From: Candidatus Bathyarchaeia archaeon | Lineage (GTDB): Archaea > Thermoproteota > Bathyarchaeia > Bathyarchaeales > Bathycorpusculaceae | Length of the DNA stretch: 64,000 bases | Assembly: GCA_049512935.1 (NCBI GenBank) | Contig: JBEKWR010000012.1 | Location: 1 to 64,000 of the forward strand | Direction of reading: 5' to 3' | Shown: piece after piece, positions 1 through 64,000 of the stretch | Layout of the letters: every line of letters begins with the position of its first letter | Position numbering within the stretch: position 1 is the stretch's first letter | The notes under the pieces: model-generated | What the model was told of the DNA's origin: nothing | What the model saw: only the letters and a program-made list of their open reading frames with translations | Database searches by the model: none | Program-made: the position numbers and the translations under genes

Positions 1-60
1 CCCCCCTCCCCTTCGCCAATCAGTGTTTGTTTTGGGTTGCTTTCTTGGTTTAGGGCTTGA
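1..60. repeat. Partial copy of a dispersed non-coding element also present at ~37706-37775
   Basis: CCCCCTCCC followed by TCAGTGTTTGTTTTGGGTTG (20-39), 18/20 identical to TCAGGGCTTGTTTTGGGTTG (37737-37756); both are followed by a T-rich tract and TTTAGG. Confidence 0.6.
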
Positions 61-220
61 AACGCAATGCGGCTGGAAGCGAGTTGTCGGGCAGAAATGC
101 GGAAAGCTTCTGGAAAGCGCTATTTGGGACATCTATAGGAGCCTAATAGGCAGGCATACAAGCAACGGCGACCACAAAAGGCATATAGGGTGACCCCCAA
201 TTTTTCCTATGTGACCACAA

Positions 221-721
221 ATGTCCACGAATGCTCCAGTAAAAGTGCTTCTTCAAACAACCGCGGGAAACATCACAGCAGAACTCAGAACTGACAAGCC
301 GATAACAAGCGGCAACTTCAAAAAAATCGTCGAAAGCGGAAAATACGACAACACCCCGATCTACCGCGTCGTCGCAGGCTTCATGATTCAAGGCGGCAGA
401 ATCAAACAGGAACCCCCAGCCATACCCGACGAAATAGGCAAAGACAACCACAACACCCCCTACTCAATCGCTATGGCTAAAACCTGCGAGCCAAACTCGG
501 CAACAAGCGAATTCTTCATAAACGTAGCAGACAACAGCAAAATAATCTACCCGAACGGCACGTCGTTTGACAAAACCTACACAGTTTTCGGAAAAGTAAC
601 CGCGGGACAAGACGTCGTTGACGCAATCGCCAAGGAAAAAGTTAGAAATAGCCCTGAAACAGGCGAAAAAAGCTACCCAGTAAACCCAGTGGCAATAGTT
701 AAAGCATCAATTGTAAAGTAG
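221..721 (+). CDS. ppiA: Cyclophilin-type peptidyl-prolyl cis-trans isomerase
   Basis: YRVVAGFMIQGG, SIAMAKT..NSATSEFFIN, YTVFGKV motifs. Confidence 0.93.
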   Translation: MSTNAPVKVLLQTTAGNITAELRTDKPITSGNFKKIVESGKYDNTPIYRVVAGFMIQGGRIKQEPPAIPDEIGKDNHNTPYSIAMAKTCEPNSATSEFFINVADNSKIIYPNGTSFDKTYTVFGKVTAGQDVVDAIAKEKVRNSPETGEKSYPVNPVAIVKASIVK

Positions 722-763
722 ACTTTCAGCCGGGAAAAACGCAAGAAAAAAACGTTGGAAGAA

Positions 764-970
764 TTATTTCTTCTTCTCTTCTTTCTCTTTAGGCTTAGAA
801 CCGATCTCCACCAGTTGAATGTTAACCTGGTAGTTCTTGTCACCGACCTGCATCTTGCCAAAAGTGTGAAAGCCTCTGCTTCCCGTGCTGAAGTTCTTCT
901 GGTTCAAAATAAACTGCTGCTTAGTCCCGTTCAACTGGATAGTAGCCATATTCGGTGGTTGCTCACTCAT
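764..970 (-). CDS. Small hypothetical beta-rich basic protein
   Basis: ORF with KNFSTGSRGFH..GKM....YQVNIQLVEIGSK; ATG at 970 (GTG at 982 is the alternative); preceded by an AGGTG RBS-like site. Confidence 0.7.
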   Translation of the reverse strand: MSEQPPNMATIQLNGTKQQFILNQKNFSTGSRGFHTFGKMQVGDKNYQVNIQLVEIGSKPKEKEEKKK

Positions 971-1118
971 TTCCAAATTCACCTTTAACCAGCACTATCG
1001 ACATTGTGACTTTTCACCTTTTCGCTCTTCATAAGCAGGGCGTTTTTGGGCGGCTCATCTTTTTGCCTTACATTATTGCGCGCAAGGCTATCACTATCAT
1101 GAAAAGGAAAGGGATGGA

Positions 1119-2486
1119 TTAGGGGAACAGCCGTTTTGGGTCTCGGGGTATGAATGTTGCTTCCCTTACGTTCTCGAGTCCAAGCATCAGCATGATTACG
1201 CGTGTTGGGCTTAGCCCTAAGCCGCCGTGGGGTGGAGCGCCGTACTTGAAGAAGTTAAAGTAGTAGTCCAGCTTGTCCGTCGCCAAGCCTTTCTGCTCAG
1301 CCTGGCGAATCAAAGTGTGGTACCTGTGCTCTCTTTGGGCGCCAGTCGTAATTTCGACGCCTCTGTAGATCAAATCGAAGCTTTTGGTTGTTTCCACGCC
1401 GTTGCTCATCGGTTTGCCGCGCATATGATAGAAGGGTCTTACCGCGCTGGGGAAGTCTGTGAGGAAAACGAAGTCGTTATCATACTTTTCTTTGACGTAT
1501 TTTGAGAGTTCTCTTTCGCCTTCAGGGCTTAAGTCGCCTTCACCGTTTATGCTTGATTTGCTGACGATTTCGTAGGCTTCTTCCATTCTTATCTTCGGAA
1601 CCTTGGTTGGTTCGGCTATTTCCTGTTTGAATTCCTCTTTGATTCGTTTTCCCCATTTTTCTTTGATGCGGCCAAAAGCGTGTTTGAGCATTTTCCGCTC
1701 GCATTCCATGACGTCAAAGTGCGAGGAAATGTAGGCTATCTCCATGTCTAAAGAGGTGAATTCCGTGTCATGTCTGGTGGTGAACGAGGGGTTGGCTCTG
1801 AAAACGGGTGCTATTTCATAGACTTTCTCAAATCCCGAGCAGATCGCCATCTGCTTGTAAAACTGGGGAGACTGAGCCAGATACGCGGTCTTATCGAAGT
1901 AGGGAACTGTGAAAAGCTCTGCCCCGCTCTCAGTCGGTGAGCCGACGAACTTTGGCGTGAATATTTCGGTGAAGCCGTTCTTGAAGAAAAACTCTGCTGA
2001 GTACCTTGTGAACTCGGAAAGCATCGAAAGTGGGAATCTGTGATTGGGGTTTCTTAGGTCCATCCAGCGGAAATCTAACCTGCTATCGAGGAGGGCAGGT
2101 ATACTCTCCGTGTCGATTGGCACTGGTTGGGCTGCAACTTCGCCGAGGACGAACAATTCGCTGACAAGGATTTCCCGTCCGCTTTTTGATCGGCCTTGGC
2201 ACACTTCGCCCGTGGCTAAAATGCAAGTCTGCGGAGTTAATTCTCCGGCTAGCTGGATGTTTTTGCAGGCGTCCTTGACGGTCAACTGTATTTCGCCCGA
2301 CTCATCGGCAAGCATCAGAAACTTTAGTTTTCCAAGGTCTTTCACTCTTTTAAGAAAACCAGCCACCACAACTTGCGAGCCAAAATGCTTCTCAGATATG
2401 TCTGCAACATGAACTCTTTTTTTGAGAAGTAAATCTGCTTTTGCATCGGAGGTTTTCTTCGCAGCCTCAACGTTCTGTTGGTTCAT
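1119..2486 (-). CDS. aspS: Aspartate--tRNA ligase, archaeal type
   Basis: OB-fold N-terminus (KDLGKLKF), YLAQSPQFYKQ, motif 2 FRANPSFTTRHDTEF, motif 3 GAPPHGGLGL, C-terminal PRDPKRLFP. Confidence 0.93.
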   Translation of the reverse strand: MNQQNVEAAKKTSDAKADLLLKKRVHVADISEKHFGSQVVVAGFLKRVKDLGKLKFLMLADESGEIQLTVKDACKNIQLAGELTPQTCILATGEVCQGRSKSGREILVSELFVLGEVAAQPVPIDTESIPALLDSRLDFRWMDLRNPNHRFPLSMLSEFTRYSAEFFFKNGFTEIFTPKFVGSPTESGAELFTVPYFDKTAYLAQSPQFYKQMAICSGFEKVYEIAPVFRANPSFTTRHDTEFTSLDMEIAYISSHFDVMECERKMLKHAFGRIKEKWGKRIKEEFKQEIAEPTKVPKIRMEEAYEIVSKSSINGEGDLSPEGERELSKYVKEKYDNDFVFLTDFPSAVRPFYHMRGKPMSNGVETTKSFDLIYRGVEITTGAQREHRYHTLIRQAEQKGLATDKLDYYFNFFKYGAPPHGGLGLSPTRVIMLMLGLENVREATFIPRDPKRLFP

Positions 2487-2561
2487 AGCAACTATTTTTG
2501 TCGTGAACCTTAAATCCTTTGTCTAAGCCGCATTTCAAAATAACCTTTTAAGGTTTAAAAC

Positions 2562-2576
2562 TTGTAAAGTTTACAA
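2562..2576. promoter_or_regulatory. 15-bp palindrome, candidate Lrp-type operator upstream of aspS
   Basis: TTGTAAA-G-TTTACAA perfect inverted repeat in the divergent aspS/Lrp intergenic region. Confidence 0.45.
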
Positions 2577-2749
2577 TCTTCTTATCTCTGCACTGAATGG
2601 CAGCGGTGATTTTGCGGTCACCGGGTTGTGTACCCAAACGGGTCAACATTTAGCTTTTTTAGACATTTGTCCTTTGATTCAGTACAATTCTGTTATTTCT
2701 TTTAGTTTTTTAATTTTTAGCTAAACGATAGTTAAGCAAAATTGTCAAA

Positions 2750-2778
2750 TTATGAACAATTCATAACCACCTTTATAT
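2750..2778 (+). promoter_or_regulatory. Palindrome plus TATA box upstream of the Lrp/AsnC-domain gene
   Basis: TTATGAA-CAA-TTCATAA (2750-2766) just upstream of CTTTATAT (2771-2778). Confidence 0.45.
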
Positions 2779-2847
2779 CCGCAAGCACCTCAATCTCAGC
2801 TGAGGAACATAGGTGCAATCCTTTAAACTGCGAAAAACAGGTCGCGC

Positions 2848-3168
2848 ATGAAGTTGAGCCAATTTTTAGCTTCCGTAAACATTTTCATTGACAAATCTCA
2901 GAAGAACAACGTGCTGAGCGAGCTTTCAAAGCTTCAAAATGCCAGAGAAGTCTACGAGGTAGCAGGAGAATACGACATAGTCTCAATCATCTCTGCCCCA
3001 ACCCTTGAGGAGTTTCGAGATGTCCTTCAGAAACGGGTTATGAAAATTAAGGGAGTAAAAAGCACCATAACCACCGTAATTCTTTGCCGCCATAAAGAGA
3101 GCCTTGCCAGGGGAACGAAAAACGATGGGGGACGCGCACTCAACCCAATCAGGGACGGGAAAGCATGA
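2848..3168 (+). CDS. Stand-alone Lrp/AsnC ligand-binding (RAM) domain protein
   Basis: EVYEVAGEYDIV...KIKGVKSTIT pattern; no HTH. Confidence 0.85.
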   Translation: MKLSQFLASVNIFIDKSQKNNVLSELSKLQNAREVYEVAGEYDIVSIISAPTLEEFRDVLQKRVMKIKGVKSTITTVILCRHKESLARGTKNDGGRALNPIRDGKA

Positions 3169-3323
3169 ATAAATGTCCAAAGTGCGGCGCTGAGATGGAG
3201 TCAAAGGGTGAACTTGAGGATACAAGTCAACTTCAAAGCACTTTTTTCCAGTGCCCCAAATGCAAAAACATTGAGCTAATTGAAAGGCACTTTAATAATT
3301 GGTTTCGTTTGGACTACCCCTAA
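3165..3323 (+). CDS. 52-aa CPxCG zinc-finger microprotein (absent from the ORF track)
   Basis: Translated by hand: MNKCPKCGAEMESKGELEDTSQLQSTFFQCPKCKNIELIERHFNNWFRLDYP; ATGA overlap with the upstream stop. Confidence 0.75.
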   Translation: MNKCPKCGAEMESKGELEDTSQLQSTFFQCPKCKNIELIERHFNNWFRLDYP

Positions 3324-3594
3324 GCATTCCCGAACGGACCTAACGAAAAATATTTGTATAGTACTAAATTTTCCTCTCTTAAGATTTTATAATATGAATA
3401 TAACCATGCAATTTTTTTGAGATGAAACTGCGAACCGCTGAAATGCGAAAAATGTTATAAGGCAGAAGCGCAGATAAACGGTTTCTGTCGAGAGAGCGGT
3501 TGGAGGCAAAGGCATGGAAAAGAAGGCTACGTCCACTCTTAACGAGCGCCCCAAAACGAGAGCGCGTTTGACTTTAAACAAGGATTGATCTTAC

Positions 3595-6500
3595 ATGAAA
3601 GTTAAAGTTTTGAAGCTTTTAAGTTTAATACTTATCCTGATTTTTGCTTCGACGGTAATCACAGAAATACACGCCCTCAGCGTTATCAGCACGCTACCGT
3701 TAGGCAGTGGAAACGACCCTCTTTGCGTGGCTTATGATTCTGGCATGGGTGAGATATTCGTAACCAACAACGTCGCTAGCACGGTCTCGGTCATATCCGA
3801 CAGCACCGATGCCGTGGTTGCAACTATCACTTTGCCCTCGGGATGCGAGCCTTTTGGCCTCGCTTATGACTCCGGCATGGGTGAGATATTCGTAGCCGAA
3901 GAGCACGCAAGCACCGTCGCAGTCATAAGTGACACCACTAACGCCGTGGTTGCAACCATAGTCGTAGATATCGATCCCATAGGCGTCGCTTACGATTCTG
4001 GCAAAGGCGAAATTTTCGTAGCCAATTATGGCGACGATGACGTTTCGATTATCAATGATAGAACTAACCACGTTGTTGCAACGGTGGGTGTGGGAACCGA
4101 CCCTGAGATGATAGCATATGATTCTGGCATGGGCGAGTTATTCGTAGCCAATCAGGTTTACGGCACCGTCTCAGTCATAAATGACACCACAAATGCCGTG
4201 ACTACCTTCTCTACTGGGCAGAGTGGACCCTGGGGTGTCGCTTATGACTCCGGCATGGGCGAGATATTCGTAACCAACAATGGCGCCCACACCGTCTCGG
4301 TCATAAATGACACCACCAACGCTGTGACTGCAACCGTGTCCTTGCCTTTTAACAGCGCTCCAAGATGCATTGCGTATGATTCTGGCATGGGCGAATTATT
4401 TGTAGTGGAGAATTACTTTGGAGCTGGAATAGGTAATGTTCAGGTCATAAATGACACCACCAACGCTGTGACTGCAACCGTTACCGTGGGAAACGAGCCG
4501 ACAGGCATCGCTTATGACCCTGTGTGGGGCGAACTGTTCGTAGCCAACACTGAGGACGGCACAATCTCGATCATACCGGACGGCAACACTGTTGATTGGC
4601 CAATGTTCCACCATGACTCCTACCACACAGGCAACACAATTGCCACAGGTCCAATAACATGCCAGCTCCAATGGAAAGCAGCAACAAACGCCTTTGTCCT
4701 CTCTTCTCCTGCAGTTGCCGGTGGCGTCGTCTACGTGGGCTCAGCTGACTATAAAGTGTATGCTTTCAGCGCCGCAACAGGAACGCAGTTATGGAGCTGT
4801 ACAACAGGAGGCCCGATAGACTCTTCTCCTGCAGTCGCTGGCGGCGTGGTCTACATAGGCGCATCTACCGTCAACACCGGCTATGGGAATGCCCTGTATG
4901 CTTTGAACGCTACAACAGGAATACCGTTATGGACATTTCAAGCGGCGGACATGCGCTCTTCTCCAACTGTTGTCAATGGCGTGGTCTACGTAGGCTCATA
5001 TGACGATAACGTGTATGCTTTAAACGCTACTACAGGCACAAAGTTATGGAGCTACCCAACAGGCAGTGTAGTGCTTTCTTCTCCTGCGGTTGCTGGAGGC
5101 GTTGTCTACATAGGCTCGTATGACGACAACGTGTATGCTTTGAACGCTACCACAGGCACAAAAATATGGAACTACCCAACAGGCGGCGCTGTGTACTCCT
5201 CTCCCACTTTTGCGGGCGGTGTAGTCTACGTAGGCTCATTTGACCACAAAGTGTATGCTTTGAACGCCACCACAGGCACACAAATATGGAACTACCCAAC
5301 AGGCGGGTTAATAGAATCTTCTCCTGCAGTCGCCGGCGGTGCGGTTTACATAGGCTCATTTGACGATAATGTGTATGCTTTGAACGCTACCACAGGCACA
5401 CAAATATGGAACTACCCAACAGGGAATGCAGTGAATTCCTCTCCTGCTGTTGCGGGCGGCGTCGTCTACGTAGGCTCTGCTGACAAAAACCTGTATGCTT
5501 TGAACGCGGCTACAGGCGCAGAGATATGGAGCTACGCAGCAGCCAATGAAGTGGACTCTTCCCCTGCTGTTGTTGGCGGTGTAGTTTACGTAGGCTCACA
5601 AGACTCCAACGTATATGCTATTAGATCCGCTGTTGCGCCTTCTGCTCCGACGGTTTCTGTTTCGCTTGGCACGGTGGATCAGGGTCAATCTTCAACTTTG
5701 AGCGTTACCACAGACGTTGCTGGCGGCACTTCGCCGTATAGTTACCAGTGGTATGAGAACAGCGGCTCTGGATACTCTGCAGTTGGTTCCGCGACGAGTT
5801 CTGCAGCAAGCTACGTTTTCGAGACGGCGTCAGTTACCCCTGGAACGTACCAGTTTGAGCTTCAGGTTACGGACAGCGAGAACCCAGCGGTGACGGTTAC
5901 TTCCAACGTGGTTCAGGTCACCGTGAATTCCGCCTTGGTTGCCCCCACAGTGACGCCTAGTTCAGGCACGATAGATCAAGGTCAGACTAGCAGTTTGACT
6001 TCTACGGCTGTTTTGACTGGCGGCGGCGGGTATGTTTATCAGTGGATGGAGAAGGCTCCTGGCGGAAGCTATGTTGCTGTGGGTACGGGTTTGGCGAGTT
6101 TTAGTTTCGCTACTACTGGTTCTACGGCTAGGGGTGTTTGGAACTTTGAGCTTCAGGTGACCGACAACACGGGTGCAGCGGTGACTTCTTCTGCTGCGTC
6201 GGTTACGGTAAATTCTGCTCTAACTGCCCCAACAGCTTCAGCTTCCACAAGCACGGGCGACCAAGGGCAAACCATCACCTTGTTCTCCACAACTGTCTCA
6301 ACAGGGACTCCCTCATACCAGTACCTGTGGCTTCAAAAAGCACCTGGCGCTGGTTCTTACTCAACTATTAGCAGCGCAACTTCATCCAGCTACTCCTTCG
6401 TAACCTCCAGCTCTACAACCACTGGTTCTTGGAGTTTTGAGCTTCAAGTAACCGATTCAACTTCGGCATCTGTCACTTCAAACCCTGTCCCTGTAACGGT

Positions 6501-7233
6501 GAATGTTCCTCCGACCGTATCTATCTCTCCAGGATCTGCAAATTTGGTTGTTGAACAGAATCAAGTGTTTACTGCAACGGCTAGCGGCGGCACAGGAAAC
6601 TACACGTTCTATCAGTGGTATGTAAATGGGGTCTCTCAAGGCTTTCAGATGCCGCCAACCTTCACTTTTACTCCTGGCTCCGCAGGTTCTTACTCGATTA
6701 CTGCAACGGTCAGTGACAATTCAAGCATGACTTCAGCTCAATCCACTGCTGCAACAGCTACGGTTTCGGCAGCTGCAACTCCTACTCCCACTCCAGCTCC
6801 TACAACTGCGCCAACGCAGACAGCATCTCCCACTCCAACTCCGACCCCGACCCCCACGCCAAAGCAAACGGCTACTCCGTCTCCCACCGCCACCGCTTCG
6901 CCAATAGCCGCACCTATCACACTGACAACATTGGCAATCTACCTGTTGATTGTTGTCATCGTCATTGTGGTGTTGCTTCTGGCGGTCTTGTTTATGTTGA
7001 GGCGTGGCAAGAAGAAGATTGTTGCGTCGGCAGACGCCAACGGCAAGATTAACCCATCTGGAACGGTAAAAGTCAATCGGGGAAGCGACCAAACCTTTAC
7101 CATCGCCGCCAATGCAAACTACGCCATCGCCGATGTTCTGGTGGACGACAAATCAGTCGGACCTAAACCCTCATACACCTTCGCAAACGTCAAAGACGAC
7201 CACAAAATACATGCCAAATTCAAGCCAGAATAG
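3595..7233 (+). CDS. Large membrane-anchored surface protein: YVTN/YncE-like propeller, PQQ-like propeller, Ig/PKD-like domains, PT linker, TM helix, C-terminal InlB-B-repeat-like domain
   Basis: Signal peptide; 7x AYDSGMGE(I/L)FV-type repeats; 8x SSPAVAGGVVY(V/I)GS-type repeats; 4 YQW-type beta-sandwiches; TP-rich linker; hydrophobic helix then RRGKKK. Confidence 0.9.
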   Translation: MKVKVLKLLSLILILIFASTVITEIHALSVISTLPLGSGNDPLCVAYDSGMGEIFVTNNVASTVSVISDSTDAVVATITLPSGCEPFGLAYDSGMGEIFVAEEHASTVAVISDTTNAVVATIVVDIDPIGVAYDSGKGEIFVANYGDDDVSIINDRTNHVVATVGVGTDPEMIAYDSGMGELFVANQVYGTVSVINDTTNAVTTFSTGQSGPWGVAYDSGMGEIFVTNNGAHTVSVINDTTNAVTATVSLPFNSAPRCIAYDSGMGELFVVENYFGAGIGNVQVINDTTNAVTATVTVGNEPTGIAYDPVWGELFVANTEDGTISIIPDGNTVDWPMFHHDSYHTGNTIATGPITCQLQWKAATNAFVLSSPAVAGGVVYVGSADYKVYAFSAATGTQLWSCTTGGPIDSSPAVAGGVVYIGASTVNTGYGNALYALNATTGIPLWTFQAADMRSSPTVVNGVVYVGSYDDNVYALNATTGTKLWSYPTGSVVLSSPAVAGGVVYIGSYDDNVYALNATTGTKIWNYPTGGAVYSSPTFAGGVVYVGSFDHKVYALNATTGTQIWNYPTGGLIESSPAVAGGAVYIGSFDDNVYALNATTGTQIWNYPTGNAVNSSPAVAGGVVYVGSADKNLYALNAATGAEIWSYAAANEVDSSPAVVGGVVYVGSQDSNVYAIRSAVAPSAPTVSVSLGTVDQGQSSTLSVTTDVAGGTSPYSYQWYENSGSGYSAVGSATSSAASYVFETASVTPGTYQFELQVTDSENPAVTVTSNVVQVTVNSALVAPTVTPSSGTIDQGQTSSLTSTAVLTGGGGYVYQWMEKAPGGSYVAVGTGLASFSFATTGSTARGVWNFELQVTDNTGAAVTSSAASVTVNSALTAPTASASTSTGDQGQTITLFSTTVSTGTPSYQYLWLQKAPGAGSYSTISSATSSSYSFVTSSSTTTGSWSFELQVTDSTSASVTSNPVPVTVNVPPTVSISPGSANLVVEQNQVFTATASGGTGNYTFYQWYVNGVSQGFQMPPTFTFTPGSAGSYSITATVSDNSSMTSAQSTAATATVSAAATPTPTPAPTTAPTQTASPTPTPTPTPTPKQTATPSPTATASPIAAPITLTTLAIYLLIVVIVIVVLLLAVLFMLRRGKKKIVASADANGKINPSGTVKVNRGSDQTFTIAANANYAIADVLVDDKSVGPKPSYTFANVKDDHKIHAKFKPE

Positions 7234-7364
7234 TGCCCACGCACGACGGAATTAAAACATAAATTCAGAGACGGGGTTCCTCACCGCTTTTGACTTCCTT
7301 CCCCCCTTACAGAAGGAACAATCCCCATCTTGGCTTTCTCAAATCAAGCTGCTTTTATGGAAAT

Positions 7365-7417
7365 GGTGGCGCGGTCGCCGAGATTTGAACCCGGGATCAT
7401 CAGCTTGCAAGGCTAAT
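7365..7417 (-). repeat. Decayed duplicate of the 3' portion of tRNA-Gly (att-like direct repeat)
   Basis: 49/53 identity to 8155-8207; lacks the 5' acceptor strand and D arm. Confidence 0.88.
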
Positions 7418-7460
7418 CATCGCTTGCCCACTTTAAGTGTTACCAACATGCCTCAGAGTG

Positions 7461-7503
7461 TTTAAAAGCTTTTAAAGTACGACTATGTCTTAGTAAGACT
7501 ATG
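7461..7503 (+). promoter_or_regulatory. vapBC promoter/operator (probably leaderless)
   Basis: Palindrome TTTAAAAGCTTTTAAA (7461-7476, TATA-like, ~25 nt before ATG); palindrome GTCTTA-G-TAAGAC (7487-7499); direct repeat AGTA(C/A)GACTATG at 7476 and 7492. Confidence 0.55.
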
Positions 7504-7731
7504 AATAAGTTGTCTCAGGTTCGAGTTAAACGGAAAGGTCAGGTCACTATTCCATTGCAGCTCAGATCAAAGCTTGGCATAGACGAGGGAGCCATTTTAG
7601 AAATAAAAGAAGAAAAAGGCACAATCGTAATGAAACCCACCCCTAAATTGAAGGCAGGCAAACCCGTCGGCGAGGAAGAATACAAGCGAATCATCGACGA
7701 GCTTGATGAAGGCCGGAGAAACTGGCGTTGA
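7501..7731 (+). CDS. vapB: AbrB/MazE/SpoVT-family antitoxin
   Basis: VKRKGQVTIPLQLRSKLGI.EG motif; overlaps the downstream PIN gene. Confidence 0.9.
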   Translation: MNKLSQVRVKRKGQVTIPLQLRSKLGIDEGAILEIKEEKGTIVMKPTPKLKAGKPVGEEEYKRIIDELDEGRRNWR

Positions 7732-8129
7732 CAAGCGTAGCCGATACACGTCTACTACTCACCCTGGAGTTTCCGCCAAACGACACTCTTGCAGCAAAGG
7801 TTGAGAATTTTGTTGAAAAAGAAGTCGCAAGGCAGTTACTGGCGCCCTCCATTGTTATGACTGAATTCATTAAGTATGCTGGAGCAAGAATTGGTGAAGA
7901 TGCAGCCAGGACAAGGTTAAGGCTGCTCAAAGAGAAGGGACTAAAAACAATGCCATTAGATGAAAAACATGCGCTTACCGCAGGAAGCCTTCTTCTCGCA
8001 CACCCAAACGTGCCCATTGCCGACGCCTTAATTGCTTCCTTTGTGAAGAATGGAGAAGCAGAATACGTGGTCACTGATGACGTGCACTTTAAGACTCTGG
8101 GTGTTAAAACAAGATGGATAGAACTTTAG
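7728..8129 (+). CDS. vapC: PIN-domain toxin (VapC)
   Basis: VADT, SIVMTE, IADALIA, VVTDDVHF acidic PIN residues. Confidence 0.9.
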   Translation: MTSVADTRLLLTLEFPPNDTLAAKVENFVEKEVARQLLAPSIVMTEFIKYAGARIGEDAARTRLRLLKEKGLKTMPLDEKHALTAGSLLLAHPNVPIADALIASFVKNGEAEYVVTDDVHFKTLGVKTRWIEL

Positions 8130-8156
8130 GCAGCTGATTTACAAGGTAAGGTAGGG

Positions 8157-8235
8157 TGGTGCGGTCGCCGGGATTTGAACCCGGGATCATTAGCTTGGAA
8201 GGCTAATGTCCTAAACCAGACTAGACGACGACCGC
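8157..8235 (-). tRNA. tRNA-Gly (TCC), CCA encoded, no intron
   Basis: GCGGTCG acceptor stem, anticodon arm TTAGC-CTTCCAA-GCTAA, T arm CCGGG-TTCAAAT-CCCGG, ACCA 3' end. Confidence 0.97.
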
Positions 8236-8453
8236 GCTGGAATAGCTCATAGCTCAAGCGTAATTTAAGTTTTCTGTGCTTCAACCTTGCAGGGTTAAAA
8301 AGAGGGTGATGTCGCCCGATGAGAAGGATGCCCATTTCCAAGCTCTTCAGCGTAACCATGAAAAGGCAGCTTATTCCACTTGGAAACGTTAAAGGCAGAT
8401 GGAATGGTATATCTTTGTGAATTGACGGTTATTATGTTGGATTGGTAGCAAAC

Positions 8454-8735
8454 ATGAGTTTGGGAAAGGGAACAAGCAAAGTTCCAACGAGCCGAATTAA
8501 AGTCCTCACCAAAGACGCGAAGCAGATGGTCAACGGACCCTACTATTGCCCAAAATGCCGAAAGGAAAACCTTCAGATTCTCGCTGACCTCAAAAACAAG
8601 AAGGTGTATGCCTGTTGCAAGTGCGGGCTGGAGTGGCCGCTGGTGTACGCGCCTGTTTTTCAGCCGATAGACTACTACAACAAGTTTCGGGACGCGTGGA
8701 AAAAGCAGAGTTACGGCATTATTAAACAAAAATAG
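8454..8735 (+). CDS. Elf1-like zinc-ribbon protein (transcription elongation factor-like, divergent)
   Basis: Basic N-terminus, CPKC..CKCG, C-terminal PIDYYNKFRD resembling Elf1 (VDVYxxFxD). Confidence 0.6.
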   Translation: MSLGKGTSKVPTSRIKVLTKDAKQMVNGPYYCPKCRKENLQILADLKNKKVYACCKCGLEWPLVYAPVFQPIDYYNKFRDAWKKQSYGIIKQK

Positions 8736-8838
8736 TTTAACGGCTTTTTACATCGTTGGCGCCGCCCAATAAGCCAGCTTGGCGGAAAACAAACGGCTAA
8801 TAAGCGAGGTTAACCCGTAAATAAATCAGGGGAAGCTG

Positions 8839-9291
8839 TTGACTGAAGAAAAACTCGAATTAACCCGTCGACTCTTAATTCTGGGAAACCTTGGGCTTCT
8901 CGCCATGATTTTCATAGGCTTCTTCGGCGTACTGTTCTACAGCTTAATTTACGGTTGGCTCTACCTTGTGGTTGTAGCCGTCCTGATCTACGGCATTCTG
9001 CGGAGGCTCGGATGCGGCAGCTGCTACCAATGCAAAACATGCACCAGCGGCTTCGGAAGACTGGCAGGCGCGTTCTTCGGAAGAGGGTTCATAAAGAAAG
9101 CAAGCGTAGGAAATAGGACTGGGTTCATGGCGTTCCTTTATTTCCTGTTGCTTCCGCTCCCTGCAACGCTTTTGGTCTTGTCGATGACGCAGGCGTTTTC
9201 CGCTCTTAAAGTGGTGGCGCTGGTTTGCCTGTTTCCAATAAGCGTCTACAGCTTAACAACTTGGTATAAGCGTTCAACAGTTACTCATTAA
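8839..9291 (+). CDS. Hypothetical membrane protein with a Cys cluster
   Basis: About four TM segments; CGSCYQCKTC loop. Confidence 0.75.
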   Translation: MTEEKLELTRRLLILGNLGLLAMIFIGFFGVLFYSLIYGWLYLVVVAVLIYGILRRLGCGSCYQCKTCTSGFGRLAGAFFGRGFIKKASVGNRTGFMAFLYFLLLPLPATLLVLSMTQAFSALKVVALVCLFPISVYSLTTWYKRSTVTH

Positions 9292-9356
9292 GAAGGAATT
9301 TGGGAATAGTTTTAAAAATGCATGAACGGTCATGTATGAAGGTTGAAGATGACTAA

Positions 9357-10493
9357 ATGAGTAAACCCTTGCACCTTCGCAAGCCAATCAGGCTCTTAAT
9401 CATCGCTGCGTTAGCGTTTATTGTTTGCGTCCCGATCGTCCTTCCTCACGGAGTAGTTGCCGCTCAAACCCAAACCCAATATTTAGACAGGCAGTTCGCT
9501 TGGAATTACGGCGGCGAATACTGGACATGGAACCTGAGCATTCCTGAGACGTTGTATGAAGAATACATTTCGGTTCCAGACTCGGTGCGGACGCAAGTTC
9601 CGCTTTCAGGCTTCGGGTACTTCACCACGACCAACGATTCGTACTTGCAGATCTTGGTGGCGAAAATAAACCAGACGGCAACGCAGCAGGGTTACAGTCC
9701 ACTTCAGGAAGTGAACTTTGCCTTGGCTTTCGTGCAAAGCATACCTTACGCGACCGATTATAACAGCACAGGCTATCAAGACTACCCTAGGTTCCCAGTT
9801 GAAACCTTGGTTGACAACGTCGGCGACTGCAAGAGCCACTCTATTCTTTTCGCAACGTTAACGCTCATGCTGGGTTACGATGCAGTCTACATTAATCCTC
9901 CAGACCATTTAGCAGTCGGAGTGTTGGGAAACAACCTTCAGGGCACATACTGGACGTACGACAACCAAACCTACTATTACTGTGAAACAACAGCGTCAGG
10001 GTACACAGTCGGCCAACTGCCTCAGGAATTCAACGGCGTAGGCGCATATGTCCTCCCGATATACACGGACGAACAGTACGTTGTAAATTTCCAGTCCTCC
10101 TCGTCTGGGTCTAATCCAGCCTTTTCACTTCAAGAACCCAACACGCCGGAAACGACCCCGATTTCAGGTTCAAACTCTTTGACAACGCCTTCTCCCACTA
10201 TGGCGGGACCGACCATACAGCCGATTTCACCGATTTCACTTAACATAATTGAGGCAAGCCCCGTCTTTTTCGTTTTGATTGTTGCGGCAATCGGCCTCTC
10301 CATAGCCGTCGTAGTTAAGACAGCAAGAGTCGGCAGGGCAAGAAACGCGCCTCAGCAAACAGTTTCCCCGCAGCTTAGCAGCCCGAAAACTGAAGAGACA
10401 GAGTTAAGCAGGAATAAGTTTTGCATTTACTGCGGCTGCTGCAACAAGTCGTTTGCCGTTTACTGTGAGAGCTGCGGCAAAAAAATAGCTTAA
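9357..10493 (+). CDS. Secreted transglutaminase-like protein with TM anchor and C-terminal zinc ribbon
   Basis: FVQSIPY..D, P.ETL....GDC, HLAVG, YCETT (C-H-E triad); CIYCG..CESCG after the TM. Confidence 0.8.
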   Translation: MSKPLHLRKPIRLLIIAALAFIVCVPIVLPHGVVAAQTQTQYLDRQFAWNYGGEYWTWNLSIPETLYEEYISVPDSVRTQVPLSGFGYFTTTNDSYLQILVAKINQTATQQGYSPLQEVNFALAFVQSIPYATDYNSTGYQDYPRFPVETLVDNVGDCKSHSILFATLTLMLGYDAVYINPPDHLAVGVLGNNLQGTYWTYDNQTYYYCETTASGYTVGQLPQEFNGVGAYVLPIYTDEQYVVNFQSSSSGSNPAFSLQEPNTPETTPISGSNSLTTPSPTMAGPTIQPISPISLNIIEASPVFFVLIVAAIGLSIAVVVKTARVGRARNAPQQTVSPQLSSPKTEETELSRNKFCIYCGCCNKSFAVYCESCGKKIA

Positions 10494-10505
10494 ACCTGCG
10501 AGCCT

Positions 10506-11075
10506 TTACTGCTTAGGCGCATTAGCGGGCGGTTCACGGTTTGAAAGTTCGTCGAAGGCTTCACGGGTGAAGCTGTCAATTCTCTTGTAGGCGTAAACGG
10601 CTACGGCGACTTCTAAAACGGTTACAAGTGAAAGAAAAACGGCGAGAGCCTTTGTCAGATTCACGAAGTCTTGCGCAACAGACACATCCACGTTGCCGTT
10701 AACCGTCGCTATCCAACTCCAAAAGGTCGCTTTGTCTGTAGTGATGAACGCGCTTATGTCAAGAGCCATCCACAAGCATAAACCAACCAGCACCACGGCT
10801 AAGGCGCAGCCGACGATTGTCAGGTTTTTCCAGTCGTTGCTGAGGCGTGAAGAGCAAGTGATCTGGGTTCCTGAATCAACAGGCGTGAAAGTTACTTCCA
10901 CGGTTTTTTTGGCTGTTGCCGGGCTAATTCCCCACAGCGACCCCTGCTTGACAAGGAGATGTTTGGGCGGGTCTTCAGAAATTATTTTGCAGCCCTTCTC
11001 AGCAAGGGAACCTTTGAAGGCTACGTACGCTTCATCAATGGTCAAGCTTAAAGTTCGGCTGAGCAAACAACGCAC
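10506..11075 (-). CDS. Hypothetical membrane protein
   Basis: Soluble N-terminal domain plus two TM helices. Confidence 0.7.
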   Translation of the reverse strand: MRCLLSRTLSLTIDEAYVAFKGSLAEKGCKIISEDPPKHLLVKQGSLWGISPATAKKTVEVTFTPVDSGTQITCSSRLSNDWKNLTIVGCALAVVLVGLCLWMALDISAFITTDKATFWSWIATVNGNVDVSVAQDFVNLTKALAVFLSLVTVLEVAVAVYAYKRIDSFTREAFDELSNREPPANAPKQ

Positions 11076-11125
11076 CTGTCAGACTTGGACATTTAATTGC
11101 TGCCATTGACCTAAAAAGGCTTGTT

Positions 11126-11746
11126 CTAATGGCGGGACCTAGCCTTGAAACCGCGGATTTGCCTGCGCGCCGTGGCTCGTTGCCGCTCAAGATTCTTGAT
11201 TCTGGCGTAGAGCTTGGACACCTTGGTTTTAGACGGCACCTTAGACCGTGGAATGTGAACAGGCACGGGGGTGAACGGCTTGTTTATCTCAAGTTTACGC
11301 TGCCTCGACTTCTTGAACGGGACGTTTAGCACTTTCTTGAACACGACGTAGCCCTCTTTGAGGTTCACTTCTTGCACTTCCCAGCCTGCGTCCAACCAAG
11401 CCTTAGCATGAGCGCTAGAAGACGAGTTGCTCCACCACGCCGTGTCCTTGAAGGCGCCCATCGGAAGCTCGCTGCCGATTAAACCGTCGATTCTCGCGAA
11501 GGAAAGCTTAACGAGGCTTGTGAAGGCAGCTCTGAACTTTAAGTGGCGTTCAAGCCCGTCGTACTTGGACACTGACCGAGGCGAAACAACCCGGCGGGCG
11601 CAGTGCAGGCACAACATCGCGTTGGGGTCGCCTGTTGCAACGTCAGGCACCATGCAGTCGCGGCAGAACAGTTTCTGGCAGCGTTGACACTTACGCATGT
11701 ACGCTACTCTGAGAACTCTACCGCAGATTCCGCATTCATCCTTCAA
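11126..11746 (-). CDS. Zinc-finger protein with a DUF7662-like domain and basic C-terminus
   Basis: Four CxxC pairs, then SKY..L..HL, LSF..I..LIG..LP..A....WWSN, AWLDAGW. Confidence 0.75.
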   Translation of the reverse strand: MKDECGICGRVLRVAYMRKCQRCQKLFCRDCMVPDVATGDPNAMLCLHCARRVVSPRSVSKYDGLERHLKFRAAFTSLVKLSFARIDGLIGSELPMGAFKDTAWWSNSSSSAHAKAWLDAGWEVQEVNLKEGYVVFKKVLNVPFKKSRQRKLEINKPFTPVPVHIPRSKVPSKTKVSKLYARIKNLERQRATARRQIRGFKARSRH

Positions 11747-11810
11747 CGACGGTCAAACCTCATTTTTGAAAGCAGAAATCGCTTCATGAAACACTTGTTT
11801 TTTAGGCATA

Positions 11811-13391
11811 TTAATTTTCAGTTGGTTTAACCCCGTTCTCGCCTGAAAAAACGTCTCGCTCATCGTTTCGGCTCGTAAACTGGCGTATCGTGTCTTTGAT
11901 TTCTTTCCATATCGACCTGATAAGCTGCCTCGCTTGGTTGTCAATAGCCAACAGCAAAACCACGTAGATGCCGAAGCCCACGATGGCTTTGCCGATTGTG
12001 AAGAGAAGCGTGGTCGTGGTTGGAATCAGAAGCATGAGTATGCCCATCATAACGGCGCATAAAGCGTACTTGCCCAAGCTCGCCCAGGCTACAGGTATTT
12101 TCACGTGCCGACGCATGAACCAGTAAAGTCCGCCGAAGGTTGAAACCTGCACGCCGATCATTATCACTATCACGTACACCGCGCCCTGAACCGAGTTCGC
12201 AATAGGCAATCTGGTCAGCACAAAGTAAGCCAGGGGCAACTCGATTGCAGCCTGAATGTAGGGAAGACTAAACAGCTTGAAGATTCTGCTTCTGAAAAGC
12301 TCGCGGAGATGAATTTTTCCTCCTGCGTCGAACGCTTCCACACCCAAAACGCAGTTTGAGTAAAACAGAGAAACCAAACCTAACAGGGTGTAAATCGACA
12401 GCGCGATAAGAACGGGCCAAGCGACTCCGTAGGCAACGTTTAGGATGCTCAGAAACGAGACGGACATAACCATCGCAATTGCAGTTAACGGGATAGCCAG
12501 CATCATCACCGTTCTGAACGACGTGCCAACCTGTTCTTCCGTACAAGTCTTCTCAAGCAGCTTAGGGTACAGGGCGATGGACAAGCTGATGGAATAGCCG
12601 ATTACACTGGTGAAACTGAAGGCAGCCTGATAGTAAGCCCTCGTGGTGGGTCCACCGAAGAAGAAGAGCATAATGAGCACGAAAGACAGCAGTTGGCTGC
12701 CGACGGCGTTGTAGGCAATCACTGTTGAGCCTTTGATCCACTCTTTGAGGTAGCTCCAGTTGGTTTTTTCCTTGAAGTCGTCTCTTAAAAGATACACGTA
12801 ATAGCTCACTTGAACGTAGCAGGAGAGAACAAGTGCCAGCACCGCCCCAAGGAACAACTGCTTTAGGCCTAATATCAAAACCAACGCGACGCCCACCTTC
12901 ACCAGTTCCTCAATCAGCAAGCCGTAGCCGAGAGCTTCAGGTTTTTTAGGTTGCAGAATAGCCTCGAAACAGGTTATCATGTAATATGTCAGGATGTAGG
13001 TTCCAGCTATCAAAAAGATCGGCAAGTAATCTGCAGTCGTGAACGCCGCGATTTTTGGAGCAATCGCATAAGTGTAGATTAGAAAGATTATGGGAAAATA
13101 AACCGCCATGGAAACGAGACCTATGAACAGCTGCGCTAAAGTGTTAGTTCTAACTGTTCCCTCTTTGTGCCGCGCCACAAACCTTGTTGCCCAGAAAGGC
13201 AGCAGACCGCTGAAAAGCGTGAAGTACCCGATGTAATCGAAAATGTTGGTCCAAACGCCGTACTCTTTAGTGCTCATGTTGCGGGTAAGCAGAAGAGTGA
13301 AAATCAATCCAGTGGCTACACTAAAAAGTTGAACCGCGAAGATCACGTAACCGCTGTACTGAAACCTAATGCCTCTGCCTTTGTTGCTCAA
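11811..13391 (-). CDS. MOP-superfamily polysaccharide flippase-like membrane protein
   Basis: About 14 TM segments; N-terminal LLTRNMS..EYG typical of Wzx-like exporters. Confidence 0.75.
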   Translation of the reverse strand: MSNKGRGIRFQYSGYVIFAVQLFSVATGLIFTLLLTRNMSTKEYGVWTNIFDYIGYFTLFSGLLPFWATRFVARHKEGTVRTNTLAQLFIGLVSMAVYFPIIFLIYTYAIAPKIAAFTTADYLPIFLIAGTYILTYYMITCFEAILQPKKPEALGYGLLIEELVKVGVALVLILGLKQLFLGAVLALVLSCYVQVSYYVYLLRDDFKEKTNWSYLKEWIKGSTVIAYNAVGSQLLSFVLIMLFFFGGPTTRAYYQAAFSFTSVIGYSISLSIALYPKLLEKTCTEEQVGTSFRTVMMLAIPLTAIAMVMSVSFLSILNVAYGVAWPVLIALSIYTLLGLVSLFYSNCVLGVEAFDAGGKIHLRELFRSRIFKLFSLPYIQAAIELPLAYFVLTRLPIANSVQGAVYVIVIMIGVQVSTFGGLYWFMRRHVKIPVAWASLGKYALCAVMMGILMLLIPTTTTLLFTIGKAIVGFGIYVVLLLAIDNQARQLIRSIWKEIKDTIRQFTSRNDERDVFSGENGVKPTEN

Positions 13392-13522
13392 ACGCCGCTT
13401 TCCTGCTTCGTCGAACTTATTTGTACTGCATTATTAAAACATCTAGTTATAGGATTTCCCAAAAAAGCTCCAAGAAACAACAGTAAAAGAGGGGAGAATG
13501 AAAAAATGCGGTTGATTGAAGC

Positions 13523-15001
13523 TTAGCCTTTTACCACGGCGAGCGGCACGAGCCTTGCAACCTTCGTGGCGATTCCAACCTTGTCGCTGACGTCCACCAC
13601 GACGTCCACGTTCTTGTAAGCCGGGTCGGCTTCTTCAGCAAGAACCGAAGCGCTTGCCGCGCGAACCACGATTCCACGCTTCTCCAACCCTGACTTCACG
13701 TCGCCGCCCCAGTACTGCCTCTTCGCCGCCGAACGACTCATCATTCTGCCCGCTCCATGCGCGGTTGAACCGAAAGTCAAGTCCATTGCTTTCTGCGAGC
13801 CCACCAAAACCCAGCTGCTTGTGCCCATGCTGCCTGGGATAAGCACTGGCTGCCCTTCGCTGCGGTAGTCGGCTGGGACGTCGGGGTGCCTTGCGGGGAA
13901 GGCTCTTGTGGCTCCTTTGCGGTGAACCCAAACCTTCTTTTGTGCCCCGTCGATGTTGTGCGTTTCGGCTTTGGCGACGTTGTGGCATACGTCGTAGACG
14001 AGTTTTAACCCGAAATTTTCAGGCGGCTCGTGGAAGACCTGCTGGAAGCTTTGCCGTACCCAGTGCATGATTGCGTGGCGGTTGGCGAAGGCGTAGTTGA
14101 CGGCGCAAGCCATGGCTTGAACGTAGTCTTTGGCTTCATTGCTGTTTCCTGGGGCGCAGGCTAACTCGCGGTCAGGCAACGTGATGTGGTACTTTGCAAC
14201 CGCATGCTCCATCACCCTCAAGTAGTCGCTGCAGACCTGGTGACCGTACCCTCTTGAACCACAGTGAATCATAACGGTAACCTGGCCCTCCTGGGTGATG
14301 CCGAAAGTCTTCGCCGTTTTAGGGTTGAAGATTTTGTCTACCTTCTGAATCTCCAAGAAGTGGTTTCCTGAGCCTAACGTGCCGATCTGGGTTAAGCCTC
14401 TGCTCTTAGCCGTTTGGGAAACCTTGTCGGGGTCGGCGTTAGGCATGCAGCCGCCTTCCTCACAGTGCTCCGCGTCCTCAGGCCAGCCGAAACCCCGTTT
14501 GATAAGCCACCGGACGCCGTCGACGGCTAAGTGGTCCAGGTCGTTGCTGGATATTGAAAGGTCTTTTCGTCGGCTTCCAAGCCCAGAAGGAACATTACGG
14601 AAAATAGTTTCTGCCAAAGGCACGAGCTTGGGGCGAATCTCGGTTTCTGTTAGCGTTGTTGCCAAGAGCCGAACGCCGCAGTTGATGTCGTAGCCGACGC
14701 CGCCGGGGCTGATGACACCGTTTTCGTAGTCGGTTGCTGCGACGCCGCCGATTGGGAAGCCGTAGCCTTCGTGGCCGTCGGGCAACGTTATGGCGTGCTT
14801 GTAGATTCCAGGCAGCTGAGCCACGTTTGAGCATTGCCATAGAGTGCGGTCGGTCTTCATTTTTTCTAAAAGTGCCTCGTTAGCGAAAACGATGCCGGGA
14901 ACAAGCATGCCGGGCTTGTATTTTGGAATGCGCCAGGAGTAATCGTTTATTTTTTCCAGTGGAACTTGCTCTGGCGTTCTTCTGCTTTCACTTTCACCCA
15001 A
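13523..15001 (-). CDS. rtcB: RNA-splicing ligase RtcB
   Basis: LPDGHEGYGFPIGGV, GYDINCG, GSGNHFLE, HCGSRG, HRKGATR, HGAGR. Confidence 0.97.
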   Translation of the reverse strand: MGESESRRTPEQVPLEKINDYSWRIPKYKPGMLVPGIVFANEALLEKMKTDRTLWQCSNVAQLPGIYKHAITLPDGHEGYGFPIGGVAATDYENGVISPGGVGYDINCGVRLLATTLTETEIRPKLVPLAETIFRNVPSGLGSRRKDLSISSNDLDHLAVDGVRWLIKRGFGWPEDAEHCEEGGCMPNADPDKVSQTAKSRGLTQIGTLGSGNHFLEIQKVDKIFNPKTAKTFGITQEGQVTVMIHCGSRGYGHQVCSDYLRVMEHAVAKYHITLPDRELACAPGNSNEAKDYVQAMACAVNYAFANRHAIMHWVRQSFQQVFHEPPENFGLKLVYDVCHNVAKAETHNIDGAQKKVWVHRKGATRAFPARHPDVPADYRSEGQPVLIPGSMGTSSWVLVGSQKAMDLTFGSTAHGAGRMMSRSAAKRQYWGGDVKSGLEKRGIVVRAASASVLAEEADPAYKNVDVVVDVSDKVGIATKVARLVPLAVVKG

Positions 15002-15151
15002 AACCTTTCACCAGAGTCAAAAAGGGCATTGCTGAAATAAAACAGTTGTGACCCAAAGTCGTTCACTGCGGGGGTAAGAATCCGATTCTAGCAAGAATTT
15101 TAAACAATCTTGCGTCATCATTAGCTTTTGACTTGATAGGAGTTAAAGCGA

Positions 15152-15487
15152 ATGGCTGAAGTAACAGACGAGTTTATGAAGCAAATGCTTGCCAAAACGA
15201 AACGTTACTGCATAGTGATCCTGAAAGACGGACCGAACAGCGGCATGGAAGACGCCAAAAAGATTGTTTGGGAACACGGACGAAGAAACTTTGCCCTTCG
15301 AAGAGACGGCATCATGCCCATAGTCTGCCCAGTTTCAGACGACAGCGCACTTTCAGGAGTGGCAATTTTTAATGCGACAGTTGACGAGACAAAAAAGATT
15401 ATGGATGAAGACCCAGGCGTCAAGGCGGGCATTTTCATCTACGAGATCCATCCTTGCAGGAGTTTTCCAGGCGACCGTTTACCCTGA
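15152..15487 (+). CDS. YciI-like (dimeric alpha/beta barrel) protein
   Basis: EH..RN, IM.EDPGVKAG.F.YE.HP pattern. Confidence 0.65.
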   Translation: MAEVTDEFMKQMLAKTKRYCIVILKDGPNSGMEDAKKIVWEHGRRNFALRRDGIMPIVCPVSDDSALSGVAIFNATVDETKKIMDEDPGVKAGIFIYEIHPCRSFPGDRLP

Positions 15488-16408
15488 TTCGGGCAATCGT
15501 TGGTCTTGCTCTGCTTTGGCGTAATCGACAAATCCCTGAACAGTGTTTCCGAGCGCCGTTATCGAGTAAATCGGGTGCGCGCTCAAATAGCCGGCGAGTC
15601 GATGCATGACCTCGTCTTCTCGAAGTATCCTTTCGCATATCTGCTTAAAGCTTTGTTTTTCCTCCACGCCTTCCTTCGCAATCCTCCCCCACAGTTGAAG
15701 TTCAACTTTGTAATCTTTTAGCCGCTGAACAGCGTCGGAGGCTTTGCCGAAATGACTATAATACAAAGATGCTGGTCTGAGGCTGATTAGTTTGTCTAAA
15801 GAAGCCAGCGCTGCGTCTAAGCGGAAAGGCGGAGGCGTCGTTGGAATGACGGCATCAAACTCTGGGAAATAGGTGCCTGCGGCGTCCCCCGGAAAAACGC
15901 CGTCATTTAGGGTTTCGAAAAAGCTGAGGTTGTGGGAAGCATGACCAAGCGTCTCATAAACCTGCAATTTACCGCCCACGTCAAAATCAAAAGAACCCTC
16001 TGTGACAGGTATTATGCGTTCTTTCGGGACAGGTTCTGGTTTGCCGAAGATTTCGCTTACATACCCCAAAACCGACTGTGCGGACTCCCAGAGCCGTTGG
16101 GGATCAACCAGGTGAGGCATGCCTCTTGGATGCACGATTACCTTTGCGTTAGGTAGAAACTTTAGCAGTGTGCCAGCGCCGCCGCCATGATCTAGGTGAA
16201 CATGGGTGACCGCTACGTATTCTACATCCTCAAGCATTATATTGAGTTCTTTTAATCCTTCGACAAGTCTTGGCACCGAAGAGGTTGGTCCCGACTCGAC
16301 GAGGGTGACTTTAGCGCCTTTCAAAACGTAGCTGCAAATAATATTCTTGAATCCGCCGGTTTCCAAATCAATTTGGAAGAGGTTTCTCCCGATCACTCTG
16401 GTATGCAA
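15479..16408 (-). CDS. MBL-fold metallo-hydrolase
   Basis: THVHLDHGGG, GHASH, FPGDAAG, YSHFG. Confidence 0.92.
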   Translation of the reverse strand: MHTRVIGRNLFQIDLETGGFKNIICSYVLKGAKVTLVESGPTSSVPRLVEGLKELNIMLEDVEYVAVTHVHLDHGGGAGTLLKFLPNAKVIVHPRGMPHLVDPQRLWESAQSVLGYVSEIFGKPEPVPKERIIPVTEGSFDFDVGGKLQVYETLGHASHNLSFFETLNDGVFPGDAAGTYFPEFDAVIPTTPPPFRLDAALASLDKLISLRPASLYYSHFGKASDAVQRLKDYKVELQLWGRIAKEGVEEKQSFKQICERILREDEVMHRLAGYLSAHPIYSITALGNTVQGFVDYAKAEQDQRLPESG

Positions 16409-16540
16409 ATCTTCACCTTGCTACGTTTGTTAGGCGCTGTATTGGCATAAATGTTTCCGTAAAATCCGGAAAGAACAGGTAAAACTTAATTATTTGCATA
16501 TTCCCTCTAGGCAAGAGGCTAAGTGGGGGTAAAAAGAGAA

Positions 16541-17194
16541 TTGAAAGCTGTCATGTTTGGAGCACCAGGCGCGGGAAAAGGCACTTATGCCAGCAGGCTT
16601 CAACAGAAACTTGGCGTTGAAACCATCGCGACAGGCGACATTTTCCGCGAATTGATGAAAGAAGACTCAGAGTTGGGAAGGAAAGTCAAGGGGTACGTTG
16701 AGAAGGGGCTTTTGGTTCCCGATGAGGTTGTCGTGGGGGTTCTGAAGCAGCGTTTAAGCAAGATTCCAAGCGGGAAAGGCTTCATTCTAGACGGGTACCC
16801 GCGGACGCTTGAGCAGGCTAAAGCGCTTGAAGCCCTGAATGAAATTGACGTTATCCTGCTGATAGACGTGCCCGACTGGCTCATAATTGAACGCTTGTCT
16901 AGCCGCAGGATATGCCGTAACTGCGGAACCGTCTACAACATTCGCTTCTTAAAGCCGAAAGTTGAAGGAGTCTGCGACAAGTGCGGTGGACCCTTGTATC
17001 AGCGTTCAGACGATACTCCTGAGGTCATAAAGAAAAGGCTGCAGGTTTATCAGGAACAGTCAAAACCGCTGTTGGAGTACTTTAACAAGAAAAAGGTGCC
17101 AGTTGTCGTCTCGAAAACCACGAGTCTCGACCAGCCGCCGGAGCCGATAGTTGATAAGATGGTAGAAGAGCTGAAAAAGCGAAAGCTAGCCTAA
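16541..17194 (+). CDS. adk: Adenylate kinase (bacterial-type, Zn lid)
   Basis: GAPGAGKGT, GDIFR, LDGYPR, CRNC..CDKC, QRSDD; TTG at 16541 (GTG at 16523 is the alternative). Confidence 0.95.
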   Translation: MKAVMFGAPGAGKGTYASRLQQKLGVETIATGDIFRELMKEDSELGRKVKGYVEKGLLVPDEVVVGVLKQRLSKIPSGKGFILDGYPRTLEQAKALEALNEIDVILLIDVPDWLIIERLSSRRICRNCGTVYNIRFLKPKVEGVCDKCGGPLYQRSDDTPEVIKKRLQVYQEQSKPLLEYFNKKKVPVVVSKTTSLDQPPEPIVDKMVEELKKRKLA

Positions 17195-17640
17195 ATATCT
17201 AAAATGAACTCCAAAACCACGCTGTCCTTTTCCCTAATTATCATCATTCTATGGTAGGTTACGGCTTTAACGCCGACTTTCTGTGGATGCTTTTGAGGGT
17301 CAAATTTTTCGCCCCAAACCTTAGCTTTGAACTTGAAGGTTTCCTCAGTTTCCTTCCAGTCGGATATTTGGAATTTTGAGTAGAACATGCCTTCGGTTTC
17401 AAACTTTACAAGCAGAGCTTCAAGCCAATTATAAAGCAGCCCGTACTGGTCTTCAGCCCCTACCTGCAGGGTTTGCTCTTTCGTCTGAGCCACTTTATCG
17501 GTGTCGGTCATGACTTCGAACATTGCAAGCGCCGAGTTCTCGTAGGCTTCCTCCATTGTCTTCCCGAGTGCCCTTATGTAAACGTCGGCTGTGTGTTCTA
17601 AAAACTCGAATTTTCCAGCGAATTTCTGAGCATCATCCAT
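17191..17640 (-). CDS. Archease (RtcB cofactor)
   Basis: FEFLEHTAD, VKAVTYH, C-terminal LDI. Confidence 0.95.
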   Translation of the reverse strand: MDDAQKFAGKFEFLEHTADVYIRALGKTMEEAYENSALAMFEVMTDTDKVAQTKEQTLQVGAEDQYGLLYNWLEALLVKFETEGMFYSKFQISDWKETEETFKFKAKVWGEKFDPQKHPQKVGVKAVTYHRMMIIREKDSVVLEFILDI

Positions 17641-17807
17641 CGTTAAGCGCCCAGTCTATTAATTGAAGCTGAACGGCTAAAAACACTTTCGCTAGGCGGG
17701 TTTCGGCTTCTGACTTATGGTCTACCAACCAATCAGTTTTGAAGCCAATCAAGAAGTAACCTGCTTAACCACGAAATAGGAAAAGGGCAAAAAGAAGAAA
17801 GGACCAT

Positions 17808-18263
17808 TTATTTTTCAAGTGCAACAAAATTCTCGACGGCGCTTCTAATCAGTTTGTAGCAAACTTTCTCGAAGGCTTTTTCTTGGCGAGCCTTAGCTAG
17901 CTCTTGAGGGTTTGACAGGTCATATTTTATCAGGTTTCGACAGAAAACGGTGCCATGCTGCTTCTCAAACTGCTGATAAAGCGCCCTAGAGTTAGCGTAG
18001 GCTTTCGCCCGCTTTTCCGCGCCCGTCTCGTTGGGCGCATACTTGATTCCCACCGCCATTATGCTGCCCGTCAATGCTCCACATACCGAGCCGCAGCGTC
18101 CTATGCCGCCGCCGAAGCCCGCAGCTATTTTGGGTACGAGTTCACTCTTGCCTTCGGGTTCCAAATATTCATATAGAGTTAAAAGCACGGCTTGGGCGCA
18201 GTTATAGCCGTCGTCATAGTACTGAACGGCTTTTTGAGCCAATTCTACGCCAGAAGATACCAC
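17808..18263 (-). CDS. C_GCAxxG_C_C family putative redox protein
   Basis: GYNCAQAV, GFGGG, CGALTG, CRNL, C-terminal Cys; GTG start chosen to avoid overlap with the upstream gene. Confidence 0.88.
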   Translation of the reverse strand: MVSSGVELAQKAVQYYDDGYNCAQAVLLTLYEYLEPEGKSELVPKIAAGFGGGIGRCGSVCGALTGSIMAVGIKYAPNETGAEKRAKAYANSRALYQQFEKQHGTVFCRNLIKYDLSNPQELAKARQEKAFEKVCYKLIRSAVENFVALEK

Positions 18264-18276
18264 GCTTCCAATCCTG

Positions 18277-19320
18277 CTAGAAGAATTTTGAGACCCTTTG
18301 AATCGCCGCAACTGTGAGTTTAGCCGAATCCTCGATGTCTTTCAGGGACAGCATACCTACTGGGCTGTGAATGTACCGTGTCGGTATCGAAACGTTCCCG
18401 CTCGGGATGCCCTGCCTCGTCAGTAAAATGCGTGCCGCGTCTGTTGAACCCATCAATCCTGTTTCAATCTGGAATGGGATTTTTTCTTCCTCCGCCGAAT
18501 CCAAAAGCCAACGAAGGACCTTCGGATGCGTAACTAAGCCAGAATCGGAAATCGTCAAGGCTGGACCTTTACCCATCTTCACGCTCGTGTCGTATTCTCT
18601 AACTCCGGGAACGTCGCCAGCTATGGTCACGTCGAGGGCTATTGCCACATCAGGGTCAACGTTGAAAGCCGCCGCGCCTGCTCCCCGCAAGCCGAGTTCT
18701 TCCTGGACTGTTCCGACGGCGTAGACTGTGCAGTCGGTGCGTTCTAAAAGTTTGAGGACTTCAACCATGGTGACGCAGCCTGCTCGGTTATCTAAGGCTT
18801 TGCCGATGACTACATCCCTGCCCAAAGGAGTATATTTGATGTCAAAACTTACCGGGTCACCAACCGCAATGCCCATGGACAGCGCGTCTTCTTTGCTTTC
18901 CGCGCCAACATCGATGAAAAGCTCGTCTGAAGAGATGATTTTTTTGCGTTCTTCTTCTTTCTGGATGTGCGGAGGTTTAGAACCGATTATCCCTGGAAAA
19001 ACCGCTTTTCTCGACATTACTGAAACCCTCTGAGCGGGTAAGATTCGGTCATCTATTCCGCCCATCTTTGCGAACTGCAAGAAGCCTTCTTTAGTGATGG
19101 TTTTAACCATCAGGCCGACCTCATCCATGTGAGCCGCAAGCATTATTTTAGTCGATTTTTCTTTGCCCTTTTTTATGGCGATAACGTTTTCAAGTCTATC
19201 TACAATTATCTCGTCTGCGTATGGCGTCATAAGCCGAATCATTAATTCTCTGACTTCGCTTTCTCTGCCCGTTACGCCACACGCGTTTGAGAGTTTCTCT
19301 AAATTCTGGTTTATGGACAA
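18277..19320 (-). CDS. M42 family (TET) aminopeptidase
   Basis: AAHMDEVG, KALDNRAG, VQEELGLRGA, ALDVT, RYIHSP. Confidence 0.94.
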   Translation of the reverse strand: MSINQNLEKLSNACGVTGRESEVRELMIRLMTPYADEIIVDRLENVIAIKKGKEKSTKIMLAAHMDEVGLMVKTITKEGFLQFAKMGGIDDRILPAQRVSVMSRKAVFPGIIGSKPPHIQKEEERKKIISSDELFIDVGAESKEDALSMGIAVGDPVSFDIKYTPLGRDVVIGKALDNRAGCVTMVEVLKLLERTDCTVYAVGTVQEELGLRGAGAAAFNVDPDVAIALDVTIAGDVPGVREYDTSVKMGKGPALTISDSGLVTHPKVLRWLLDSAEEEKIPFQIETGLMGSTDAARILLTRQGIPSGNVSIPTRYIHSPVGMLSLKDIEDSAKLTVAAIQRVSKFF

Positions 19321-19518
19321 TTGGACGCCTTCTTAGTTTTTATGGATACAACTCTGAGGTCTAACTTATTAAACAATTGCGGTTGAAAGCCTCTTGCGCT
19401 CTAACGCTTAATACAATTTAGAAAAATTTCTGCACCTTAAGCCTCTCTTTCAGGGCTATTATGGTAACTTTTAAATGCTCAACCCGCATAAAACCTATCT
19501 ACCAAGGGGTTTTTCAAA

Positions 19519-20421
19519 TTGGCAGAACAGCAACAACCACAACCAGTACCAGTTCCAGTTCCCAAAAAGATCGGAATTTTCAAATGTGGAAATATCGGGA
19601 CATCACCTTGTCTTGAGCTTCTATTGGATGAATTAGCCGATCGAAGAGACATCAAAGTTAGAACCGTGACAACAGGTTCAAAAATGGGAGCCGACGACGT
19701 TGAAGAAGCTTTGCCCAAGTTCTTTGAGTTCAACCCTGAAGTTGCAGTCATAATATCTCCCAACACTGCACTGCCCGGCCCTTCGAAGGCGCGCGACGCC
19801 GTTGCTCAAAGGAAAATCCCAGGGATCGTCATTACGGATTCTCCCGGCAAGAAGGTGAAGGGCGACATTGAAAAACAAGGCTTAGGCTATCTCATAATCA
19901 CCGGAGACCCCATGATCGGCGCGAGAAAAGAGTTCTTAGACCCAATTGAGATGGCACTTTTCAACTCAAACGTAAGCAAGGTTCTCGCAATAACCGGCGT
20001 TTACCGCATAGTCTACCAAGAAATCGACAAAGTCATCTACGCCATCGAAGCAGGTCTCACTCCGATACTGCCAAAGCTGGTCATCGACATCACGACGATA
20101 CGCGACCAAATCTTCTTCAACAACCCTTACGCAAAAGCAAAAGCCATCGCCGCCTACGCAATGGCAGAAAAACTCGCCGACATCGACGTCATGGCTTGCT
20201 TCATAGAGAAAGAAAACGAAAAATACATCCCGCTCGTAGCTGCCGCACACGAAATCGCGCAAGCCGCAGCCCGATTAGCTGAAGAGGCACGGGAAATCGA
20301 AAAGTACTCAGATGAACTCTTGAGGAAGCCGCATGCGAAAGACGGGAAGCTGAAGTACAAGACCAAGCTGATGGCTCTACCGACTTTTGACGAGGAAAGC
20401 TACAGTCAAAGCAATCTATGA
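19519..20421 (+). CDS. mtd: F420-dependent methylene-tetrahydromethanopterin dehydrogenase
   Basis: KIGIFKCGNIGTS..LELLLDE.ADR.DI, ISPN..LPGP..AR, DPMIGARKEFLDP.EMA.FN, NPYAKAKA. Confidence 0.93.
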   Translation: MAEQQQPQPVPVPVPKKIGIFKCGNIGTSPCLELLLDELADRRDIKVRTVTTGSKMGADDVEEALPKFFEFNPEVAVIISPNTALPGPSKARDAVAQRKIPGIVITDSPGKKVKGDIEKQGLGYLIITGDPMIGARKEFLDPIEMALFNSNVSKVLAITGVYRIVYQEIDKVIYAIEAGLTPILPKLVIDITTIRDQIFFNNPYAKAKAIAAYAMAEKLADIDVMACFIEKENEKYIPLVAAAHEIAQAAARLAEEAREIEKYSDELLRKPHAKDGKLKYKTKLMALPTFDEESYSQSNL

Positions 20422-20495
20422 GTTCAGCCTTTTTCTCAGTTTTCTCTTCTTTTTCAAAATTTTTTTTGGCTCGCAGGTATGGCTGATTTCCTGCG

Positions 20496-20584
20496 TATAT
20501 GGGATATATGCCAATATATGTCCAAGCCCATTTTTGTATATACCATATATAACTTTACATAGCGTATTTCGACTAAGTATATAT
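20496..20584 (+). promoter_or_regulatory. TATAT-repeat promoter/operator region upstream of the NAD(P)-Mtd fusion
   Basis: TATATG at 20496, 20505, 20515; TATATA at 20537, 20546, 20578. Confidence 0.45.
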
Positions 20585-20622
20585 CTGCCGCAGGCATTCT
20601 CAGAGATGCAGAGGTTAAGAAA

Positions 20623-22338
20623 ATGGAAACCCTCGAATTAAAACCATTAGAAAAAAAGAAACTCAACGTCTTACTGCTTGAAAAGGAATATAACGAACCG
20701 TTCTGGGTGAACGATCCGCCAGCAGGCTTGAATGCCCTAAAGGCCTTGTACAACCCTTCAGTGGGTTTCTACAAGTTCTTGGAAAACCTTGTAAGCAAAG
20801 TAAACATCGATTACGTCACTGACGAGCTAGGCCAACGCACAAAAGAAGACTTTGAAGGCACCATAACAACCGACATTTTCCGCAAAAGCAACATACCCTA
20901 CTTCGCAGTAGAAATGGACGCAGCAGCAAAAGATTACATCGGAGACGTCATCGCCACCAAAATAAAATCACGAGACGATCTCCTACAAGCCATGGACGCC
21001 CTGCCAAAGCAAAAAGACGATTCAATGGAAAAAGAATACATGATCGCTCTCGGCCAAAGCCTCCAATTTGAGATAGAAGAACATCAAGAAGAAATCAACT
21101 TCTCAATTAGAGAAAGCTGGATAACGATGGGTATTCTGAATCACGCACGGGAAATTAAAGGAAAAGAAGAAATCACCTGCCTTCACATCTGCAGTCCAGA
21201 ACACATGACTGGAATCAAGCAATTGCTTGAAACGATGAATGCCAAGGTGGAAACCGCAAAACTCTCCAAGAAAGTTATAGCTGCAAGCACAGAAGTACCG
21301 TCTTCTCAGGAGATGGAAAACTGGTTGCAATCAATCCAAATTCAAGTTAAACCAACAATGGGAAAAGCCGCGGAAGAGGCACCGTACTTGCTGTTCTACA
21401 TCGACACCGATGCGAAAGCAAGTCCATTTGACATTTGCATGGCATACGACGTGGGCTACGATGCAGTCATACCCTACGAGAATGTGAATCCGGAAGACGC
21501 AAAAAACATCACTCAAGACGCGTTGCTGTCCCGAGGACCAAAAGGTGTTAAGCACACTGCCTTCTTGATAGGCGGAAAAAACGCTGAAAGAGCTGAAGAA
21601 GTTTTCCAAGCAGTCAAAGATTCGATGTTCCCACCCTTCAAAACAAGCATAATAATTGACCCAGCAGGCGCCTACACAACAGCCGCAGCCATGGTTGCAA
21701 AAGCTGAAGATGCATTGGCAGCCAACAAGCTTGGCGAACTGAAAGACAAGACATGCGCCATCATGGGAACCGGTGCAGTCGGCCAAATAGCAGCTGTCCT
21801 TCTTGCTAAGATAGGATGCAAAGTAATGATTGCCAGCCTGAACCCGAAACGTGCTGACGGAAAAGAACATGCAGAAAGCATCGGCAAGCTCTTGGCGAAA
21901 GATCATGGAGTTCAAGTGCAAGGGATATTCGCGCCAACACCGCAGTCTAAGATAGACATAATCGAGAAAGCCGATGTAATCATGTGCGCAGGAGTTAAAG
22001 GTGTCCGCATCATCGACAAAGAAATGCTCAAAGGCGTCAAACACATGAAGGTACTCCTTGACATCAACGCTGTCCCGCCCTTCGGAGTAGAAGGAATCGA
22101 ACTCAAAGACGACATGAGAGAAATGTTGCCAGGCATATTCGTAATCGGCGCGTTAACAGTTGGCGACTTGAAGCACAAGACCGAAAAAGAAATTCTGCGA
22201 GAAGCACGAAGCAACGGCAAAGAAGTCTACAACTTCAACATAGCGTTACCGATGGCGAGAAAACTGCTGGAGAAAGACCTAATACCTGCAAAGCTGGCTA
22301 TGACGTTGAATTATCAATCGACAAAGAAACCCGCATAG
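20623..22338 (+). CDS. NAD(P)-dependent methylene-H4MPT dehydrogenase (MtdA/B/C-like) fused to an unknown ~250-aa N-terminal domain
   Basis: From ~aa 255: SPFDICMAYDVGYD.VIPY, SRGPKG...T..LIGG, MFPPFK.S..IDPAGAYTTAAAMVA, Rossmann GTGAVG, DINAVPPFG.EG, IGAL.VG.LK. Confidence 0.85.
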   Translation: METLELKPLEKKKLNVLLLEKEYNEPFWVNDPPAGLNALKALYNPSVGFYKFLENLVSKVNIDYVTDELGQRTKEDFEGTITTDIFRKSNIPYFAVEMDAAAKDYIGDVIATKIKSRDDLLQAMDALPKQKDDSMEKEYMIALGQSLQFEIEEHQEEINFSIRESWITMGILNHAREIKGKEEITCLHICSPEHMTGIKQLLETMNAKVETAKLSKKVIAASTEVPSSQEMENWLQSIQIQVKPTMGKAAEEAPYLLFYIDTDAKASPFDICMAYDVGYDAVIPYENVNPEDAKNITQDALLSRGPKGVKHTAFLIGGKNAERAEEVFQAVKDSMFPPFKTSIIIDPAGAYTTAAAMVAKAEDALAANKLGELKDKTCAIMGTGAVGQIAAVLLAKIGCKVMIASLNPKRADGKEHAESIGKLLAKDHGVQVQGIFAPTPQSKIDIIEKADVIMCAGVKGVRIIDKEMLKGVKHMKVLLDINAVPPFGVEGIELKDDMREMLPGIFVIGALTVGDLKHKTEKEILREARSNGKEVYNFNIALPMARKLLEKDLIPAKLAMTLNYQSTKKPA

Positions 22339-22352
22339 GGTTCTTTCTTTTT

Positions 22353-23366
22353 TTACGTAGAAACTTTGAACGCGTGGTTGACCGTAACTTCCGCGATGTT
22401 TGCTGCATAGAAAGCAAGTCTCTTTATGTCTTCCCTAATTGAGCATACCGCGCAGATTAACTCGGGTTTCTTGTTGCTAATGAAAGTTGTGTTTGCGATT
22501 TCTTGATCTAATTTTTCAATTCTCTTGGTCTGTTTCATTATTTCAACTGAAAAGTCAAGGTCGTGTTGGAAGAAAGCGTTGACGGCCTTAATGTATAAGT
22601 CGACTACCTCCGTTCCTTCATCGACCATAAGCTCCAACAAGTTGCTGGGAATCGTTTCTCCAATTCCATCTATCATAATGATGTGTTTGGCTATGTCTGC
22701 CACGTAATCTGCAGCGTGCTCGATTAACACGGAGAGATACTGGTAGTCCATGCAGTCAACCGGATCCAAACGCAGTTCATTGGCTAAAACTGGACTTTGA
22801 GCCGCTTCCCGAAGTATTCTGAGAATCAGGAAGTGGAATTGGTCCACATCATCGTCAAGTGACAAAACGGATTTTGCAAGTGAGATGTCATTAGTCTTCA
22901 AAGCGGTGAAGACATCCTCACACATGGAGTAGGAGATCAGATGCATTCTTTGCACGGCTTGGTCAAGCGAAGCTTTTGATTCGTCAGTTAACGTTTGAAG
23001 GTAAACTCCTCTGGAATCCGACTCCATTATTCGCATGTAAAGCCTGCCAGCGATGTACCGTATGGCTTTCCTCTGGGGGACGGAGAGGATTTTTTCTGCT
23101 ATTAGCGTGATTCCAGAGTACCCGTTCAAAAATGACCCAATGATTTTTTGGATTATTAATGCTTCATCCTCGTTGCTTCCGATCTTAATTGTTGTCTCTT
23201 TGGGGGGCGACTTTTTCTCTGCCCCCGGATAAACAACTAATGAACGGTCACGTTGGATTGCGTACGAAACCACGTCTCCCTTGTTTAGTTCGTTTAGAGT
23301 CATCCAGTTTTTTGGAAGAGAAATCACCATTGAGGATCTGCCTAAAGACATTATTCTACGTTCCAT
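22353..23366 (-). CDS. phoU: Archaeal AbrB-PhoU family regulator
   Basis: RRIMSLGRSSMVISLPK.W AbrB domain; PhoU repeats with DDDVD and IEHAADY; ATG at 23366 preferred. Confidence 0.88.
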   Translation of the reverse strand: MERRIMSLGRSSMVISLPKNWMTLNELNKGDVVSYAIQRDRSLVVYPGAEKKSPPKETTIKIGSNEDEALIIQKIIGSFLNGYSGITLIAEKILSVPQRKAIRYIAGRLYMRIMESDSRGVYLQTLTDESKASLDQAVQRMHLISYSMCEDVFTALKTNDISLAKSVLSLDDDVDQFHFLILRILREAAQSPVLANELRLDPVDCMDYQYLSVLIEHAADYVADIAKHIIMIDGIGETIPSNLLELMVDEGTEVVDLYIKAVNAFFQHDLDFSVEIMKQTKRIEKLDQEIANTTFISNKKPELICAVCSIREDIKRLAFYAANIAEVTVNHAFKVST

Positions 23367-23399
23367 AACATGGCCTCCAACATTTCCAAGCAATGATGA

Positions 23400-23437
23400 G
23401 TTAATACCGCACATATTTTAATATATACTGTATTAAC
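23400..23437 (-). promoter_or_regulatory. Inverted repeat enclosing the TATA-like box of the phoU-like gene
   Basis: GTTAATAC (23400-23407) ... GTATTAAC (23430-23437); contains AGTATATAT on the minus strand. Confidence 0.45.
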
Positions 23438-23531
23438 AGCGGAAATTTGCCTTGGCCCACCCGTCTTGCATTTAACGCAGCTAGCTCTCAAAGCAGCCAA
23501 TGGACGCGCAAAAAAGAATTCCCAAGCTGGG

Positions 23532-24692
23532 TCAGAATGCGCTACTTATTCTGTTGCATGCTTCAAGTATGCGCTCTTTAGGCTGGGTGAAAGTTATCCT
23601 CACGTAGCCTTCTCCGCATTTCCCGAAGCCGATTCCAGGCGTCACGGCAACTCCGACGTCAAGCAGTTTGGTGGCGAATTTCATTGAGTCGCCTCGGCAG
23701 TTGACCCAGACGTAGAATGTTGCTTTCGGCTTGACGCATTGAAAGCCGATTTTGCATAGTGTTTCCACGAGGAGGTCGCGGCGTTCTTGGAGGATCTGGT
23801 TGTTTTTCTTCAGGAACTCGGGCGCCTCTTCACCCGTGTAGGCTGCTAAAGCTTTAACGGCGACCTTCTGCGTGTAAACTGGCGGTCCGGAATCGATTTG
23901 CGACTTGATCTTAGTTAAGCCGCTGACCAGCTGCTTGTTTCCAACGGCGAAGCCTATGCGGTCGCCCGTCATGTTGAAGGTTTTCGACAGCGAGTGGAAT
24001 TCGATTGCGACGTCCATGGCGCCGTCAACTTCCAAGATGCTTGGTGCACGGTATCCGTCGTAGGTGATTTCCGAGTAGGCGTTGTCATAACAGAGGATGA
24101 CGTTGTTGTCTTTTGCGAAGTCAACTGCTTGCTTTAGGAATTTCTTGTCAGCGGTGGCTGCGGTGGGGTTGTTGGGGTAGTTGAGGAACATCATTTTGAC
24201 TCTTCTTGCGTCGACGGCTTCAAGGTCAGGTTGAAAACCGTTCTCCTCCAAAAGAGGCATGGGCACCACTGTGCCGTCGCATAGGATCGTGCTGCCGTTA
24301 GCGTACACTGGGTAAGCTGGGTCGGGCACTAAGACGCGGTCGCCTGGATTGACGAAGGCTCTCGCTATGTTTGCTATTCCTTCTTTTGAACCTAAAAGAG
24401 CGATAACTTGGTCTTGCGCCAAGTCAACGTTGAACCGTTTTTTGTACCAGCCTGCGACTGCCTCGCGGAAGTCGGGTTCACCTTGGCTGAAGGAGTAGTT
24501 ATGGTTTTTCGGGTTAGCTGCCTCTTGCTTGAGCGCCTCAACAACGAATTGGGGCGGCGGCAGGTCAGGGTCGCCGATGCTCAACGAGATTAAATCGACG
24601 CCTTGAGCCTTCTTTTCCTTGATGATTTTCTCGATCTCGGCAAACAAGTAGGGCGGCAACCGCTTAATTCTTTCTGCGTACTCAAACGTCAT
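23532..24692 (-). CDS. dapL: LL-diaminopimelate aminotransferase
   Basis: LPPYLFAEI, GSKEGI, NYPNNPT, DNAYSE, SLSKTFNMTG.RIG; last gene of the dap operon. Confidence 0.88.
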   Translation of the reverse strand: MTFEYAERIKRLPPYLFAEIEKIIKEKKAQGVDLISLSIGDPDLPPPQFVVEALKQEAANPKNHNYSFSQGEPDFREAVAGWYKKRFNVDLAQDQVIALLGSKEGIANIARAFVNPGDRVLVPDPAYPVYANGSTILCDGTVVPMPLLEENGFQPDLEAVDARRVKMMFLNYPNNPTAATADKKFLKQAVDFAKDNNVILCYDNAYSEITYDGYRAPSILEVDGAMDVAIEFHSLSKTFNMTGDRIGFAVGNKQLVSGLTKIKSQIDSGPPVYTQKVAVKALAAYTGEEAPEFLKKNNQILQERRDLLVETLCKIGFQCVKPKATFYVWVNCRGDSMKFATKLLDVGVAVTPGIGFGKCGEGYVRITFTQPKERILEACNRISSAF

Positions 24693-24694
24693 GG

Positions 24695-25534
24695 TTACAC
24701 CTCATCAAACAGGTTTCCCTCAAAAACCTTAACGGCTGCCCCGCTCAAGTACAGTTTTCCCGCAGCTAATTCAACCTGCAGGTCGCCGCCCAAGACGTGA
24801 ACAGTAACTTTTTCCCCGACTTTTCCAAGTCTGTTCGCGGCAGCTACGGACGCGCAGGTTCCCGTTCCACAGGCGAGGGTTTCTCCGCATCCCCGTTCCC
24901 AAACTCGAATTTTCAGTTCGTCGCGGCTCAGGACTTGGACGAATTCGACGTTGGTTCTTTTGGGGAAAGCCCCGTTATTCTCGATTTTTGGACCTATTTG
25001 ATTAACTGGAAAATCGTTAACGTGGTCGACGAAAGTAACGCAGTGAGGATTGCCCATGGAGAGGCAGCTTGCTCTGTAGATTTCGCCGTCGACATCCAAC
25101 GTCTGATCTATGAACGTTCCTTTTCCACTCATCGGGAGAGCGCTTCTTTCCCAGTTCGGCTCGCCCATGTCAACTCTTACCGCCTTCACTTCGGCACCTT
25201 CAACCGTCAGCCAGACACGTTTGGGTCCCGAAAGGGTCTCGATGGGGAACTCCGTTTTCTGGACGATGCCGTTTTCGTAGCAGTACTTGGCGAAGCATCT
25301 TATGCCGTTGCCGCACATCTCAGCTTCGCTGCCGTCAGCGTTGAAAATCCGCATTTTCGCCGACGCCACTTTAGAGCATGAAACCAATAGTAGACCGTCC
25401 GCGCCTACTGAGAAACGGCGTTCACAAAGCCTCTTGGCTAAATCTGAAGCCTCGGCGCGACTGATTTTTTCGTCTCTGTTGTCGACGACTATGTAGTCGT
25501 TGCCTAAGCCATGCATCTTCCAGAAACGCATCAA
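24695..25534 (-). CDS. dapF: Diaminopimelate epimerase
   Basis: KMHGLGNDY, EMCGNGIRC, GNPH, ERGCGETLACGTG. Confidence 0.97.
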   Translation of the reverse strand: MMRFWKMHGLGNDYIVVDNRDEKISRAEASDLAKRLCERRFSVGADGLLLVSCSKVASAKMRIFNADGSEAEMCGNGIRCFAKYCYENGIVQKTEFPIETLSGPKRVWLTVEGAEVKAVRVDMGEPNWERSALPMSGKGTFIDQTLDVDGEIYRASCLSMGNPHCVTFVDHVNDFPVNQIGPKIENNGAFPKRTNVEFVQVLSRDELKIRVWERGCGETLACGTGTCASVAAANRLGKVGEKVTVHVLGGDLQVELAAGKLYLSGAAVKVFEGNLFDEV

Positions 25535-26823
25535 GGTGACTCTGCCGTCCGCTGGTTAGCAGTTAAATTGTCAAGCTGTTCCCGTTCCCTGACAATCACG
25601 GGTTTGCCTTGCCTAATCATGACTTCCGCCGCCCTCGGTCTCGCGTTGTACTGTGAGCTCATGCTGAAACCGTACGCGCCAGCGTTTAGAACCGCCAGCA
25701 AGTCTCCTTCCTCTATTGGGGGCAACTCGCGGTCCTTAGCTAAGGCGTCGCCTGACTCGCAGATCGGACCGACAACGTCGTAGGTTTCCTTTTCCGCCGC
25801 GTTCAGCTTGTTGGCGACCAGTATAGGGTGGTAGGACCCGTACATCGTTGGGCGTATCAGTGTGTTGAAGCCCGCGTCGACGCCGACGAATTTCTTTGCA
25901 GGCGTAACCTTCACTGTGTTAACGGTCGTCAGAAGAACGCTTGCGTCGCAGACCAGATATCTGCCTGGCTCCACACACAAGAAAGGCTTGCCCAAACCGT
26001 ACTCAGCGACCTTAGCCTTGAAAGGCGCCACCACTTTGCTGGCGAACGCCCCCCAATCGAACTCTTGGTCGTCTGGCTTGTAGGGAACTCCGAATCCGCC
26101 GCCTATATCGATGAACTCGAACTTTATGCCTACCTCGTCATGAACACGCTTGGCAATGCTCAGCAGCTTATCCACCGCCTGCACGTAGGGTTCTACGTCA
26201 AGGATGCCTGAGCCGATGTGCATGTGAATGCCGAAACGCTCCACTCTTGCCCTTTGGGCGATGGCGTAAGCCTGTATCGTCTCTTCTTCCCAGAGCCCGA
26301 ATTTCGAGTCTGGACCCGCCGTTATACAGTGGCTGTGATGCCCCGCACCGACCTCTGGGTTAACACGAACCGACAAAACCTGCGGCACCCCAATTTTCAG
26401 CAGCCTATCCAGCTCCGACTGCGAATCAATGTTAACGGTGATGTTGGCGTCCGAGAGCATTTTTAACTCGTCATTTCGCACGCTGGTCCCAGTGAACATG
26501 ATGCGGTCTTGCGTGAACCCAGAGACCAAGCCCATGAAAACTTCGCCTGGGCTGACGGTGTCCAAGTACGCGCCCTGCGACTGAAGAATCTTCAGCACCG
26601 CAAGGTTCGAGTTTGCCTTGGCAGCGTAATAAATCCTCAGGTACTTGTAGTTGCTAATTAAGACGTCAAAAAGCCGATTGTAATTGTCCCTGATACGGTT
26701 CTCACTCACCACGTACAAGGGAGTATCGTACTTTTGAGCTAAGTCCTTAACGGAAACGCCGTCAAAGAACAAGCTGCCTTTTCGGTCTTCTAACGGCTCA
26801 TGAAACTTTCTTGCCTTGACCAT
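25531..26823 (-). CDS. lysA: Diaminopimelate decarboxylase
   Basis: YAAKAN, SKFG, HIGS, DIGGG, EPGR, GPICESGD, GAYG..MSSQYN. Confidence 0.96.
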   Translation of the reverse strand: MVKARKFHEPLEDRKGSLFFDGVSVKDLAQKYDTPLYVVSENRIRDNYNRLFDVLISNYKYLRIYYAAKANSNLAVLKILQSQGAYLDTVSPGEVFMGLVSGFTQDRIMFTGTSVRNDELKMLSDANITVNIDSQSELDRLLKIGVPQVLSVRVNPEVGAGHHSHCITAGPDSKFGLWEEETIQAYAIAQRARVERFGIHMHIGSGILDVEPYVQAVDKLLSIAKRVHDEVGIKFEFIDIGGGFGVPYKPDDQEFDWGAFASKVVAPFKAKVAEYGLGKPFLCVEPGRYLVCDASVLLTTVNTVKVTPAKKFVGVDAGFNTLIRPTMYGSYHPILVANKLNAAEKETYDVVGPICESGDALAKDRELPPIEEGDLLAVLNAGAYGFSMSSQYNARPRAAEVMIRQGKPVIVREREQLDNLTANQRTAESP

Positions 26824-26860
26824 TCCTTCACACCGCTCACAAGTTGGTTACCGTGAGGCT

Positions 26861-27919
26861 TTACGCTAAACCTTTCGCCACGTAGAGTTCAGCGCTTAAG
26901 ATGCCTCCGCCTGCCGCTCCGCGAATCGTGTTGTGCCCCAGGCACATGTACTTGAAGGTCATGATCGGATCCTTGCGTATCCTGCCGACTACAACGCTCA
27001 TGCCGCAGCCCGTATCCCTGTCGTACCGCGGTTGAGGCCTGTTTTTCTCATGGCGAACCACGATGGGTTGCTTGGGTGCGGAGGGCAATTTGAGTTTTTG
27101 CGGTTCGCCCCTAAAGCGGGTGAATGCGGCTTCAATCTCTTCTATTGAGGGATCCTTGTCAGTCTTGACGAAGATAGATTCTAAATGCCCATCCTTCACA
27201 TTAACTCGGTTGCAGCTTGCGCTAATCGTGAAGTCAGCATTCTGCACCGCCTTGCCGTTGAATGCCCCAAGTATCTTACGTGCTTCCGACTCCATCTTTT
27301 CTTCTTCGCCCGAAATGAAGGGAACAACGTTATCGATTATGTCCAGGGAAGCGACGCCAGGGTAGCCTGCTCCGCTCAGGGCTTGCATGGTTGAAACAAC
27401 AACCTGTTGCAGACCAAACGCCGTCAGCGGCTTGAGGGAAATCGCCATCTGGATTGTGCTGCAGTTAGGGTCCGTCGAGATGAAGCCTTTCCAACCTCGC
27501 AGCTTCTGCTGAACACGAATCAACTCAGCGTGGTCAGGGTTGATTTCTGGAACCAGCAGCGGCACGTCTTTTTCCATTCTGTGTGCGCTCGCCTTGCTGA
27601 ACACGGGATAGAGCGCGGCAAACTCAGATTCAACTGGACCCGCCAACTCACCTGGCAACGAAGAGAACACCAAGTCCACATCTCCTGCCTTCTCCACAGA
27701 TTCAACATCGGCGTGCGCCACGGGCATCTCTGCAATCTCCTTAGGCAAGTCTGACTCCATAACCCAGTTGCAGGCTGCTCCGTACTTTTTGCCTGCTGAC
27801 CGCTCTGAAGCGGCAAGCACCTCAATTTGGAACCATGGGTGCCCCTGCAGGAGCTGAATAAACCTTTGCCCGACGGCTCCAGTTGCTCCTAAGACGGCTA
27901 CTTTACGTTTAAACGACAT
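26861..27919 (-). CDS. asd: Aspartate-semialdehyde dehydrogenase
   Basis: GATGAVGQRF, PNCS, QALSGAG, HNTIRGAAG. Confidence 0.96.
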   Translation of the reverse strand: MSFKRKVAVLGATGAVGQRFIQLLQGHPWFQIEVLAASERSAGKKYGAACNWVMESDLPKEIAEMPVAHADVESVEKAGDVDLVFSSLPGELAGPVESEFAALYPVFSKASAHRMEKDVPLLVPEINPDHAELIRVQQKLRGWKGFISTDPNCSTIQMAISLKPLTAFGLQQVVVSTMQALSGAGYPGVASLDIIDNVVPFISGEEEKMESEARKILGAFNGKAVQNADFTISASCNRVNVKDGHLESIFVKTDKDPSIEEIEAAFTRFRGEPQKLKLPSAPKQPIVVRHEKNRPQPRYDRDTGCGMSVVVGRIRKDPIMTFKYMCLGHNTIRGAAGGGILSAELYVAKGLA

Positions 27920-29078
27920 TTTCTATCGCTTCCTTCGCACTTGTGATTTCTTTTGCTTCGATAAAAACATTAATGGTTGCCTTACTCGTTGTAACCTCAA
28001 TTATGTTAATACCAGCCTGACTTAAAGCTTCAGAGATTTTCGCTATGCCGCCGGGCGAGTCAATGAAGGCTGGGTCACTAATTTGGATCATGGCAACGCC
28101 TTCTCTGTGGCTGACCGCCTTGACGTCTTTCATGCCGTGCAGCTGATTCAAGATCTGAGTGACATCGCCGTCTGCAGTAAAAACGGTAAAAGATTTTCGC
28201 CCTGAACTTACACCGTAAACTGGTCTCTTGCTAAGCACAGAAAAGACATCTCTAATGTTTTGCGCGTTGACCTCGCAAACAATGCTGATCGCGATTAAGC
28301 CTTGCTGCGTTAAGATTTCTGCAGAATTGAGATCAAAAGACCCAGTGATTTCTGTACCGCCGCCTACAAGGTTACCTGAGCCAAAGTCCACAACCCTGAG
28401 AGTTTGGTTCGGCAACTTGTACTTGAGGGCTCCAGGCTTAATGATTTTTGCTCCTCCCTGCGCCAAATCAAACATTTCGTGAATTTCCAGCTTCTTGAGT
28501 AGCCTCGCGTCAGAAATTATCTTCGGGTCTGCTGAGAGCACGCCGCTTGTTTCCTTGACGAGAATGATTTCATCTGCCGATACGCATCTGGCGAGCAGCA
28601 CCGCCGTGGTGTCGCTTCCGCCTCTTCCCAGAGTGGTGATTCTGCCCTGAAGGTCTCTTCCAAGAAAACCGCAAACAACAGGGACAACTTTGCCAAGAAG
28701 AGGCGTGACGAACTGCGAAGTTAGAGCCGCTGTCTTCTCCAAGTTAGGGGTGGCATGGAGAAAGTTTGAGTCAGTTATGATTGGCCAGTTATCGTATGCC
28801 GGATCGAACACTTCAGCCTTCAAACCCTGCGCCCTCAACGCCGCACAAAAAATTTGGGCACTTGTTCGTTCACCTGTAGATATTATTTCTGCCCACTCAG
28901 CGTCGCTGGCGCCGATTTGAGCAAGCGTCTGGGTAAGGCTATCAGTTGTTTTACCCATAGCGGAAACAACCACAATTGCCTCGTCAAAATGTGCCTCCGC
29001 GACAAGCTTGGCTGCCTGCCTAATTTTTTGCCCTGACGATAAGTCAGCGCCTCCGAACTTGATAACGACCCTAGCCAA
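27909..29078 (-). CDS. lysC: Aspartate kinase with ACT domain
   Basis: KFGG, VVSAMG.TTD, TTLGRGGSDTTA, SADPK. Confidence 0.93.
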   Translation of the reverse strand: MARVVIKFGGADLSSGQKIRQAAKLVAEAHFDEAIVVVSAMGKTTDSLTQTLAQIGASDAEWAEIISTGERTSAQIFCAALRAQGLKAEVFDPAYDNWPIITDSNFLHATPNLEKTAALTSQFVTPLLGKVVPVVCGFLGRDLQGRITTLGRGGSDTTAVLLARCVSADEIILVKETSGVLSADPKIISDARLLKKLEIHEMFDLAQGGAKIIKPGALKYKLPNQTLRVVDFGSGNLVGGGTEITGSFDLNSAEILTQQGLIAISIVCEVNAQNIRDVFSVLSKRPVYGVSSGRKSFTVFTADGDVTQILNQLHGMKDVKAVSHREGVAMIQISDPAFIDSPGGIAKISEALSQAGINIIEVTTSKATINVFIEAKEITSAKEAIENVV

Positions 29079-29090
29079 GACGCCTCGCCT

Positions 29091-29885
29091 TTAAGATAAC
29101 CCCAAAACGTCAGCCATGCTATAGACTCTCGGCTCGTTTTGTTTGCTTAACCATTCTGCCGCGTAAACGGCACCCTGAGCAAACACGTTTCGTGAGAACG
29201 CCGTGTGCTCAATTCTAAGCATCTCATATGGTCCTGCGACAACTATGTCGTGAATACCCGGCACCCCGCCTGCGCGCAACGCGGTGATTTCAAGTTCTCC
29301 AGCTTGGCGTGGGCTTATGCCTTCACGTCCAGAAACCACCTTCGTGTAGCCGCGGGCGCTCGATACGATTTCCCCAAGCTTCTTTGCTGTTCCGCTTGGA
29401 GCATCCTTCTTGCCAGTATGGTGTATCTCGCTTATGCTGAAATCGTATCCCGCCGGAAAAGCCTTCAAAGCTTCCGCCAGCTTGAACATAATATTGACGC
29501 CTAAAGAGTAGTTGGGTGAGAACACCGCTGGAACCTTGCCTGACATCGCGCTTACGACCTGGCGGTTTTGCTCCGCATTGAAGCCGGTGGTTCCAAGGAT
29601 TATTCGTTTTCCAAGATTAGCCACGACTGGAATATTGACAACCTCGGCGGCTGGCGCTGTGAAACTGACGTAGGTGTCGGCGTTGTGCACCGCCGCTGCT
29701 AGCATGTCGGAACCCAGAATCCGAGTGTCCGAATTGATGATGTTGAGTTCCCTTAAGGTTTTGCCAACATTCGGGTTGCCAGCAGCTTCCATGGCGCCCA
29801 CGATTTGATGACCTTTAGCCACTGCTTCAACCATGATGGCGTTGCCCATTCTGCCTGCAGCGCCCGCTACGCAGAACTTAAGCAT
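29091..29885 (-). CDS. dapB: 4-hydroxy-tetrahydrodipicolinate reductase
   Basis: GAAGRMG, GTTG, EIHHTGKKDAPSGTA. Confidence 0.96.
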   Translation of the reverse strand: MLKFCVAGAAGRMGNAIMVEAVAKGHQIVGAMEAAGNPNVGKTLRELNIINSDTRILGSDMLAAAVHNADTYVSFTAPAAEVVNIPVVANLGKRIILGTTGFNAEQNRQVVSAMSGKVPAVFSPNYSLGVNIMFKLAEALKAFPAGYDFSISEIHHTGKKDAPSGTAKKLGEIVSSARGYTKVVSGREGISPRQAGELEITALRAGGVPGIHDIVVAGPYEMLRIEHTAFSRNVFAQGAVYAAEWLSKQNEPRVYSMADVLGLS

Positions 29886-30915
29886 AGAAAAGCCCTTCTA
29901 AATACTTCTCATTGTACAATCGTTCTTTCAAGTCGACATCGAAGTAGTCGGCTACAGGCTGAAGAATTTGAGGGTTGCTCTCGTAAACTTTCCGAGCGGT
30001 TGCTAGAACCACTTCTAAGCCGTTGCGCGTCATTTTTCCCAGAGGCTGCCTGCATGGACCAGACGGCATGCCCAGAACATTCATCAAAGTCTTGTAAGCC
30101 AACGGGTTGCGGGCTTTGCAAGATACAGGACCGTAAGGGGTTTGTTCTTGCGTTTTTACAGTGACTAAACTAAAGAGCGGCTGGAGCGCCTGAGCAATTA
30201 TCCTGGCAGCCTCCTCGTTACCGTCCAGCAGGTAATGAACCATATCAGCCACGGTACTCGGAGCAACGTTCGAGACGACTGAAACGACGCCGCTCGCTGA
30301 AATGTCGGGTGAAATCATCATCGTGTAAGTCTTGTCATCGTCGCCTGAAAGAATATCGAAGTCTTCACCGCAGAGCTGCCGTGTCAGCTCCATATTCTTC
30401 AAGTCACAAGTAGCTTCCTTTACGCAACTCACGTTTGGGAACTGATGGTGGAGAATGGCGAGATCTTGCGGGTACAGTTGGGTTCCTGTTCTTCCCGGGA
30501 TAACGTACGGGATCACTTGAACTTCAGGAAACTGCCTTGCGATCGGCTCAACATATTCCCTTCTTATTTCCAATGAACTGGGTCCATTATAGTAGGGATC
30601 TACAAGCAGAACACATTTAACACCAGTACGCTGGGCATGTTCCGTTGCCTCGATGGCTTCCTGGGTTGAGTTGCTTCCCGTTCCAGCTATAGTTAAAACT
30701 TTTGAACTTGCATACTCGTGAGTTTTTTCGATTACCCGATTGTGTTCACTCCAGTCTAAGGTGGGGCTCTCTCCAGTTGTGCCAACTGCAAGTATACCTT
30801 TTACACCTTGTTCTGTTTGGAAATCTATCAGCTGGCGCAAGCCTTCGTAATCGACTTGGCGATTACCATTCATCGGAGTTATTAATGCAGTGTAACAACC
30901 GCTAAATCTTGTCAT
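29878..30915 (-). CDS. dapA: 4-hydroxy-tetrahydrodipicolinate synthase (long variant)
   Basis: TALITP, GTTGESPTL, YVIPGRTG, KEA, SGDD; ATG at 30915 preferred. Confidence 0.93.
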   Translation of the reverse strand: MTRFSGCYTALITPMNGNRQVDYEGLRQLIDFQTEQGVKGILAVGTTGESPTLDWSEHNRVIEKTHEYASSKVLTIAGTGSNSTQEAIEATEHAQRTGVKCVLLVDPYYNGPSSLEIRREYVEPIARQFPEVQVIPYVIPGRTGTQLYPQDLAILHHQFPNVSCVKEATCDLKNMELTRQLCGEDFDILSGDDDKTYTMMISPDISASGVVSVVSNVAPSTVADMVHYLLDGNEEAARIIAQALQPLFSLVTVKTQEQTPYGPVSCKARNPLAYKTLMNVLGMPSGPCRQPLGKMTRNGLEVVLATARKVYESNPQILQPVADYFDVDLKERLYNEKYLEGLFYA

Positions 30916-31063
30916 TTCGAATACCTCATTTCTGCTGAGATAACCAGGCACTGATAATATTTAAGCATTACGTTTTCCTCATATTTTTTACTAAAAGCGC
31001 ATTTCCCATCTCCTAAACCTCGATCACACGAGAATTTAGCTTTTCCGTCAAGAAACTAAAAGG

Positions 31064-31372
31064 TCAACTTTCCAGTGGCACCACATAATAAGCGGTAAAA
31101 ACGCCGTCGTAGCCGTCGTAAATGCGGCGCAAATAAGAAACCGCGCCCTCAAGAGTTACAGCCGAGGGAATAACAAACATGTAATTATCCGACCGCACAA
31201 CTTCCTCAAGCTGCCCTGCCTTCCTCTCAGTTATCTTCATCCGCAAAACTTTTCGACCTGACAGATAGACTGCAATCTCGCCACGCCACGGACCACCTTT
31301 TCGGACATCGATTGTTTTTTTACCTGTCCTCAACCACTCGAACGCTTCTTTCTTTGTGCGGAAAACGGGCAA
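31064..31372 (-). CDS. ASCH (PUA-like) domain protein
   Basis: F.WLRTGKKTIDVR ASCH signature. Confidence 0.8.
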   Translation of the reverse strand: MPVFRTKKEAFEWLRTGKKTIDVRKGGPWRGEIAVYLSGRKVLRMKITERKAGQLEEVVRSDNYMFVIPSAVTLEGAVSYLRRIYDGYDGVFTAYYVVPLES

Positions 31373-31481
31373 GAGAGCACCAGAATTAAAAAATTGCGAA
31401 GGACTAAAAAATAAACTTTAAGTAGAAAACCGAACAGCAGATGGAAACGGAAAAAATGGGTGGAACTGAGAAGGACTCGGT

Positions 31482-31679
31482 TTAGCCTTTGCCTTTCTCT
31501 TCTTTACCGAAGTACTTGGTCCACTTTAGTTTGCGTGCGTCACGTTTGAATTGCAAGGAACTTTTCTTGCATTTCCCAGAATCGAACCATAGAATCGACC
31601 CGTCGTTCTTAACGTACATCATGCCTGTCCCAGCGGGGAAATCGGCACCACAGAACGAACATTTACGGTTTTTCGGCAT
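31482..31679 (-). CDS. rpl24e: 50S ribosomal protein L24e
   Basis: CSFCG....GTG.MYVKNDG....F...KC, RKLKWT. Confidence 0.96.
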   Translation of the reverse strand: MPKNRKCSFCGADFPAGTGMMYVKNDGSILWFDSGKCKKSSLQFKRDARKLKWTKYFGKEEKGKG

Positions 31680-31700
31680 GGAAATTTTCTCCTATACAAC

Positions 31701-31919
31701 TTACCTGGTGATTTTCTTTGCTTCTCTTTCGGTCTCTCGCAGCATCAGAATATCTTGCGTTCGCACTGGCCCTTTAACGTTGCGTGTTATGATTCGTCCC
31801 TTATCTTTGCCTTCCATGATGCGCACTCGAACCTGCGTGATTTCGCCTGTAACGCCTGTTCGACCTATAATTTGTATAACTTCAGAGGGAATAAGTTCTT
31901 CAGCTGATTCTTTGCTCAT
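31701..31919 (-). CDS. rps28e: 30S ribosomal protein S28e
   Basis: [32 protein letters not shown]. Confidence 0.97.
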
Positions 31920-32299
31920 TACTGAGATCCTCGTTTAACCTGATCAATCCGAGTGATGATTTCTTTGATTAAACCTGTAGCTTCGCCTTCCCTGAGAATG
32001 CATGCCGCGGCGCATGGAACATCGATGCCTAGTGCGTTGCCCAGTTTGATTTTTTCCGGGACAAAAACGTACGGAATCTTTCTTTCGTCGCAGAGAAGCG
32101 GCAAATGTGCTACCACTTCCGGCGGATCAACATCTTCGGCTATTACGACAAGTTTTGCTTGGGATCGTTCAACAGCTTTTGTTGCCTCGTTTGTTCCTTT
32201 CTTAACTACTCCTGATTTGGAAGCGATCGACAGGGCTTCATAGGCTGCATCTACGATTTCTTTCGGTACTTCGTATTTTACATAAAATGGTTTTGACAT
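31919..32299 (-). CDS. rpl7ae: 50S ribosomal protein L7Ae
   Basis: [29 protein letters not shown]. Confidence 0.97.
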
Positions 32300-32460
32300 A
32301 TTAGCCTCACCCTTTTAAGGCACAGTCTTATCCACACTTCTTCTTTAAGAAGTTTTCGACTCTAAAACCCCAGTCGCTGCGTTACCCTTATAAACACTTT
32401 AGAAAACCTTAAATAGCCATCTAAGGTCACGTACAATGTTTTCGAGAGGGGAATGGGCGT

Positions 32461-32712
32461 TTGCAAAAGTTGGGCAGAGTGCGGGCGTTAACTCCATCCA
32501 AAAACATTATCGTAAAGACAGAAAAAGCTCCCAAAATTGGCTCAGAAGTTGTTGATGAAAACCTCAAAGTTGTTGGCAAAGTTTTCGACATCATAGGTCC
32601 AGTGTCTGCGCCTTATGCAGTGGTTAAACCGACAGTTAGTGAACCGGTTAAACTAGTGAATAAGCCAGTGTACTTGCTTCTCTCGAAAGCGAGACGGAGC
32701 CAAAACGAATGA
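32461..32712 (+). CDS. gar1: H/ACA RNP component Gar1
   Basis: PKIG..VVD......[12 protein letters not shown]; conserved position upstream of tfb. Confidence 0.9.
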
Positions 32713-33674
32713 TAAGAGATAGCAAGATACAAGAAGAATCAGATCTATCCGCGAAAATAGAACCGCCTAAGATGCAACCGTGCCCTGAATGCGGCAGCAC
32801 CCGACTCATGCGCGACTATGAACAAGCAGAAATAGTGTGTATGGACTGCGGTTTCGTTGTGCAGCAGAAAATAGCTGACCGAGGGCCAGAGTGGAGGGCG
32901 TTCGACGATGAGCAGAGGTCGAAAAGAACCAGGGTTGGAGCCCCCCTAACTTACACAATCCATGATAAGGGTTTATCAACAACCATCGACTGGCATGACC
33001 GGGATATCTACGGTAAAAGCCTCTCGCCTGGGCAGAAAGCGCAGGTTTACCGTTTAAGGAAATGGCAGAGGCGCATTAGAGTTTCAGACGCGACGGAAAG
33101 GAACTTGGCGTTTGCCCTCTCTGAAATCACAAAGATTTCTAACAACCTGAATCTGCCGAAAAACATTCTTGAAACAGCTTCTGTGATTTATAGAAAAGCG
33201 GTGAAGGAACGATTAATCCGAGGCAGGTCAATTCAGGGCGTTACTTCAGCGGCACTTTACCTGGCGTGCAGGCAATGCGGTTTGCCGCGCACCTTAGACG
33301 AAATTGCTCAAGCGTCAACCGTGAACAAGAAGGAAGTTGGAAGAAGCTACCGTTTTCTGATAAGAGAACTGAACTATTCAATCCCGCCGCTGAGGCCGAG
33401 CCAGTACATAACGAAGTTTTCTAACCAATTGACCATGCAGGGAAAAGTTGAAGAAATCGCGCACAAAATCTTGGCGGCAGCGAAAGAACTTAAGCTTACA
33501 TCAGGCAGAGGACCCACGGGAATTGCGGCGGCGGCAAGTTACGTGGCGTCTGTCTTGACCGGAGAACGCAAGACGCAGAGGGAAATCGCCGAGATCGCGC
33601 AGGTCACCGAGGTCACAATTCGTAACAGGTACAAGGAACTCGTTGAACGGTTGATGTTCCAGATAAGCATCTAA
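32709..33674 (+). CDS. tfb: Transcription initiation factor IIB
   Basis: CPECG..CMDCG ribbon, GPEWRAF, two cyclin repeats, [13 protein letters not shown]. Confidence 0.98.
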
Positions 33675-33713
33675 CCGCTCTTCCCTTTCAAGCTCAGGCG
33701 GCGATGAGAACTT

Positions 33714-33992
33714 ACGGCGACAAAAACTAGCCAAGAAACGGCTCAAGCGCCGAAAATTGATGAACTGGTCTGTAAGCTCAGGGAAATACAGTCAGGGCTT
33801 AAACATAATTTAGATGATCTCCAGCAGAAGTTGGGAACCCTTGATTCTGAGCCTGAATTATTAACCAGTCTACAGAAAGCTAAGCGGGACGCTGAGGCGA
33901 AAGCAAGCAGTCTCGAAGCGGAAGTGAAGCAGCTCCGTGAAGAACTTAAAGCCGTCAAAGATCTTTTAGGGTATAACACAGAGAAAAAGTAA
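33714..33992 (+). CDS. Small coiled-coil protein without a canonical start at its 5' end (ACG at 33714 or CTG at 33765)
   Basis: Open frame 33708-33992: ..PKIDELVCKLREIQSGLKHNLDDLQQKLGTLDSEPELLTSLQKAKRDAEAKASSLEAEVKQLREELKAVKDLLGYNTEKK; heptad pattern; the track lists only the antisense shadow. Confidence 0.6.
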   Translation, partial: TATKTSQETAQAPKIDELVCKLREIQSGLKHNLDDLQQKLGTLDSEPELLTSLQKAKRDAEAKASSLEAEVKQLREELKAVKDLLGYNTEKK

Positions 33993-34055
33993 TTCACGTC
34001 GATTCCACCGTTGACATAGGTATTTTTTTAAGCAGCTAATAGCTTAGCTATGCAT

Positions 34056-34670
34056 ATGCCCTATAAGTTTACCTTCGACCTGTCAAAGGTCCCGCTTTTC
34101 TTCTTCACCGAAATTGCGACGGTAAGTTACCAGAAGGGCATGCACAAAACAGTAATTAAGAAATTGCAAGAAATCATTTTAAGGTTCAGAATACAAGAAG
34201 CCACTGGACTCAACCTTTCTGATTCCTTAGTTTTGCTTCAGGATCTGATTGATTTACAAGCAGTAAACATGATAGAGCGAGGCAAATTCTTGCAGACCAA
34301 GAAAAGAGCGCTCTTTCTTTCTCACTGCACAAGAAAGTACCTTGATGGTCGTTGCAAAGCAGTTTTTGACTCAAATATCCCGTCCTATTCATGCGCTCAC
34401 TGTTCAGAAGACTGCCTAGTCAACCAGTCTGACCACTTAGCCCGAGCGAAAGGTTATGACGTTTACGTGGTGCCTGGTGGTTCCTGCGTTCCCAAGATTC
34501 TGAAAAGTACGCGCTACGAGGGTGTGGTGGGCATTGCGTGTGGAGAAGAAATAAAAGTGTTGGGTCCACTTTTGGAAGGTATGGATGTTGCTGGGCAAGC
34601 TATACCGTTGCTAAAGAATGGCTGTGCAAACACTATTTTTAACATGGAAACCCTCGCGAAAGTTCTTTAG
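34056..34670 (+). CDS. DUF116 domain protein (copy 1)
   Basis: FLSHC.R....C.A........C..CS..C, V.GGS, GIAC..E, PLLKNGC.NT. Confidence 0.85.
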   Translation: MPYKFTFDLSKVPLFFFTEIATVSYQKGMHKTVIKKLQEIILRFRIQEATGLNLSDSLVLLQDLIDLQAVNMIERGKFLQTKKRALFLSHCTRKYLDGRCKAVFDSNIPSYSCAHCSEDCLVNQSDHLARAKGYDVYVVPGGSCVPKILKSTRYEGVVGIACGEEIKVLGPLLEGMDVAGQAIPLLKNGCANTIFNMETLAKVL

Positions 34671-34851
34671 TTTAAGAACTTGCTTACTGCAGGTTCGAGG
34701 TTGCTCTTTTCCGCCTAGGAGTTGTATACTTGACGAAGGTAAACATGTTTGGAAACTTTAAAGATGGCGTGTTGCGCGCCAATCCAAAACTCTGTTTCCA
34801 CATGCCGTGAGAGATATTTTTTTAAGCTTGGCACTTTATTCATCTTGAGTT

Positions 34852-35469
34852 ATGCCCTATAAGTTTACTTTCGACATTTCAAAGGCGCCGCAACACTTTT
34901 TCATAGAACTCGCCGTTGTAAGCAACCAAATGGGCATGCAGAAGGTTTTTGAGAAGACCTTACAGGAACTAATCAGAAAATTCAAAATTCAGGAAGTTAC
35001 AGGACTCAACATCCAAGACGCCGCAGTGTTAATTCAGGACCTCCTTAAGATGCAAACTTTGAATCTGATACAAAAACAGGAATTCTTGCAATCCAAAAAA
35101 AGGGCTTTGTTCCTTCCCCACTGCTGCAGGAAATACATGGATAGTCGATGTCAAGCCGTTTTTGAGCCAGCTTTGAGCTCTTATGTTTGTGCTCATTGCT
35201 CACCCGACTGCTACGTCAACAAGGCCGAACGCATTGCCAAAGAAAAAGGGTACGATGTCTACGTTTTATCTGGCGGTTCTTGTGTGCCTAACATTTTGAA
35301 GCAGAAGAACTACGAGGGCATCGTGGGCGTTGCATGCGGTCCAGAAGTAGTTATGTCCGGGGAAAAATTGAGCAGCATGGGCATAGCTTGGCAATCTGTC
35401 CCGTTGCTTAAAAACGGCTGCGCAAACACCATTTTTAACATGGAAACACTAGTAAAAGTCCTCTCCTGA
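34852..35469 (+). CDS. DUF116 domain protein (copy 2, tandem paralog)
   Basis: Same motifs; first 17 nt identical to copy 1. Confidence 0.85.
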   Translation: MPYKFTFDISKAPQHFFIELAVVSNQMGMQKVFEKTLQELIRKFKIQEVTGLNIQDAAVLIQDLLKMQTLNLIQKQEFLQSKKRALFLPHCCRKYMDSRCQAVFEPALSSYVCAHCSPDCYVNKAERIAKEKGYDVYVLSGGSCVPNILKQKNYEGIVGVACGPEVVMSGEKLSSMGIAWQSVPLLKNGCANTIFNMETLVKVLS

Positions 35470-35595
35470 GAAGCCTGCTCTGACATAATAAAAACTAAGG
35501 TTTACTCAGCAAGGCAACTCGGCGCTTTTTCCTTAATCAGCGACAACTCACTTTTCTAATCCGCAAGAATGAAAATAAAAGAAAGATAAAAACAG

Positions 35596-35757
35596 TTACT
35601 TCACTATTTCTCGTTTCTTCCAGCGCAGGTTCTTGCCCTTGCATTTCCTGCATTTCACCGCGGTTTCAGCGTTTCGTGCCCCGCAATCTCTGCAGATTTT
35701 CATGTAAAGTCTGTGCTTTTGCGCAATGGCTTTTTTGACTGGGTCTAATATCGGCAT
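35596..35757 (-). CDS. rpl40e: 50S ribosomal protein L40e (absent from the ORF track)
   Basis: Translated by hand: MPILDPVKKAIAQKHRLYMKICRDCGARNAETAVKCRKCKGKNLRWKKREIVK. Confidence 0.95.
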   Translation of the reverse strand: MPILDPVKKAIAQKHRLYMKICRDCGARNAETAVKCRKCKGKNLRWKKREIVK

Positions 35758-35851
35758 TTAATGTTAACCTTCTGTTTTGGCTAACTCTTTGATGGTTAAG
35801 TGTCAAATATACCTTTTTGTCTCTGCCTTTACATTTTGTAAAAGAAGGCGG

Positions 35852-36319
35852 TTATTTGATTTCTTCAATCGTGACGTACGAGCGTGTGTCTTCGATTCCG
35901 TCGATGCCGTAAAGCTTCTTTAAGACTTCATCCAGGTTGTCTCGCTCGACGATGATTAGGGCGTCTACTTCCCCGGCTATGCGAAAGGCTCTGGAAACCG
36001 CGAGTTCTCGGATTTGCTCGTAAACGTGAATTCGCTTGATTGGCGAAACTTTCAGGAGGATAAAGGCGGGAGTTGTGGATATGCCAAGGGCGTTTAAGCC
36101 TTTATCTGTGACGTCTATGAAGCCTCTGCCGGTGCGGATGTAACCGCGGCTTTTGAGTTTACGCAAGTGCACGTTTAATGCTTGCCTGCTTACGCCCAAT
36201 TGGCTGGATAACTCGTCCTGCTTCACTCTGAGGGTGTAGGTGTTTGTGGATTTCCCCTTTTCGTAGAGTGTTTTTAAAAGTTGTATTGAACGTTTAGTTA
36301 ATGGTTCCAAACTGGTCAC
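35852..36319 (-). CDS. Lrp/AsnC-family transcriptional regulator (wHTH plus RAM)
   Basis: QDELSSQLGVSRQALNVHLRKL..GYI; FRIAGEVD, IDGIEDT. Confidence 0.88.
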   Translation of the reverse strand: MTSLEPLTKRSIQLLKTLYEKGKSTNTYTLRVKQDELSSQLGVSRQALNVHLRKLKSRGYIRTGRGFIDVTDKGLNALGISTTPAFILLKVSPIKRIHVYEQIRELAVSRAFRIAGEVDALIIVERDNLDEVLKKLYGIDGIEDTRSYVTIEEIK

Positions 36320-36673
36320 TTACGTGATGTTTTGTTAATTTAAACCTTTACAATAGTGAGGTTGCTTAAGAATTTGATGCCTTAAAAATAAACAAAAAAA
36401 GATGATACCGCAAAGAATCAAACTGTGCTGCCTTCAAGACTTGAATGGTTATTTTGCGAAAAGATTGTAACGTTCATGACCAGAGTGGTCGGCTGCCTTC
36501 TTCAGTGATGCGGGGGCCTTGGCGTTTTTTGATAATGTGGCGAGTGTTAAAAGGTGGTAAAGCGGATTTTGAGACTGCAAGTGGGAACTTGAAGCTTGTA
36601 CCACAATGTATTTATTTTGAGTGAAATCTTTAGTCAAGCCACTTAAAAAGTAAACTAGGAGTGAAGCGATGGC

Positions 36674-36952
36674 GTGTCTGAGGTCAACGCGGTCTTGATC
36701 GGAAAGAAGCCAGTAATGAACTACGTTCTCGCGTGCATCACTTTCTTTCACGGCGGAGCAAGGGAGGTAAGCATTAAAGCGCGGGGGAGATCCATCAGTC
36801 GAGCGATTGACGTGGCTGAGGTTGTCAGGCACAGGTTTCTTCCGGACGTGAAGATCAAGTGCATCGGGATCGGGACTGACCAGTTGCTTGCGCAGGATGA
36901 AGGCGACTCGGCGACGAACGTGAGTACGATTGAGATTACGTTGATCAGGTAA
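36674..36952 (+). CDS. albA: DNA/RNA-binding protein Alba
   Basis: [35 protein letters not shown]. Confidence 0.96.
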
Positions 36953-36996
36953 CGCGTAGTAGCGGAACTCCAAAATTTGCAGGATAACGACGTGCG

Positions 36997-37506
36997 ATGA
37001 AAACGGAACTTTGCAGTTTCTGCTTGAAGAGCGGAATGTTGTGTCAGAAGTGTTCAGCTAAAGTTAAGGCTGGCGAGATAAGTGAGGTAGATTTGAAGAT
37101 CGCCCGGTTACTGTTGTCTATGGAAGACAAGTATCCGAGCCTGCAGAACGTGACCTTCTACAAGGCGGTTGACGTTGAGAAAACGTTGGCCATCATCGTT
37201 GGCCACGGGGATGTCCCTAAACTTTTAGGCTACAGTGGGAAAATCATAAAGGCCATCGGCGACGAGACAGGCAGGAACGTTAAGGTTTTGGAGTACGGCG
37301 TTGACGACCGCAAGTTCCTCGAAGACCTGTTCATACCCTTCAGCATACTGACGATCAACACCATTTGGCTTCCAGACGGCACCACGGAGACCCGAGTGAT
37401 CCTTAAGCGTAAACGCGGGACGCAGTTGCCCTACGACCTGAAGGCGCTGAAGGAAATCGCCAGCAAAGTGCGCAAAATGTCCCTACGCGTGGAAATCGCA
37501 GACTAG
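36997..37506 (+). CDS. NusA-like KH-domain protein with N-terminal Zn motif
   Basis: CSFC.KSGMLCQKC, G..G..IK KH motif, INTIWLPDG; adjacent to alba. Confidence 0.8.
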   Translation: MKTELCSFCLKSGMLCQKCSAKVKAGEISEVDLKIARLLLSMEDKYPSLQNVTFYKAVDVEKTLAIIVGHGDVPKLLGYSGKIIKAIGDETGRNVKVLEYGVDDRKFLEDLFIPFSILTINTIWLPDGTTETRVILKRKRGTQLPYDLKALKEIASKVRKMSLRVEIAD

Positions 37507-37592
37507 CGCCGAGACGGCTGGGATTGAAGGCTGGATGCTTTTTCAGCCTGCGTGACTTCGCTTTTTATTTTTTGAAGCTGATTGTAAAATGC

Positions 37593-37775
37593 AGAGGGGT
37601 AGCTGCTTTTGGAACCATATTTGTGGTGGATTTTTGTCACAAATACTAGACCCTCTCCCCTGTCTTTGTGAACCCATATTTACTTTGGTTTTTTGATGTA
37701 AATAGTAGACCCCCTCCCGTCTCCCTATCGAATAGGTCAGGGCTTGTTTTGGGTTGTTTTTTTTTTATTTAGGCT
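37593..37775. repeat. Structured non-coding repeat element (two ~59-bp hairpin units plus a T-rich tail)
   Basis: Units start at 37615 and 37674: CCATATTT-nnnn-TGG-n-TTTTTG-nnnn-AAATA-n-TAGACCCyCTCCC; the tail is shared with positions 1-60. Confidence 0.6.
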
Positions 37776-37834
37776 TTGGTTCAGCGTTAGTTTGGAATGA
37801 AAAAGCTCATGGCTGAGGAGTTGCCTTGCCTTTT

Positions 37835-37892
37835 CAAAATGTTACTTTTGGGTATAATACCGTTTGGTATAATACCCTGCGGTAACATTTTG
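37835..37892. repeat. 58-bp inverted repeat containing two GGTATAATACC palindromes
   Basis: CAAAATGTTAC (37835-37845) / GTAACATTTTG (37882-37892); GGTATAATACC at 37851 and 37866. Confidence 0.75.
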
Positions 37893-37924
37893 GTGCTTCC
37901 CCGATTCCCGCCAGAGTCGGCTTT

Positions 37925-39370
37925 TCATTGTTTTGATTGTTGCAACAGCTCTGCTATGTACTCGTTGACTGTTTTGCCGTGTTTCTTTGCAACCCGCTTT
38001 ATCGCGTCGTTTATTCCCGTTGAGTACTGCACTGCCTTCTTTGGCTTATCCGCAACCGAGCTTGGCACGCCCGCGTTCAACGCGACCCTGCGCAAAACCA
38101 GCTTTCTCAGTGTGTCGGGTCTGGGTTCAATTTTGCATTCAATGGGCAAACTCATCGCAAACTCGGCAACATCGAACGACGCGAAAGGCAAACGCAACTC
38201 AACATCGTGGTAGCCCGTGATTTTTAGGTCTCGCTCAAGGTTGCTTAGATGAATGTTCACCACGTCGTGGAACATGGTTTTGAGGACTTTTTCGCTGCCT
38301 TCCTTGCAGTACTCGTTGACGTAGCGTTGGTAGCCCCCGAACAGTTCATCCGCGCCCTGCCCAGCCAGCACCACGTGGAATCCCTCTTCAGCCGCTTTTT
38401 CCGCAGTCCAGTAAAACGGCAGGCCAATGCTGGCTTTAATCGGGTCAGCCTCCTCGATGAGTGCGACGACTTTGGGCAGGGTTTTTTCCACGTCAGAATC
38501 CTTGAACAGATGCACCTGAAGAGGCAGGTTAAGCTGCTTTGCCGCTTCGATGGCTTCTTCTGTTTCAGCCTGATTCTCCATGCTTACATGCAGCAGGTTA
38601 ACTTTCACGCCAAGCTTACTTGCCAGATAAGCCACCAAGCTGCTGTCCAATCCTCCCGAAAACGCGGCTGCAACCTTCTTCACGTCACGAGTGCGCCTTC
38701 GGATCGATTCTTCAAGAAGAGTCTGAAGCCTCTTTGCTGCCTCATCCAACGATGTGGGCGTAGGCTCTGCAAATCTCAGGGCTTTAACCTGTTTGAACTG
38801 GAAGCCTTCACGGTTAACAAAAGCCATGTTTCCAGGCGGAAAAGAAACTGGGTTCTCTATTCCCAGCGCCCAGAGCGCTTTTCGGTTTGTCGCAATGGCT
38901 GCGAAGGTTTGGTTTTCGCCATAGTAGAGCGGTTGCACTCCTATCGGGTCTCTTCCAGCTCCAACCCAACCATCCTTGACCATGAGGAACGAATAGTCGC
39001 CATCCGCGTTTGCGATTAACTTTTGCAGGAGCGCTTCGCAGTGGAGCGGTTCCTTGGCAACCTCTTCCATCACTGCGGCTTTCGGTAAAGGCGAGTACAC
39101 TCTGCCCTCGAAAACAAGCGCTGCATCATCCAACTGCAAAAACTCGTAGCCGCCTGCCCCTTTAGGTTTCGAGGAAACATAGCCTGCCACAGTTGATGAA
39201 ACTAAGCCTTGTCTGCTCATGATGTCAAGGTTCTTGTCCAGTAAACTCTTCGTGGGCGAAACTAGCCCAAAATTTGAAGTCCGCACATCACCGAGCCCTT
39301 GAAGTAACTCAAGAACCCGACCAACCACATTATCACCGTGCTTATCCAACACCGCAACAGTAACCTTCAT
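37925..39370 (-). CDS. asnB: Asparagine synthetase B-like protein (no N-terminal catalytic Cys)
   Basis: RDPIGVQPLYY, FSGGLDSS, GQGADELFGGY, ELRLPF, KPKKAVQY.TG. Confidence 0.85.
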   Translation of the reverse strand: MKVTVAVLDKHGDNVVGRVLELLQGLGDVRTSNFGLVSPTKSLLDKNLDIMSRQGLVSSTVAGYVSSKPKGAGGYEFLQLDDAALVFEGRVYSPLPKAAVMEEVAKEPLHCEALLQKLIANADGDYSFLMVKDGWVGAGRDPIGVQPLYYGENQTFAAIATNRKALWALGIENPVSFPPGNMAFVNREGFQFKQVKALRFAEPTPTSLDEAAKRLQTLLEESIRRRTRDVKKVAAAFSGGLDSSLVAYLASKLGVKVNLLHVSMENQAETEEAIEAAKQLNLPLQVHLFKDSDVEKTLPKVVALIEEADPIKASIGLPFYWTAEKAAEEGFHVVLAGQGADELFGGYQRYVNEYCKEGSEKVLKTMFHDVVNIHLSNLERDLKITGYHDVELRLPFASFDVAEFAMSLPIECKIEPRPDTLRKLVLRRVALNAGVPSSVADKPKKAVQYSTGINDAIKRVAKKHGKTVNEYIAELLQQSKQ

Positions 39371-39465
39371 GTCTCAATACGCTCCTGCGTTGATTATTTT
39401 GTTAATGCACTGGTAAAACATTAATCTTTAATCTGCGTATCCTTCCCTGTTGAGGAAATACCAAC

Positions 39466-40800
39466 TTGCCAATCCTACCAATAGATACAGGCCGCTATGG
39501 CACGCCGGAAATGCTGAAAATCTTCGAGGAAGAAACCCGTCTCCAGAAACTGCTTGACGTTGAAGCCGCCTTGGCTTTTGCGCACGCTGAAGTAGGCGAC
39601 ATTCCAAGGAAGGACGCGGAAAAAATCGCTGCCATGGCTAGCACCAAGTACGTTAAAGTTGACCGTGTCAAGGCTATTGAGAAGGAGATTAAGCATGACA
39701 TTGCCGCGATGGTTCGGGCGCTCTCCGATGTTTGCGGGTCAAGCGGCGCCTACGTGCATTTGGGCGCGACCAGCTACGACATCGTGGACACCGCCAACGC
39801 GCTGCAACTGAGAAGGGCAATGGAAGTTATTGAGAAGAAGCTTGAAGATTTCAAGGCTACACTGCAGAAGCAGGCGGCGCGGCACAAGGAAACGGTGATG
39901 ATTGGCAGAACCCACGGGCAGCATGCTTTGCCGATCACGTTGGGGTTCAAGTTTGCCGTTTGGGGCTGGGAAGTCAACAGGCACATTGAACGCTTAGAAG
40001 AGTGCAAGAAACGGGTTTTAGTCGGGAAAATGAGCGGCGCAGTCGGCGCGCAAGCGGGTTTAGGCGAACACGCCGAGAAGATCCAGCAGCTTGTTATGGA
40101 ACGGCTTGGTCTTCATGCAGCGGAGATTTCGACGCAGATTGTCCAGAGAGACCGCTACGCCGAACTCGTATGCGTTTACGCGATGGTTGCTTCTTCGCTG
40201 GAAAACTTTGCCACCGAAATCCGCGAACTCCAGCGACCAGAAATCGGCGAGCTTTCTGAAGCGTTTGAACCGGACAAGCAGGTGGGCAGCTCAACGATGC
40301 CGCACAAGCAGAACCCTGAAACGTGCGAACGCGTCTGCGGCTTAGCTCGGATCGTACGCAGCCTTGTGGCTCCAGCGTTGGAGGACATGGTTACTTGGCA
40401 TGAAAGGGACCTTACTCAGTCGTCGGCTGAAAGGTTCATTTTTCCAGAATCAAACATTCTCCTCGACTACATGCTTAGCTTGATGTGTGACGTTGTCGCG
40501 AATTTGCGAGTTAACCAGGATCGGATGCTGCAGAACCTAAGCCTCACCCATGGGCGAGCAATGTCCGAAGCCGTGATGATGGCGCTGACAAAGAAGGGCG
40601 TGAACAGGCAGGAAGCACACGAGTTGCTGCGGAAGCTGACAATCGAAAGTGCAGCTGAGAAAAAAGATTTCAAACAGGTCCTACTTGCTGACAAGTTTGT
40701 AAGCGGCAAACTCTCGGAGAAAGAAATTGACCAAGCACTCGACCCGAAGAACTATTTAGGCACGGCAGTTAAACAAGCGGAAAAATTCGCTAAAACCTAA
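39466..40800 (+). CDS. purB: Adenylosuccinate lyase
   Basis: HLGATSYD, GRTHGQHA.P.T.G, GSSTMPHKQNP, WHERDL. Confidence 0.96.
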   Translation: MPILPIDTGRYGTPEMLKIFEEETRLQKLLDVEAALAFAHAEVGDIPRKDAEKIAAMASTKYVKVDRVKAIEKEIKHDIAAMVRALSDVCGSSGAYVHLGATSYDIVDTANALQLRRAMEVIEKKLEDFKATLQKQAARHKETVMIGRTHGQHALPITLGFKFAVWGWEVNRHIERLEECKKRVLVGKMSGAVGAQAGLGEHAEKIQQLVMERLGLHAAEISTQIVQRDRYAELVCVYAMVASSLENFATEIRELQRPEIGELSEAFEPDKQVGSSTMPHKQNPETCERVCGLARIVRSLVAPALEDMVTWHERDLTQSSAERFIFPESNILLDYMLSLMCDVVANLRVNQDRMLQNLSLTHGRAMSEAVMMALTKKGVNRQEAHELLRKLTIESAAEKKDFKQVLLADKFVSGKLSEKEIDQALDPKNYLGTAVKQAEKFAKT

Positions 40801-43028
40801 AATTCAGAAAGAGCTCTCTGCTTATACTCCTGCTCTCCACTCAGTTTTTCCCAAGTGTCCTTCTTCACGAAGCCGCCGACTTGCTCCTTAATTTTCTTCG
40901 CCAGCCTTGGACCCATAAGCGGCAAATTAGCCAAATCCTCAACCTGCGCAAGCTTCACGTCTTCGATGGTTCGGTAACCCGCGTTGAACATTATGCGTCC
41001 GCGAACTCTGCCTATGCCTTCGAGCCGCACAAGAGGCAGAAGTTCTTTCTTTATGCCTTTAGAAACCCGTTCAACAAGTTCGCTGGTTAGGGGACGAAGC
41101 TCTTTGCATCCGAACAGCCCAGCCAATTCGTCTGTCGCGTGGAGTAGCCACTTCGCGTTCTCAATCGTGCGGTACAGGTCGCCTGGCTGCACGTTAAACT
41201 GCTGAATCAGGTTTTCCTCGCTGACCTCTTCAACCCAGCTCTTCATAACAAGCGCAGTTTTGATTTCGCCCAGAAACTCTTCAAAGGCAAAACGGTCTTC
41301 CCACTCATTCGGTACGTCAGTGAAAAGTTCATCGCGGTGCTTCTCTAGAGCAAGCGCCAGCGGGTCAACTTCCCGGGCGTAGGGACGCATGACTGGTCCC
41401 ATGTCGGGCATGTGAGAAATCAAATGAAGCAAGCCAAAATCGGTTGGTTCCTTGGGTTTACTTTTTAGTGCTTCACGGATGACGACGCCTGACAGGGGGT
41501 CAATGTAGAGTTCGCTTACCCGTTTGCCGAACATCGTCGCGTAGATTTCGTCTCCGTTTACGCCGATCATTTCCTCTTCGTAGAGGTACTTGAGGATTTT
41601 TCCGATGATGCTCTTGATGGATTTAACGTCGTACTGGTAAGCATAGAATGTTTTTCCGAAAAACTCGTAAATCCCGTTCTCCGTGTGAGCGAAATCCGAG
41701 GCGACGGTTGACAGGACGTGCCCGCGCATGATTTTTTCAACCGCAAGCCTACTCCAAATCCGCTCGGGCTTAGCTAAAACGTAGCCTTCCATCAGGTAGT
41801 CGGCTTCATCCGATGTTTTGGCGATGAGGATCGATTCGCCCACTTTGTCGTATTTGGGTCGTCCAGCCCTGCCCGCCATCTGCTTGTACTCCAAAACGCT
41901 GATGGGGTAGTTGCCGTAGCCTGGCTCAAAACGCCTGTAGTCCTGGATGATAACTGTCCGCGCGGGAAGGTTAACGCCGAAAGCCAAAGTTGGAGTCGCC
42001 GTCAAAACCTTGATTTTGCCCTGCTTAAACGAGTCCTCAATCAACTTGCGATGAGCACCAGCTAACCCAGCATGGTGAAAAGCGGTTCCGCACCGAACCA
42101 GTTCGGCTAAGGTGTCGCTGATTTGCGTTCGCTCGCCTGCGGAGAGGATTTGCTCTGCCTCGTGCTCCAGCGTTCGCTTCATGGGTTTGGATAAGGCTTC
42201 GCCCGTGTGCTGGGCAATGGTTTTGGCGGCTGAAACCGCGTTTTTACGTGTGGAAGCGAAAACCAAGGCTTGTCCGCCAGTCTTCAGCGTGTTTAAGACG
42301 AGGTTTACGGTTGGCAAATGGGTTTTGCGTTCGACTTTTTTGGCGTCGCCGTCTTTGAACTGGATTTCATCGTGCAGAAGCACGCCTTCTTTTAGGCTGA
42401 CTGGACGCCACTCGGTGACGATGTACTTGGCGTTTAACCAGCCCGCGATTTCGTCAACGTTGTTTATGGTGGCGCTGAGCGCAAGGATTTGGATGTCTGG
42501 GTTAACCTGCAGCAGCCGGGCTAAGACGATTTCAAGAGTTGGACCGCGCCCTGCATCGTTGAGAAGGTGAACCTCATCGGCAACGACAAGCGAGATTTCA
42601 TCCATCCACTTGGCGCGGTGCCGCAGAAGAGAATCAGCCTTCTCGTTGGTCGTGACGATTATGTCGTAACGTTCGAGCCAATTGTCAGCGGTGTCAAAGT
42701 CGCCTGTGCTGATGCCCACTGAGACTTTTCTGCCGTTCGCTTTTTTTATGGACGAGTATTTTCCGAATTCTTCGAATTTTTCGCTTGCCAAGGCTCGAAG
42801 CGGCGAGAGGTAAATTACTTTGCCGTTTTTTTCCAGCACGTGTTTGAGCGCGCAGAGTTCAGCGATCAAAGTTTTGCCCGAAGCGGTTGGGCTGGCGAGC
42901 ACGATGTTCTGTCCTTCCAACACTCCTGCCCGTACGGTATCCTCCTGAGGGGGAAAAAGCTCTGCAATTCCCATGTTCTGCAGGATTTCCTTGACTGGGT
43001 CTGGAACGGGCAACTCTGAAATCTTCAA
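40797..43028 (-). CDS. hel308: Ski2-like helicase Hel308
   Basis: PTASGKT, DEVH, LSAT, FHHAGL, GVNLPA, QMAGRAGRP, C-terminal HhH. Confidence 0.95.
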   Translation of the reverse strand: MKISELPVPDPVKEILQNMGIAELFPPQEDTVRAGVLEGQNIVLASPTASGKTLIAELCALKHVLEKNGKVIYLSPLRALASEKFEEFGKYSSIKKANGRKVSVGISTGDFDTADNWLERYDIIVTTNEKADSLLRHRAKWMDEISLVVADEVHLLNDAGRGPTLEIVLARLLQVNPDIQILALSATINNVDEIAGWLNAKYIVTEWRPVSLKEGVLLHDEIQFKDGDAKKVERKTHLPTVNLVLNTLKTGGQALVFASTRKNAVSAAKTIAQHTGEALSKPMKRTLEHEAEQILSAGERTQISDTLAELVRCGTAFHHAGLAGAHRKLIEDSFKQGKIKVLTATPTLAFGVNLPARTVIIQDYRRFEPGYGNYPISVLEYKQMAGRAGRPKYDKVGESILIAKTSDEADYLMEGYVLAKPERIWSRLAVEKIMRGHVLSTVASDFAHTENGIYEFFGKTFYAYQYDVKSIKSIIGKILKYLYEEEMIGVNGDEIYATMFGKRVSELYIDPLSGVVIREALKSKPKEPTDFGLLHLISHMPDMGPVMRPYAREVDPLALALEKHRDELFTDVPNEWEDRFAFEEFLGEIKTALVMKSWVEEVSEENLIQQFNVQPGDLYRTIENAKWLLHATDELAGLFGCKELRPLTSELVERVSKGIKKELLPLVRLEGIGRVRGRIMFNAGYRTIEDVKLAQVEDLANLPLMGPRLAKKIKEQVGGFVKKDTWEKLSGEQEYKQRALSEF

Positions 43029-43184
43029 TTTAACTCGCCATCAAACGGTGTTTACCATTTATTGAAGAAGCTAGTTAATAGTGTTAGCCATGCGGCGGAA
43101 TAATTTTTCAGCTACGTTTTTCTATTTGATTAAGATATTAAGAGTGACGAGTTATCTAATCCCTTAAAACAGGTAGGATACTGT

Positions 43185-44408
43185 ATGGTTGAAAACGTAA
43201 AAGAACTCCTCAAATTGCACGAAGGCATAACACATGAGGTCTACTTGGACAACGAAAACTCCAGCATCGTTCCACAGGAAATCGTTGATGAGATGCTGCC
43301 GTACTTTAACAAGAAAGCCTACGGCAACCCGACGCTTACACACAAACCAGGCTGGGAAGCCTTCGAAGTCATAATGAACTGTTTCCAAAAGGTCAGCAAA
43401 TCCATCGGCGCGAAAAACCTTGAAGACATAACTTTCACCCCAGGCGAAACAGAGGCAAACAATCTTGCAATCATGGGTTCATGCTTTGCGCAGAAAAGCA
43501 AGGGCAAAAAAATAGTTATCTCCGAAATCGAGCCGATCAACGTGTTGCAGGTTGCGGAGATGATGCAGAAGTTCGGGTTCACAATGACAAAAGTCCCAGT
43601 TAACCAAGAGGGCTTCATAAACCTTGAGAAGCTCAAAGAAGCAGTTGACAGCGAAACCGTTCTCGTAAGCATTTCAGCAGTAAACAACGAGATTGGCACG
43701 GTTCAGCCGATTAAAGAAGCAGTTGACATTGTCAAAGCCAAAAACCATGAAACCCTATTTCACACGGACGCTTCCGACGCCTACTGTAGAATACCCCTAA
43801 ACGTACAAGACCTAAACGTTGACTTGGCAACACTTAGCAGCTACAAGATTTTGGGTCCACGCGGAATGGGCGCAATGTACCTTCGAGACGGCATAAACAT
43901 GGAGCGCATTCTTGAAGGGCAAATAGGCACACAGAAACTTTGGCCAGGAGTCGAAAACACCCCGTTAATCGTCGGCTTCACAAAAGCTTGTGAATTGGCA
44001 ACACAGAACTTCGAAGCAAACGTCGCTAAAATGCGCATGCTCCGCGACAAACTTGTTGACGGCATATTCGCTGAGCTTGATGACCTCCGCTTTAACGGTC
44101 CAAAAGGCGACAAGCGTTCACCAGATAACGCGAACGTAAGCATCCTGAGGGCGGAAGGCGAAGCGTTAACCATCGAGTTAAGCTTGAAAGGCGTCTACGT
44201 CTCCAGCGGCAGCGCCTGCAGTCGAAGATTGCTTCAGCCAAGCCATGTTCTAGTCGCTATCGGACGCAGGTTCAGCGAGGCGCACGGCAGTATTCTGATG
44301 AAAACCACGCGTTACCAAACAGAAGAGGATATAGCTTACGTCTTGAGTGTCTTACCACCATCGGTCAACCGTATAAGAGGGATAGTTGGCTCAACAGGAG
44401 TTGATTAG
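43185..44408 (+). CDS. IscS/NifS-like class V protein with a degenerate PLP site
   Basis: YLDN, YGNP, NNEIG, SSGSACS retained; several PLP/substrate residues substituted (see findings). Confidence 0.85.
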   Translation: MVENVKELLKLHEGITHEVYLDNENSSIVPQEIVDEMLPYFNKKAYGNPTLTHKPGWEAFEVIMNCFQKVSKSIGAKNLEDITFTPGETEANNLAIMGSCFAQKSKGKKIVISEIEPINVLQVAEMMQKFGFTMTKVPVNQEGFINLEKLKEAVDSETVLVSISAVNNEIGTVQPIKEAVDIVKAKNHETLFHTDASDAYCRIPLNVQDLNVDLATLSSYKILGPRGMGAMYLRDGINMERILEGQIGTQKLWPGVENTPLIVGFTKACELATQNFEANVAKMRMLRDKLVDGIFAELDDLRFNGPKGDKRSPDNANVSILRAEGEALTIELSLKGVYVSSGSACSRRLLQPSHVLVAIGRRFSEAHGSILMKTTRYQTEEDIAYVLSVLPPSVNRIRGIVGSTGVD

Positions 44409-44921
44409 ATGTCGCGTATACCATTACCTTACAACCCGAAAGTCATGGATTTGTTCAGGAACCCCAAGAACCTGGGAAAAATGGATGATGCAACGGTCGT
44501 TGCAGTTGCGGGGAACCCAGCCTGCGGAGACATGATAACGTTCTACCTGAAAATAAGTAGCGAAGGCTTCATCGAGAAAGCAAGCTTCGAAAGTTACGGT
44601 TGCGCCGCGAACATTGCCACGTCAAGCATAGTTACGGAAATGATCAAGGGTTTAAGTCTACAAGCAGCTTGGGAAGACATAACTTGGAAGAGGGTCACTG
44701 AGGAAATCGGCGGCTTACCCAGCGTCAAATTCCACTGCGGAGTTTTAGCCGTGGGCGCGCTGAAACGGGCAATACGGCAGTATTACAAGCAAAGAAATGT
44801 TGCGGCTCCAAGCTGGATGCCTGCAGACCACACGTTTGAAGAGAAGCAGGCGCTGGAAGAGGAAGAGCTGGCGAAGTTGCTGTCTAAGAGGTTAAAGACT
44901 GAAGAGAAGGCAGAGAAGTAA
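44409..44921 (+). CDS. iscU: Fe-S scaffold IscU/NifU-N with acidic C-terminal extension
   Basis: F.NPKN.G, GNPACGD, YGCAA.IA, K.HC. Confidence 0.92.
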   Translation: MSRIPLPYNPKVMDLFRNPKNLGKMDDATVVAVAGNPACGDMITFYLKISSEGFIEKASFESYGCAANIATSSIVTEMIKGLSLQAAWEDITWKRVTEEIGGLPSVKFHCGVLAVGALKRAIRQYYKQRNVAAPSWMPADHTFEEKQALEEEELAKLLSKRLKTEEKAEK

Positions 44922-44923
44922 TC

Positions 44924-46153
44924 GTGGACATCGAAGCGATACGCCAGGATTTTCCAATACTGAAACGTCAAGTAAACGGCAATCCCCTAATTTACTTTGA
45001 CAACGCCGCAACCGCTCAGAAGCCCCGCCAAGTCATCGAAGCCGTAAGCGACTACTACAACAACCACAACGCAAACGTGCACAGGGCGGTCCACACGCTT
45101 TCTTTGGAGGCAACCGACCTCTACGAGAAGTCACGGGAGAAAATAGCCGATTTCATAGGCGCAGAAGACCCCTCTGAGCTGGTTTTTGTCAGGGGAACAA
45201 CCGAAGCCATCAATCTGGTCGCGTACTCTTGGGGACTGAACAACCTGTGCAGCGGCGACGAGGTTTTGCTTTCCATGATGGAGCACCACAGCAACATAAT
45301 ACCGTGGGAAATCACTTCGAAACTGAAAGGCTTCACCATCAAGTACGCCAACGTAAACCCCGACGGCACCCTAGACTACGACGATTTAGAAGCCAAGTTT
45401 TCCAGCAGAACAAAGATTTGCTGCCTAAGCCACGTTTCAAACGTCACAGGCGTAATCAACGACGTTGAAAGAGTCTGCAAAGCTGCACACGACCACGGCG
45501 CTCTGATGCTTGTGGACGGCGCTCAGTCCGTGCCGCACGTTCCCATTAACGTGAAGGATTTATGCCTTGATTTTCTGGCTTTCTCGGGACACAAAATGCT
45601 GGCTCCAACAGGCATAGGCGGGCTCTACGGCAAGAAGGAAATTCTTGAAAAGATGCCGCCGTTCATGGGCGGAGGGGAAATGATCAGAGAAGTGGAGTTC
45701 TCTCAAGGCAGCTGCAAGATTTCCTGGAACGATTTGCCGTGGAAGTTTGAAGCGGGAACCCCTAACGTCGGCGGCGCCATCGGGTTAGGCGAAGCCGTAA
45801 AGTACCTTAAGGGCTTAGGCATGGACAATGTTCTTAGCCACGAGAAGGAATTGACCAGGTACACCTTCGAACGCCTCCGCGAGTGCAGCAAAGTAACGGT
45901 TTACGGTCCCAGCGACCTTTCAAAGAAATGCGGAATAATTCCCTTCAGCGTCAAGGACTTGTCATCGCACGACGTAGCGTTGATCTTCGATAACTACGGC
46001 ATAATGATTAGAAGCGGCTACCACTGCGCGCAACCCCTGCATCAGGAGATTCTTAAGCTTCACTCCTCAGACCGCGCAAGCTTCTACATTTACAACACGC
46101 GCGAGGAAGTTGACCGTTTCATCGAGGTCTTAAAGGAGATCGAGCAACTCTGA
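44924..46153 (+). CDS. sufS: Cysteine desulfurase, SufS family
   Basis: YFDNAATAQKP, EHHSN, DGAQS, FSGHKM, FEAGTP, RSGYHCAQP, RASFY.YN. Confidence 0.95.
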   Translation: MDIEAIRQDFPILKRQVNGNPLIYFDNAATAQKPRQVIEAVSDYYNNHNANVHRAVHTLSLEATDLYEKSREKIADFIGAEDPSELVFVRGTTEAINLVAYSWGLNNLCSGDEVLLSMMEHHSNIIPWEITSKLKGFTIKYANVNPDGTLDYDDLEAKFSSRTKICCLSHVSNVTGVINDVERVCKAAHDHGALMLVDGAQSVPHVPINVKDLCLDFLAFSGHKMLAPTGIGGLYGKKEILEKMPPFMGGGEMIREVEFSQGSCKISWNDLPWKFEAGTPNVGGAIGLGEAVKYLKGLGMDNVLSHEKELTRYTFERLRECSKVTVYGPSDLSKKCGIIPFSVKDLSSHDVALIFDNYGIMIRSGYHCAQPLHQEILKLHSSDRASFYIYNTREEVDRFIEVLKEIEQL

Positions 46154-46422
46154 CGCCAACCATTGAAGATTACGTTGCGCGGGTGGAAGGCACATGCGGC
46201 GCAGAAAAAGACGTCATCGTCTTCTTCAAGTACGACAAGAAAGATGAAGCCATCGCCAATATCCTAAAGAAAGCCAAAGTAAACAACAAGATCGCCGGCA
46301 TAATTTTTGAGCTCTCCTTCGAAAACTTTTCTTTCCGCCTCTACACAAGCGGCAAAGCAATCTTCCGCAGCGTCAAAAACAGGGAAGAACTAAACAGTAT
46401 TCTAGCCAAACTTCTGCTTTAG
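46150..46422 (+). CDS. Small alpha/beta protein resembling the MoeB/ThiF C-terminal (TBP-like) domain
   Basis: TCG....I..., LYTSGKAIF; CTG at 46150 overlaps the sufS stop (CTGA) and is in frame with track ORF 46183. Confidence 0.6.
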   Translation: MTPTIEDYVARVEGTCGAEKDVIVFFKYDKKDEAIANILKKAKVNNKIAGIIFELSFENFSFRLYTSGKAIFRSVKNREELNSILAKLLL

Positions 46423-46481
46423 AAAACAAAGTGGAATTTTTCCTTATTTTGAAATGTCCTGATTTCACGAACTTTTCTGTT

Positions 46482-47528
46482 TCACTCTTTGTAGAGGAAG
46501 CGTTTTCCGCTAGCCATGTCGTCTAGTTTTTGCCTGCCTACGACCCCGTGTTTTCTCAGGATTTCTCGGTGGACATGTGCCTGCTCGATTCGCGCTATGA
46601 ACAGCTTGTTCATGGTGAAGAAGTCTGCAATTAGACTTTTGAAGGCTGTTTTGCCTTTTTTTGCCTTGCTGTACTCGTACCTGAACACGCTTCTTTCGAA
46701 ATAGGCGAGGATGATGTATGGCCATAAAAAGTACGGCGCTATCTTCAGGTACATGGCGTGAGTGTTGAGCACGCTGAGCCTGAGAAGCCTGTCAGTCATG
46801 GCACTACCAGTTCGGCTGCTCTTATGCACGGCTTTGACCTGCGGAACAAAAAGCAGCTTGTAACCTGCACAAGTCATTCGAAACCCGAAATCCACGTCGT
46901 CGTAATTGAAAATGAAGGTGCTGTCGAATCCGCCGACGCCGAGAAGCGCGTCTTTTCTGATAAGCATAAACGCGCCTCTTAGGTACGGAATCTCCTCTGC
47001 CTTCAAGTCATGAAGCTCGCTCACACACATACCTTGGGACCTGCAGTAAGGGTTGTACCTGTTTTTGTCAACCTTTTTTATGTAGTCGCCCGCGGAGTCG
47101 ACGGTTTCTAAGTCAAGTTTGACGAGTAAAGGCTGAATTCCTTGGCACTTATTAGCGTGCAAAAGTTCAAGCAGAGGCGCTATGTCGTCCAGAATCATTG
47201 TGTCGTCATCGGCAAACAGAAGAATTGGTGAACCCGCCAGAACGGCGCCGACATTTCGCCCCAACGCTAGCCCCCTGTTGTCTTCCTTTTTCATCAGCAC
47301 AAGCCTTGTTTTCACAAGGTTTGGCTTTCCCATTAAGTAGGCGCGCAAATTTTGGCTGATGTTTTGTTCTGAATCGATCGAGTCAACCAGAAGGATTAGT
47401 TCGTATTTTACGGTTAGCCTGCTTGTCGAATCAATTAAGGCGGTGACGTATTGGTTTGGGAAGCTTGGGAAAACGACGATGATGCTTACTGCTGCCTGCC
47501 CCTCAACATGATGATCAACAGTAAACAC
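46482..47528 (-). CDS. Glycosyltransferase family 2
   Basis: GLALGRNVG, FADDD, GAFMLIR, GGFD..F....DDVD.GFR. Confidence 0.9.
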   Translation of the reverse strand: MFTVDHHVEGQAAVSIIVVFPSFPNQYVTALIDSTSRLTVKYELILLVDSIDSEQNISQNLRAYLMGKPNLVKTRLVLMKKEDNRGLALGRNVGAVLAGSPILLFADDDTMILDDIAPLLELLHANKCQGIQPLLVKLDLETVDSAGDYIKKVDKNRYNPYCRSQGMCVSELHDLKAEEIPYLRGAFMLIRKDALLGVGGFDSTFIFNYDDVDFGFRMTCAGYKLLFVPQVKAVHKSSRTGSAMTDRLLRLSVLNTHAMYLKIAPYFLWPYIILAYFERSVFRYEYSKAKKGKTAFKSLIADFFTMNKLFIARIEQAHVHREILRKHGVVGRQKLDDMASGKRFLYKE

Positions 47529-47859
47529 TTTCGAAATGTACGATGCCCCACGAGGTTTTGCTTTTGCTTTAGATAGCGACGCGTTTTATGTGTATTGGTT
47601 TGCTTTTGGGTATTAATGTTTCTGTGAAGAGACGCCAGGGAAGCTAAAAATTAATTAAGGGTGCAGTTGAGGTTAACATTAATTTACAAAAGTTATACTG
47701 GTGAATCGGTGGGTAACGCCGCGTTTCTGGTTAAAAGTTTAGGAAGAAACCCTGCGAGTGCGGTGAAAATGGCTTAGAATGCAAGTGTTTTCCGATTGCG
47801 GCAATTCTTAAATGGATAAGTTGATGAAAAAAATCTTGGATCAAATTCAGCATGGAAGG

Positions 47860-49398
47860 CTATTTCTGCAGTGCGTAAAGTGCCGCGTCCAGGATTAGGC
47901 TGTTCGTGTTAGTGCCAAGTTCATTAACTATGTTTCCAGAAGTGTCTGCGCCGTCAAAGTAACCGTTTGTAGGGGTAGGACAAATGTTCTCGATGAAGAC
48001 AGTCAGACTTCGGGCGAAAGTTGTGTTGTAAAGAGCTAAGTAACTGAAAGCCACTTTGTTGTAAAGAACGGCAGGGTTAGTGTAATCCAGTGTGTATGGG
48101 TAGCTGTTCGTTACTTCCCATGGCACGTCGTGAGGACCAACAACCCAGCCGTACGCCCAACCGTTTGACGGCGTTTGTCCTTCACTTGGAGCAATGAATT
48201 TGCCAGTTTGATCGTAATAAGCTTCATTTGCAGCGTACACTTTTGCCATCAAGTTTGTTAACCCGCTGGGGACGCTGCTAAATTCAAAAACTGACCTGAT
48301 AAGCGGTTCGTTACCAATCAAAGCTTCAGGCAACGAAACACCCGACACTGAAATAGTCGGAGAATTAAGAATGTTATTCAAGATGTCGCCCGGCACGTTA
48401 CCAACCTGTTGAGACCAAAAATCTGCAAAGCCGCTGTCGACGAAATAAGAGTACGTATTGTTTGAGGTACTATCAGCTTGGATGATGGGTAGTAAAGCCG
48501 CAAAGTTCGAAGTCCCGTTAAAAACGATGTTATTAATCTCTGGTGCTAGGCTGGGATCAAAAACTCTGAGGTTGTTTAGTCCAACGAATAATGCTCCTAA
48601 ATCAGCCGTGTCAGCAGCGAAAGTCGCATTGTCCGAATTTTCATGGTAGTCTGTGCCGTTGGTCGCATCGTAGAACCAGAATGGATAACCAGTAGTTTCG
48701 TTAATCGGGCGGTCTGCCAAGAAAGTTAAAATCTTATCAAATCTTGCGTTGGCGTCAGCACTGGTTTCCAAACCTATTTTCTCCGCGTCGATAATTGCTT
48801 GGATGTACGCGCCTAAATCCCAATCTGTGAAGGCTTCAAAGCCTTGTCCGCCAGCGTATGGAAGACCCGTGTTAGGGTCAACACCTATGCCAGGCTGGAA
48901 AAACGCCCAAGCATTGGCTGCCACATCGTGCCAGACGGTGCTGTTGATGATCGGTGAAGTTGCGATTAAGCCTGGAGGCTTGTTCGCATTGCTGCTTGCC
49001 TTAGTTGCGTCACTTGCTACAGTGGTTACTTTAGAAATGCTCGGTGCCTTGTTGTGAGAGCCAGAGCCGGATTTCGGCACGGAGGAAGTTGTTGAGTTGC
49101 CTTGGGTAATGGCGGTGACTTCACTCTTAGTTGGAGCTGGCTTGTATAGAATGACAAAGCTTGAAATCAGCACGACGGCGATAACCACAAGGGCCATCAC
49201 GAATTTCGCCTTTTTGTTAAATTGCCAATTAATTTGTCTCAAGAAAGGTTTTTTGACGTCAAGTTCAAGGTGGGTCCGTAACAAAAATAGCGTAGCTGGT
49301 CGAGTTGAACTGGTTTTCTTAGAATTAATAGACCTATGCATTATCATGACACACACTATACGCTTTAAGTGAGTGGCAAAGCCCCCTTCATCGAGCAT
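47860..49398 (-). CDS. DUF3131-like membrane-anchored protein, (alpha/alpha)6 glycoside hydrolase-like; true start probably later
   Basis: TM plus Ser/Thr linker, then AWAFF..GVDPNTGLP, TDWDLGAYI, P...YD, D.ADLG.L. Confidence 0.7.
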   Translation of the reverse strand: MLDEGGFATHLKRIVCVMIMHRSINSKKTSSTRPATLFLLRTHLELDVKKPFLRQINWQFNKKAKFVMALVVIAVVLISSFVILYKPAPTKSEVTAITQGNSTTSSVPKSGSGSHNKAPSISKVTTVASDATKASSNANKPPGLIATSPIINSTVWHDVAANAWAFFQPGIGVDPNTGLPYAGGQGFEAFTDWDLGAYIQAIIDAEKIGLETSADANARFDKILTFLADRPINETTGYPFWFYDATNGTDYHENSDNATFAADTADLGALFVGLNNLRVFDPSLAPEINNIVFNGTSNFAALLPIIQADSTSNNTYSYFVDSGFADFWSQQVGNVPGDILNNILNSPTISVSGVSLPEALIGNEPLIRSVFEFSSVPSGLTNLMAKVYAANEAYYDQTGKFIAPSEGQTPSNGWAYGWVVGPHDVPWEVTNSYPYTLDYTNPAVLYNKVAFSYLALYNTTFARSLTVFIENICPTPTNGYFDGADTSGNIVNELGTNTNSLILDAALYALQK

Positions 49399-49646
49399 AC
49401 CACGCTATTGTATGAACAATAAATTATTTAGGTTAATGGTGGATTTAAGATTATGCTTCAAATATTCTTCGGTAACTGAATGATTTCAAACTTACTTGAT
49501 GCGTTTTTATGCATAATATGCAGCATTCACAGGCGGCGCTTGCAGTCATGAAGCCCCTTTTTTGAATGGTTTTCTTCAAAACTAGTTTCCGCAAGCAGAA
49601 TAAGTAGGAACAGCTTGGTTTACGCCGCTGTTTGAGTTCAGGTTTG

Positions 49647-50885
49647 CTAAGCGGTTTGGGCGTGGGGCACCTTGTCGTATGCTTGCCTTTCTGCTTCAGC
49701 CACTTTTTCCCAGACATGTTGAGAAGCGAAACTCAACGCTTGTTTAGAAAGCTCAGATCTAAGGTCTTCGTCGCCGATGATTTTTAATGCTTCAGAAGCC
49801 ATTAGCTTGCAGTTTCCAACGGGAACCGTCTTAACCAAGCCAGCTGGGAAATTCAAGGTTATCGCAGGTATCTCGTAGGCTACGACTGGCGTGCCACAGG
49901 CTAATGTTTCTAGGACAACAAGCGGGAACGCGTCGTGGCTGCTTGGGTACACCAAGACTTTGGCTGCCTTCACAAGCGAGTATAATTCTGCCTCTTTAAG
50001 GAATCCTTTGTAGTCCAAGAATCCGCCAACCCCCCTCTGCGTGACCAAACTTTCATACCGATTCTGAAACGCCGCTGAGCCGAAGCGCCCGGCAACTGAA
50101 AACTTCAAATCCGGCTTCTTTTTTGCCATTTCCATGACTATTTCAGGCAAGTCGTATATTCCCTTTTCAGGCGCAAGCCTGGAAAAGAAAAAAGCATCTG
50201 GCTTTTCCTTGGAGGGCTTTATTTTCCGCATTTTCTCGTTGTCAACACCTACGCCTGGGTGCAGAACAAGCATCCTGCTTTTCCAGCCTCCAAGGTAATG
50301 CTTGGTGTCAAGTTCAATTGATGCGCTGACAGCTAAGGGAACAGTGGATTTCAACGCTCGTGCGGCAAGCGCGTAAAACCGTGAATACAAGGCAAACATG
50401 TAAAGCCTGCGTTGAAACCCTACTGGTCGCCACTTGGTTGAGGCGTAGGGTGGAAAAAGAGGAAGCTGAAAAACGCACGTCCACGGCAAAGAAAGCTTCT
50501 TCGCGGCGAAGTAGGCTTCCAGAAGAAAATCGGTTTTTTCGTGTTCCGAAACTATGAGTTCCACTCGTTCTTTTTTGGCTATGTCAGCTATCACGTTGGC
50601 GGTTTCAAAAATCGAAAAGTAGTCAAGCGCCGCTCGGCTGGCACTTCTGAAGTACCGCTCGTACATGACGTTAGGTCGTTTGACACTGTAAATCTTGTGT
50701 TTAAGAAGTTTGGCGCTGCCGTCGCGCTTCATCGTCTTCCAAATAAAATCGTCCACAACGATTATCGGCTCAACGCCATATTTGCCAATTCTCTTAAGAA
50801 CCTCAAAGCTTCTTCTGTCTCCGCCCGTCCCCGTTCTCAGAGGGTTAGCTAGGTACAAGACTTTCATCAAGCCCCAACTCCTCAA
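49647..50885 (-). CDS. Glycosyltransferase family 4
   Basis: GTGGDRR, FSRL.PEKG, PS.HDAFPLVVLETLACGTPVV. Confidence 0.9.
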   Translation of the reverse strand: MRSWGLMKVLYLANPLRTGTGGDRRSFEVLKRIGKYGVEPIIVVDDFIWKTMKRDGSAKLLKHKIYSVKRPNVMYERYFRSASRAALDYFSIFETANVIADIAKKERVELIVSEHEKTDFLLEAYFAAKKLSLPWTCVFQLPLFPPYASTKWRPVGFQRRLYMFALYSRFYALAARALKSTVPLAVSASIELDTKHYLGGWKSRMLVLHPGVGVDNEKMRKIKPSKEKPDAFFFSRLAPEKGIYDLPEIVMEMAKKKPDLKFSVAGRFGSAAFQNRYESLVTQRGVGGFLDYKGFLKEAELYSLVKAAKVLVYPSSHDAFPLVVLETLACGTPVVAYEIPAITLNFPAGLVKTVPVGNCKLMASEALKIIGDEDLRSELSKQALSFASQHVWEKVAEAERQAYDKVPHAQTA

Positions 50886-50962
50886 CCTTTTGAGCGCTGC
50901 AGCGAGGTTTTGAGCGTTTCCGCCATGCGCCGAATAAGCATAGTCACTTAGTCGCGTTCTGA

Positions 50963-52114
50963 CTAGATATTATTTTCTGTCTGCTGCATCAGCCATTGCA
51001 CGTGCGCCCATATTTTCTCGCGGAAAACTTTAGGTTGCAAGATGGAAATCTTTTCCCACAATTCGCTTCTCTGCTTCTCCCATGCAGCGGCGTCAGCGTC
51101 TGAAGGGTCCGCCCAACGCGCTATTTTTTCTTTGAGTTCGTCATACGTTTGCCACCTGAACTCTTCGGGAATAAACTCGCCTGTTCCGCCGCTCTTATGA
51201 ACCAACGTTACGCATCCGCTTGCTAAGCCTTCGATCGGCGAAATTCCGAAGTGCTCGCCCTCCATTAAATGGCAGTAAACGCGGGATTCGCGGTACAGTT
51301 TCACCAGTTCCGGGCTTGGCACGTTCGGCTTAACAGCGTAGTTAGCTGGAAGATCTTTTGAGAACGAGTCAAACCATTCCTGCTCGGTTTCTCTTAAGCC
51401 GCCGACGCTTAGGAAGTTGAACTGGGGAAGGTCCACTGCCAACTGCTTCATCAACTCGTGCCTTTTCTGGGGAATGAAGCGTCCAACGTAGATTACTCTT
51501 TTAAGCCTGTCTTTCAGCGGCGTGGCGCTCCAGAACGGCTCCGTGTCAACGGGCGGGTAAGCAACGATGGGTTCGGGTATGCCGTCTCTGCCCCAGTATT
51601 TTTCAACCATTCCCTTAGTGTACTCGCTGTTGCAGAATACCATGTCGAGTTTGCTGATGTCTTTGTCAAGCCACCTCTTGTAAAGCCACAGGTAGGCTTT
51701 TCTGCGCATTCCAGAGTTCGCGTAGGAGTGATGTATCTCGGGAAAATGAACGTATGCGAGGTTCTTCTTTTTTTCATCAAACAGCGCCGACTCAAAAGCC
51801 GTCATGGTCTGGGTTGAGAACGCGCAGTCGTAATCTAAACCTTTGATTTTTTTGGTCAGCCCGATGATTCTGCTGCGCCTCTTGTAGACCGTGAACGGGG
51901 GCTTAACATCTATTCTTTTCCCTAAACTGTGAACGACGATTTCAGCTGGCAATTTTTCACCCACGATCTGAGCATAGCGTTCGGGGTCAAAATCAAACGT
52001 CAGCAACTCCACGTGCTCGCCGTGCTCGATTAAGGATTTGATGATGTGGTGGCAGACTCTTTCGCCGCCGCCGTAAATGTCCAAGTTCGGATGAATTACC
52101 AGGAATCTTGCCAG
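50963..52114 (-). CDS. GT4 glycosyltransferase, Alg11-like
   Basis: IHPNL..YGGGERV, YVHFP, NSEYT, YPPVD, EHFGIS.IE..ASG....H.SGG; CTG start at 52114 restores the first strand. Confidence 0.85.
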   Translation of the reverse strand: MARFLVIHPNLDIYGGGERVCHHIIKSLIEHGEHVELLTFDFDPERYAQIVGEKLPAEIVVHSLGKRIDVKPPFTVYKRRSRIIGLTKKIKGLDYDCAFSTQTMTAFESALFDEKKKNLAYVHFPEIHHSYANSGMRRKAYLWLYKRWLDKDISKLDMVFCNSEYTKGMVEKYWGRDGIPEPIVAYPPVDTEPFWSATPLKDRLKRVIYVGRFIPQKRHELMKQLAVDLPQFNFLSVGGLRETEQEWFDSFSKDLPANYAVKPNVPSPELVKLYRESRVYCHLMEGEHFGISPIEGLASGCVTLVHKSGGTGEFIPEEFRWQTYDELKEKIARWADPSDADAAAWEKQRSELWEKISILQPKVFREKIWAHVQWLMQQTENNI

Positions 52115-52206
52115 ATGCCTCGCCCTCTCTTCAGTACAAATCGGCTTTTTATCTAATCAAGATTTCTCTCTTCCCCGCCATTGCTTGCCGCCTCGGTTTT
52201 ACCTTG

Positions 52207-53730
52207 CTAATCCGCCGCGTTAGACTCTCCCGCCGACCCATATTTTAAACGAGTTCTTCTTCTGCTGACCCAGTTCATAACTGGAATAAGCGGCTTCTTC
52301 AGCGATTGGGGCAAGGCGTCTTTAAACTCCCTCTGCAAGCCTAAGCGAATGGCGACCTTGCCTCTCCACGTCAAGGGAACGTAGTAGCGTGTTATCGGAT
52401 AGCTGACGAACCCGTTGCTTTCTTTAAACCTGTCAAGCGAGGGATGATTTCCTATTCGCCCGTACATGAGCCACCGTTGCCCTTTGGAGGCGCAGACTTC
52501 AACCGCCTTGGCGAGAAGCGCGTTGTTTAAGGCTTTATCCCAGTGCTTCTGCATCGACAGTATCTGCGAAACAACGGCTATGTTGTCGCCGTACAGCATT
52601 TGAATGAAGCCGACAAGCTCCCCGTCAAGGTACGCGCCGATGAACGTGGAGTTTTTCGCACCCGCGTACATGTTGCCAGCGACGGTTTCCAGTGGTTCGC
52701 CGTAGTGTGAGAAGGCTCTCTCCTGCCTTATCGGGGTTTCATTGTAGATCTTCGATATGCCCTGAGCAAACTGGTCGTTTGGCTCAGCAACAGTTACTTT
52801 TACGCCGTTTTTCTCAGCGCGCCTTACCATGTTGCGGGTCTTCTTTCCAACGCCGCTCCACCAACTCTGATAGTCTTTTACTTCAAGCAAGGCAACGTTG
52901 TCTTCGCTTTTTACCCAGTTGCTCGAAGGGTTAGGGATCGGGCAGCACCATTTCCTCTCCAGGAAAGTGAAGACGTCAATGTCTCTCTCGGATAAATTCT
53001 CAAGGAACGCTTCCGTTGGAACCACATCTCTTTCGTACTCTCTTACGTCGTGCGCCGTTCTTGCGAAAGCGTTCTTCCTTACCCGTAAAGTTTCAAGTTC
53101 CTTATCCGTCTCCAAAATGTCCTTCAGCACGTCATAGAAGGGTCCTCTGCCGCTTCTCTTCCCCTCCTTGAACAGCCATTCAGGATGCATGGACAAAACA
53201 AAGTTTTGGTTAATCCACGCTTCGGCTTCTTTTTTGCCGCCTTCAAAACCTTTCTGAAAACGTATGGTGTCCAGACTGAACGTGGTGAAATCATGGAAAG
53301 ATTTCAGCGGGAAATCCTTAGGCACGATTGCTTGCTTTTGCCCAAGTTTTCGACCCCAAAGAAGCTGAGCGAACAGCCGCTTGGTCCCGTGGATGGTGTA
53401 GTACTTGATTGTTCTGTTGGTTTCGTTCTCCAGAATTTTCCATTCCCTGTACGGGTCCGTAGCAACGTGCAAAGCCACCTCATGCCTCTCAGGGTTAAGC
53501 AAGTCGAGCAGCTTCTTGTCTGGAATCGTGTACGGAGTGAAAAACCAGTAAGCCATGACGTGCCTTGGCGATTGATTAATCATCTTGGCAATAACCCGCG
53601 CGTTTTGCAAGTAGCCTCGGCTTTTTCTCTTTTTGATGCCTAACGCTATGTAAAGAAAACTCTTAGCCCTTGACGGGTAGGGGTAATCAACATCCAACCT
53701 TAGCCTAATCAACGCCTGTTCATTTGCCAA
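52207..53730 (-). CDS. Fusion of a polysaccharide deacetylase-like (CE4/NodB) domain and a GNAT/FemAB-like domain
   Basis: N-part LRLDVD, VALH, TIHG, MHPEW; C-part KKTRNMVRRAEK.GV, GAYLDGELVG, NNALL..AV, LDRFKESNGF. Confidence 0.7.
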   Translation of the reverse strand: MANEQALIRLRLDVDYPYPSRAKSFLYIALGIKKRKSRGYLQNARVIAKMINQSPRHVMAYWFFTPYTIPDKKLLDLLNPERHEVALHVATDPYREWKILENETNRTIKYYTIHGTKRLFAQLLWGRKLGQKQAIVPKDFPLKSFHDFTTFSLDTIRFQKGFEGGKKEAEAWINQNFVLSMHPEWLFKEGKRSGRGPFYDVLKDILETDKELETLRVRKNAFARTAHDVREYERDVVPTEAFLENLSERDIDVFTFLERKWCCPIPNPSSNWVKSEDNVALLEVKDYQSWWSGVGKKTRNMVRRAEKNGVKVTVAEPNDQFAQGISKIYNETPIRQERAFSHYGEPLETVAGNMYAGAKNSTFIGAYLDGELVGFIQMLYGDNIAVVSQILSMQKHWDKALNNALLAKAVEVCASKGQRWLMYGRIGNHPSLDRFKESNGFVSYPITRYYVPLTWRGKVAIRLGLQREFKDALPQSLKKPLIPVMNWVSRRRTRLKYGSAGESNAAD

Positions 53731-53865
53731 CGACGCTAAATCTCCAGTCCAGTAATCTTATCTCAACAGTTCATTATTAGGCTTTTAGAAAAGTTTTCGC
53801 TCCTAGTCATTCTTTTCCAAGGCGAATCGAACAGCCAAGTCTTCTGGGCTATTTAACTGAGCAAG

Positions 53866-54690
53866 CTAGCTCCGCGAGTACCATCCTTTTGCGAGGCCGA
53901 TGTAGTTTTCCAGTTGTCGTTTGCCAGCGGTGAAGTCTCCTGTCGCCATAATTATCCACAGCGACTTGGGAACCGCCAACGCGACCCTAAGCAGGATTTG
54001 GCGGTTGGTGTATGATTTGACTTTCCTTGCGAGTTTGCCGTTTTCCACGAACTCTTTCCAGGTCATGCCTTCGTGGAAGTAGTGCAGGCAGCAGGGTTCA
54101 CGGGTTTTTAGCCACTCGTAACCTTTGGCGACGACATGTTGCCCGATGAAGTGGTCTTCCCATTGATGCAAATCAGCGGGGATTTTGATGTCTTTAACCG
54201 CTTCCGTCCGCAGCAACGTGTCATGAGTCAGGTAGCGTTTCAGGTTTCTCTGCTGCATAATATAGTCAATCGTGTCTTTGCGGTACAGCATCGCCATCGC
54301 CTTGTTTTGGTTATAGACATGCCTGTCACCTGGGATCGTTACGCCCCACAAGCCTCCGACCTTCGGGTTAAGTTGCTTCTGAGCCTCATTAAACCAGTCT
54401 TTGCATAAAACCACGTCAGAGTCAACGTGCAGGTGCCAAGTTGTTGCGGCGGCTTCGATGCCTTTCTGACGGGCAGTCGCCCTGTTCCCGCCTGAATCGT
54501 CAATCACCTCAACGTTCGCGTAGTTCCGCACAAGCTCCAAGGTTCCGTCAGTGCTGCCGCCATCGATCACCAACAGGCGCCCAACTGGAACATTAGCGTA
54601 AACAGAATCCAAACAGTCCTTTAGGCAAGGCTTCATGCTGTTCTTCGTTAGAAAGACAACATCAACTTTTTCCGTCAACAATGGCACCAT
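53866..54690 (-). CDS. Glycosyltransferase family 2 (paralog A)
   Basis: IDGGSTDGT, HVDSD, WEDH. Confidence 0.9.
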   Translation of the reverse strand: MVPLLTEKVDVVFLTKNSMKPCLKDCLDSVYANVPVGRLLVIDGGSTDGTLELVRNYANVEVIDDSGGNRATARQKGIEAAATTWHLHVDSDVVLCKDWFNEAQKQLNPKVGGLWGVTIPGDRHVYNQNKAMAMLYRKDTIDYIMQQRNLKRYLTHDTLLRTEAVKDIKIPADLHQWEDHFIGQHVVAKGYEWLKTREPCCLHYFHEGMTWKEFVENGKLARKVKSYTNRQILLRVALAVPKSLWIIMATGDFTAGKRQLENYIGLAKGWYSRS

Positions 54691-54788
54691 CGAGGCTATG
54701 GACTTGATTCACTAAGCTCTTTGAGACTTAATTTAGTTTTCTGGAAATACGCGTTTGAACTTCGGGAAAAACACCGTGCATTTTTTGG

Positions 54789-55616
54789 TCAAGATTCCAG
54801 CCAGCCTATTAAGATGAGCACGTTGCTGATGAAGTTCGTTTTGGAAGCCTGAAAATCCCTGGTCACCACGAAAATCCAAACTGATTTAGGAATGGACGTC
54901 AGAGCCCGCCTGAACACCCGGCTCAACCGGTCGTAATGGTAGACTTTCAGCAGGTGGCCCGTGGTAAAGTAGCCGCTTGTCCGCTGCACGGGAGTGATGT
55001 TGTGGAGGCAGTAGGGTTCTTTGACTTTGAGGAAGTCGTATCCTTTTCGTTTGATGTGTTTGCCGATGTAGTCGTCTTCCCATGTGTGTAGGTCGCGTGG
55101 AATCTTGATGTCCCGCACCGTGCTGGTTTTGATCAGTGTGTCATGCATCATGTAGCGTTCACTCCGCATCTGCCGAACCATCAGTTCCTTGACGGTTGTA
55201 TGGTAAAGCTTGGCCATGGCGTAGGCAGCGTTGTAGTAGTGTTTCTCGTTGGGCACTGCAACGCCCCAGACCGCGCCCACGTTATCGGCAACCTTAGCCC
55301 ATGCCTTCTTGAACCAGTCATCGCAGAGAACAACGTCTGAGTCAACGTGGATGTGCCAGTCGGTTTCAACGGCGTCGATGCCTTTCTGTCGTGCGCTTGC
55401 CCTTGTGCCATGTGGGTCACCGATGATTTTGACGTTGGGGTATGTCCGAAGCAGCTCCAAGGTTCCATCGGTGCTTCCTCCATCCACGACAAGAAGCCTG
55501 TTTACAGGTACATTACGGTAAATCGACTCAACGCACTCGGACAAACAGGGTTTAAGGCTGTTCTTAGTTAACAGCACAACATCTAACTTCATCGGGTTCA
55601 CGCGAGCATTGCCCAA
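54789..55616 (-). CDS. Glycosyltransferase family 2 (paralog B)
   Basis: VDGGSTDGT, HVDSD, WEDD; closely similar to its neighbour. Confidence 0.9.
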   Translation of the reverse strand: MGNARVNPMKLDVVLLTKNSLKPCLSECVESIYRNVPVNRLLVVDGGSTDGTLELLRTYPNVKIIGDPHGTRASARQKGIDAVETDWHIHVDSDVVLCDDWFKKAWAKVADNVGAVWGVAVPNEKHYYNAAYAMAKLYHTTVKELMVRQMRSERYMMHDTLIKTSTVRDIKIPRDLHTWEDDYIGKHIKRKGYDFLKVKEPYCLHNITPVQRTSGYFTTGHLLKVYHYDRLSRVFRRALTSIPKSVWIFVVTRDFQASKTNFISNVLILIGWLES

Positions 55617-55694
55617 CTACTGTAACTCTTTTCGTATTAATGTTATCTTTCCAAAGAACAATTCTGCCAGAGAAAAGCCACGCTGAAAAACGCC

Positions 55695-56579
55695 CTACCC
55701 GCACTGCTGCGGCTCAGTAAACTCGTTCTTTTCCCCCGCAAGCTCCTTTTCCAACGCCACAGCCCTCGCCGCAACCTTCTCAACCTCCGCCTGAACAGCC
55801 TTGTCTTTGACCTCCTCCTTACGCTTCTCATTGGACTCCAGAATCAAACGCAAAAACTCCGAGTCATAAGCATCCAAAAGCAGTTCAGTGTTCGGAATTA
55901 GGCAGTGCCCGCCGATTACGCCTGGAAACATGACGGGTCTATCCAGCCGCACGCGGTGCGTATCCTCAAGGAAATCAACCGTTTCGTTAAAGTCGGCGCC
56001 GAAAGCCCTGGAGATCCTGTGCATCTCTTGGAAACAGGCGATCATCCACGCGCGGTAAGTCGTTTCAAAAAGCTTAGCCAGCTCCGTTTCAGTGCAGCCT
56101 TTGAGCACCTTCACTTTCAAGCCGAGCTTTTCAAAGTGTGCCTGGGCAGCCTCCGCGGCAGCGGCATCTGCGCCGCCAACGTACTTGCGCCAACGCTTCA
56201 TCTCCCAGACCATGTGCTCGGCGTTTTTGTGCACGCCACGCGACGGCGAATGCGCCACAAGACACGTGCATCTCGCCGCCACCTTCAACGTGGTTCCAGG
56301 AGGAACCGTGCTGTTGACGATGACGAGTCTGGGCTTAAACTCTTCAACGTACCCGACAACGACGTCCACGAATTTTTCCTGAGAATCGCAGGGCAGGCAA
56401 ACGTGCATAGTGTCCACCTGGCTTGGAATCAGGCTTCGGCTTTGACCAAGCTCGCGCATTTTTGTCTCATCCAAATCCAACCCGTAAACGCCAAAACTCC
56501 TTTTCCGCGCGTTCAGCAACGCAAAAAGGGTGTGCCCGATCTCGCCTAAACCGACAACAAGAACCGTTTCTTTGGTCAA
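55695..56579 (-). CDS. Short UDP-glucose/GDP-mannose dehydrogenase-family protein (no C-terminal UDP-binding domain)
   Basis: GLGEIG, STVPPGTT, HSP.RG, ELAKLFETTY, IGGHC. Confidence 0.85.
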   Translation of the reverse strand: MTKETVLVVGLGEIGHTLFALLNARKRSFGVYGLDLDETKMRELGQSRSLIPSQVDTMHVCLPCDSQEKFVDVVVGYVEEFKPRLVIVNSTVPPGTTLKVAARCTCLVAHSPSRGVHKNAEHMVWEMKRWRKYVGGADAAAAEAAQAHFEKLGLKVKVLKGCTETELAKLFETTYRAWMIACFQEMHRISRAFGADFNETVDFLEDTHRVRLDRPVMFPGVIGGHCLIPNTELLLDAYDSEFLRLILESNEKRKEEVKDKAVQAEVEKVAARAVALEKELAGEKNEFTEPQQCG

Positions 56580-56652
56580 ACGCTTGCATCCACCATTGGA
56601 AACTCAATGGTAAGCTTAAACTATTTAAATCTGGAGCATTAAAGGAGAGCGT

Positions 56653-57168
56653 ATGCTGAATGCAAAGAGAGGCGTAGGCATAGTTACAGGCGCCAACGTG
56701 GAGATAGGCGCAAACGTTGCAATCTGGAATTACGTTGTCATCGGCGAGGGCACGAAAATCGGCGACGGCACCGTAATAGGCAGCTTCTGCGACATAGGCA
56801 AAAACGTGGCTATAGGCAAAAACTGCAACATACAGGCGCACGTAACCATCTCAAACGGATGCGTGCTGGGCGACGGCGTTTTCATCGCCCCTAACAGTTC
56901 ACTTCTAAACGACAAGTACCCGAAAAGCAGCTTCATGACGCCGCCAATCATCAAAGAAGGCGCGGTAATCGGCGGAGGAGTCACCGTGCTTCCCGACGTG
57001 ACGGTCGGCGAAAAAGCTGTCATCGGCGGCGGAAGCGTCGTAACCAAAAATGTGCCACCTAGAACCATCTCTTTCGGTGTTCCAGCCAAGGCCAGAAAAA
57101 TGAGTCTAGAGGAGTACGAAGCGAAAAGGAACAGTTTCGTTGAAGCGAGGCTTAAGGTGAAGAAATGA
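56653..57168 (+). CDS. Hexapeptide-repeat (LbH) sugar N-acetyltransferase, WbpD-like
   Basis: IG hexapeptide repeats, NDKYP, GSVVTKNVP, GVPAK. Confidence 0.88.
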   Translation: MLNAKRGVGIVTGANVEIGANVAIWNYVVIGEGTKIGDGTVIGSFCDIGKNVAIGKNCNIQAHVTISNGCVLGDGVFIAPNSSLLNDKYPKSSFMTPPIIKEGAVIGGGVTVLPDVTVGEKAVIGGGSVVTKNVPPRTISFGVPAKARKMSLEEYEAKRNSFVEARLKVKK

Positions 57169-58142
57169 AGGTTTGGTACGACGCCTGCACGGGCAAACAC
57201 GTCAGGTACGGGTCAGCCATCGGACAACGCTTAAGGAAAGCGGGGCATGAGTACGTTTTCACAACGCGCGAACATCCAGACACGCTGCCGCTTGCTCAGA
57301 TTCTCGGGGAAAAACCCATTGTCGTCGGCAAGTACAACCCCTCAACGCTGTCGTCAAGGCTGATAGAAAGCGCTGAACGAGTCATCGGGTTCGCCGAGCT
57401 CTTCAAGGACAACCCGCCAGACGTCGCCATAGCGCACCAGTCGGTTGAGCTTTGCCGAACCGCCTTCGGCTTAGGAATCCCAATCATCTTAACCGCCGAC
57501 ACCCCGTACGCCTCAGCCGTCAACCGTCTTACCTTACCCTTCGCGCACACGGTTGTGGTTTCTGAGGCGCTGCCGAAAAGCTTTGTGACCCAGTACTGTG
57601 CAAAAAATCGGGTTCCCTTCAAAGGGGTCGACGAGGTAGCCTGGATTAAAGGTTTCAAGCCGAAAAAAATTGACGCAGAGAAGCCTCTGATAGTTTTAAG
57701 GCAGCTAGAAAACAAAGCCGCCTACGCAGGCGGCAGGCAGGACCTCGCCAATGTCATGGCGGAAAAGCTCGCTAAGCTGGGCAACGTGCATTTCATCCAA
57801 AGATACAACAGCCACGGCGAAACCTTCGGCGGCAAGGAAGAATTCGTGGATTCGGCGAGCCTGGTGGCGAACGCTGATTTGGTCGTTAGCTACGGCGGAA
57901 CCATCGCGAGGGAAGCTGCGCTTCAAGGGGTGCCGAGCATAGCCGTTTCGGACATGGCTAAAACAAACGTTAACCGTTACTTAACCAAGAAGGGGTTTCC
58001 GCTGTTCGCGACCACGGAGCGAGAAGTGCCAGTGTACGCGGAAAAATATCTTGGCAAGAAATTCAACGTAAAAAGCAAACTTGCTGAGCTGGAAAACCCC
58101 GTAGACGTCATCGAAAAAGTTGTCAAAGACTTAAGAAACTAA
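57165..58142 (+). CDS. DUF354 family GT-B fold protein
   Basis: W.D....KHV, V.EVAW, GGTIAREAALQGVP. Confidence 0.85.
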   Translation: MKVWYDACTGKHVRYGSAIGQRLRKAGHEYVFTTREHPDTLPLAQILGEKPIVVGKYNPSTLSSRLIESAERVIGFAELFKDNPPDVAIAHQSVELCRTAFGLGIPIILTADTPYASAVNRLTLPFAHTVVVSEALPKSFVTQYCAKNRVPFKGVDEVAWIKGFKPKKIDAEKPLIVLRQLENKAAYAGGRQDLANVMAEKLAKLGNVHFIQRYNSHGETFGGKEEFVDSASLVANADLVVSYGGTIAREAALQGVPSIAVSDMAKTNVNRYLTKKGFPLFATTEREVPVYAEKYLGKKFNVKSKLAELENPVDVIEKVVKDLRN

Positions 58143-58186
58143 TTTGCGATTTCTCGAATCCCAGAAAAATTCTGCAAGAGAACAGC

Positions 58187-58966
58187 TTAAGCAACCGTGA
58201 TTGCCACTTTGTCCCCGGTTTCCGCGTGGAACTTTTCAGCCGCGTTTCCCAAGTTCAATCCAATCTCGACGAACCCGTGGCTGCCTACTAGCGCGATCGG
58301 TTCTTGCGGTTTAGCTTGCCCGTAGGCGACGCCGAAAGGCATCTTCACCGTGGCATGAGGCATCTCAACTTTGAGCGTTTTAGCGCTGTTTTCGCCGATT
58401 TCTTTCCCGTTTATGTTGGTGATTATGTTGCCGAAGTCGTCGATGTGCAAGATTTCCCCAACGAGAGAGCCGTCTTCTCTGTTAACGACGGAGAACTCTG
58501 GCATAACGGGGTCTTTTATTTCTGGTCCAAAGTTTTCAGGCAAGACCCCTTTTGACAGGTAAGCTGCAGCAGGCGCGAAGATGTCTCTGCCATGGAAAGT
58601 GCTGGACACCTTAGGCAACATAAACTTGGGATTAGTAAGCTGGTAGACATGCTGGATGCCTTGGGTCTGGGCTGCCAAAACTAAGACGCCGTTGTCGGGT
58701 CCGACAAAAAAGCCCTTCTTTGCCCTTATCACGATCGCTCGCCTTTGCGTGCCGACTCCCGGGTCAACGACTGCCAAGTGCACGGTGCCTTCGGGAAAGA
58801 ACGGCGCAGCGGAAGCCAAAGCGAAAGCGGCAGCGCGTACGTCAAATTTTCCAACTTCATGCGTGACGTCGATTAAGCAGGCGTTTGGGTTTATGGTCAA
58901 AATGACTCCTTTCATTTCCGCAACGTAAGGGTTTTTAAGCCCAAAATCGCTGGTTAAAGTAATCGT
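58187..58966 (-). CDS. SAM hydroxide adenosyltransferase (DUF62), apparent ACG start
   Basis: In-frame (T)ITLTSDFGLKNPYVAEMKG upstream of the track start; VVDPGVGT.R, GPDNG, TFHGRDIFAP, DDFGN. Confidence 0.88.
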   Translation of the reverse strand, partial: TITLTSDFGLKNPYVAEMKGVILTINPNACLIDVTHEVGKFDVRAAAFALASAAPFFPEGTVHLAVVDPGVGTQRRAIVIRAKKGFFVGPDNGVLVLAAQTQGIQHVYQLTNPKFMLPKVSSTFHGRDIFAPAAAYLSKGVLPENFGPEIKDPVMPEFSVVNREDGSLVGEILHIDDFGNIITNINGKEIGENSAKTLKVEMPHATVKMPFGVAYGQAKPQEPIALVGSHGFVEIGLNLGNAAEKFHAETGDKVAITVA

Positions 58967-58972
58967 CTTGCA

Positions 58973-59257
58973 TCAACCACCGTGAACAACTGGGACAAAA
59001 ACGATTTCGTCCCCATCGTTTAACTTGGTTTCTAAACCGTTCAAAACGCTGATTTCCCTGCCGTTAACCAGAATCAACCCGTTAGACACGGCGTCGCCTG
59101 CTTGCTGGTCGCTGAAGGATTTTTCCAGCTCAGGCATCTGTTGACTGATGTTCGCAAGAAGCTCTTTCAGGGAAATTTCTTTTTCGATGTTGACCGTCAT
59201 CTGGGTTTTGCCTGAGATGTGCCGCAACGCACCGATGAATTTCAGAGTGAGCACCAT
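58973..59257 (-). CDS. moaD: MoaD/ThiS/SAMP ubiquitin-like sulfur carrier
   Basis: ILVNG, L.T.L.DGDE....P..HGG C-terminus. Confidence 0.9.
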   Translation of the reverse strand: MVLTLKFIGALRHISGKTQMTVNIEKEISLKELLANISQQMPELEKSFSDQQAGDAVSNGLILVNGREISVLNGLETKLNDGDEIVFVPVVHGG

Positions 59258-59349
59258 TGTCTTTCGCTTAACTATAGAGTCTGCGTTTACTTTAAAACTG
59301 TTTGCGCGCCGCCTTGTCCCGATATTATGTGTTGAAGAAGGTTGGTGAG

Positions 59350-59535
59350 CTACTCGTATCTTGCCAAGTACAATGGTTCTTGGGCTGCTTTCCTTCTCTC
59401 TGCCAGAGGCATGTCGGTCAAGGAAGCATATTCTACGGTTATGCTCAGCTCTTCTTCTTGTTTTAGATGTTGTATCATGAAACGGCGTTTGTCATCTGAT
59501 AGAGACTTTGTATGTTTTTCAACTTGGCAACTCAT
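59350..59535 (-). CDS. Small hypothetical protein
   Basis: RBS-like AAGGAGTGA upstream and a TTTATATTTA TATA-like box about 45 nt upstream. Confidence 0.5.
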   Translation of the reverse strand: MSCQVEKHTKSLSDDKRRFMIQHLKQEEELSITVEYASLTDMPLAERRKAAQEPLYLARYE

Positions 59536-59765
59536 TGACAGTCACTCCTTGACTAAACACGTTGTTGACCTGAACTAAATATAAAACATATGAATTTGAA
59601 AGTCATTTCTTATTTTAGGGCCAAGCCAGCGCGCGATAAGTCCACCTGTGCACTTTGCCTCTTCCCAAAATAAGACACCTCAGACCCTTCAAAAGACCAG
59701 TTCCCACCAGAGAGGGAAAGAAGGCGTCAATGTCAGAAAAAAGGAAAGAGAAAAAGCCGCTGAAT

Positions 59766-61796
59766 TCAGGTGGGTCTATGACACGGCAGGTGGTTTTTTC
59801 CTTTCTTTTTTGAGATTAAGAAAACAGCTGCAACGATGATTACTGCAATAATTAGTGGTGTAAGCACCAAAGAGGGGGTCGCAGATGTTGGGAACTCACC
59901 CACAGTCGTAGGTGACTTATTTCCGCCAGAGGCACCAGTGCTTATCGCCCAGACCGTGTTGCTGACGTCGTTTGAAATGTAAACGTATGCTCCACTGGGT
60001 GTCACGGCTACCCCGTATGGACCCGCGCCAACCGTCAACGTTTCCGTCACCGTATTCGTTGCCAAGTTCACCACCGAAACAGAATTGCTGTCGGCATTTG
60101 TGATGTAGGCATAGGCTCCGTTAGGTGTTATAGCTACAGCGTAAGGCTCGCTTCCAACTGATATCGTCGTTATCACTTTGTTTGTAGCAGTGTCTATGAC
60201 ACTGGTCGTCCCGCTACCGACGTCTGTAACATAAGCGTAAGTTCCATTGGGAGTTATAGCTACCCCGAAAGGAAAGCTTCCAACGGGAATTGTTGCCGTG
60301 ACCTTGTTTGTAGCAGTTTTTATCACCGAGACTGTTGTGCTGAGGTCGTTTGCCACGTAAACGTATTCTCCGTTGGGCGTTATAGCTACATTGTAGGAAC
60401 CTAATCCAACAGTTACCGTTGCAACCACCTTGTTCGTAGCGGTGCTTATCACTGAAACCGTGTCGTTGTAGCCATTTCCAACGTACGCGTATTTTCCGTT
60501 GGGGGTCAAGGCTACACCATATGGACCAGCTCCAACAGGGACTGTTGCTGTCACGACGTTTGTAGCCGTGTTTATCACCGAAACGGAGTTGCTGCCCGAG
60601 TCAGTAACATACGCGTACGCGCCACTGGGCGTTACTGCTACTCCAAAAGGCGCACTTCCAACAGGTATTGTTGCTGTCACCACGTTGGAAGCAGTGTTTA
60701 TCACTGAAACCGAATTGCTATTGGCGTTAGCAACATACGCATACGCACCATTAGGCGCAATAGCCACGGTGCCCGGCTCCTCGCCGACAGGAATCACCGT
60801 CACCAGCATATTTTGAGAAAGGTCTATCACAGAAACCGAGTTGCTAGCGACGTTGGTGACGTAGGCGAATGCTCCATTGGGAGTTATGGCCACCGCGTCA
60901 GGAAAGTTTCCAACCGGTATCGAAGCCGCCACTTTATTTGAAGCCAAATTCAAAATTGAAACCGATTCGCTGCCTTCATTTGTAACATAAGCGTATGCGC
61001 CGTCGGGAGCGACAGCCACGCCAAAAGGACTGACTCCGACAGTTACCGTTGCCGTCACCATGTTAGCAGCCGTGTTTATGACTGAAACGAAGCCGCTGCC
61101 TTCATTTGTAACATAAGCGTACTCTCCGTTGGGCGCTACAGCGACGCCGGCGGGTTCGCTTCCGACTGGTATCGTCGCCGTTACAGTGTTGGTCGCCGTG
61201 TCAATGACGGAAACCGATTTGCTGCCTTCATCAGTAACATAGACATACGCTCCGTTGGGTGCCACAGCCACTGCGCCGGGGTAACTTAAAACAGAAACCG
61301 TCGCCGTCACTTGATTGGTAGCTGTGTTAATCACCGAAACCGAGTTGCTCTCTTCATTTGCCACGTAAGCGTATGCTCCATTGGGAGTTAAAGCAACAGC
61401 CAGAGGCCCGCTTCCAACGGGTACCGTCGCCGTCACTCTATCAGCAGCCGTGTCTATTACCGAAACCGCGTCACTGCCGACGTCCACAACATAGGCATAT
61501 GCCCCGTTCGGCGTCAAAGCTACTCCATCCGGGTCGTTTCCAACAGAAATCGTGGCAGTCGCCTTATCCGTAGCAGTGCTTATTACGCTGACTGAAGCGC
61601 TGCCTTCATTTGTGACATAGACGTATGCGCCGTTGGGACTTATGGCTAAACCAAAAGGGTCGGTGAAACCGTTAATCGTATTCGTGGCGTTTGCAGCTTG
61701 AACTGGCTGAGGCAAAACTGCGAAAGCAGAGGATAAGAACAAGATAAGCAGAACAGCACACCCAAGTTTCAAAGCCTTAATTTTCCCATGTTTCAT
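59766..61796 (-). CDS. YVTN-repeat double beta-propeller surface protein with C-terminal anchor
   Basis: Signal peptide; 14x 42-aa (T/A)PNGAYAYV repeats; VGEFP then TM then KKK tail. Confidence 0.9.
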   Translation of the reverse strand: MKHGKIKALKLGCAVLLILFLSSAFAVLPQPVQAANATNTINGFTDPFGLAISPNGAYVYVTNEGSASVSVISTATDKATATISVGNDPDGVALTPNGAYAYVVDVGSDAVSVIDTAADRVTATVPVGSGPLAVALTPNGAYAYVANEESNSVSVINTATNQVTATVSVLSYPGAVAVAPNGAYVYVTDEGSKSVSVIDTATNTVTATIPVGSEPAGVAVAPNGEYAYVTNEGSGFVSVINTAANMVTATVTVGVSPFGVAVAPDGAYAYVTNEGSESVSILNLASNKVAASIPVGNFPDAVAITPNGAFAYVTNVASNSVSVIDLSQNMLVTVIPVGEEPGTVAIAPNGAYAYVANANSNSVSVINTASNVVTATIPVGSAPFGVAVTPSGAYAYVTDSGSNSVSVINTATNVVTATVPVGAGPYGVALTPNGKYAYVGNGYNDTVSVISTATNKVVATVTVGLGSYNVAITPNGEYVYVANDLSTTVSVIKTATNKVTATIPVGSFPFGVAITPNGTYAYVTDVGSGTTSVIDTATNKVITTISVGSEPYAVAITPNGAYAYITNADSNSVSVVNLATNTVTETLTVGAGPYGVAVTPSGAYVYISNDVSNTVWAISTGASGGNKSPTTVGEFPTSATPSLVLTPLIIAVIIVAAVFLISKKKGKNHLPCHRPT

Positions 61797-62035
61797 GCTC
61801 TCACCTCGCAAGTTAATGCTTCTTTGTTATCCGCACATCGCATAGCAAACGCTTACATTTTAGTCTTAGACATACTTATGGATATTTACTGTTGAAGACC
61901 CAGAGAGCTAGTTCAGGTACGCGGAGCAGAGTCATGACTTTTCGTACAAAATTCGAAGTTTTGTCTGCTCACTTTAGAATAAGTAAGGGATTCACTTTAC
62001 CAACTTCGGAAAACGTGTCGCCTTAAGACTTGAAC

Positions 62036-62413
62036 TTAAAAGTTTTGCAGCCTTTCTTCAGTTAACGTTTCCACGATGTCAGTTGCTATTCCAACGATCG
62101 AGTCAGCCTGTTTCAACATCGCGTCGCCGTTCACTTCTTCCAACTGCTGCATCTGCTGAACCACCGATTCGAGCTCCATAAGAAAGCGCAGAAGCGAATC
62201 GTTCGTAGCTGGGTTTTTCAAGACTTCTTCACGGATGAGTATCTCGATGAACGCAGGCTCGCCGAGACTGTAGTAAATGGCGTTTCTCGCCTTCCTTATC
62301 GCTTCCAAAACCAAGCCTGGGGCCATGTAAGGGATTTTCCGCGCCGCTTCCAACTCGGCTTTCGCTTCACGAAGGTACCTCAGCGCCCACCCCTTCCTAT
62401 ACTGGTCCATCAT
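62036..62413 (-). CDS. Hypothetical all-helical protein (weakly HEPN-like N-terminus)
   Basis: ORF downstream of rps17e; WALRYLREAKAELEAA. Confidence 0.7.
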   Translation of the reverse strand: MMDQYRKGWALRYLREAKAELEAARKIPYMAPGLVLEAIRKARNAIYYSLGEPAFIEILIREEVLKNPATNDSLLRFLMELESVVQQMQQLEEVNGDAMLKQADSIVGIATDIVETLTEERLQNF

Positions 62414-62441
62414 AAAGGCTTCTCATCCAAGAGTAAATTAA

Positions 62442-62678
62442 TTATTCAGATGGCTCTTCTTCAGTTTCGAGCGGTTCAGTTCCAGCGTTGGCTTTCGCCA
62501 GCGATAACGTGCGCGTAATGTAGCCGGCAATCTGATTTCTCACCCGTGTAGTTGTTCCCTCAGTTAGAGTGTCAACTAAATGCTTGTTTTCGTCAAAGTT
62601 AGTTGTGAATTTTTCTGGAAAGCGTTCCATCAGTTTTTTGCCAGTTCGTTTTACCTGGTCGGTCTTAACTTTTCCCAA
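62442..62678 (-). CDS. rps17e: 30S ribosomal protein S17e
   Basis: GKVKT..VKR....L.E.F...FT..FD.NK, RNQIAGYITR; TTG at 62678. Confidence 0.95.
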   Translation of the reverse strand: MGKVKTDQVKRTGKKLMERFPEKFTTNFDENKHLVDTLTEGTTTRVRNQIAGYITRTLSLAKANAGTEPLETEEEPSE

Positions 62679-62825
62679 ATCCCAAATCCTCGTAGTCAAT
62701 GTTTTATTGTCTGACGCACAAAAGCGTAAGAGCAATCCTCAATAGATGATAGCTTTAATTTAAGTTTACGCTTAAATGCCTTTGTGCTTGCTTTAGAAAA
62801 GCTTTAGCCAAACAGCCGAACCCGG

Positions 62826-63599
62826 TCAATTGAGTTTCACGTTGAAGAAAACTTGGAAGTTCTCCGCTATCCGCTGGGCGACGTCGTCAACGTTGGTCTT
62901 TTTGATTTCAGCGACGGCTTCAACAACGTTGCGGATGAACGAAGGCTTAGTTAATTGCCCTTTGAAAGGTCGCTTGTAGTACGTTACTGGACCGTCGGTT
63001 TCCGTTAAGAACTGCGTCAGCGTTACCTTCTCAATGACTTCTCGGATGCCGCTGGAGTAGACTGCTGGTGGCCCTTCGGTGATGAAGTACCCTCTGTCCA
63101 TGGCTCTGTCCAGCGCGCTCAACGGGTAGCTGAACCAGTGAAGCAGCACCCGCTTGACACGGTACGATGGAAGCAGGTCGATTACTTTGTCAGTTGTTCC
63201 GCGGCTATGTATAATCACGGGAAGATCAAGTTTTTCCGCGAGGTGAAGCATTTTGTCGAAAACCATCATTTGCTTTTCCCACGCGGTTTCATACTTGAAG
63301 TCCAAGCCGATTTCGCCTATCGCCTTAACCTCGCCTTTGCTTTTCTCGATCAGATCGATTGTTTGCTTAAGCTCGCCTTCAGCGAGGGCGTTCACGTTCC
63401 ACGGGTGAATCCCCAAGGCGGGGTAAACCAAGCCAGAGTATTTTTCAGCCAGCGCAAGATCGCTTTTGCAGGTTTTCAAGTCCATCGCATTCGTTATTAG
63501 AGCTGTGACGCTCGCGTTTTTCGCGTCGGCTACTAACTCCTCTATGTGACCAGCGTATTGGGCGTCTGACAAGTGCACGTGCGCGTCGACTAACTTCAT
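62826..63599 (-). CDS. tatD: TatD family hydrolase
   Basis: DAHVH, GIHPW, IGEIGLD, IHSR, LHWF, TETDGP. Confidence 0.94.
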   Translation of the reverse strand: MKLVDAHVHLSDAQYAGHIEELVADAKNASVTALITNAMDLKTCKSDLALAEKYSGLVYPALGIHPWNVNALAEGELKQTIDLIEKSKGEVKAIGEIGLDFKYETAWEKQMMVFDKMLHLAEKLDLPVIIHSRGTTDKVIDLLPSYRVKRVLLHWFSYPLSALDRAMDRGYFITEGPPAVYSSGIREVIEKVTLTQFLTETDGPVTYYKRPFKGQLTKPSFIRNVVEAVAEIKKTNVDDVAQRIAENFQVFFNVKLN

Positions 63600-63706
63600 G
63601 TTCTATCGCAATAAGGGTCTGCGCTCCTGTATTTTGCTTCTTTGGTCGGCAGGTCTACTCAACGGCTCAGTCGGCGAACAAGCGCGTTTGACAATACAGT
63701 GCAGGT

Positions 63707-64000
63707 CTATGGCGGTGGCAGATCAACCCTTGGGGCGGAAGTTTTACGCAAGAGCGCGACCACTACACCCGCAAAAATGGCAATTACCGAAGCCATGACT
63801 ATAATTGCAATCTGCTCCCAGCTGAGATTGGTCGTTATCCCTTTTTGCGCCGCGGGCAGGTTCGGGGTTGCTGTCGGGTTCAGTGGGTTTACAAAAGGCG
63901 AACTGCTTTGAATTGGCGTCGGTTCAGGCGTAGTAATGGTGGTGGTAGTGGTTGGGTTTCCGATTGTGATGGTTTGTGTATTGCTCCAGCCGCTGTTGCT
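63707..64000 (-). CDS. C-terminal part of a membrane-anchored surface protein (runs off the window)
   Basis: Translated by hand: SNSGWSNTQTITIGNPTTTT..PEPTP..TM..LRK..PPP*; the track shows only shadow ORFs. Confidence 0.8.
   Translation of the reverse strand, partial: SNSGWSNTQTITIGNPTTTTTITTPEPTPIQSSSPFVNPLNPTATPNLPAAQKGITTNLSWEQIAIIVMASVIAIFAGVVVALLRKTSAPRVDLPPP

Follow-up and report, generated by a model that had tools for sequence, protein, structure and literature searches.

Why would one archaeal genome encode two methylene-H4MPT dehydrogenases which, by family assignment, pass hydride to different partners? The question is raised by a locus in the window analysed here, a 64,000-nucleotide stretch of a contig from a Candidatus Bathyarchaeia archaeon whose genome assembly (2.3 Mb) is 93% complete. 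The locus contains three ORFs, placed exactly where a preliminary description of this DNA had put them (Table 1): an mtd gene (gene 1), an MtdA-like gene (gene 2) and a convergent gene for an AbrB-PhoU regulator (gene 3). Contigs from an RNA library overlap parts of all three genes and none bridges the spacer between the dehydrogenase genes; such contigs say nothing on level, strand or co-transcription.

Table 1. Features of the dehydrogenase locus, in positions of the window.
Feature	Position	Strand	Remarks
mtd (gene 1)	19519..20421	+	300 aa; PF01993 and NF002162
T-rich stretch just 3′ of the mtd stop codon	20422..20460	+	several runs of 4-8 T
49-bp upstream element	20536..20584	+	GTATATA-like boxes about 10 bp apart, and TTCGAC
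GAGGT, Shine-Dalgarno-like	20611..20615	+	7 nt before the gene 2 ATG
Gene 2, MtdA-like	20623..22338	+	571 aa
N-terminal domain of gene 2	20623..21372	+	residues 1 to about 250; outside the curated families
MtdA-type NAD(P)-dependent methylene-H4MPT dehydrogenase module (predicted)	21385..22338	+	gene 2 residues about 255-571
AbrB/SpoVT-type and PhoU-domain regulator (gene 3)	22353..23414	-	353 aa, convergent

Gene 1 is a full-length member of the F420-dependent Mtd family known from methanogens and exceeds both curated cut-offs, with 386.8 bits against Pfam MTD (PF01993, cut-off 25; profile positions 2-273 of 274) and 383 bits against the NCBIfam equivalog NF002162 (cut-off 297), which confirms its earlier naming as an F420-type mtd. 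Unlike its methanogen counterparts, it resides in a non-methanogenic Bathyarchaeia genome, where CofD is present (358.6 bits) and FO synthase was not found, and next to it lies the gene for an NAD(P)-type enzyme assigned to the same reaction. CofG (FO synthase) was above cut-off in 0 of 26 genomes and CofH scored 24.7 bits in the source genome. Since FO synthase was not found, the supply of F420 is itself uncertain.

For gene 2, the preliminary description recognized the correct enzyme family, MtdA-like, but overlooked the double size of the protein and its extra N-terminal domain. The C-terminal module matches Mpt_N at 97.1 bits (cut-off 27; residues 268-348), followed by Rossmann-type matches in Pfam; this combination of an Mpt_N substrate domain with a Rossmann domain is common to gene 2 and MtdA, the NADP-dependent methylene-H4MPT/H4F dehydrogenase. 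Residues 255-548 align with residues 4-287 of solved MtdA (6tlk, 6tge and 1lu9; E 1.7e-34 to 4.6e-34), and comparison with a family profile gave 3.4e-65. These MtdA structures, and 1lua with them, are from Methylobacterium extorquens, a methylotroph. Across 32 sequences, GTG..G and other MtdA-family motifs are invariant, and so, or nearly so, are G382, T383, G384 and G387 of the GxGxxG motif. It is reasonable to assume that gene 2 would use NAD(P) with H4MPT as substrate; the only hints of a preference for NADP are an invariant Arg410 and the fact that strand beta-2 is not followed by an acidic residue.

MtdA has 287-303 aa, whereas the product of gene 2 carries an additional domain ahead of this module, with a low-confidence linker at residues 247-251. 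A single-module protein of about 290 aa is ruled out by the length of 571 aa and by the conservation of the extra domain of about 250 aa. All 120 homologues among the matches listed are 520-611 aa long, with query coverage of 91-100%, and on the strength of these alignments the fusion of the extra domain with the MtdA module is real and conserved. Gene 2 also differs from MtdA in being archaeal, with its own conserved predicted operator and a regulator gene nearby.

The N-domain, which matches no Pfam or NCBIfam family, is an undescribed domain, and a search of 1.84 billion proteins returned only 65 representatives at E ≤ 0.001. Its AF2 model has a pLDDT of 90.2, and the placement of the two domains of gene 2 relative to each other is not confidently predicted (pTM 0.56). 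Mpt_N is present in 14 of the 31 relatives scanned, including one (P0158) with the reversed domain order. Of the Asgard loci found by a stand-alone N-domain, 54 of 57 have a second N-domain copy and then an MtdA-like gene. Judging from sequence comparison, the N-domain is tied to archaeal MtdA-like genes, being fused in Bathyarchaeia and fused, adjacent or duplicated in Asgard archaea, and this association is an ancient one with more than one origin.

The N-domain possibly has a remote TraB/ChaN-like fold, for which an Atlas lead scored 0.80. In profile-profile comparison, motif order and several polar residues line up with TraB/PrgY/GumN (PF01963), the hhalign match to TraB proteins covering 154 columns with a probability of 51% and E 1.5e-4, a score in the uncertain range. 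Its alpha/beta core superposes on ChaN (PDB 2g5g), with 152 residues aligned over the span 13-258, an rmsd of 4.4 and a Z of 8.3, which is within the noise range stated for the tool. Foldseek gave no match to the N-domain at E ≤ 0.001, and neither the Pfam scans nor the own-genome search gave a PF01963 match. Unlike TraB and ChaN, the N-domain has an inserted long helical hairpin (residues 100-177) and appears to lack the first GxxH motif: the hhalign match begins after the N-terminal GxxH of TraB proteins (G17 and H20 in alignment A6), and the first strand in Bathyarchaeia has an invariant E20-K21-E22-Y23-N24-E25 where that motif would be. Five polar residues that are invariant in TraB proteins have counterparts here (E68, R72, D99, R163 and H194) that vary little or not at all among 32 sequences from Bathyarchaeia. 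With Asgard copies included, few polar residues stay conserved, and only L82, W166 and I167 reach 90%.

The two dehydrogenase genes look separately transcribed, given the T-runs after mtd, which may act as an archaeal terminator signal, and the conserved promoter element that gene 2 has for itself. Among relatives, the T-rich sequence in the spacer shows no conservation. The 49-bp element could be aligned in 48 of 48 loci, and 13 of its columns are invariant; its 22-nt core is present in 61 of 77 loci (≤5 mismatches), and a 21-nt window version of the core has a single occurrence in the genome (≤4 mismatches). The element is absent from mtd. RNAalifold predicted no pairs in the element and Rfam gave no match; its last box would be a TATA box, and the boxes upstream a putative operator or activator site. 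Most aligned rows of the upstream-element alignment have a GAGG/AGG-type motif at the position of the Shine-Dalgarno-like sequence. With separate promoters, mtd and gene 2 need not be expressed together. The earlier proposal of one transhydrogenation module is partly supported, being favored by the adjacency of the pair in relatives, described below, and disfavored by their separate terminator and promoter signals.

Gene 3 was described earlier as lying convergently downstream, and it has this placement relative to the gene 2 homologue in 65 of 71 related loci. Its N-terminus is a marginal match to the AbrB/MazE type (PF04014, 24.8 bits with the cut-off at 24.7), and PhoU is matched in two stretches (64.1 bits). 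It reaches only 42.6 bits against phoU_full, where 130.25 are needed, and therefore does not count as an orthologue of bacterial PhoU. Translation probably begins at Met17 (about 23366), in line with tblastn matches that start at residues 17-19; a GTATATAT box is found 6 nt upstream of the first ATG.

Surveyed across relatives, as had been proposed, the mtd/long-form pair is adjacent in a large part of Bathyarchaeia, but not universally. In 54 of 68 testable related loci mtd lies directly upstream of the long MtdA-like gene (8 of the 54 are divergent), and the remaining 14 have no mtd next door. The adjacency survives an inversion and divergence to about 50% protein identity, and the three-gene arrangement is more than chance. 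Unbiased genome samples contained both genes in 10 genomes, adjacent in 5 and on different contigs in 5, and of the 6 long-form genomes in the even class sample only 2 had them adjacent. Asgard genomes have Mtd in 5 of 5 cases, and in none of the five is mtd beside the locus.

Co-occurrence separates long and short MtdA-like forms. Mtd accompanies the long form in 10 of 11 genomes, the exception being G019 (92% complete), and was found with the short form in 0 of 20; since 13 of these 20 genomes come from one genus, the counts are not independent. Short forms (about 300-333 aa, in Bathyarchaeia and other archaea) share the catalytic module of gene 2 at 37-51% identity. Unlike gene 2, they lack the N-domain, for which a search of 5 short-form genomes gave 0 hits (a positive control was detected in 5 of 5), and occur in genomes without Mtd; short forms replace Mtd. 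In the genus-mate G003, a short MtdA-like gene occupies the same chromosomal slot, between genes for an M42 peptidase and a DAP aminotransferase. Four relatives have Mtd and neither Fno nor any MtdA-like gene.

It had been proposed that the pair exchanges electrons between F420H2 and NAD(P)+ without Fno/NpdG, the F420H2:NADP+ oxidoreductase. The net reaction of that enzyme is what the Mtd/gene 2 pair could catalyse, but Fno is a single enzyme that works without a C1 mediator. Canonical Fno (TIGR01915) was not found in the source genome, at its 93% completeness, where the best score, 71.7 bits, fell short of the cut-off of 149.8, and only 2 of 26 relatives have a member above cut-off, which speaks for the proposal. 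Against it, the relative G013 has the Mtd/long-form pair and a true Fno together. The best match in the source genome was rejected as Fno: its closest solved relative is 2raf, which matched the Fno-like 192-aa ORF better (106 bits) than Fno 1jax did (52.7 bits). Besides Mtd, the source genome has the H4MPT-type enzymes Ftr and Mch (361 bits) as well as CODH/ACS and CofD; an alternative route by way of canonical Fno, Hmd, FolD or MetF was not found in it.

What the analysis shows is which families the enzymes belong to, that gene 2 is a fusion, how gene order and co-occurrence are distributed, and that a cis element is conserved; a gated link and an exchange of reducing equivalents are what we infer. 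We regard the following reading as about evenly balanced between right and wrong: two enzymes of unrelated families serve the methenyl/methylene-H4MPT step, and the long one, linked to NAD(P) and under regulation of its own, is an accessory to Mtd. Found almost only alongside Mtd, the long enzyme would be an accessory and not a substitute, and its likely job would be to tie NAD(P) to the C1 pool carried on H4MPT. Whenever both enzymes are active, the pair would also have to exchange hydride between F420H2 and NAD(P)+ via C1-H4MPT, which is chemically plausible. The precedent, already invoked in the preliminary description, is the couple of Hmd and Mtd in hydrogenotrophic methanogens, likewise two methylene-H4MPT dehydrogenases with different hydride partners, which section 9.3 of PMC3087415 describes as reducing F420 with H2 via catalytic methenyl-H4MPT. 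Here, unlike there, the second partner would be NAD(P) and not H2, Hmd was not found, and the coupling is a proposed one. AbrB-PhoU may bind the 49-bp element, and the operator would gate the link at the level of transcription and the N-domain at the level of enzyme activity.

Standard potentials are about -390 mV for methenyl/methylene-H4MPT, -340 to -360 mV for F420 and -320 mV for NADP, and electron flow from F420H2 to NADP+ would accordingly be favourable. This counts for an alternative in which the main role of the pair is F420H2:NAD(P)+ exchange in place of Fno, as a dedicated transhydrogenase that could make NADPH or, in reverse, supply F420H2 for Mer. The rarity of canonical Fno among relatives and its absence from the hits here, the greater closeness of the Fno-like ORF to 2raf, the near-constant presence of Mtd with the long form, the survival of adjacency through inversion and the Hmd/Mtd precedent (PMC3087415, in the section cited) all agree with it. 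We nevertheless consider it unlikely, as mtd and the long gene are set apart by terminator and promoter signals, Fno coexists with the pair in G013, four relatives have Mtd but neither Fno nor an MtdA-like gene, the genes are not neighbours in half of the sampled genomes with both or in Asgard genomes, and the search for FO synthase leaves F420 supply in doubt. Alternatively, the two could be switchable isoenzymes that work in opposite directions or conditions and are not active together, Mtd carrying reductive Wood-Ljungdahl flux and the long enzyme running C1 flux in the oxidative direction, with NAD(P)H as product. The NADP-dependent MtdA does run oxidatively in methylotrophic bacteria, and the long gene is preceded by a predicted promoter/operator of its own, highly conserved, missing from mtd and with a core that is single in the genome, and is accompanied by a co-travelling regulator. 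We find this quite improbable, since it gives no account of why short forms replace Mtd (0 of 20) while the long form is rarely alone (1 of 11).

Two further explanations have, in our judgement, very little chance of being correct. One makes the N-domain a second catalytic activity in a FolD-like bifunctional enzyme, for example a methenyl-H4MPT cyclohydrolase; the remote, motif-for-motif similarity to TraB and ChaN and the conserved counterparts of TraB-invariant residues in Bathyarchaeia would suit it, but Mch is already encoded, the first GxxH of TraB has no apparent counterpart and falls outside the hhalign match, PF01963 itself is not matched, and few polar residues remain conserved when Asgard copies are added. 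The other, to which we give the least credence, treats the adjacency as inherited gene order, the enzymes being functionally unconnected. The loci do come from related genomes, mtd is not next door in 14 of 68 of them, and few long-form genomes of the even class sample show the adjacency; against this, it persists to about 50% protein identity and through inversion, and the genome-level co-occurrence pattern is independent of adjacency.

The accessory reading, in which the long enzyme adds an NAD(P) connection to Mtd, has a bolder extension that we put forward only tentatively and hold to be rather doubtful. In Bathyarchaeia and Asgard archaea, Mtd and the MtdA-like enzyme with the N-domain would together make up a regulated F420H2:NAD(P)+ oxidoreductase system that works via catalytic C1-H4MPT and replaces Fno, with the N-domain as a sensor, gate or docking module and the 49-bp element and AbrB-PhoU as a transcriptional switch. 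If true, this would be a previously unrecognised redox-pool coupling in the archaeal Wood-Ljungdahl pathway, in which Mtd and the long enzyme could link two cellular electron-carrier pools.

The three genes exist and are genuinely linked: the trio recognised in the preliminary description (mtd, an MtdA-like gene and a convergent AbrB-PhoU gene) stands as an observation, with open reading frames and family scores in agreement. Residues 255-548 of the second product align with residues 4-287 of solved NADP-dependent MtdA (E 1.7e-34), and this protein is, judging from its sequence, a fusion of an N-terminal domain (N-domain, residues 1 to ~250) with an MtdA-type module (residues 255-571), here called the long form. 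The source genome belongs to Bathyarchaeia (2.30 Mb, 49 contigs, the window being C12; 93% complete). Housekeeping genes surround the trio: on the upstream side RtcB, archease, adenylate kinase and an M42 peptidase, on the downstream side a diaminopimelate-lysine operon. The GTATATAT box lies only 6 nt ahead of the first ATG of the AbrB-PhoU frame, and alignments with homologues begin at residues 17-19; the true start is probably Met17, and the box is probably the TATA box of this gene.

Features of the locus, other features of the window and sites in the source (G000) and compared genomes
Feature	Position	Strand	Remarks
mtd, canonical F420-dependent methylene-H4MPT dehydrogenase	window 19519-20421	+	Pfam MTD 386.8 bits; NF002162 383 bits (cut-off 297)
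49-bp element	window 20536-20584		ends 38 nt before the ATG of the long gene; GTATATA-like boxes ~10 bp apart plus TTCGAC
Long MtdA-like gene, 571 aa	window 20623-22338	+	Mpt_N 97.1 bits; solved MtdA alignment
AbrB-PhoU gene	window 22353-23414	-	AbrB/MazE-type N-terminus and two PhoU stretches (Pfam)
Probable AbrB-PhoU start (Met17)	window about 23366	-
GTATATAT box	window 23420-23427	-
PQQ/beta-propeller protein, 1212 aa	window 3595-7233
Two tandem DUF116 paralogues	window 34050-34670 and 34852-35469
Long glycosyltransferase cluster	window 46482-58142
Complete CdhABCDE operon	G000:C4:80244-87308 (L162)
Second Mch-like fragment, 55 residues	G000:C2:25184-25348		in-frame TAA; divergent beside intact mch
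Short MtdA-like gene of a genus-mate, 324 aa	L143:7076-8050 (G003:C1)		37% identical
Duplicated N-domain sites	G026:C1:1493809-1495121, 1514832-1515398, 786804-787382; G080:C22:6914-8342

The preliminary description treated the two dehydrogenase genes as one module, and their adjacency in relatives is conserved in part. A locus search gave 77 loci whose product is a relative of the long protein, and upstream DNA sufficed for testing in 68. In 54 of these, mtd lies directly upstream of the long gene (46 on the same strand, 8 divergent); the other 14 loci lack it. The locus search is biased to relatives of the query; in two less biased genome samples, however, only half of the 10 genomes with both genes (5) have them adjacent, and in the other 5 they lie on separate contigs. 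AbrB-PhoU is convergent downstream of the long gene in 65 of 71 testable loci, and the median spacer between mtd and the long gene is 107 bp (over 44 same-strand loci in which both genes were scored full-length). Three loci with a Bathyarchaeia-type cassette (L001, L060 and L076) belong to records whose titles name bacterial bins (Limnocylindrales, Sulfotelmatobacter and Acidoferrum); these contigs are probably mis-binned.

Co-occurrence in the two samples (one of 26 relatives, the other of 61 genomes drawn evenly from the class, with 4 genomes in both) separates two forms of the MtdA-like enzyme. Of the 11 genomes with the long form (frames of 567-614 aa), 10 have Mtd, the exception being G019. 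Of the 20 with a short form (frames of 255-333 aa), none has Mtd; the counts are not independent, as 13 of these 20 belong to one genus. A search with an N-domain profile found none in five of five short-form genomes and matched five of five positive controls. We therefore infer that the short enzyme substitutes for Mtd and that the long enzyme accompanies it. In a genus-mate (G003), the short gene fills the slot flanked by the M42 peptidase and the DAP aminotransferase, exactly where the source genome has its three-gene cassette, and, as gene order has it, the two arrangements represent an in-place replacement within one genus. That slot also holds a 124-aa open reading frame without a family, beside the lone short gene.

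Several T-runs directly follow the mtd stop codon, and the 49-bp element stands ahead of the long gene. An alignment of 48 loci shows this element in every one, among them some at 43-55% protein identity and some that lack mtd, and 13 columns of the element are invariant; 61 of 77 loci have its 22-nt core with at most five mismatches. A regulon-wide operator was rejected on the single occurrence of the 21-nt window version of the core in the whole genome at four or fewer mismatches. A structured RNA was likewise rejected, with 0 pairs in RNAalifold and no Rfam match at E <= 1 over 19300-23500. We read the last box as a putative TATA box and the remaining boxes as a putative binding site, for which AbrB-PhoU is, by inference only, the obvious candidate binder. 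In assembled contigs from one metatranscriptome run (share of words 0.06), 13 pieces match parts of all three genes, one of 201 nt being identical to mtd; no contig bridges the spacer between mtd and the long gene, whose lack of cover proves nothing. Such contigs cannot show co-transcription.

The N-domain matched no Pfam or NCBIfam family in curated family scans; a PFIN match in one homologue was disregarded (24.2 bits, under the cut-off). Among the matches listed, at least 120 long-protein homologues are all 520-611 aa with query coverage of 91-100%. A HMMER scan of residues 1-254 against 1.84 billion representatives returned only 65 proteins at E <= 0.001; a Pfam scan of 31 of these found Mpt_N in 14, the other 17 (193-265 aa) having no family. 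One relative, P0158, has the reversed domain order, with the MtdA-like module first and the N-domain last. The predicted N-domain structure is confident (pLDDT 90.2), and the full-length model has a low-confidence linker and a pTM of only 0.56, so the relative placement of the domains is not predicted.

A remote TraB/ChaN-like origin of the N-domain is possible, not established. A TraB-family profile built from proteins of Bathyarchaeia genomes matched it with a probability of 51% (E 1.5e-4, 154 columns) and with the same order of motifs, and ChaN (2g5g) superposes on the model with Z 8.3 and rmsd 4.4 over 152 residues, a range that the tool calls common. Foldseek against the PDB returned nothing at E <= 0.001 (best rows KaiC/RecA, TM 0.28), the wide VIA search was dominated by the helical hairpin at 97-167, and a PDB profile search with alignment A1 gave only matches to the C-terminal module among the best 60 listed.

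A stand-alone N-domain query (narrow alignment A3) led to 57 loci (L086-L142), nearly all from Asgard archaea, and in 54 of them an MtdA-like gene directly follows the second N-domain copy. Within the fetched flanks, F420-type mtd was found in none of the 57 and AbrB-PhoU in one; mtd is located elsewhere in five of five Asgard genomes reached in this way, at ~65 and ~330 kb from the N-domain locus in two whole chromosomes. Fused or adjacent, the N-domain thus appears, from gene content and order, as a fixed partner of archaeal MtdA-like enzymes. The domain is also duplicated: tandem copies precede the MtdA-like gene in the Asgard loci, one Asgard chromosome has four copies, and in one Bathyarchaeia genome the fused gene is immediately preceded by a stand-alone copy.

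The source genome has Ftr (in two copies), Mch, a full CdhABCDE operon, one FrhB-like gene and CofD, and at 93% completeness Hmd, FolD, MetF, Mer, CofG/CofH and canonical Fno were not found in it. The apparent FolD is a shikimate dehydrogenase inside a shikimate operon, and the apparent Fno is a 192-aa relative of 2raf. The genes present (Ftr, Mch), set against those not found (FolD, MetF), point to an H4MPT-type C1 carrier; the conversion of methylene-H4MPT into methyl-H4MPT is unaccounted for, as no Mer or MetF was found. In the genus-mate G013, Mer lies ~10 kb from CdhC. CofG exceeded the cut-off in none of the 26 genomes and CofH reached only 24.7 bits in the source genome, while 18 of 26 have CofD (358.6 bits in the source genome) and another genome, G016, encodes Mtd and a true Mer yet gave no CofD match; together these suggest FO or F420 salvage, or an unrecognised route.

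The preliminary description proposed that the pair exchanges electrons between F420H2 and NAD(P) without Fno. The rarity of true Fno, found in only 2 of 26 relatives, agrees with this in part, but one of the two (G013) also has the gene pair. Chemically the idea is sound, and methanogens offer in Hmd plus Mtd a precedent for coupling two dehydrogenases (PMC3087415, section 9.3). Exchange of reducing equivalents would be a necessary consequence whenever both predicted enzymes are active; it may or may not be the purpose of the long enzyme. A predicted complex of the long protein with Mtd (alignments A4 and A5; score 0.25, mark 0.32) speaks neither for nor against binding. On the best reading, the long enzyme would serve as an accessory to Mtd, NAD(P)-linked and under separate regulation. 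Searches of the main text of full-text articles readable without subscription turned up no account of the fused N-domain, the gene pair, the long/short split or the cis element, and no article with the phrase "Hmd-Mtd cycle".

For Bathyarchaeia and Asgard archaea, which are abundant and for the most part not in culture, carbon metabolism is reconstructed from such genes. The annotation "methylene-H4MPT dehydrogenase" hides three states in these lineages: F420-dependent Mtd alone; a predicted short NAD(P)-type enzyme replacing Mtd; and Mtd together with a domain-fused, putatively separately regulated long NAD(P)-type enzyme. The locus offers testable items, namely an uncharacterised domain family tied to one kind of enzyme, a sharply defined 49-bp cis element and a candidate regulator. 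The dehydrogenase state of a lineage decides which electron carriers supply the methyl branch or draw from it, and it also bears on the NADPH/F420H2 balance in genomes in which Fno was not found.
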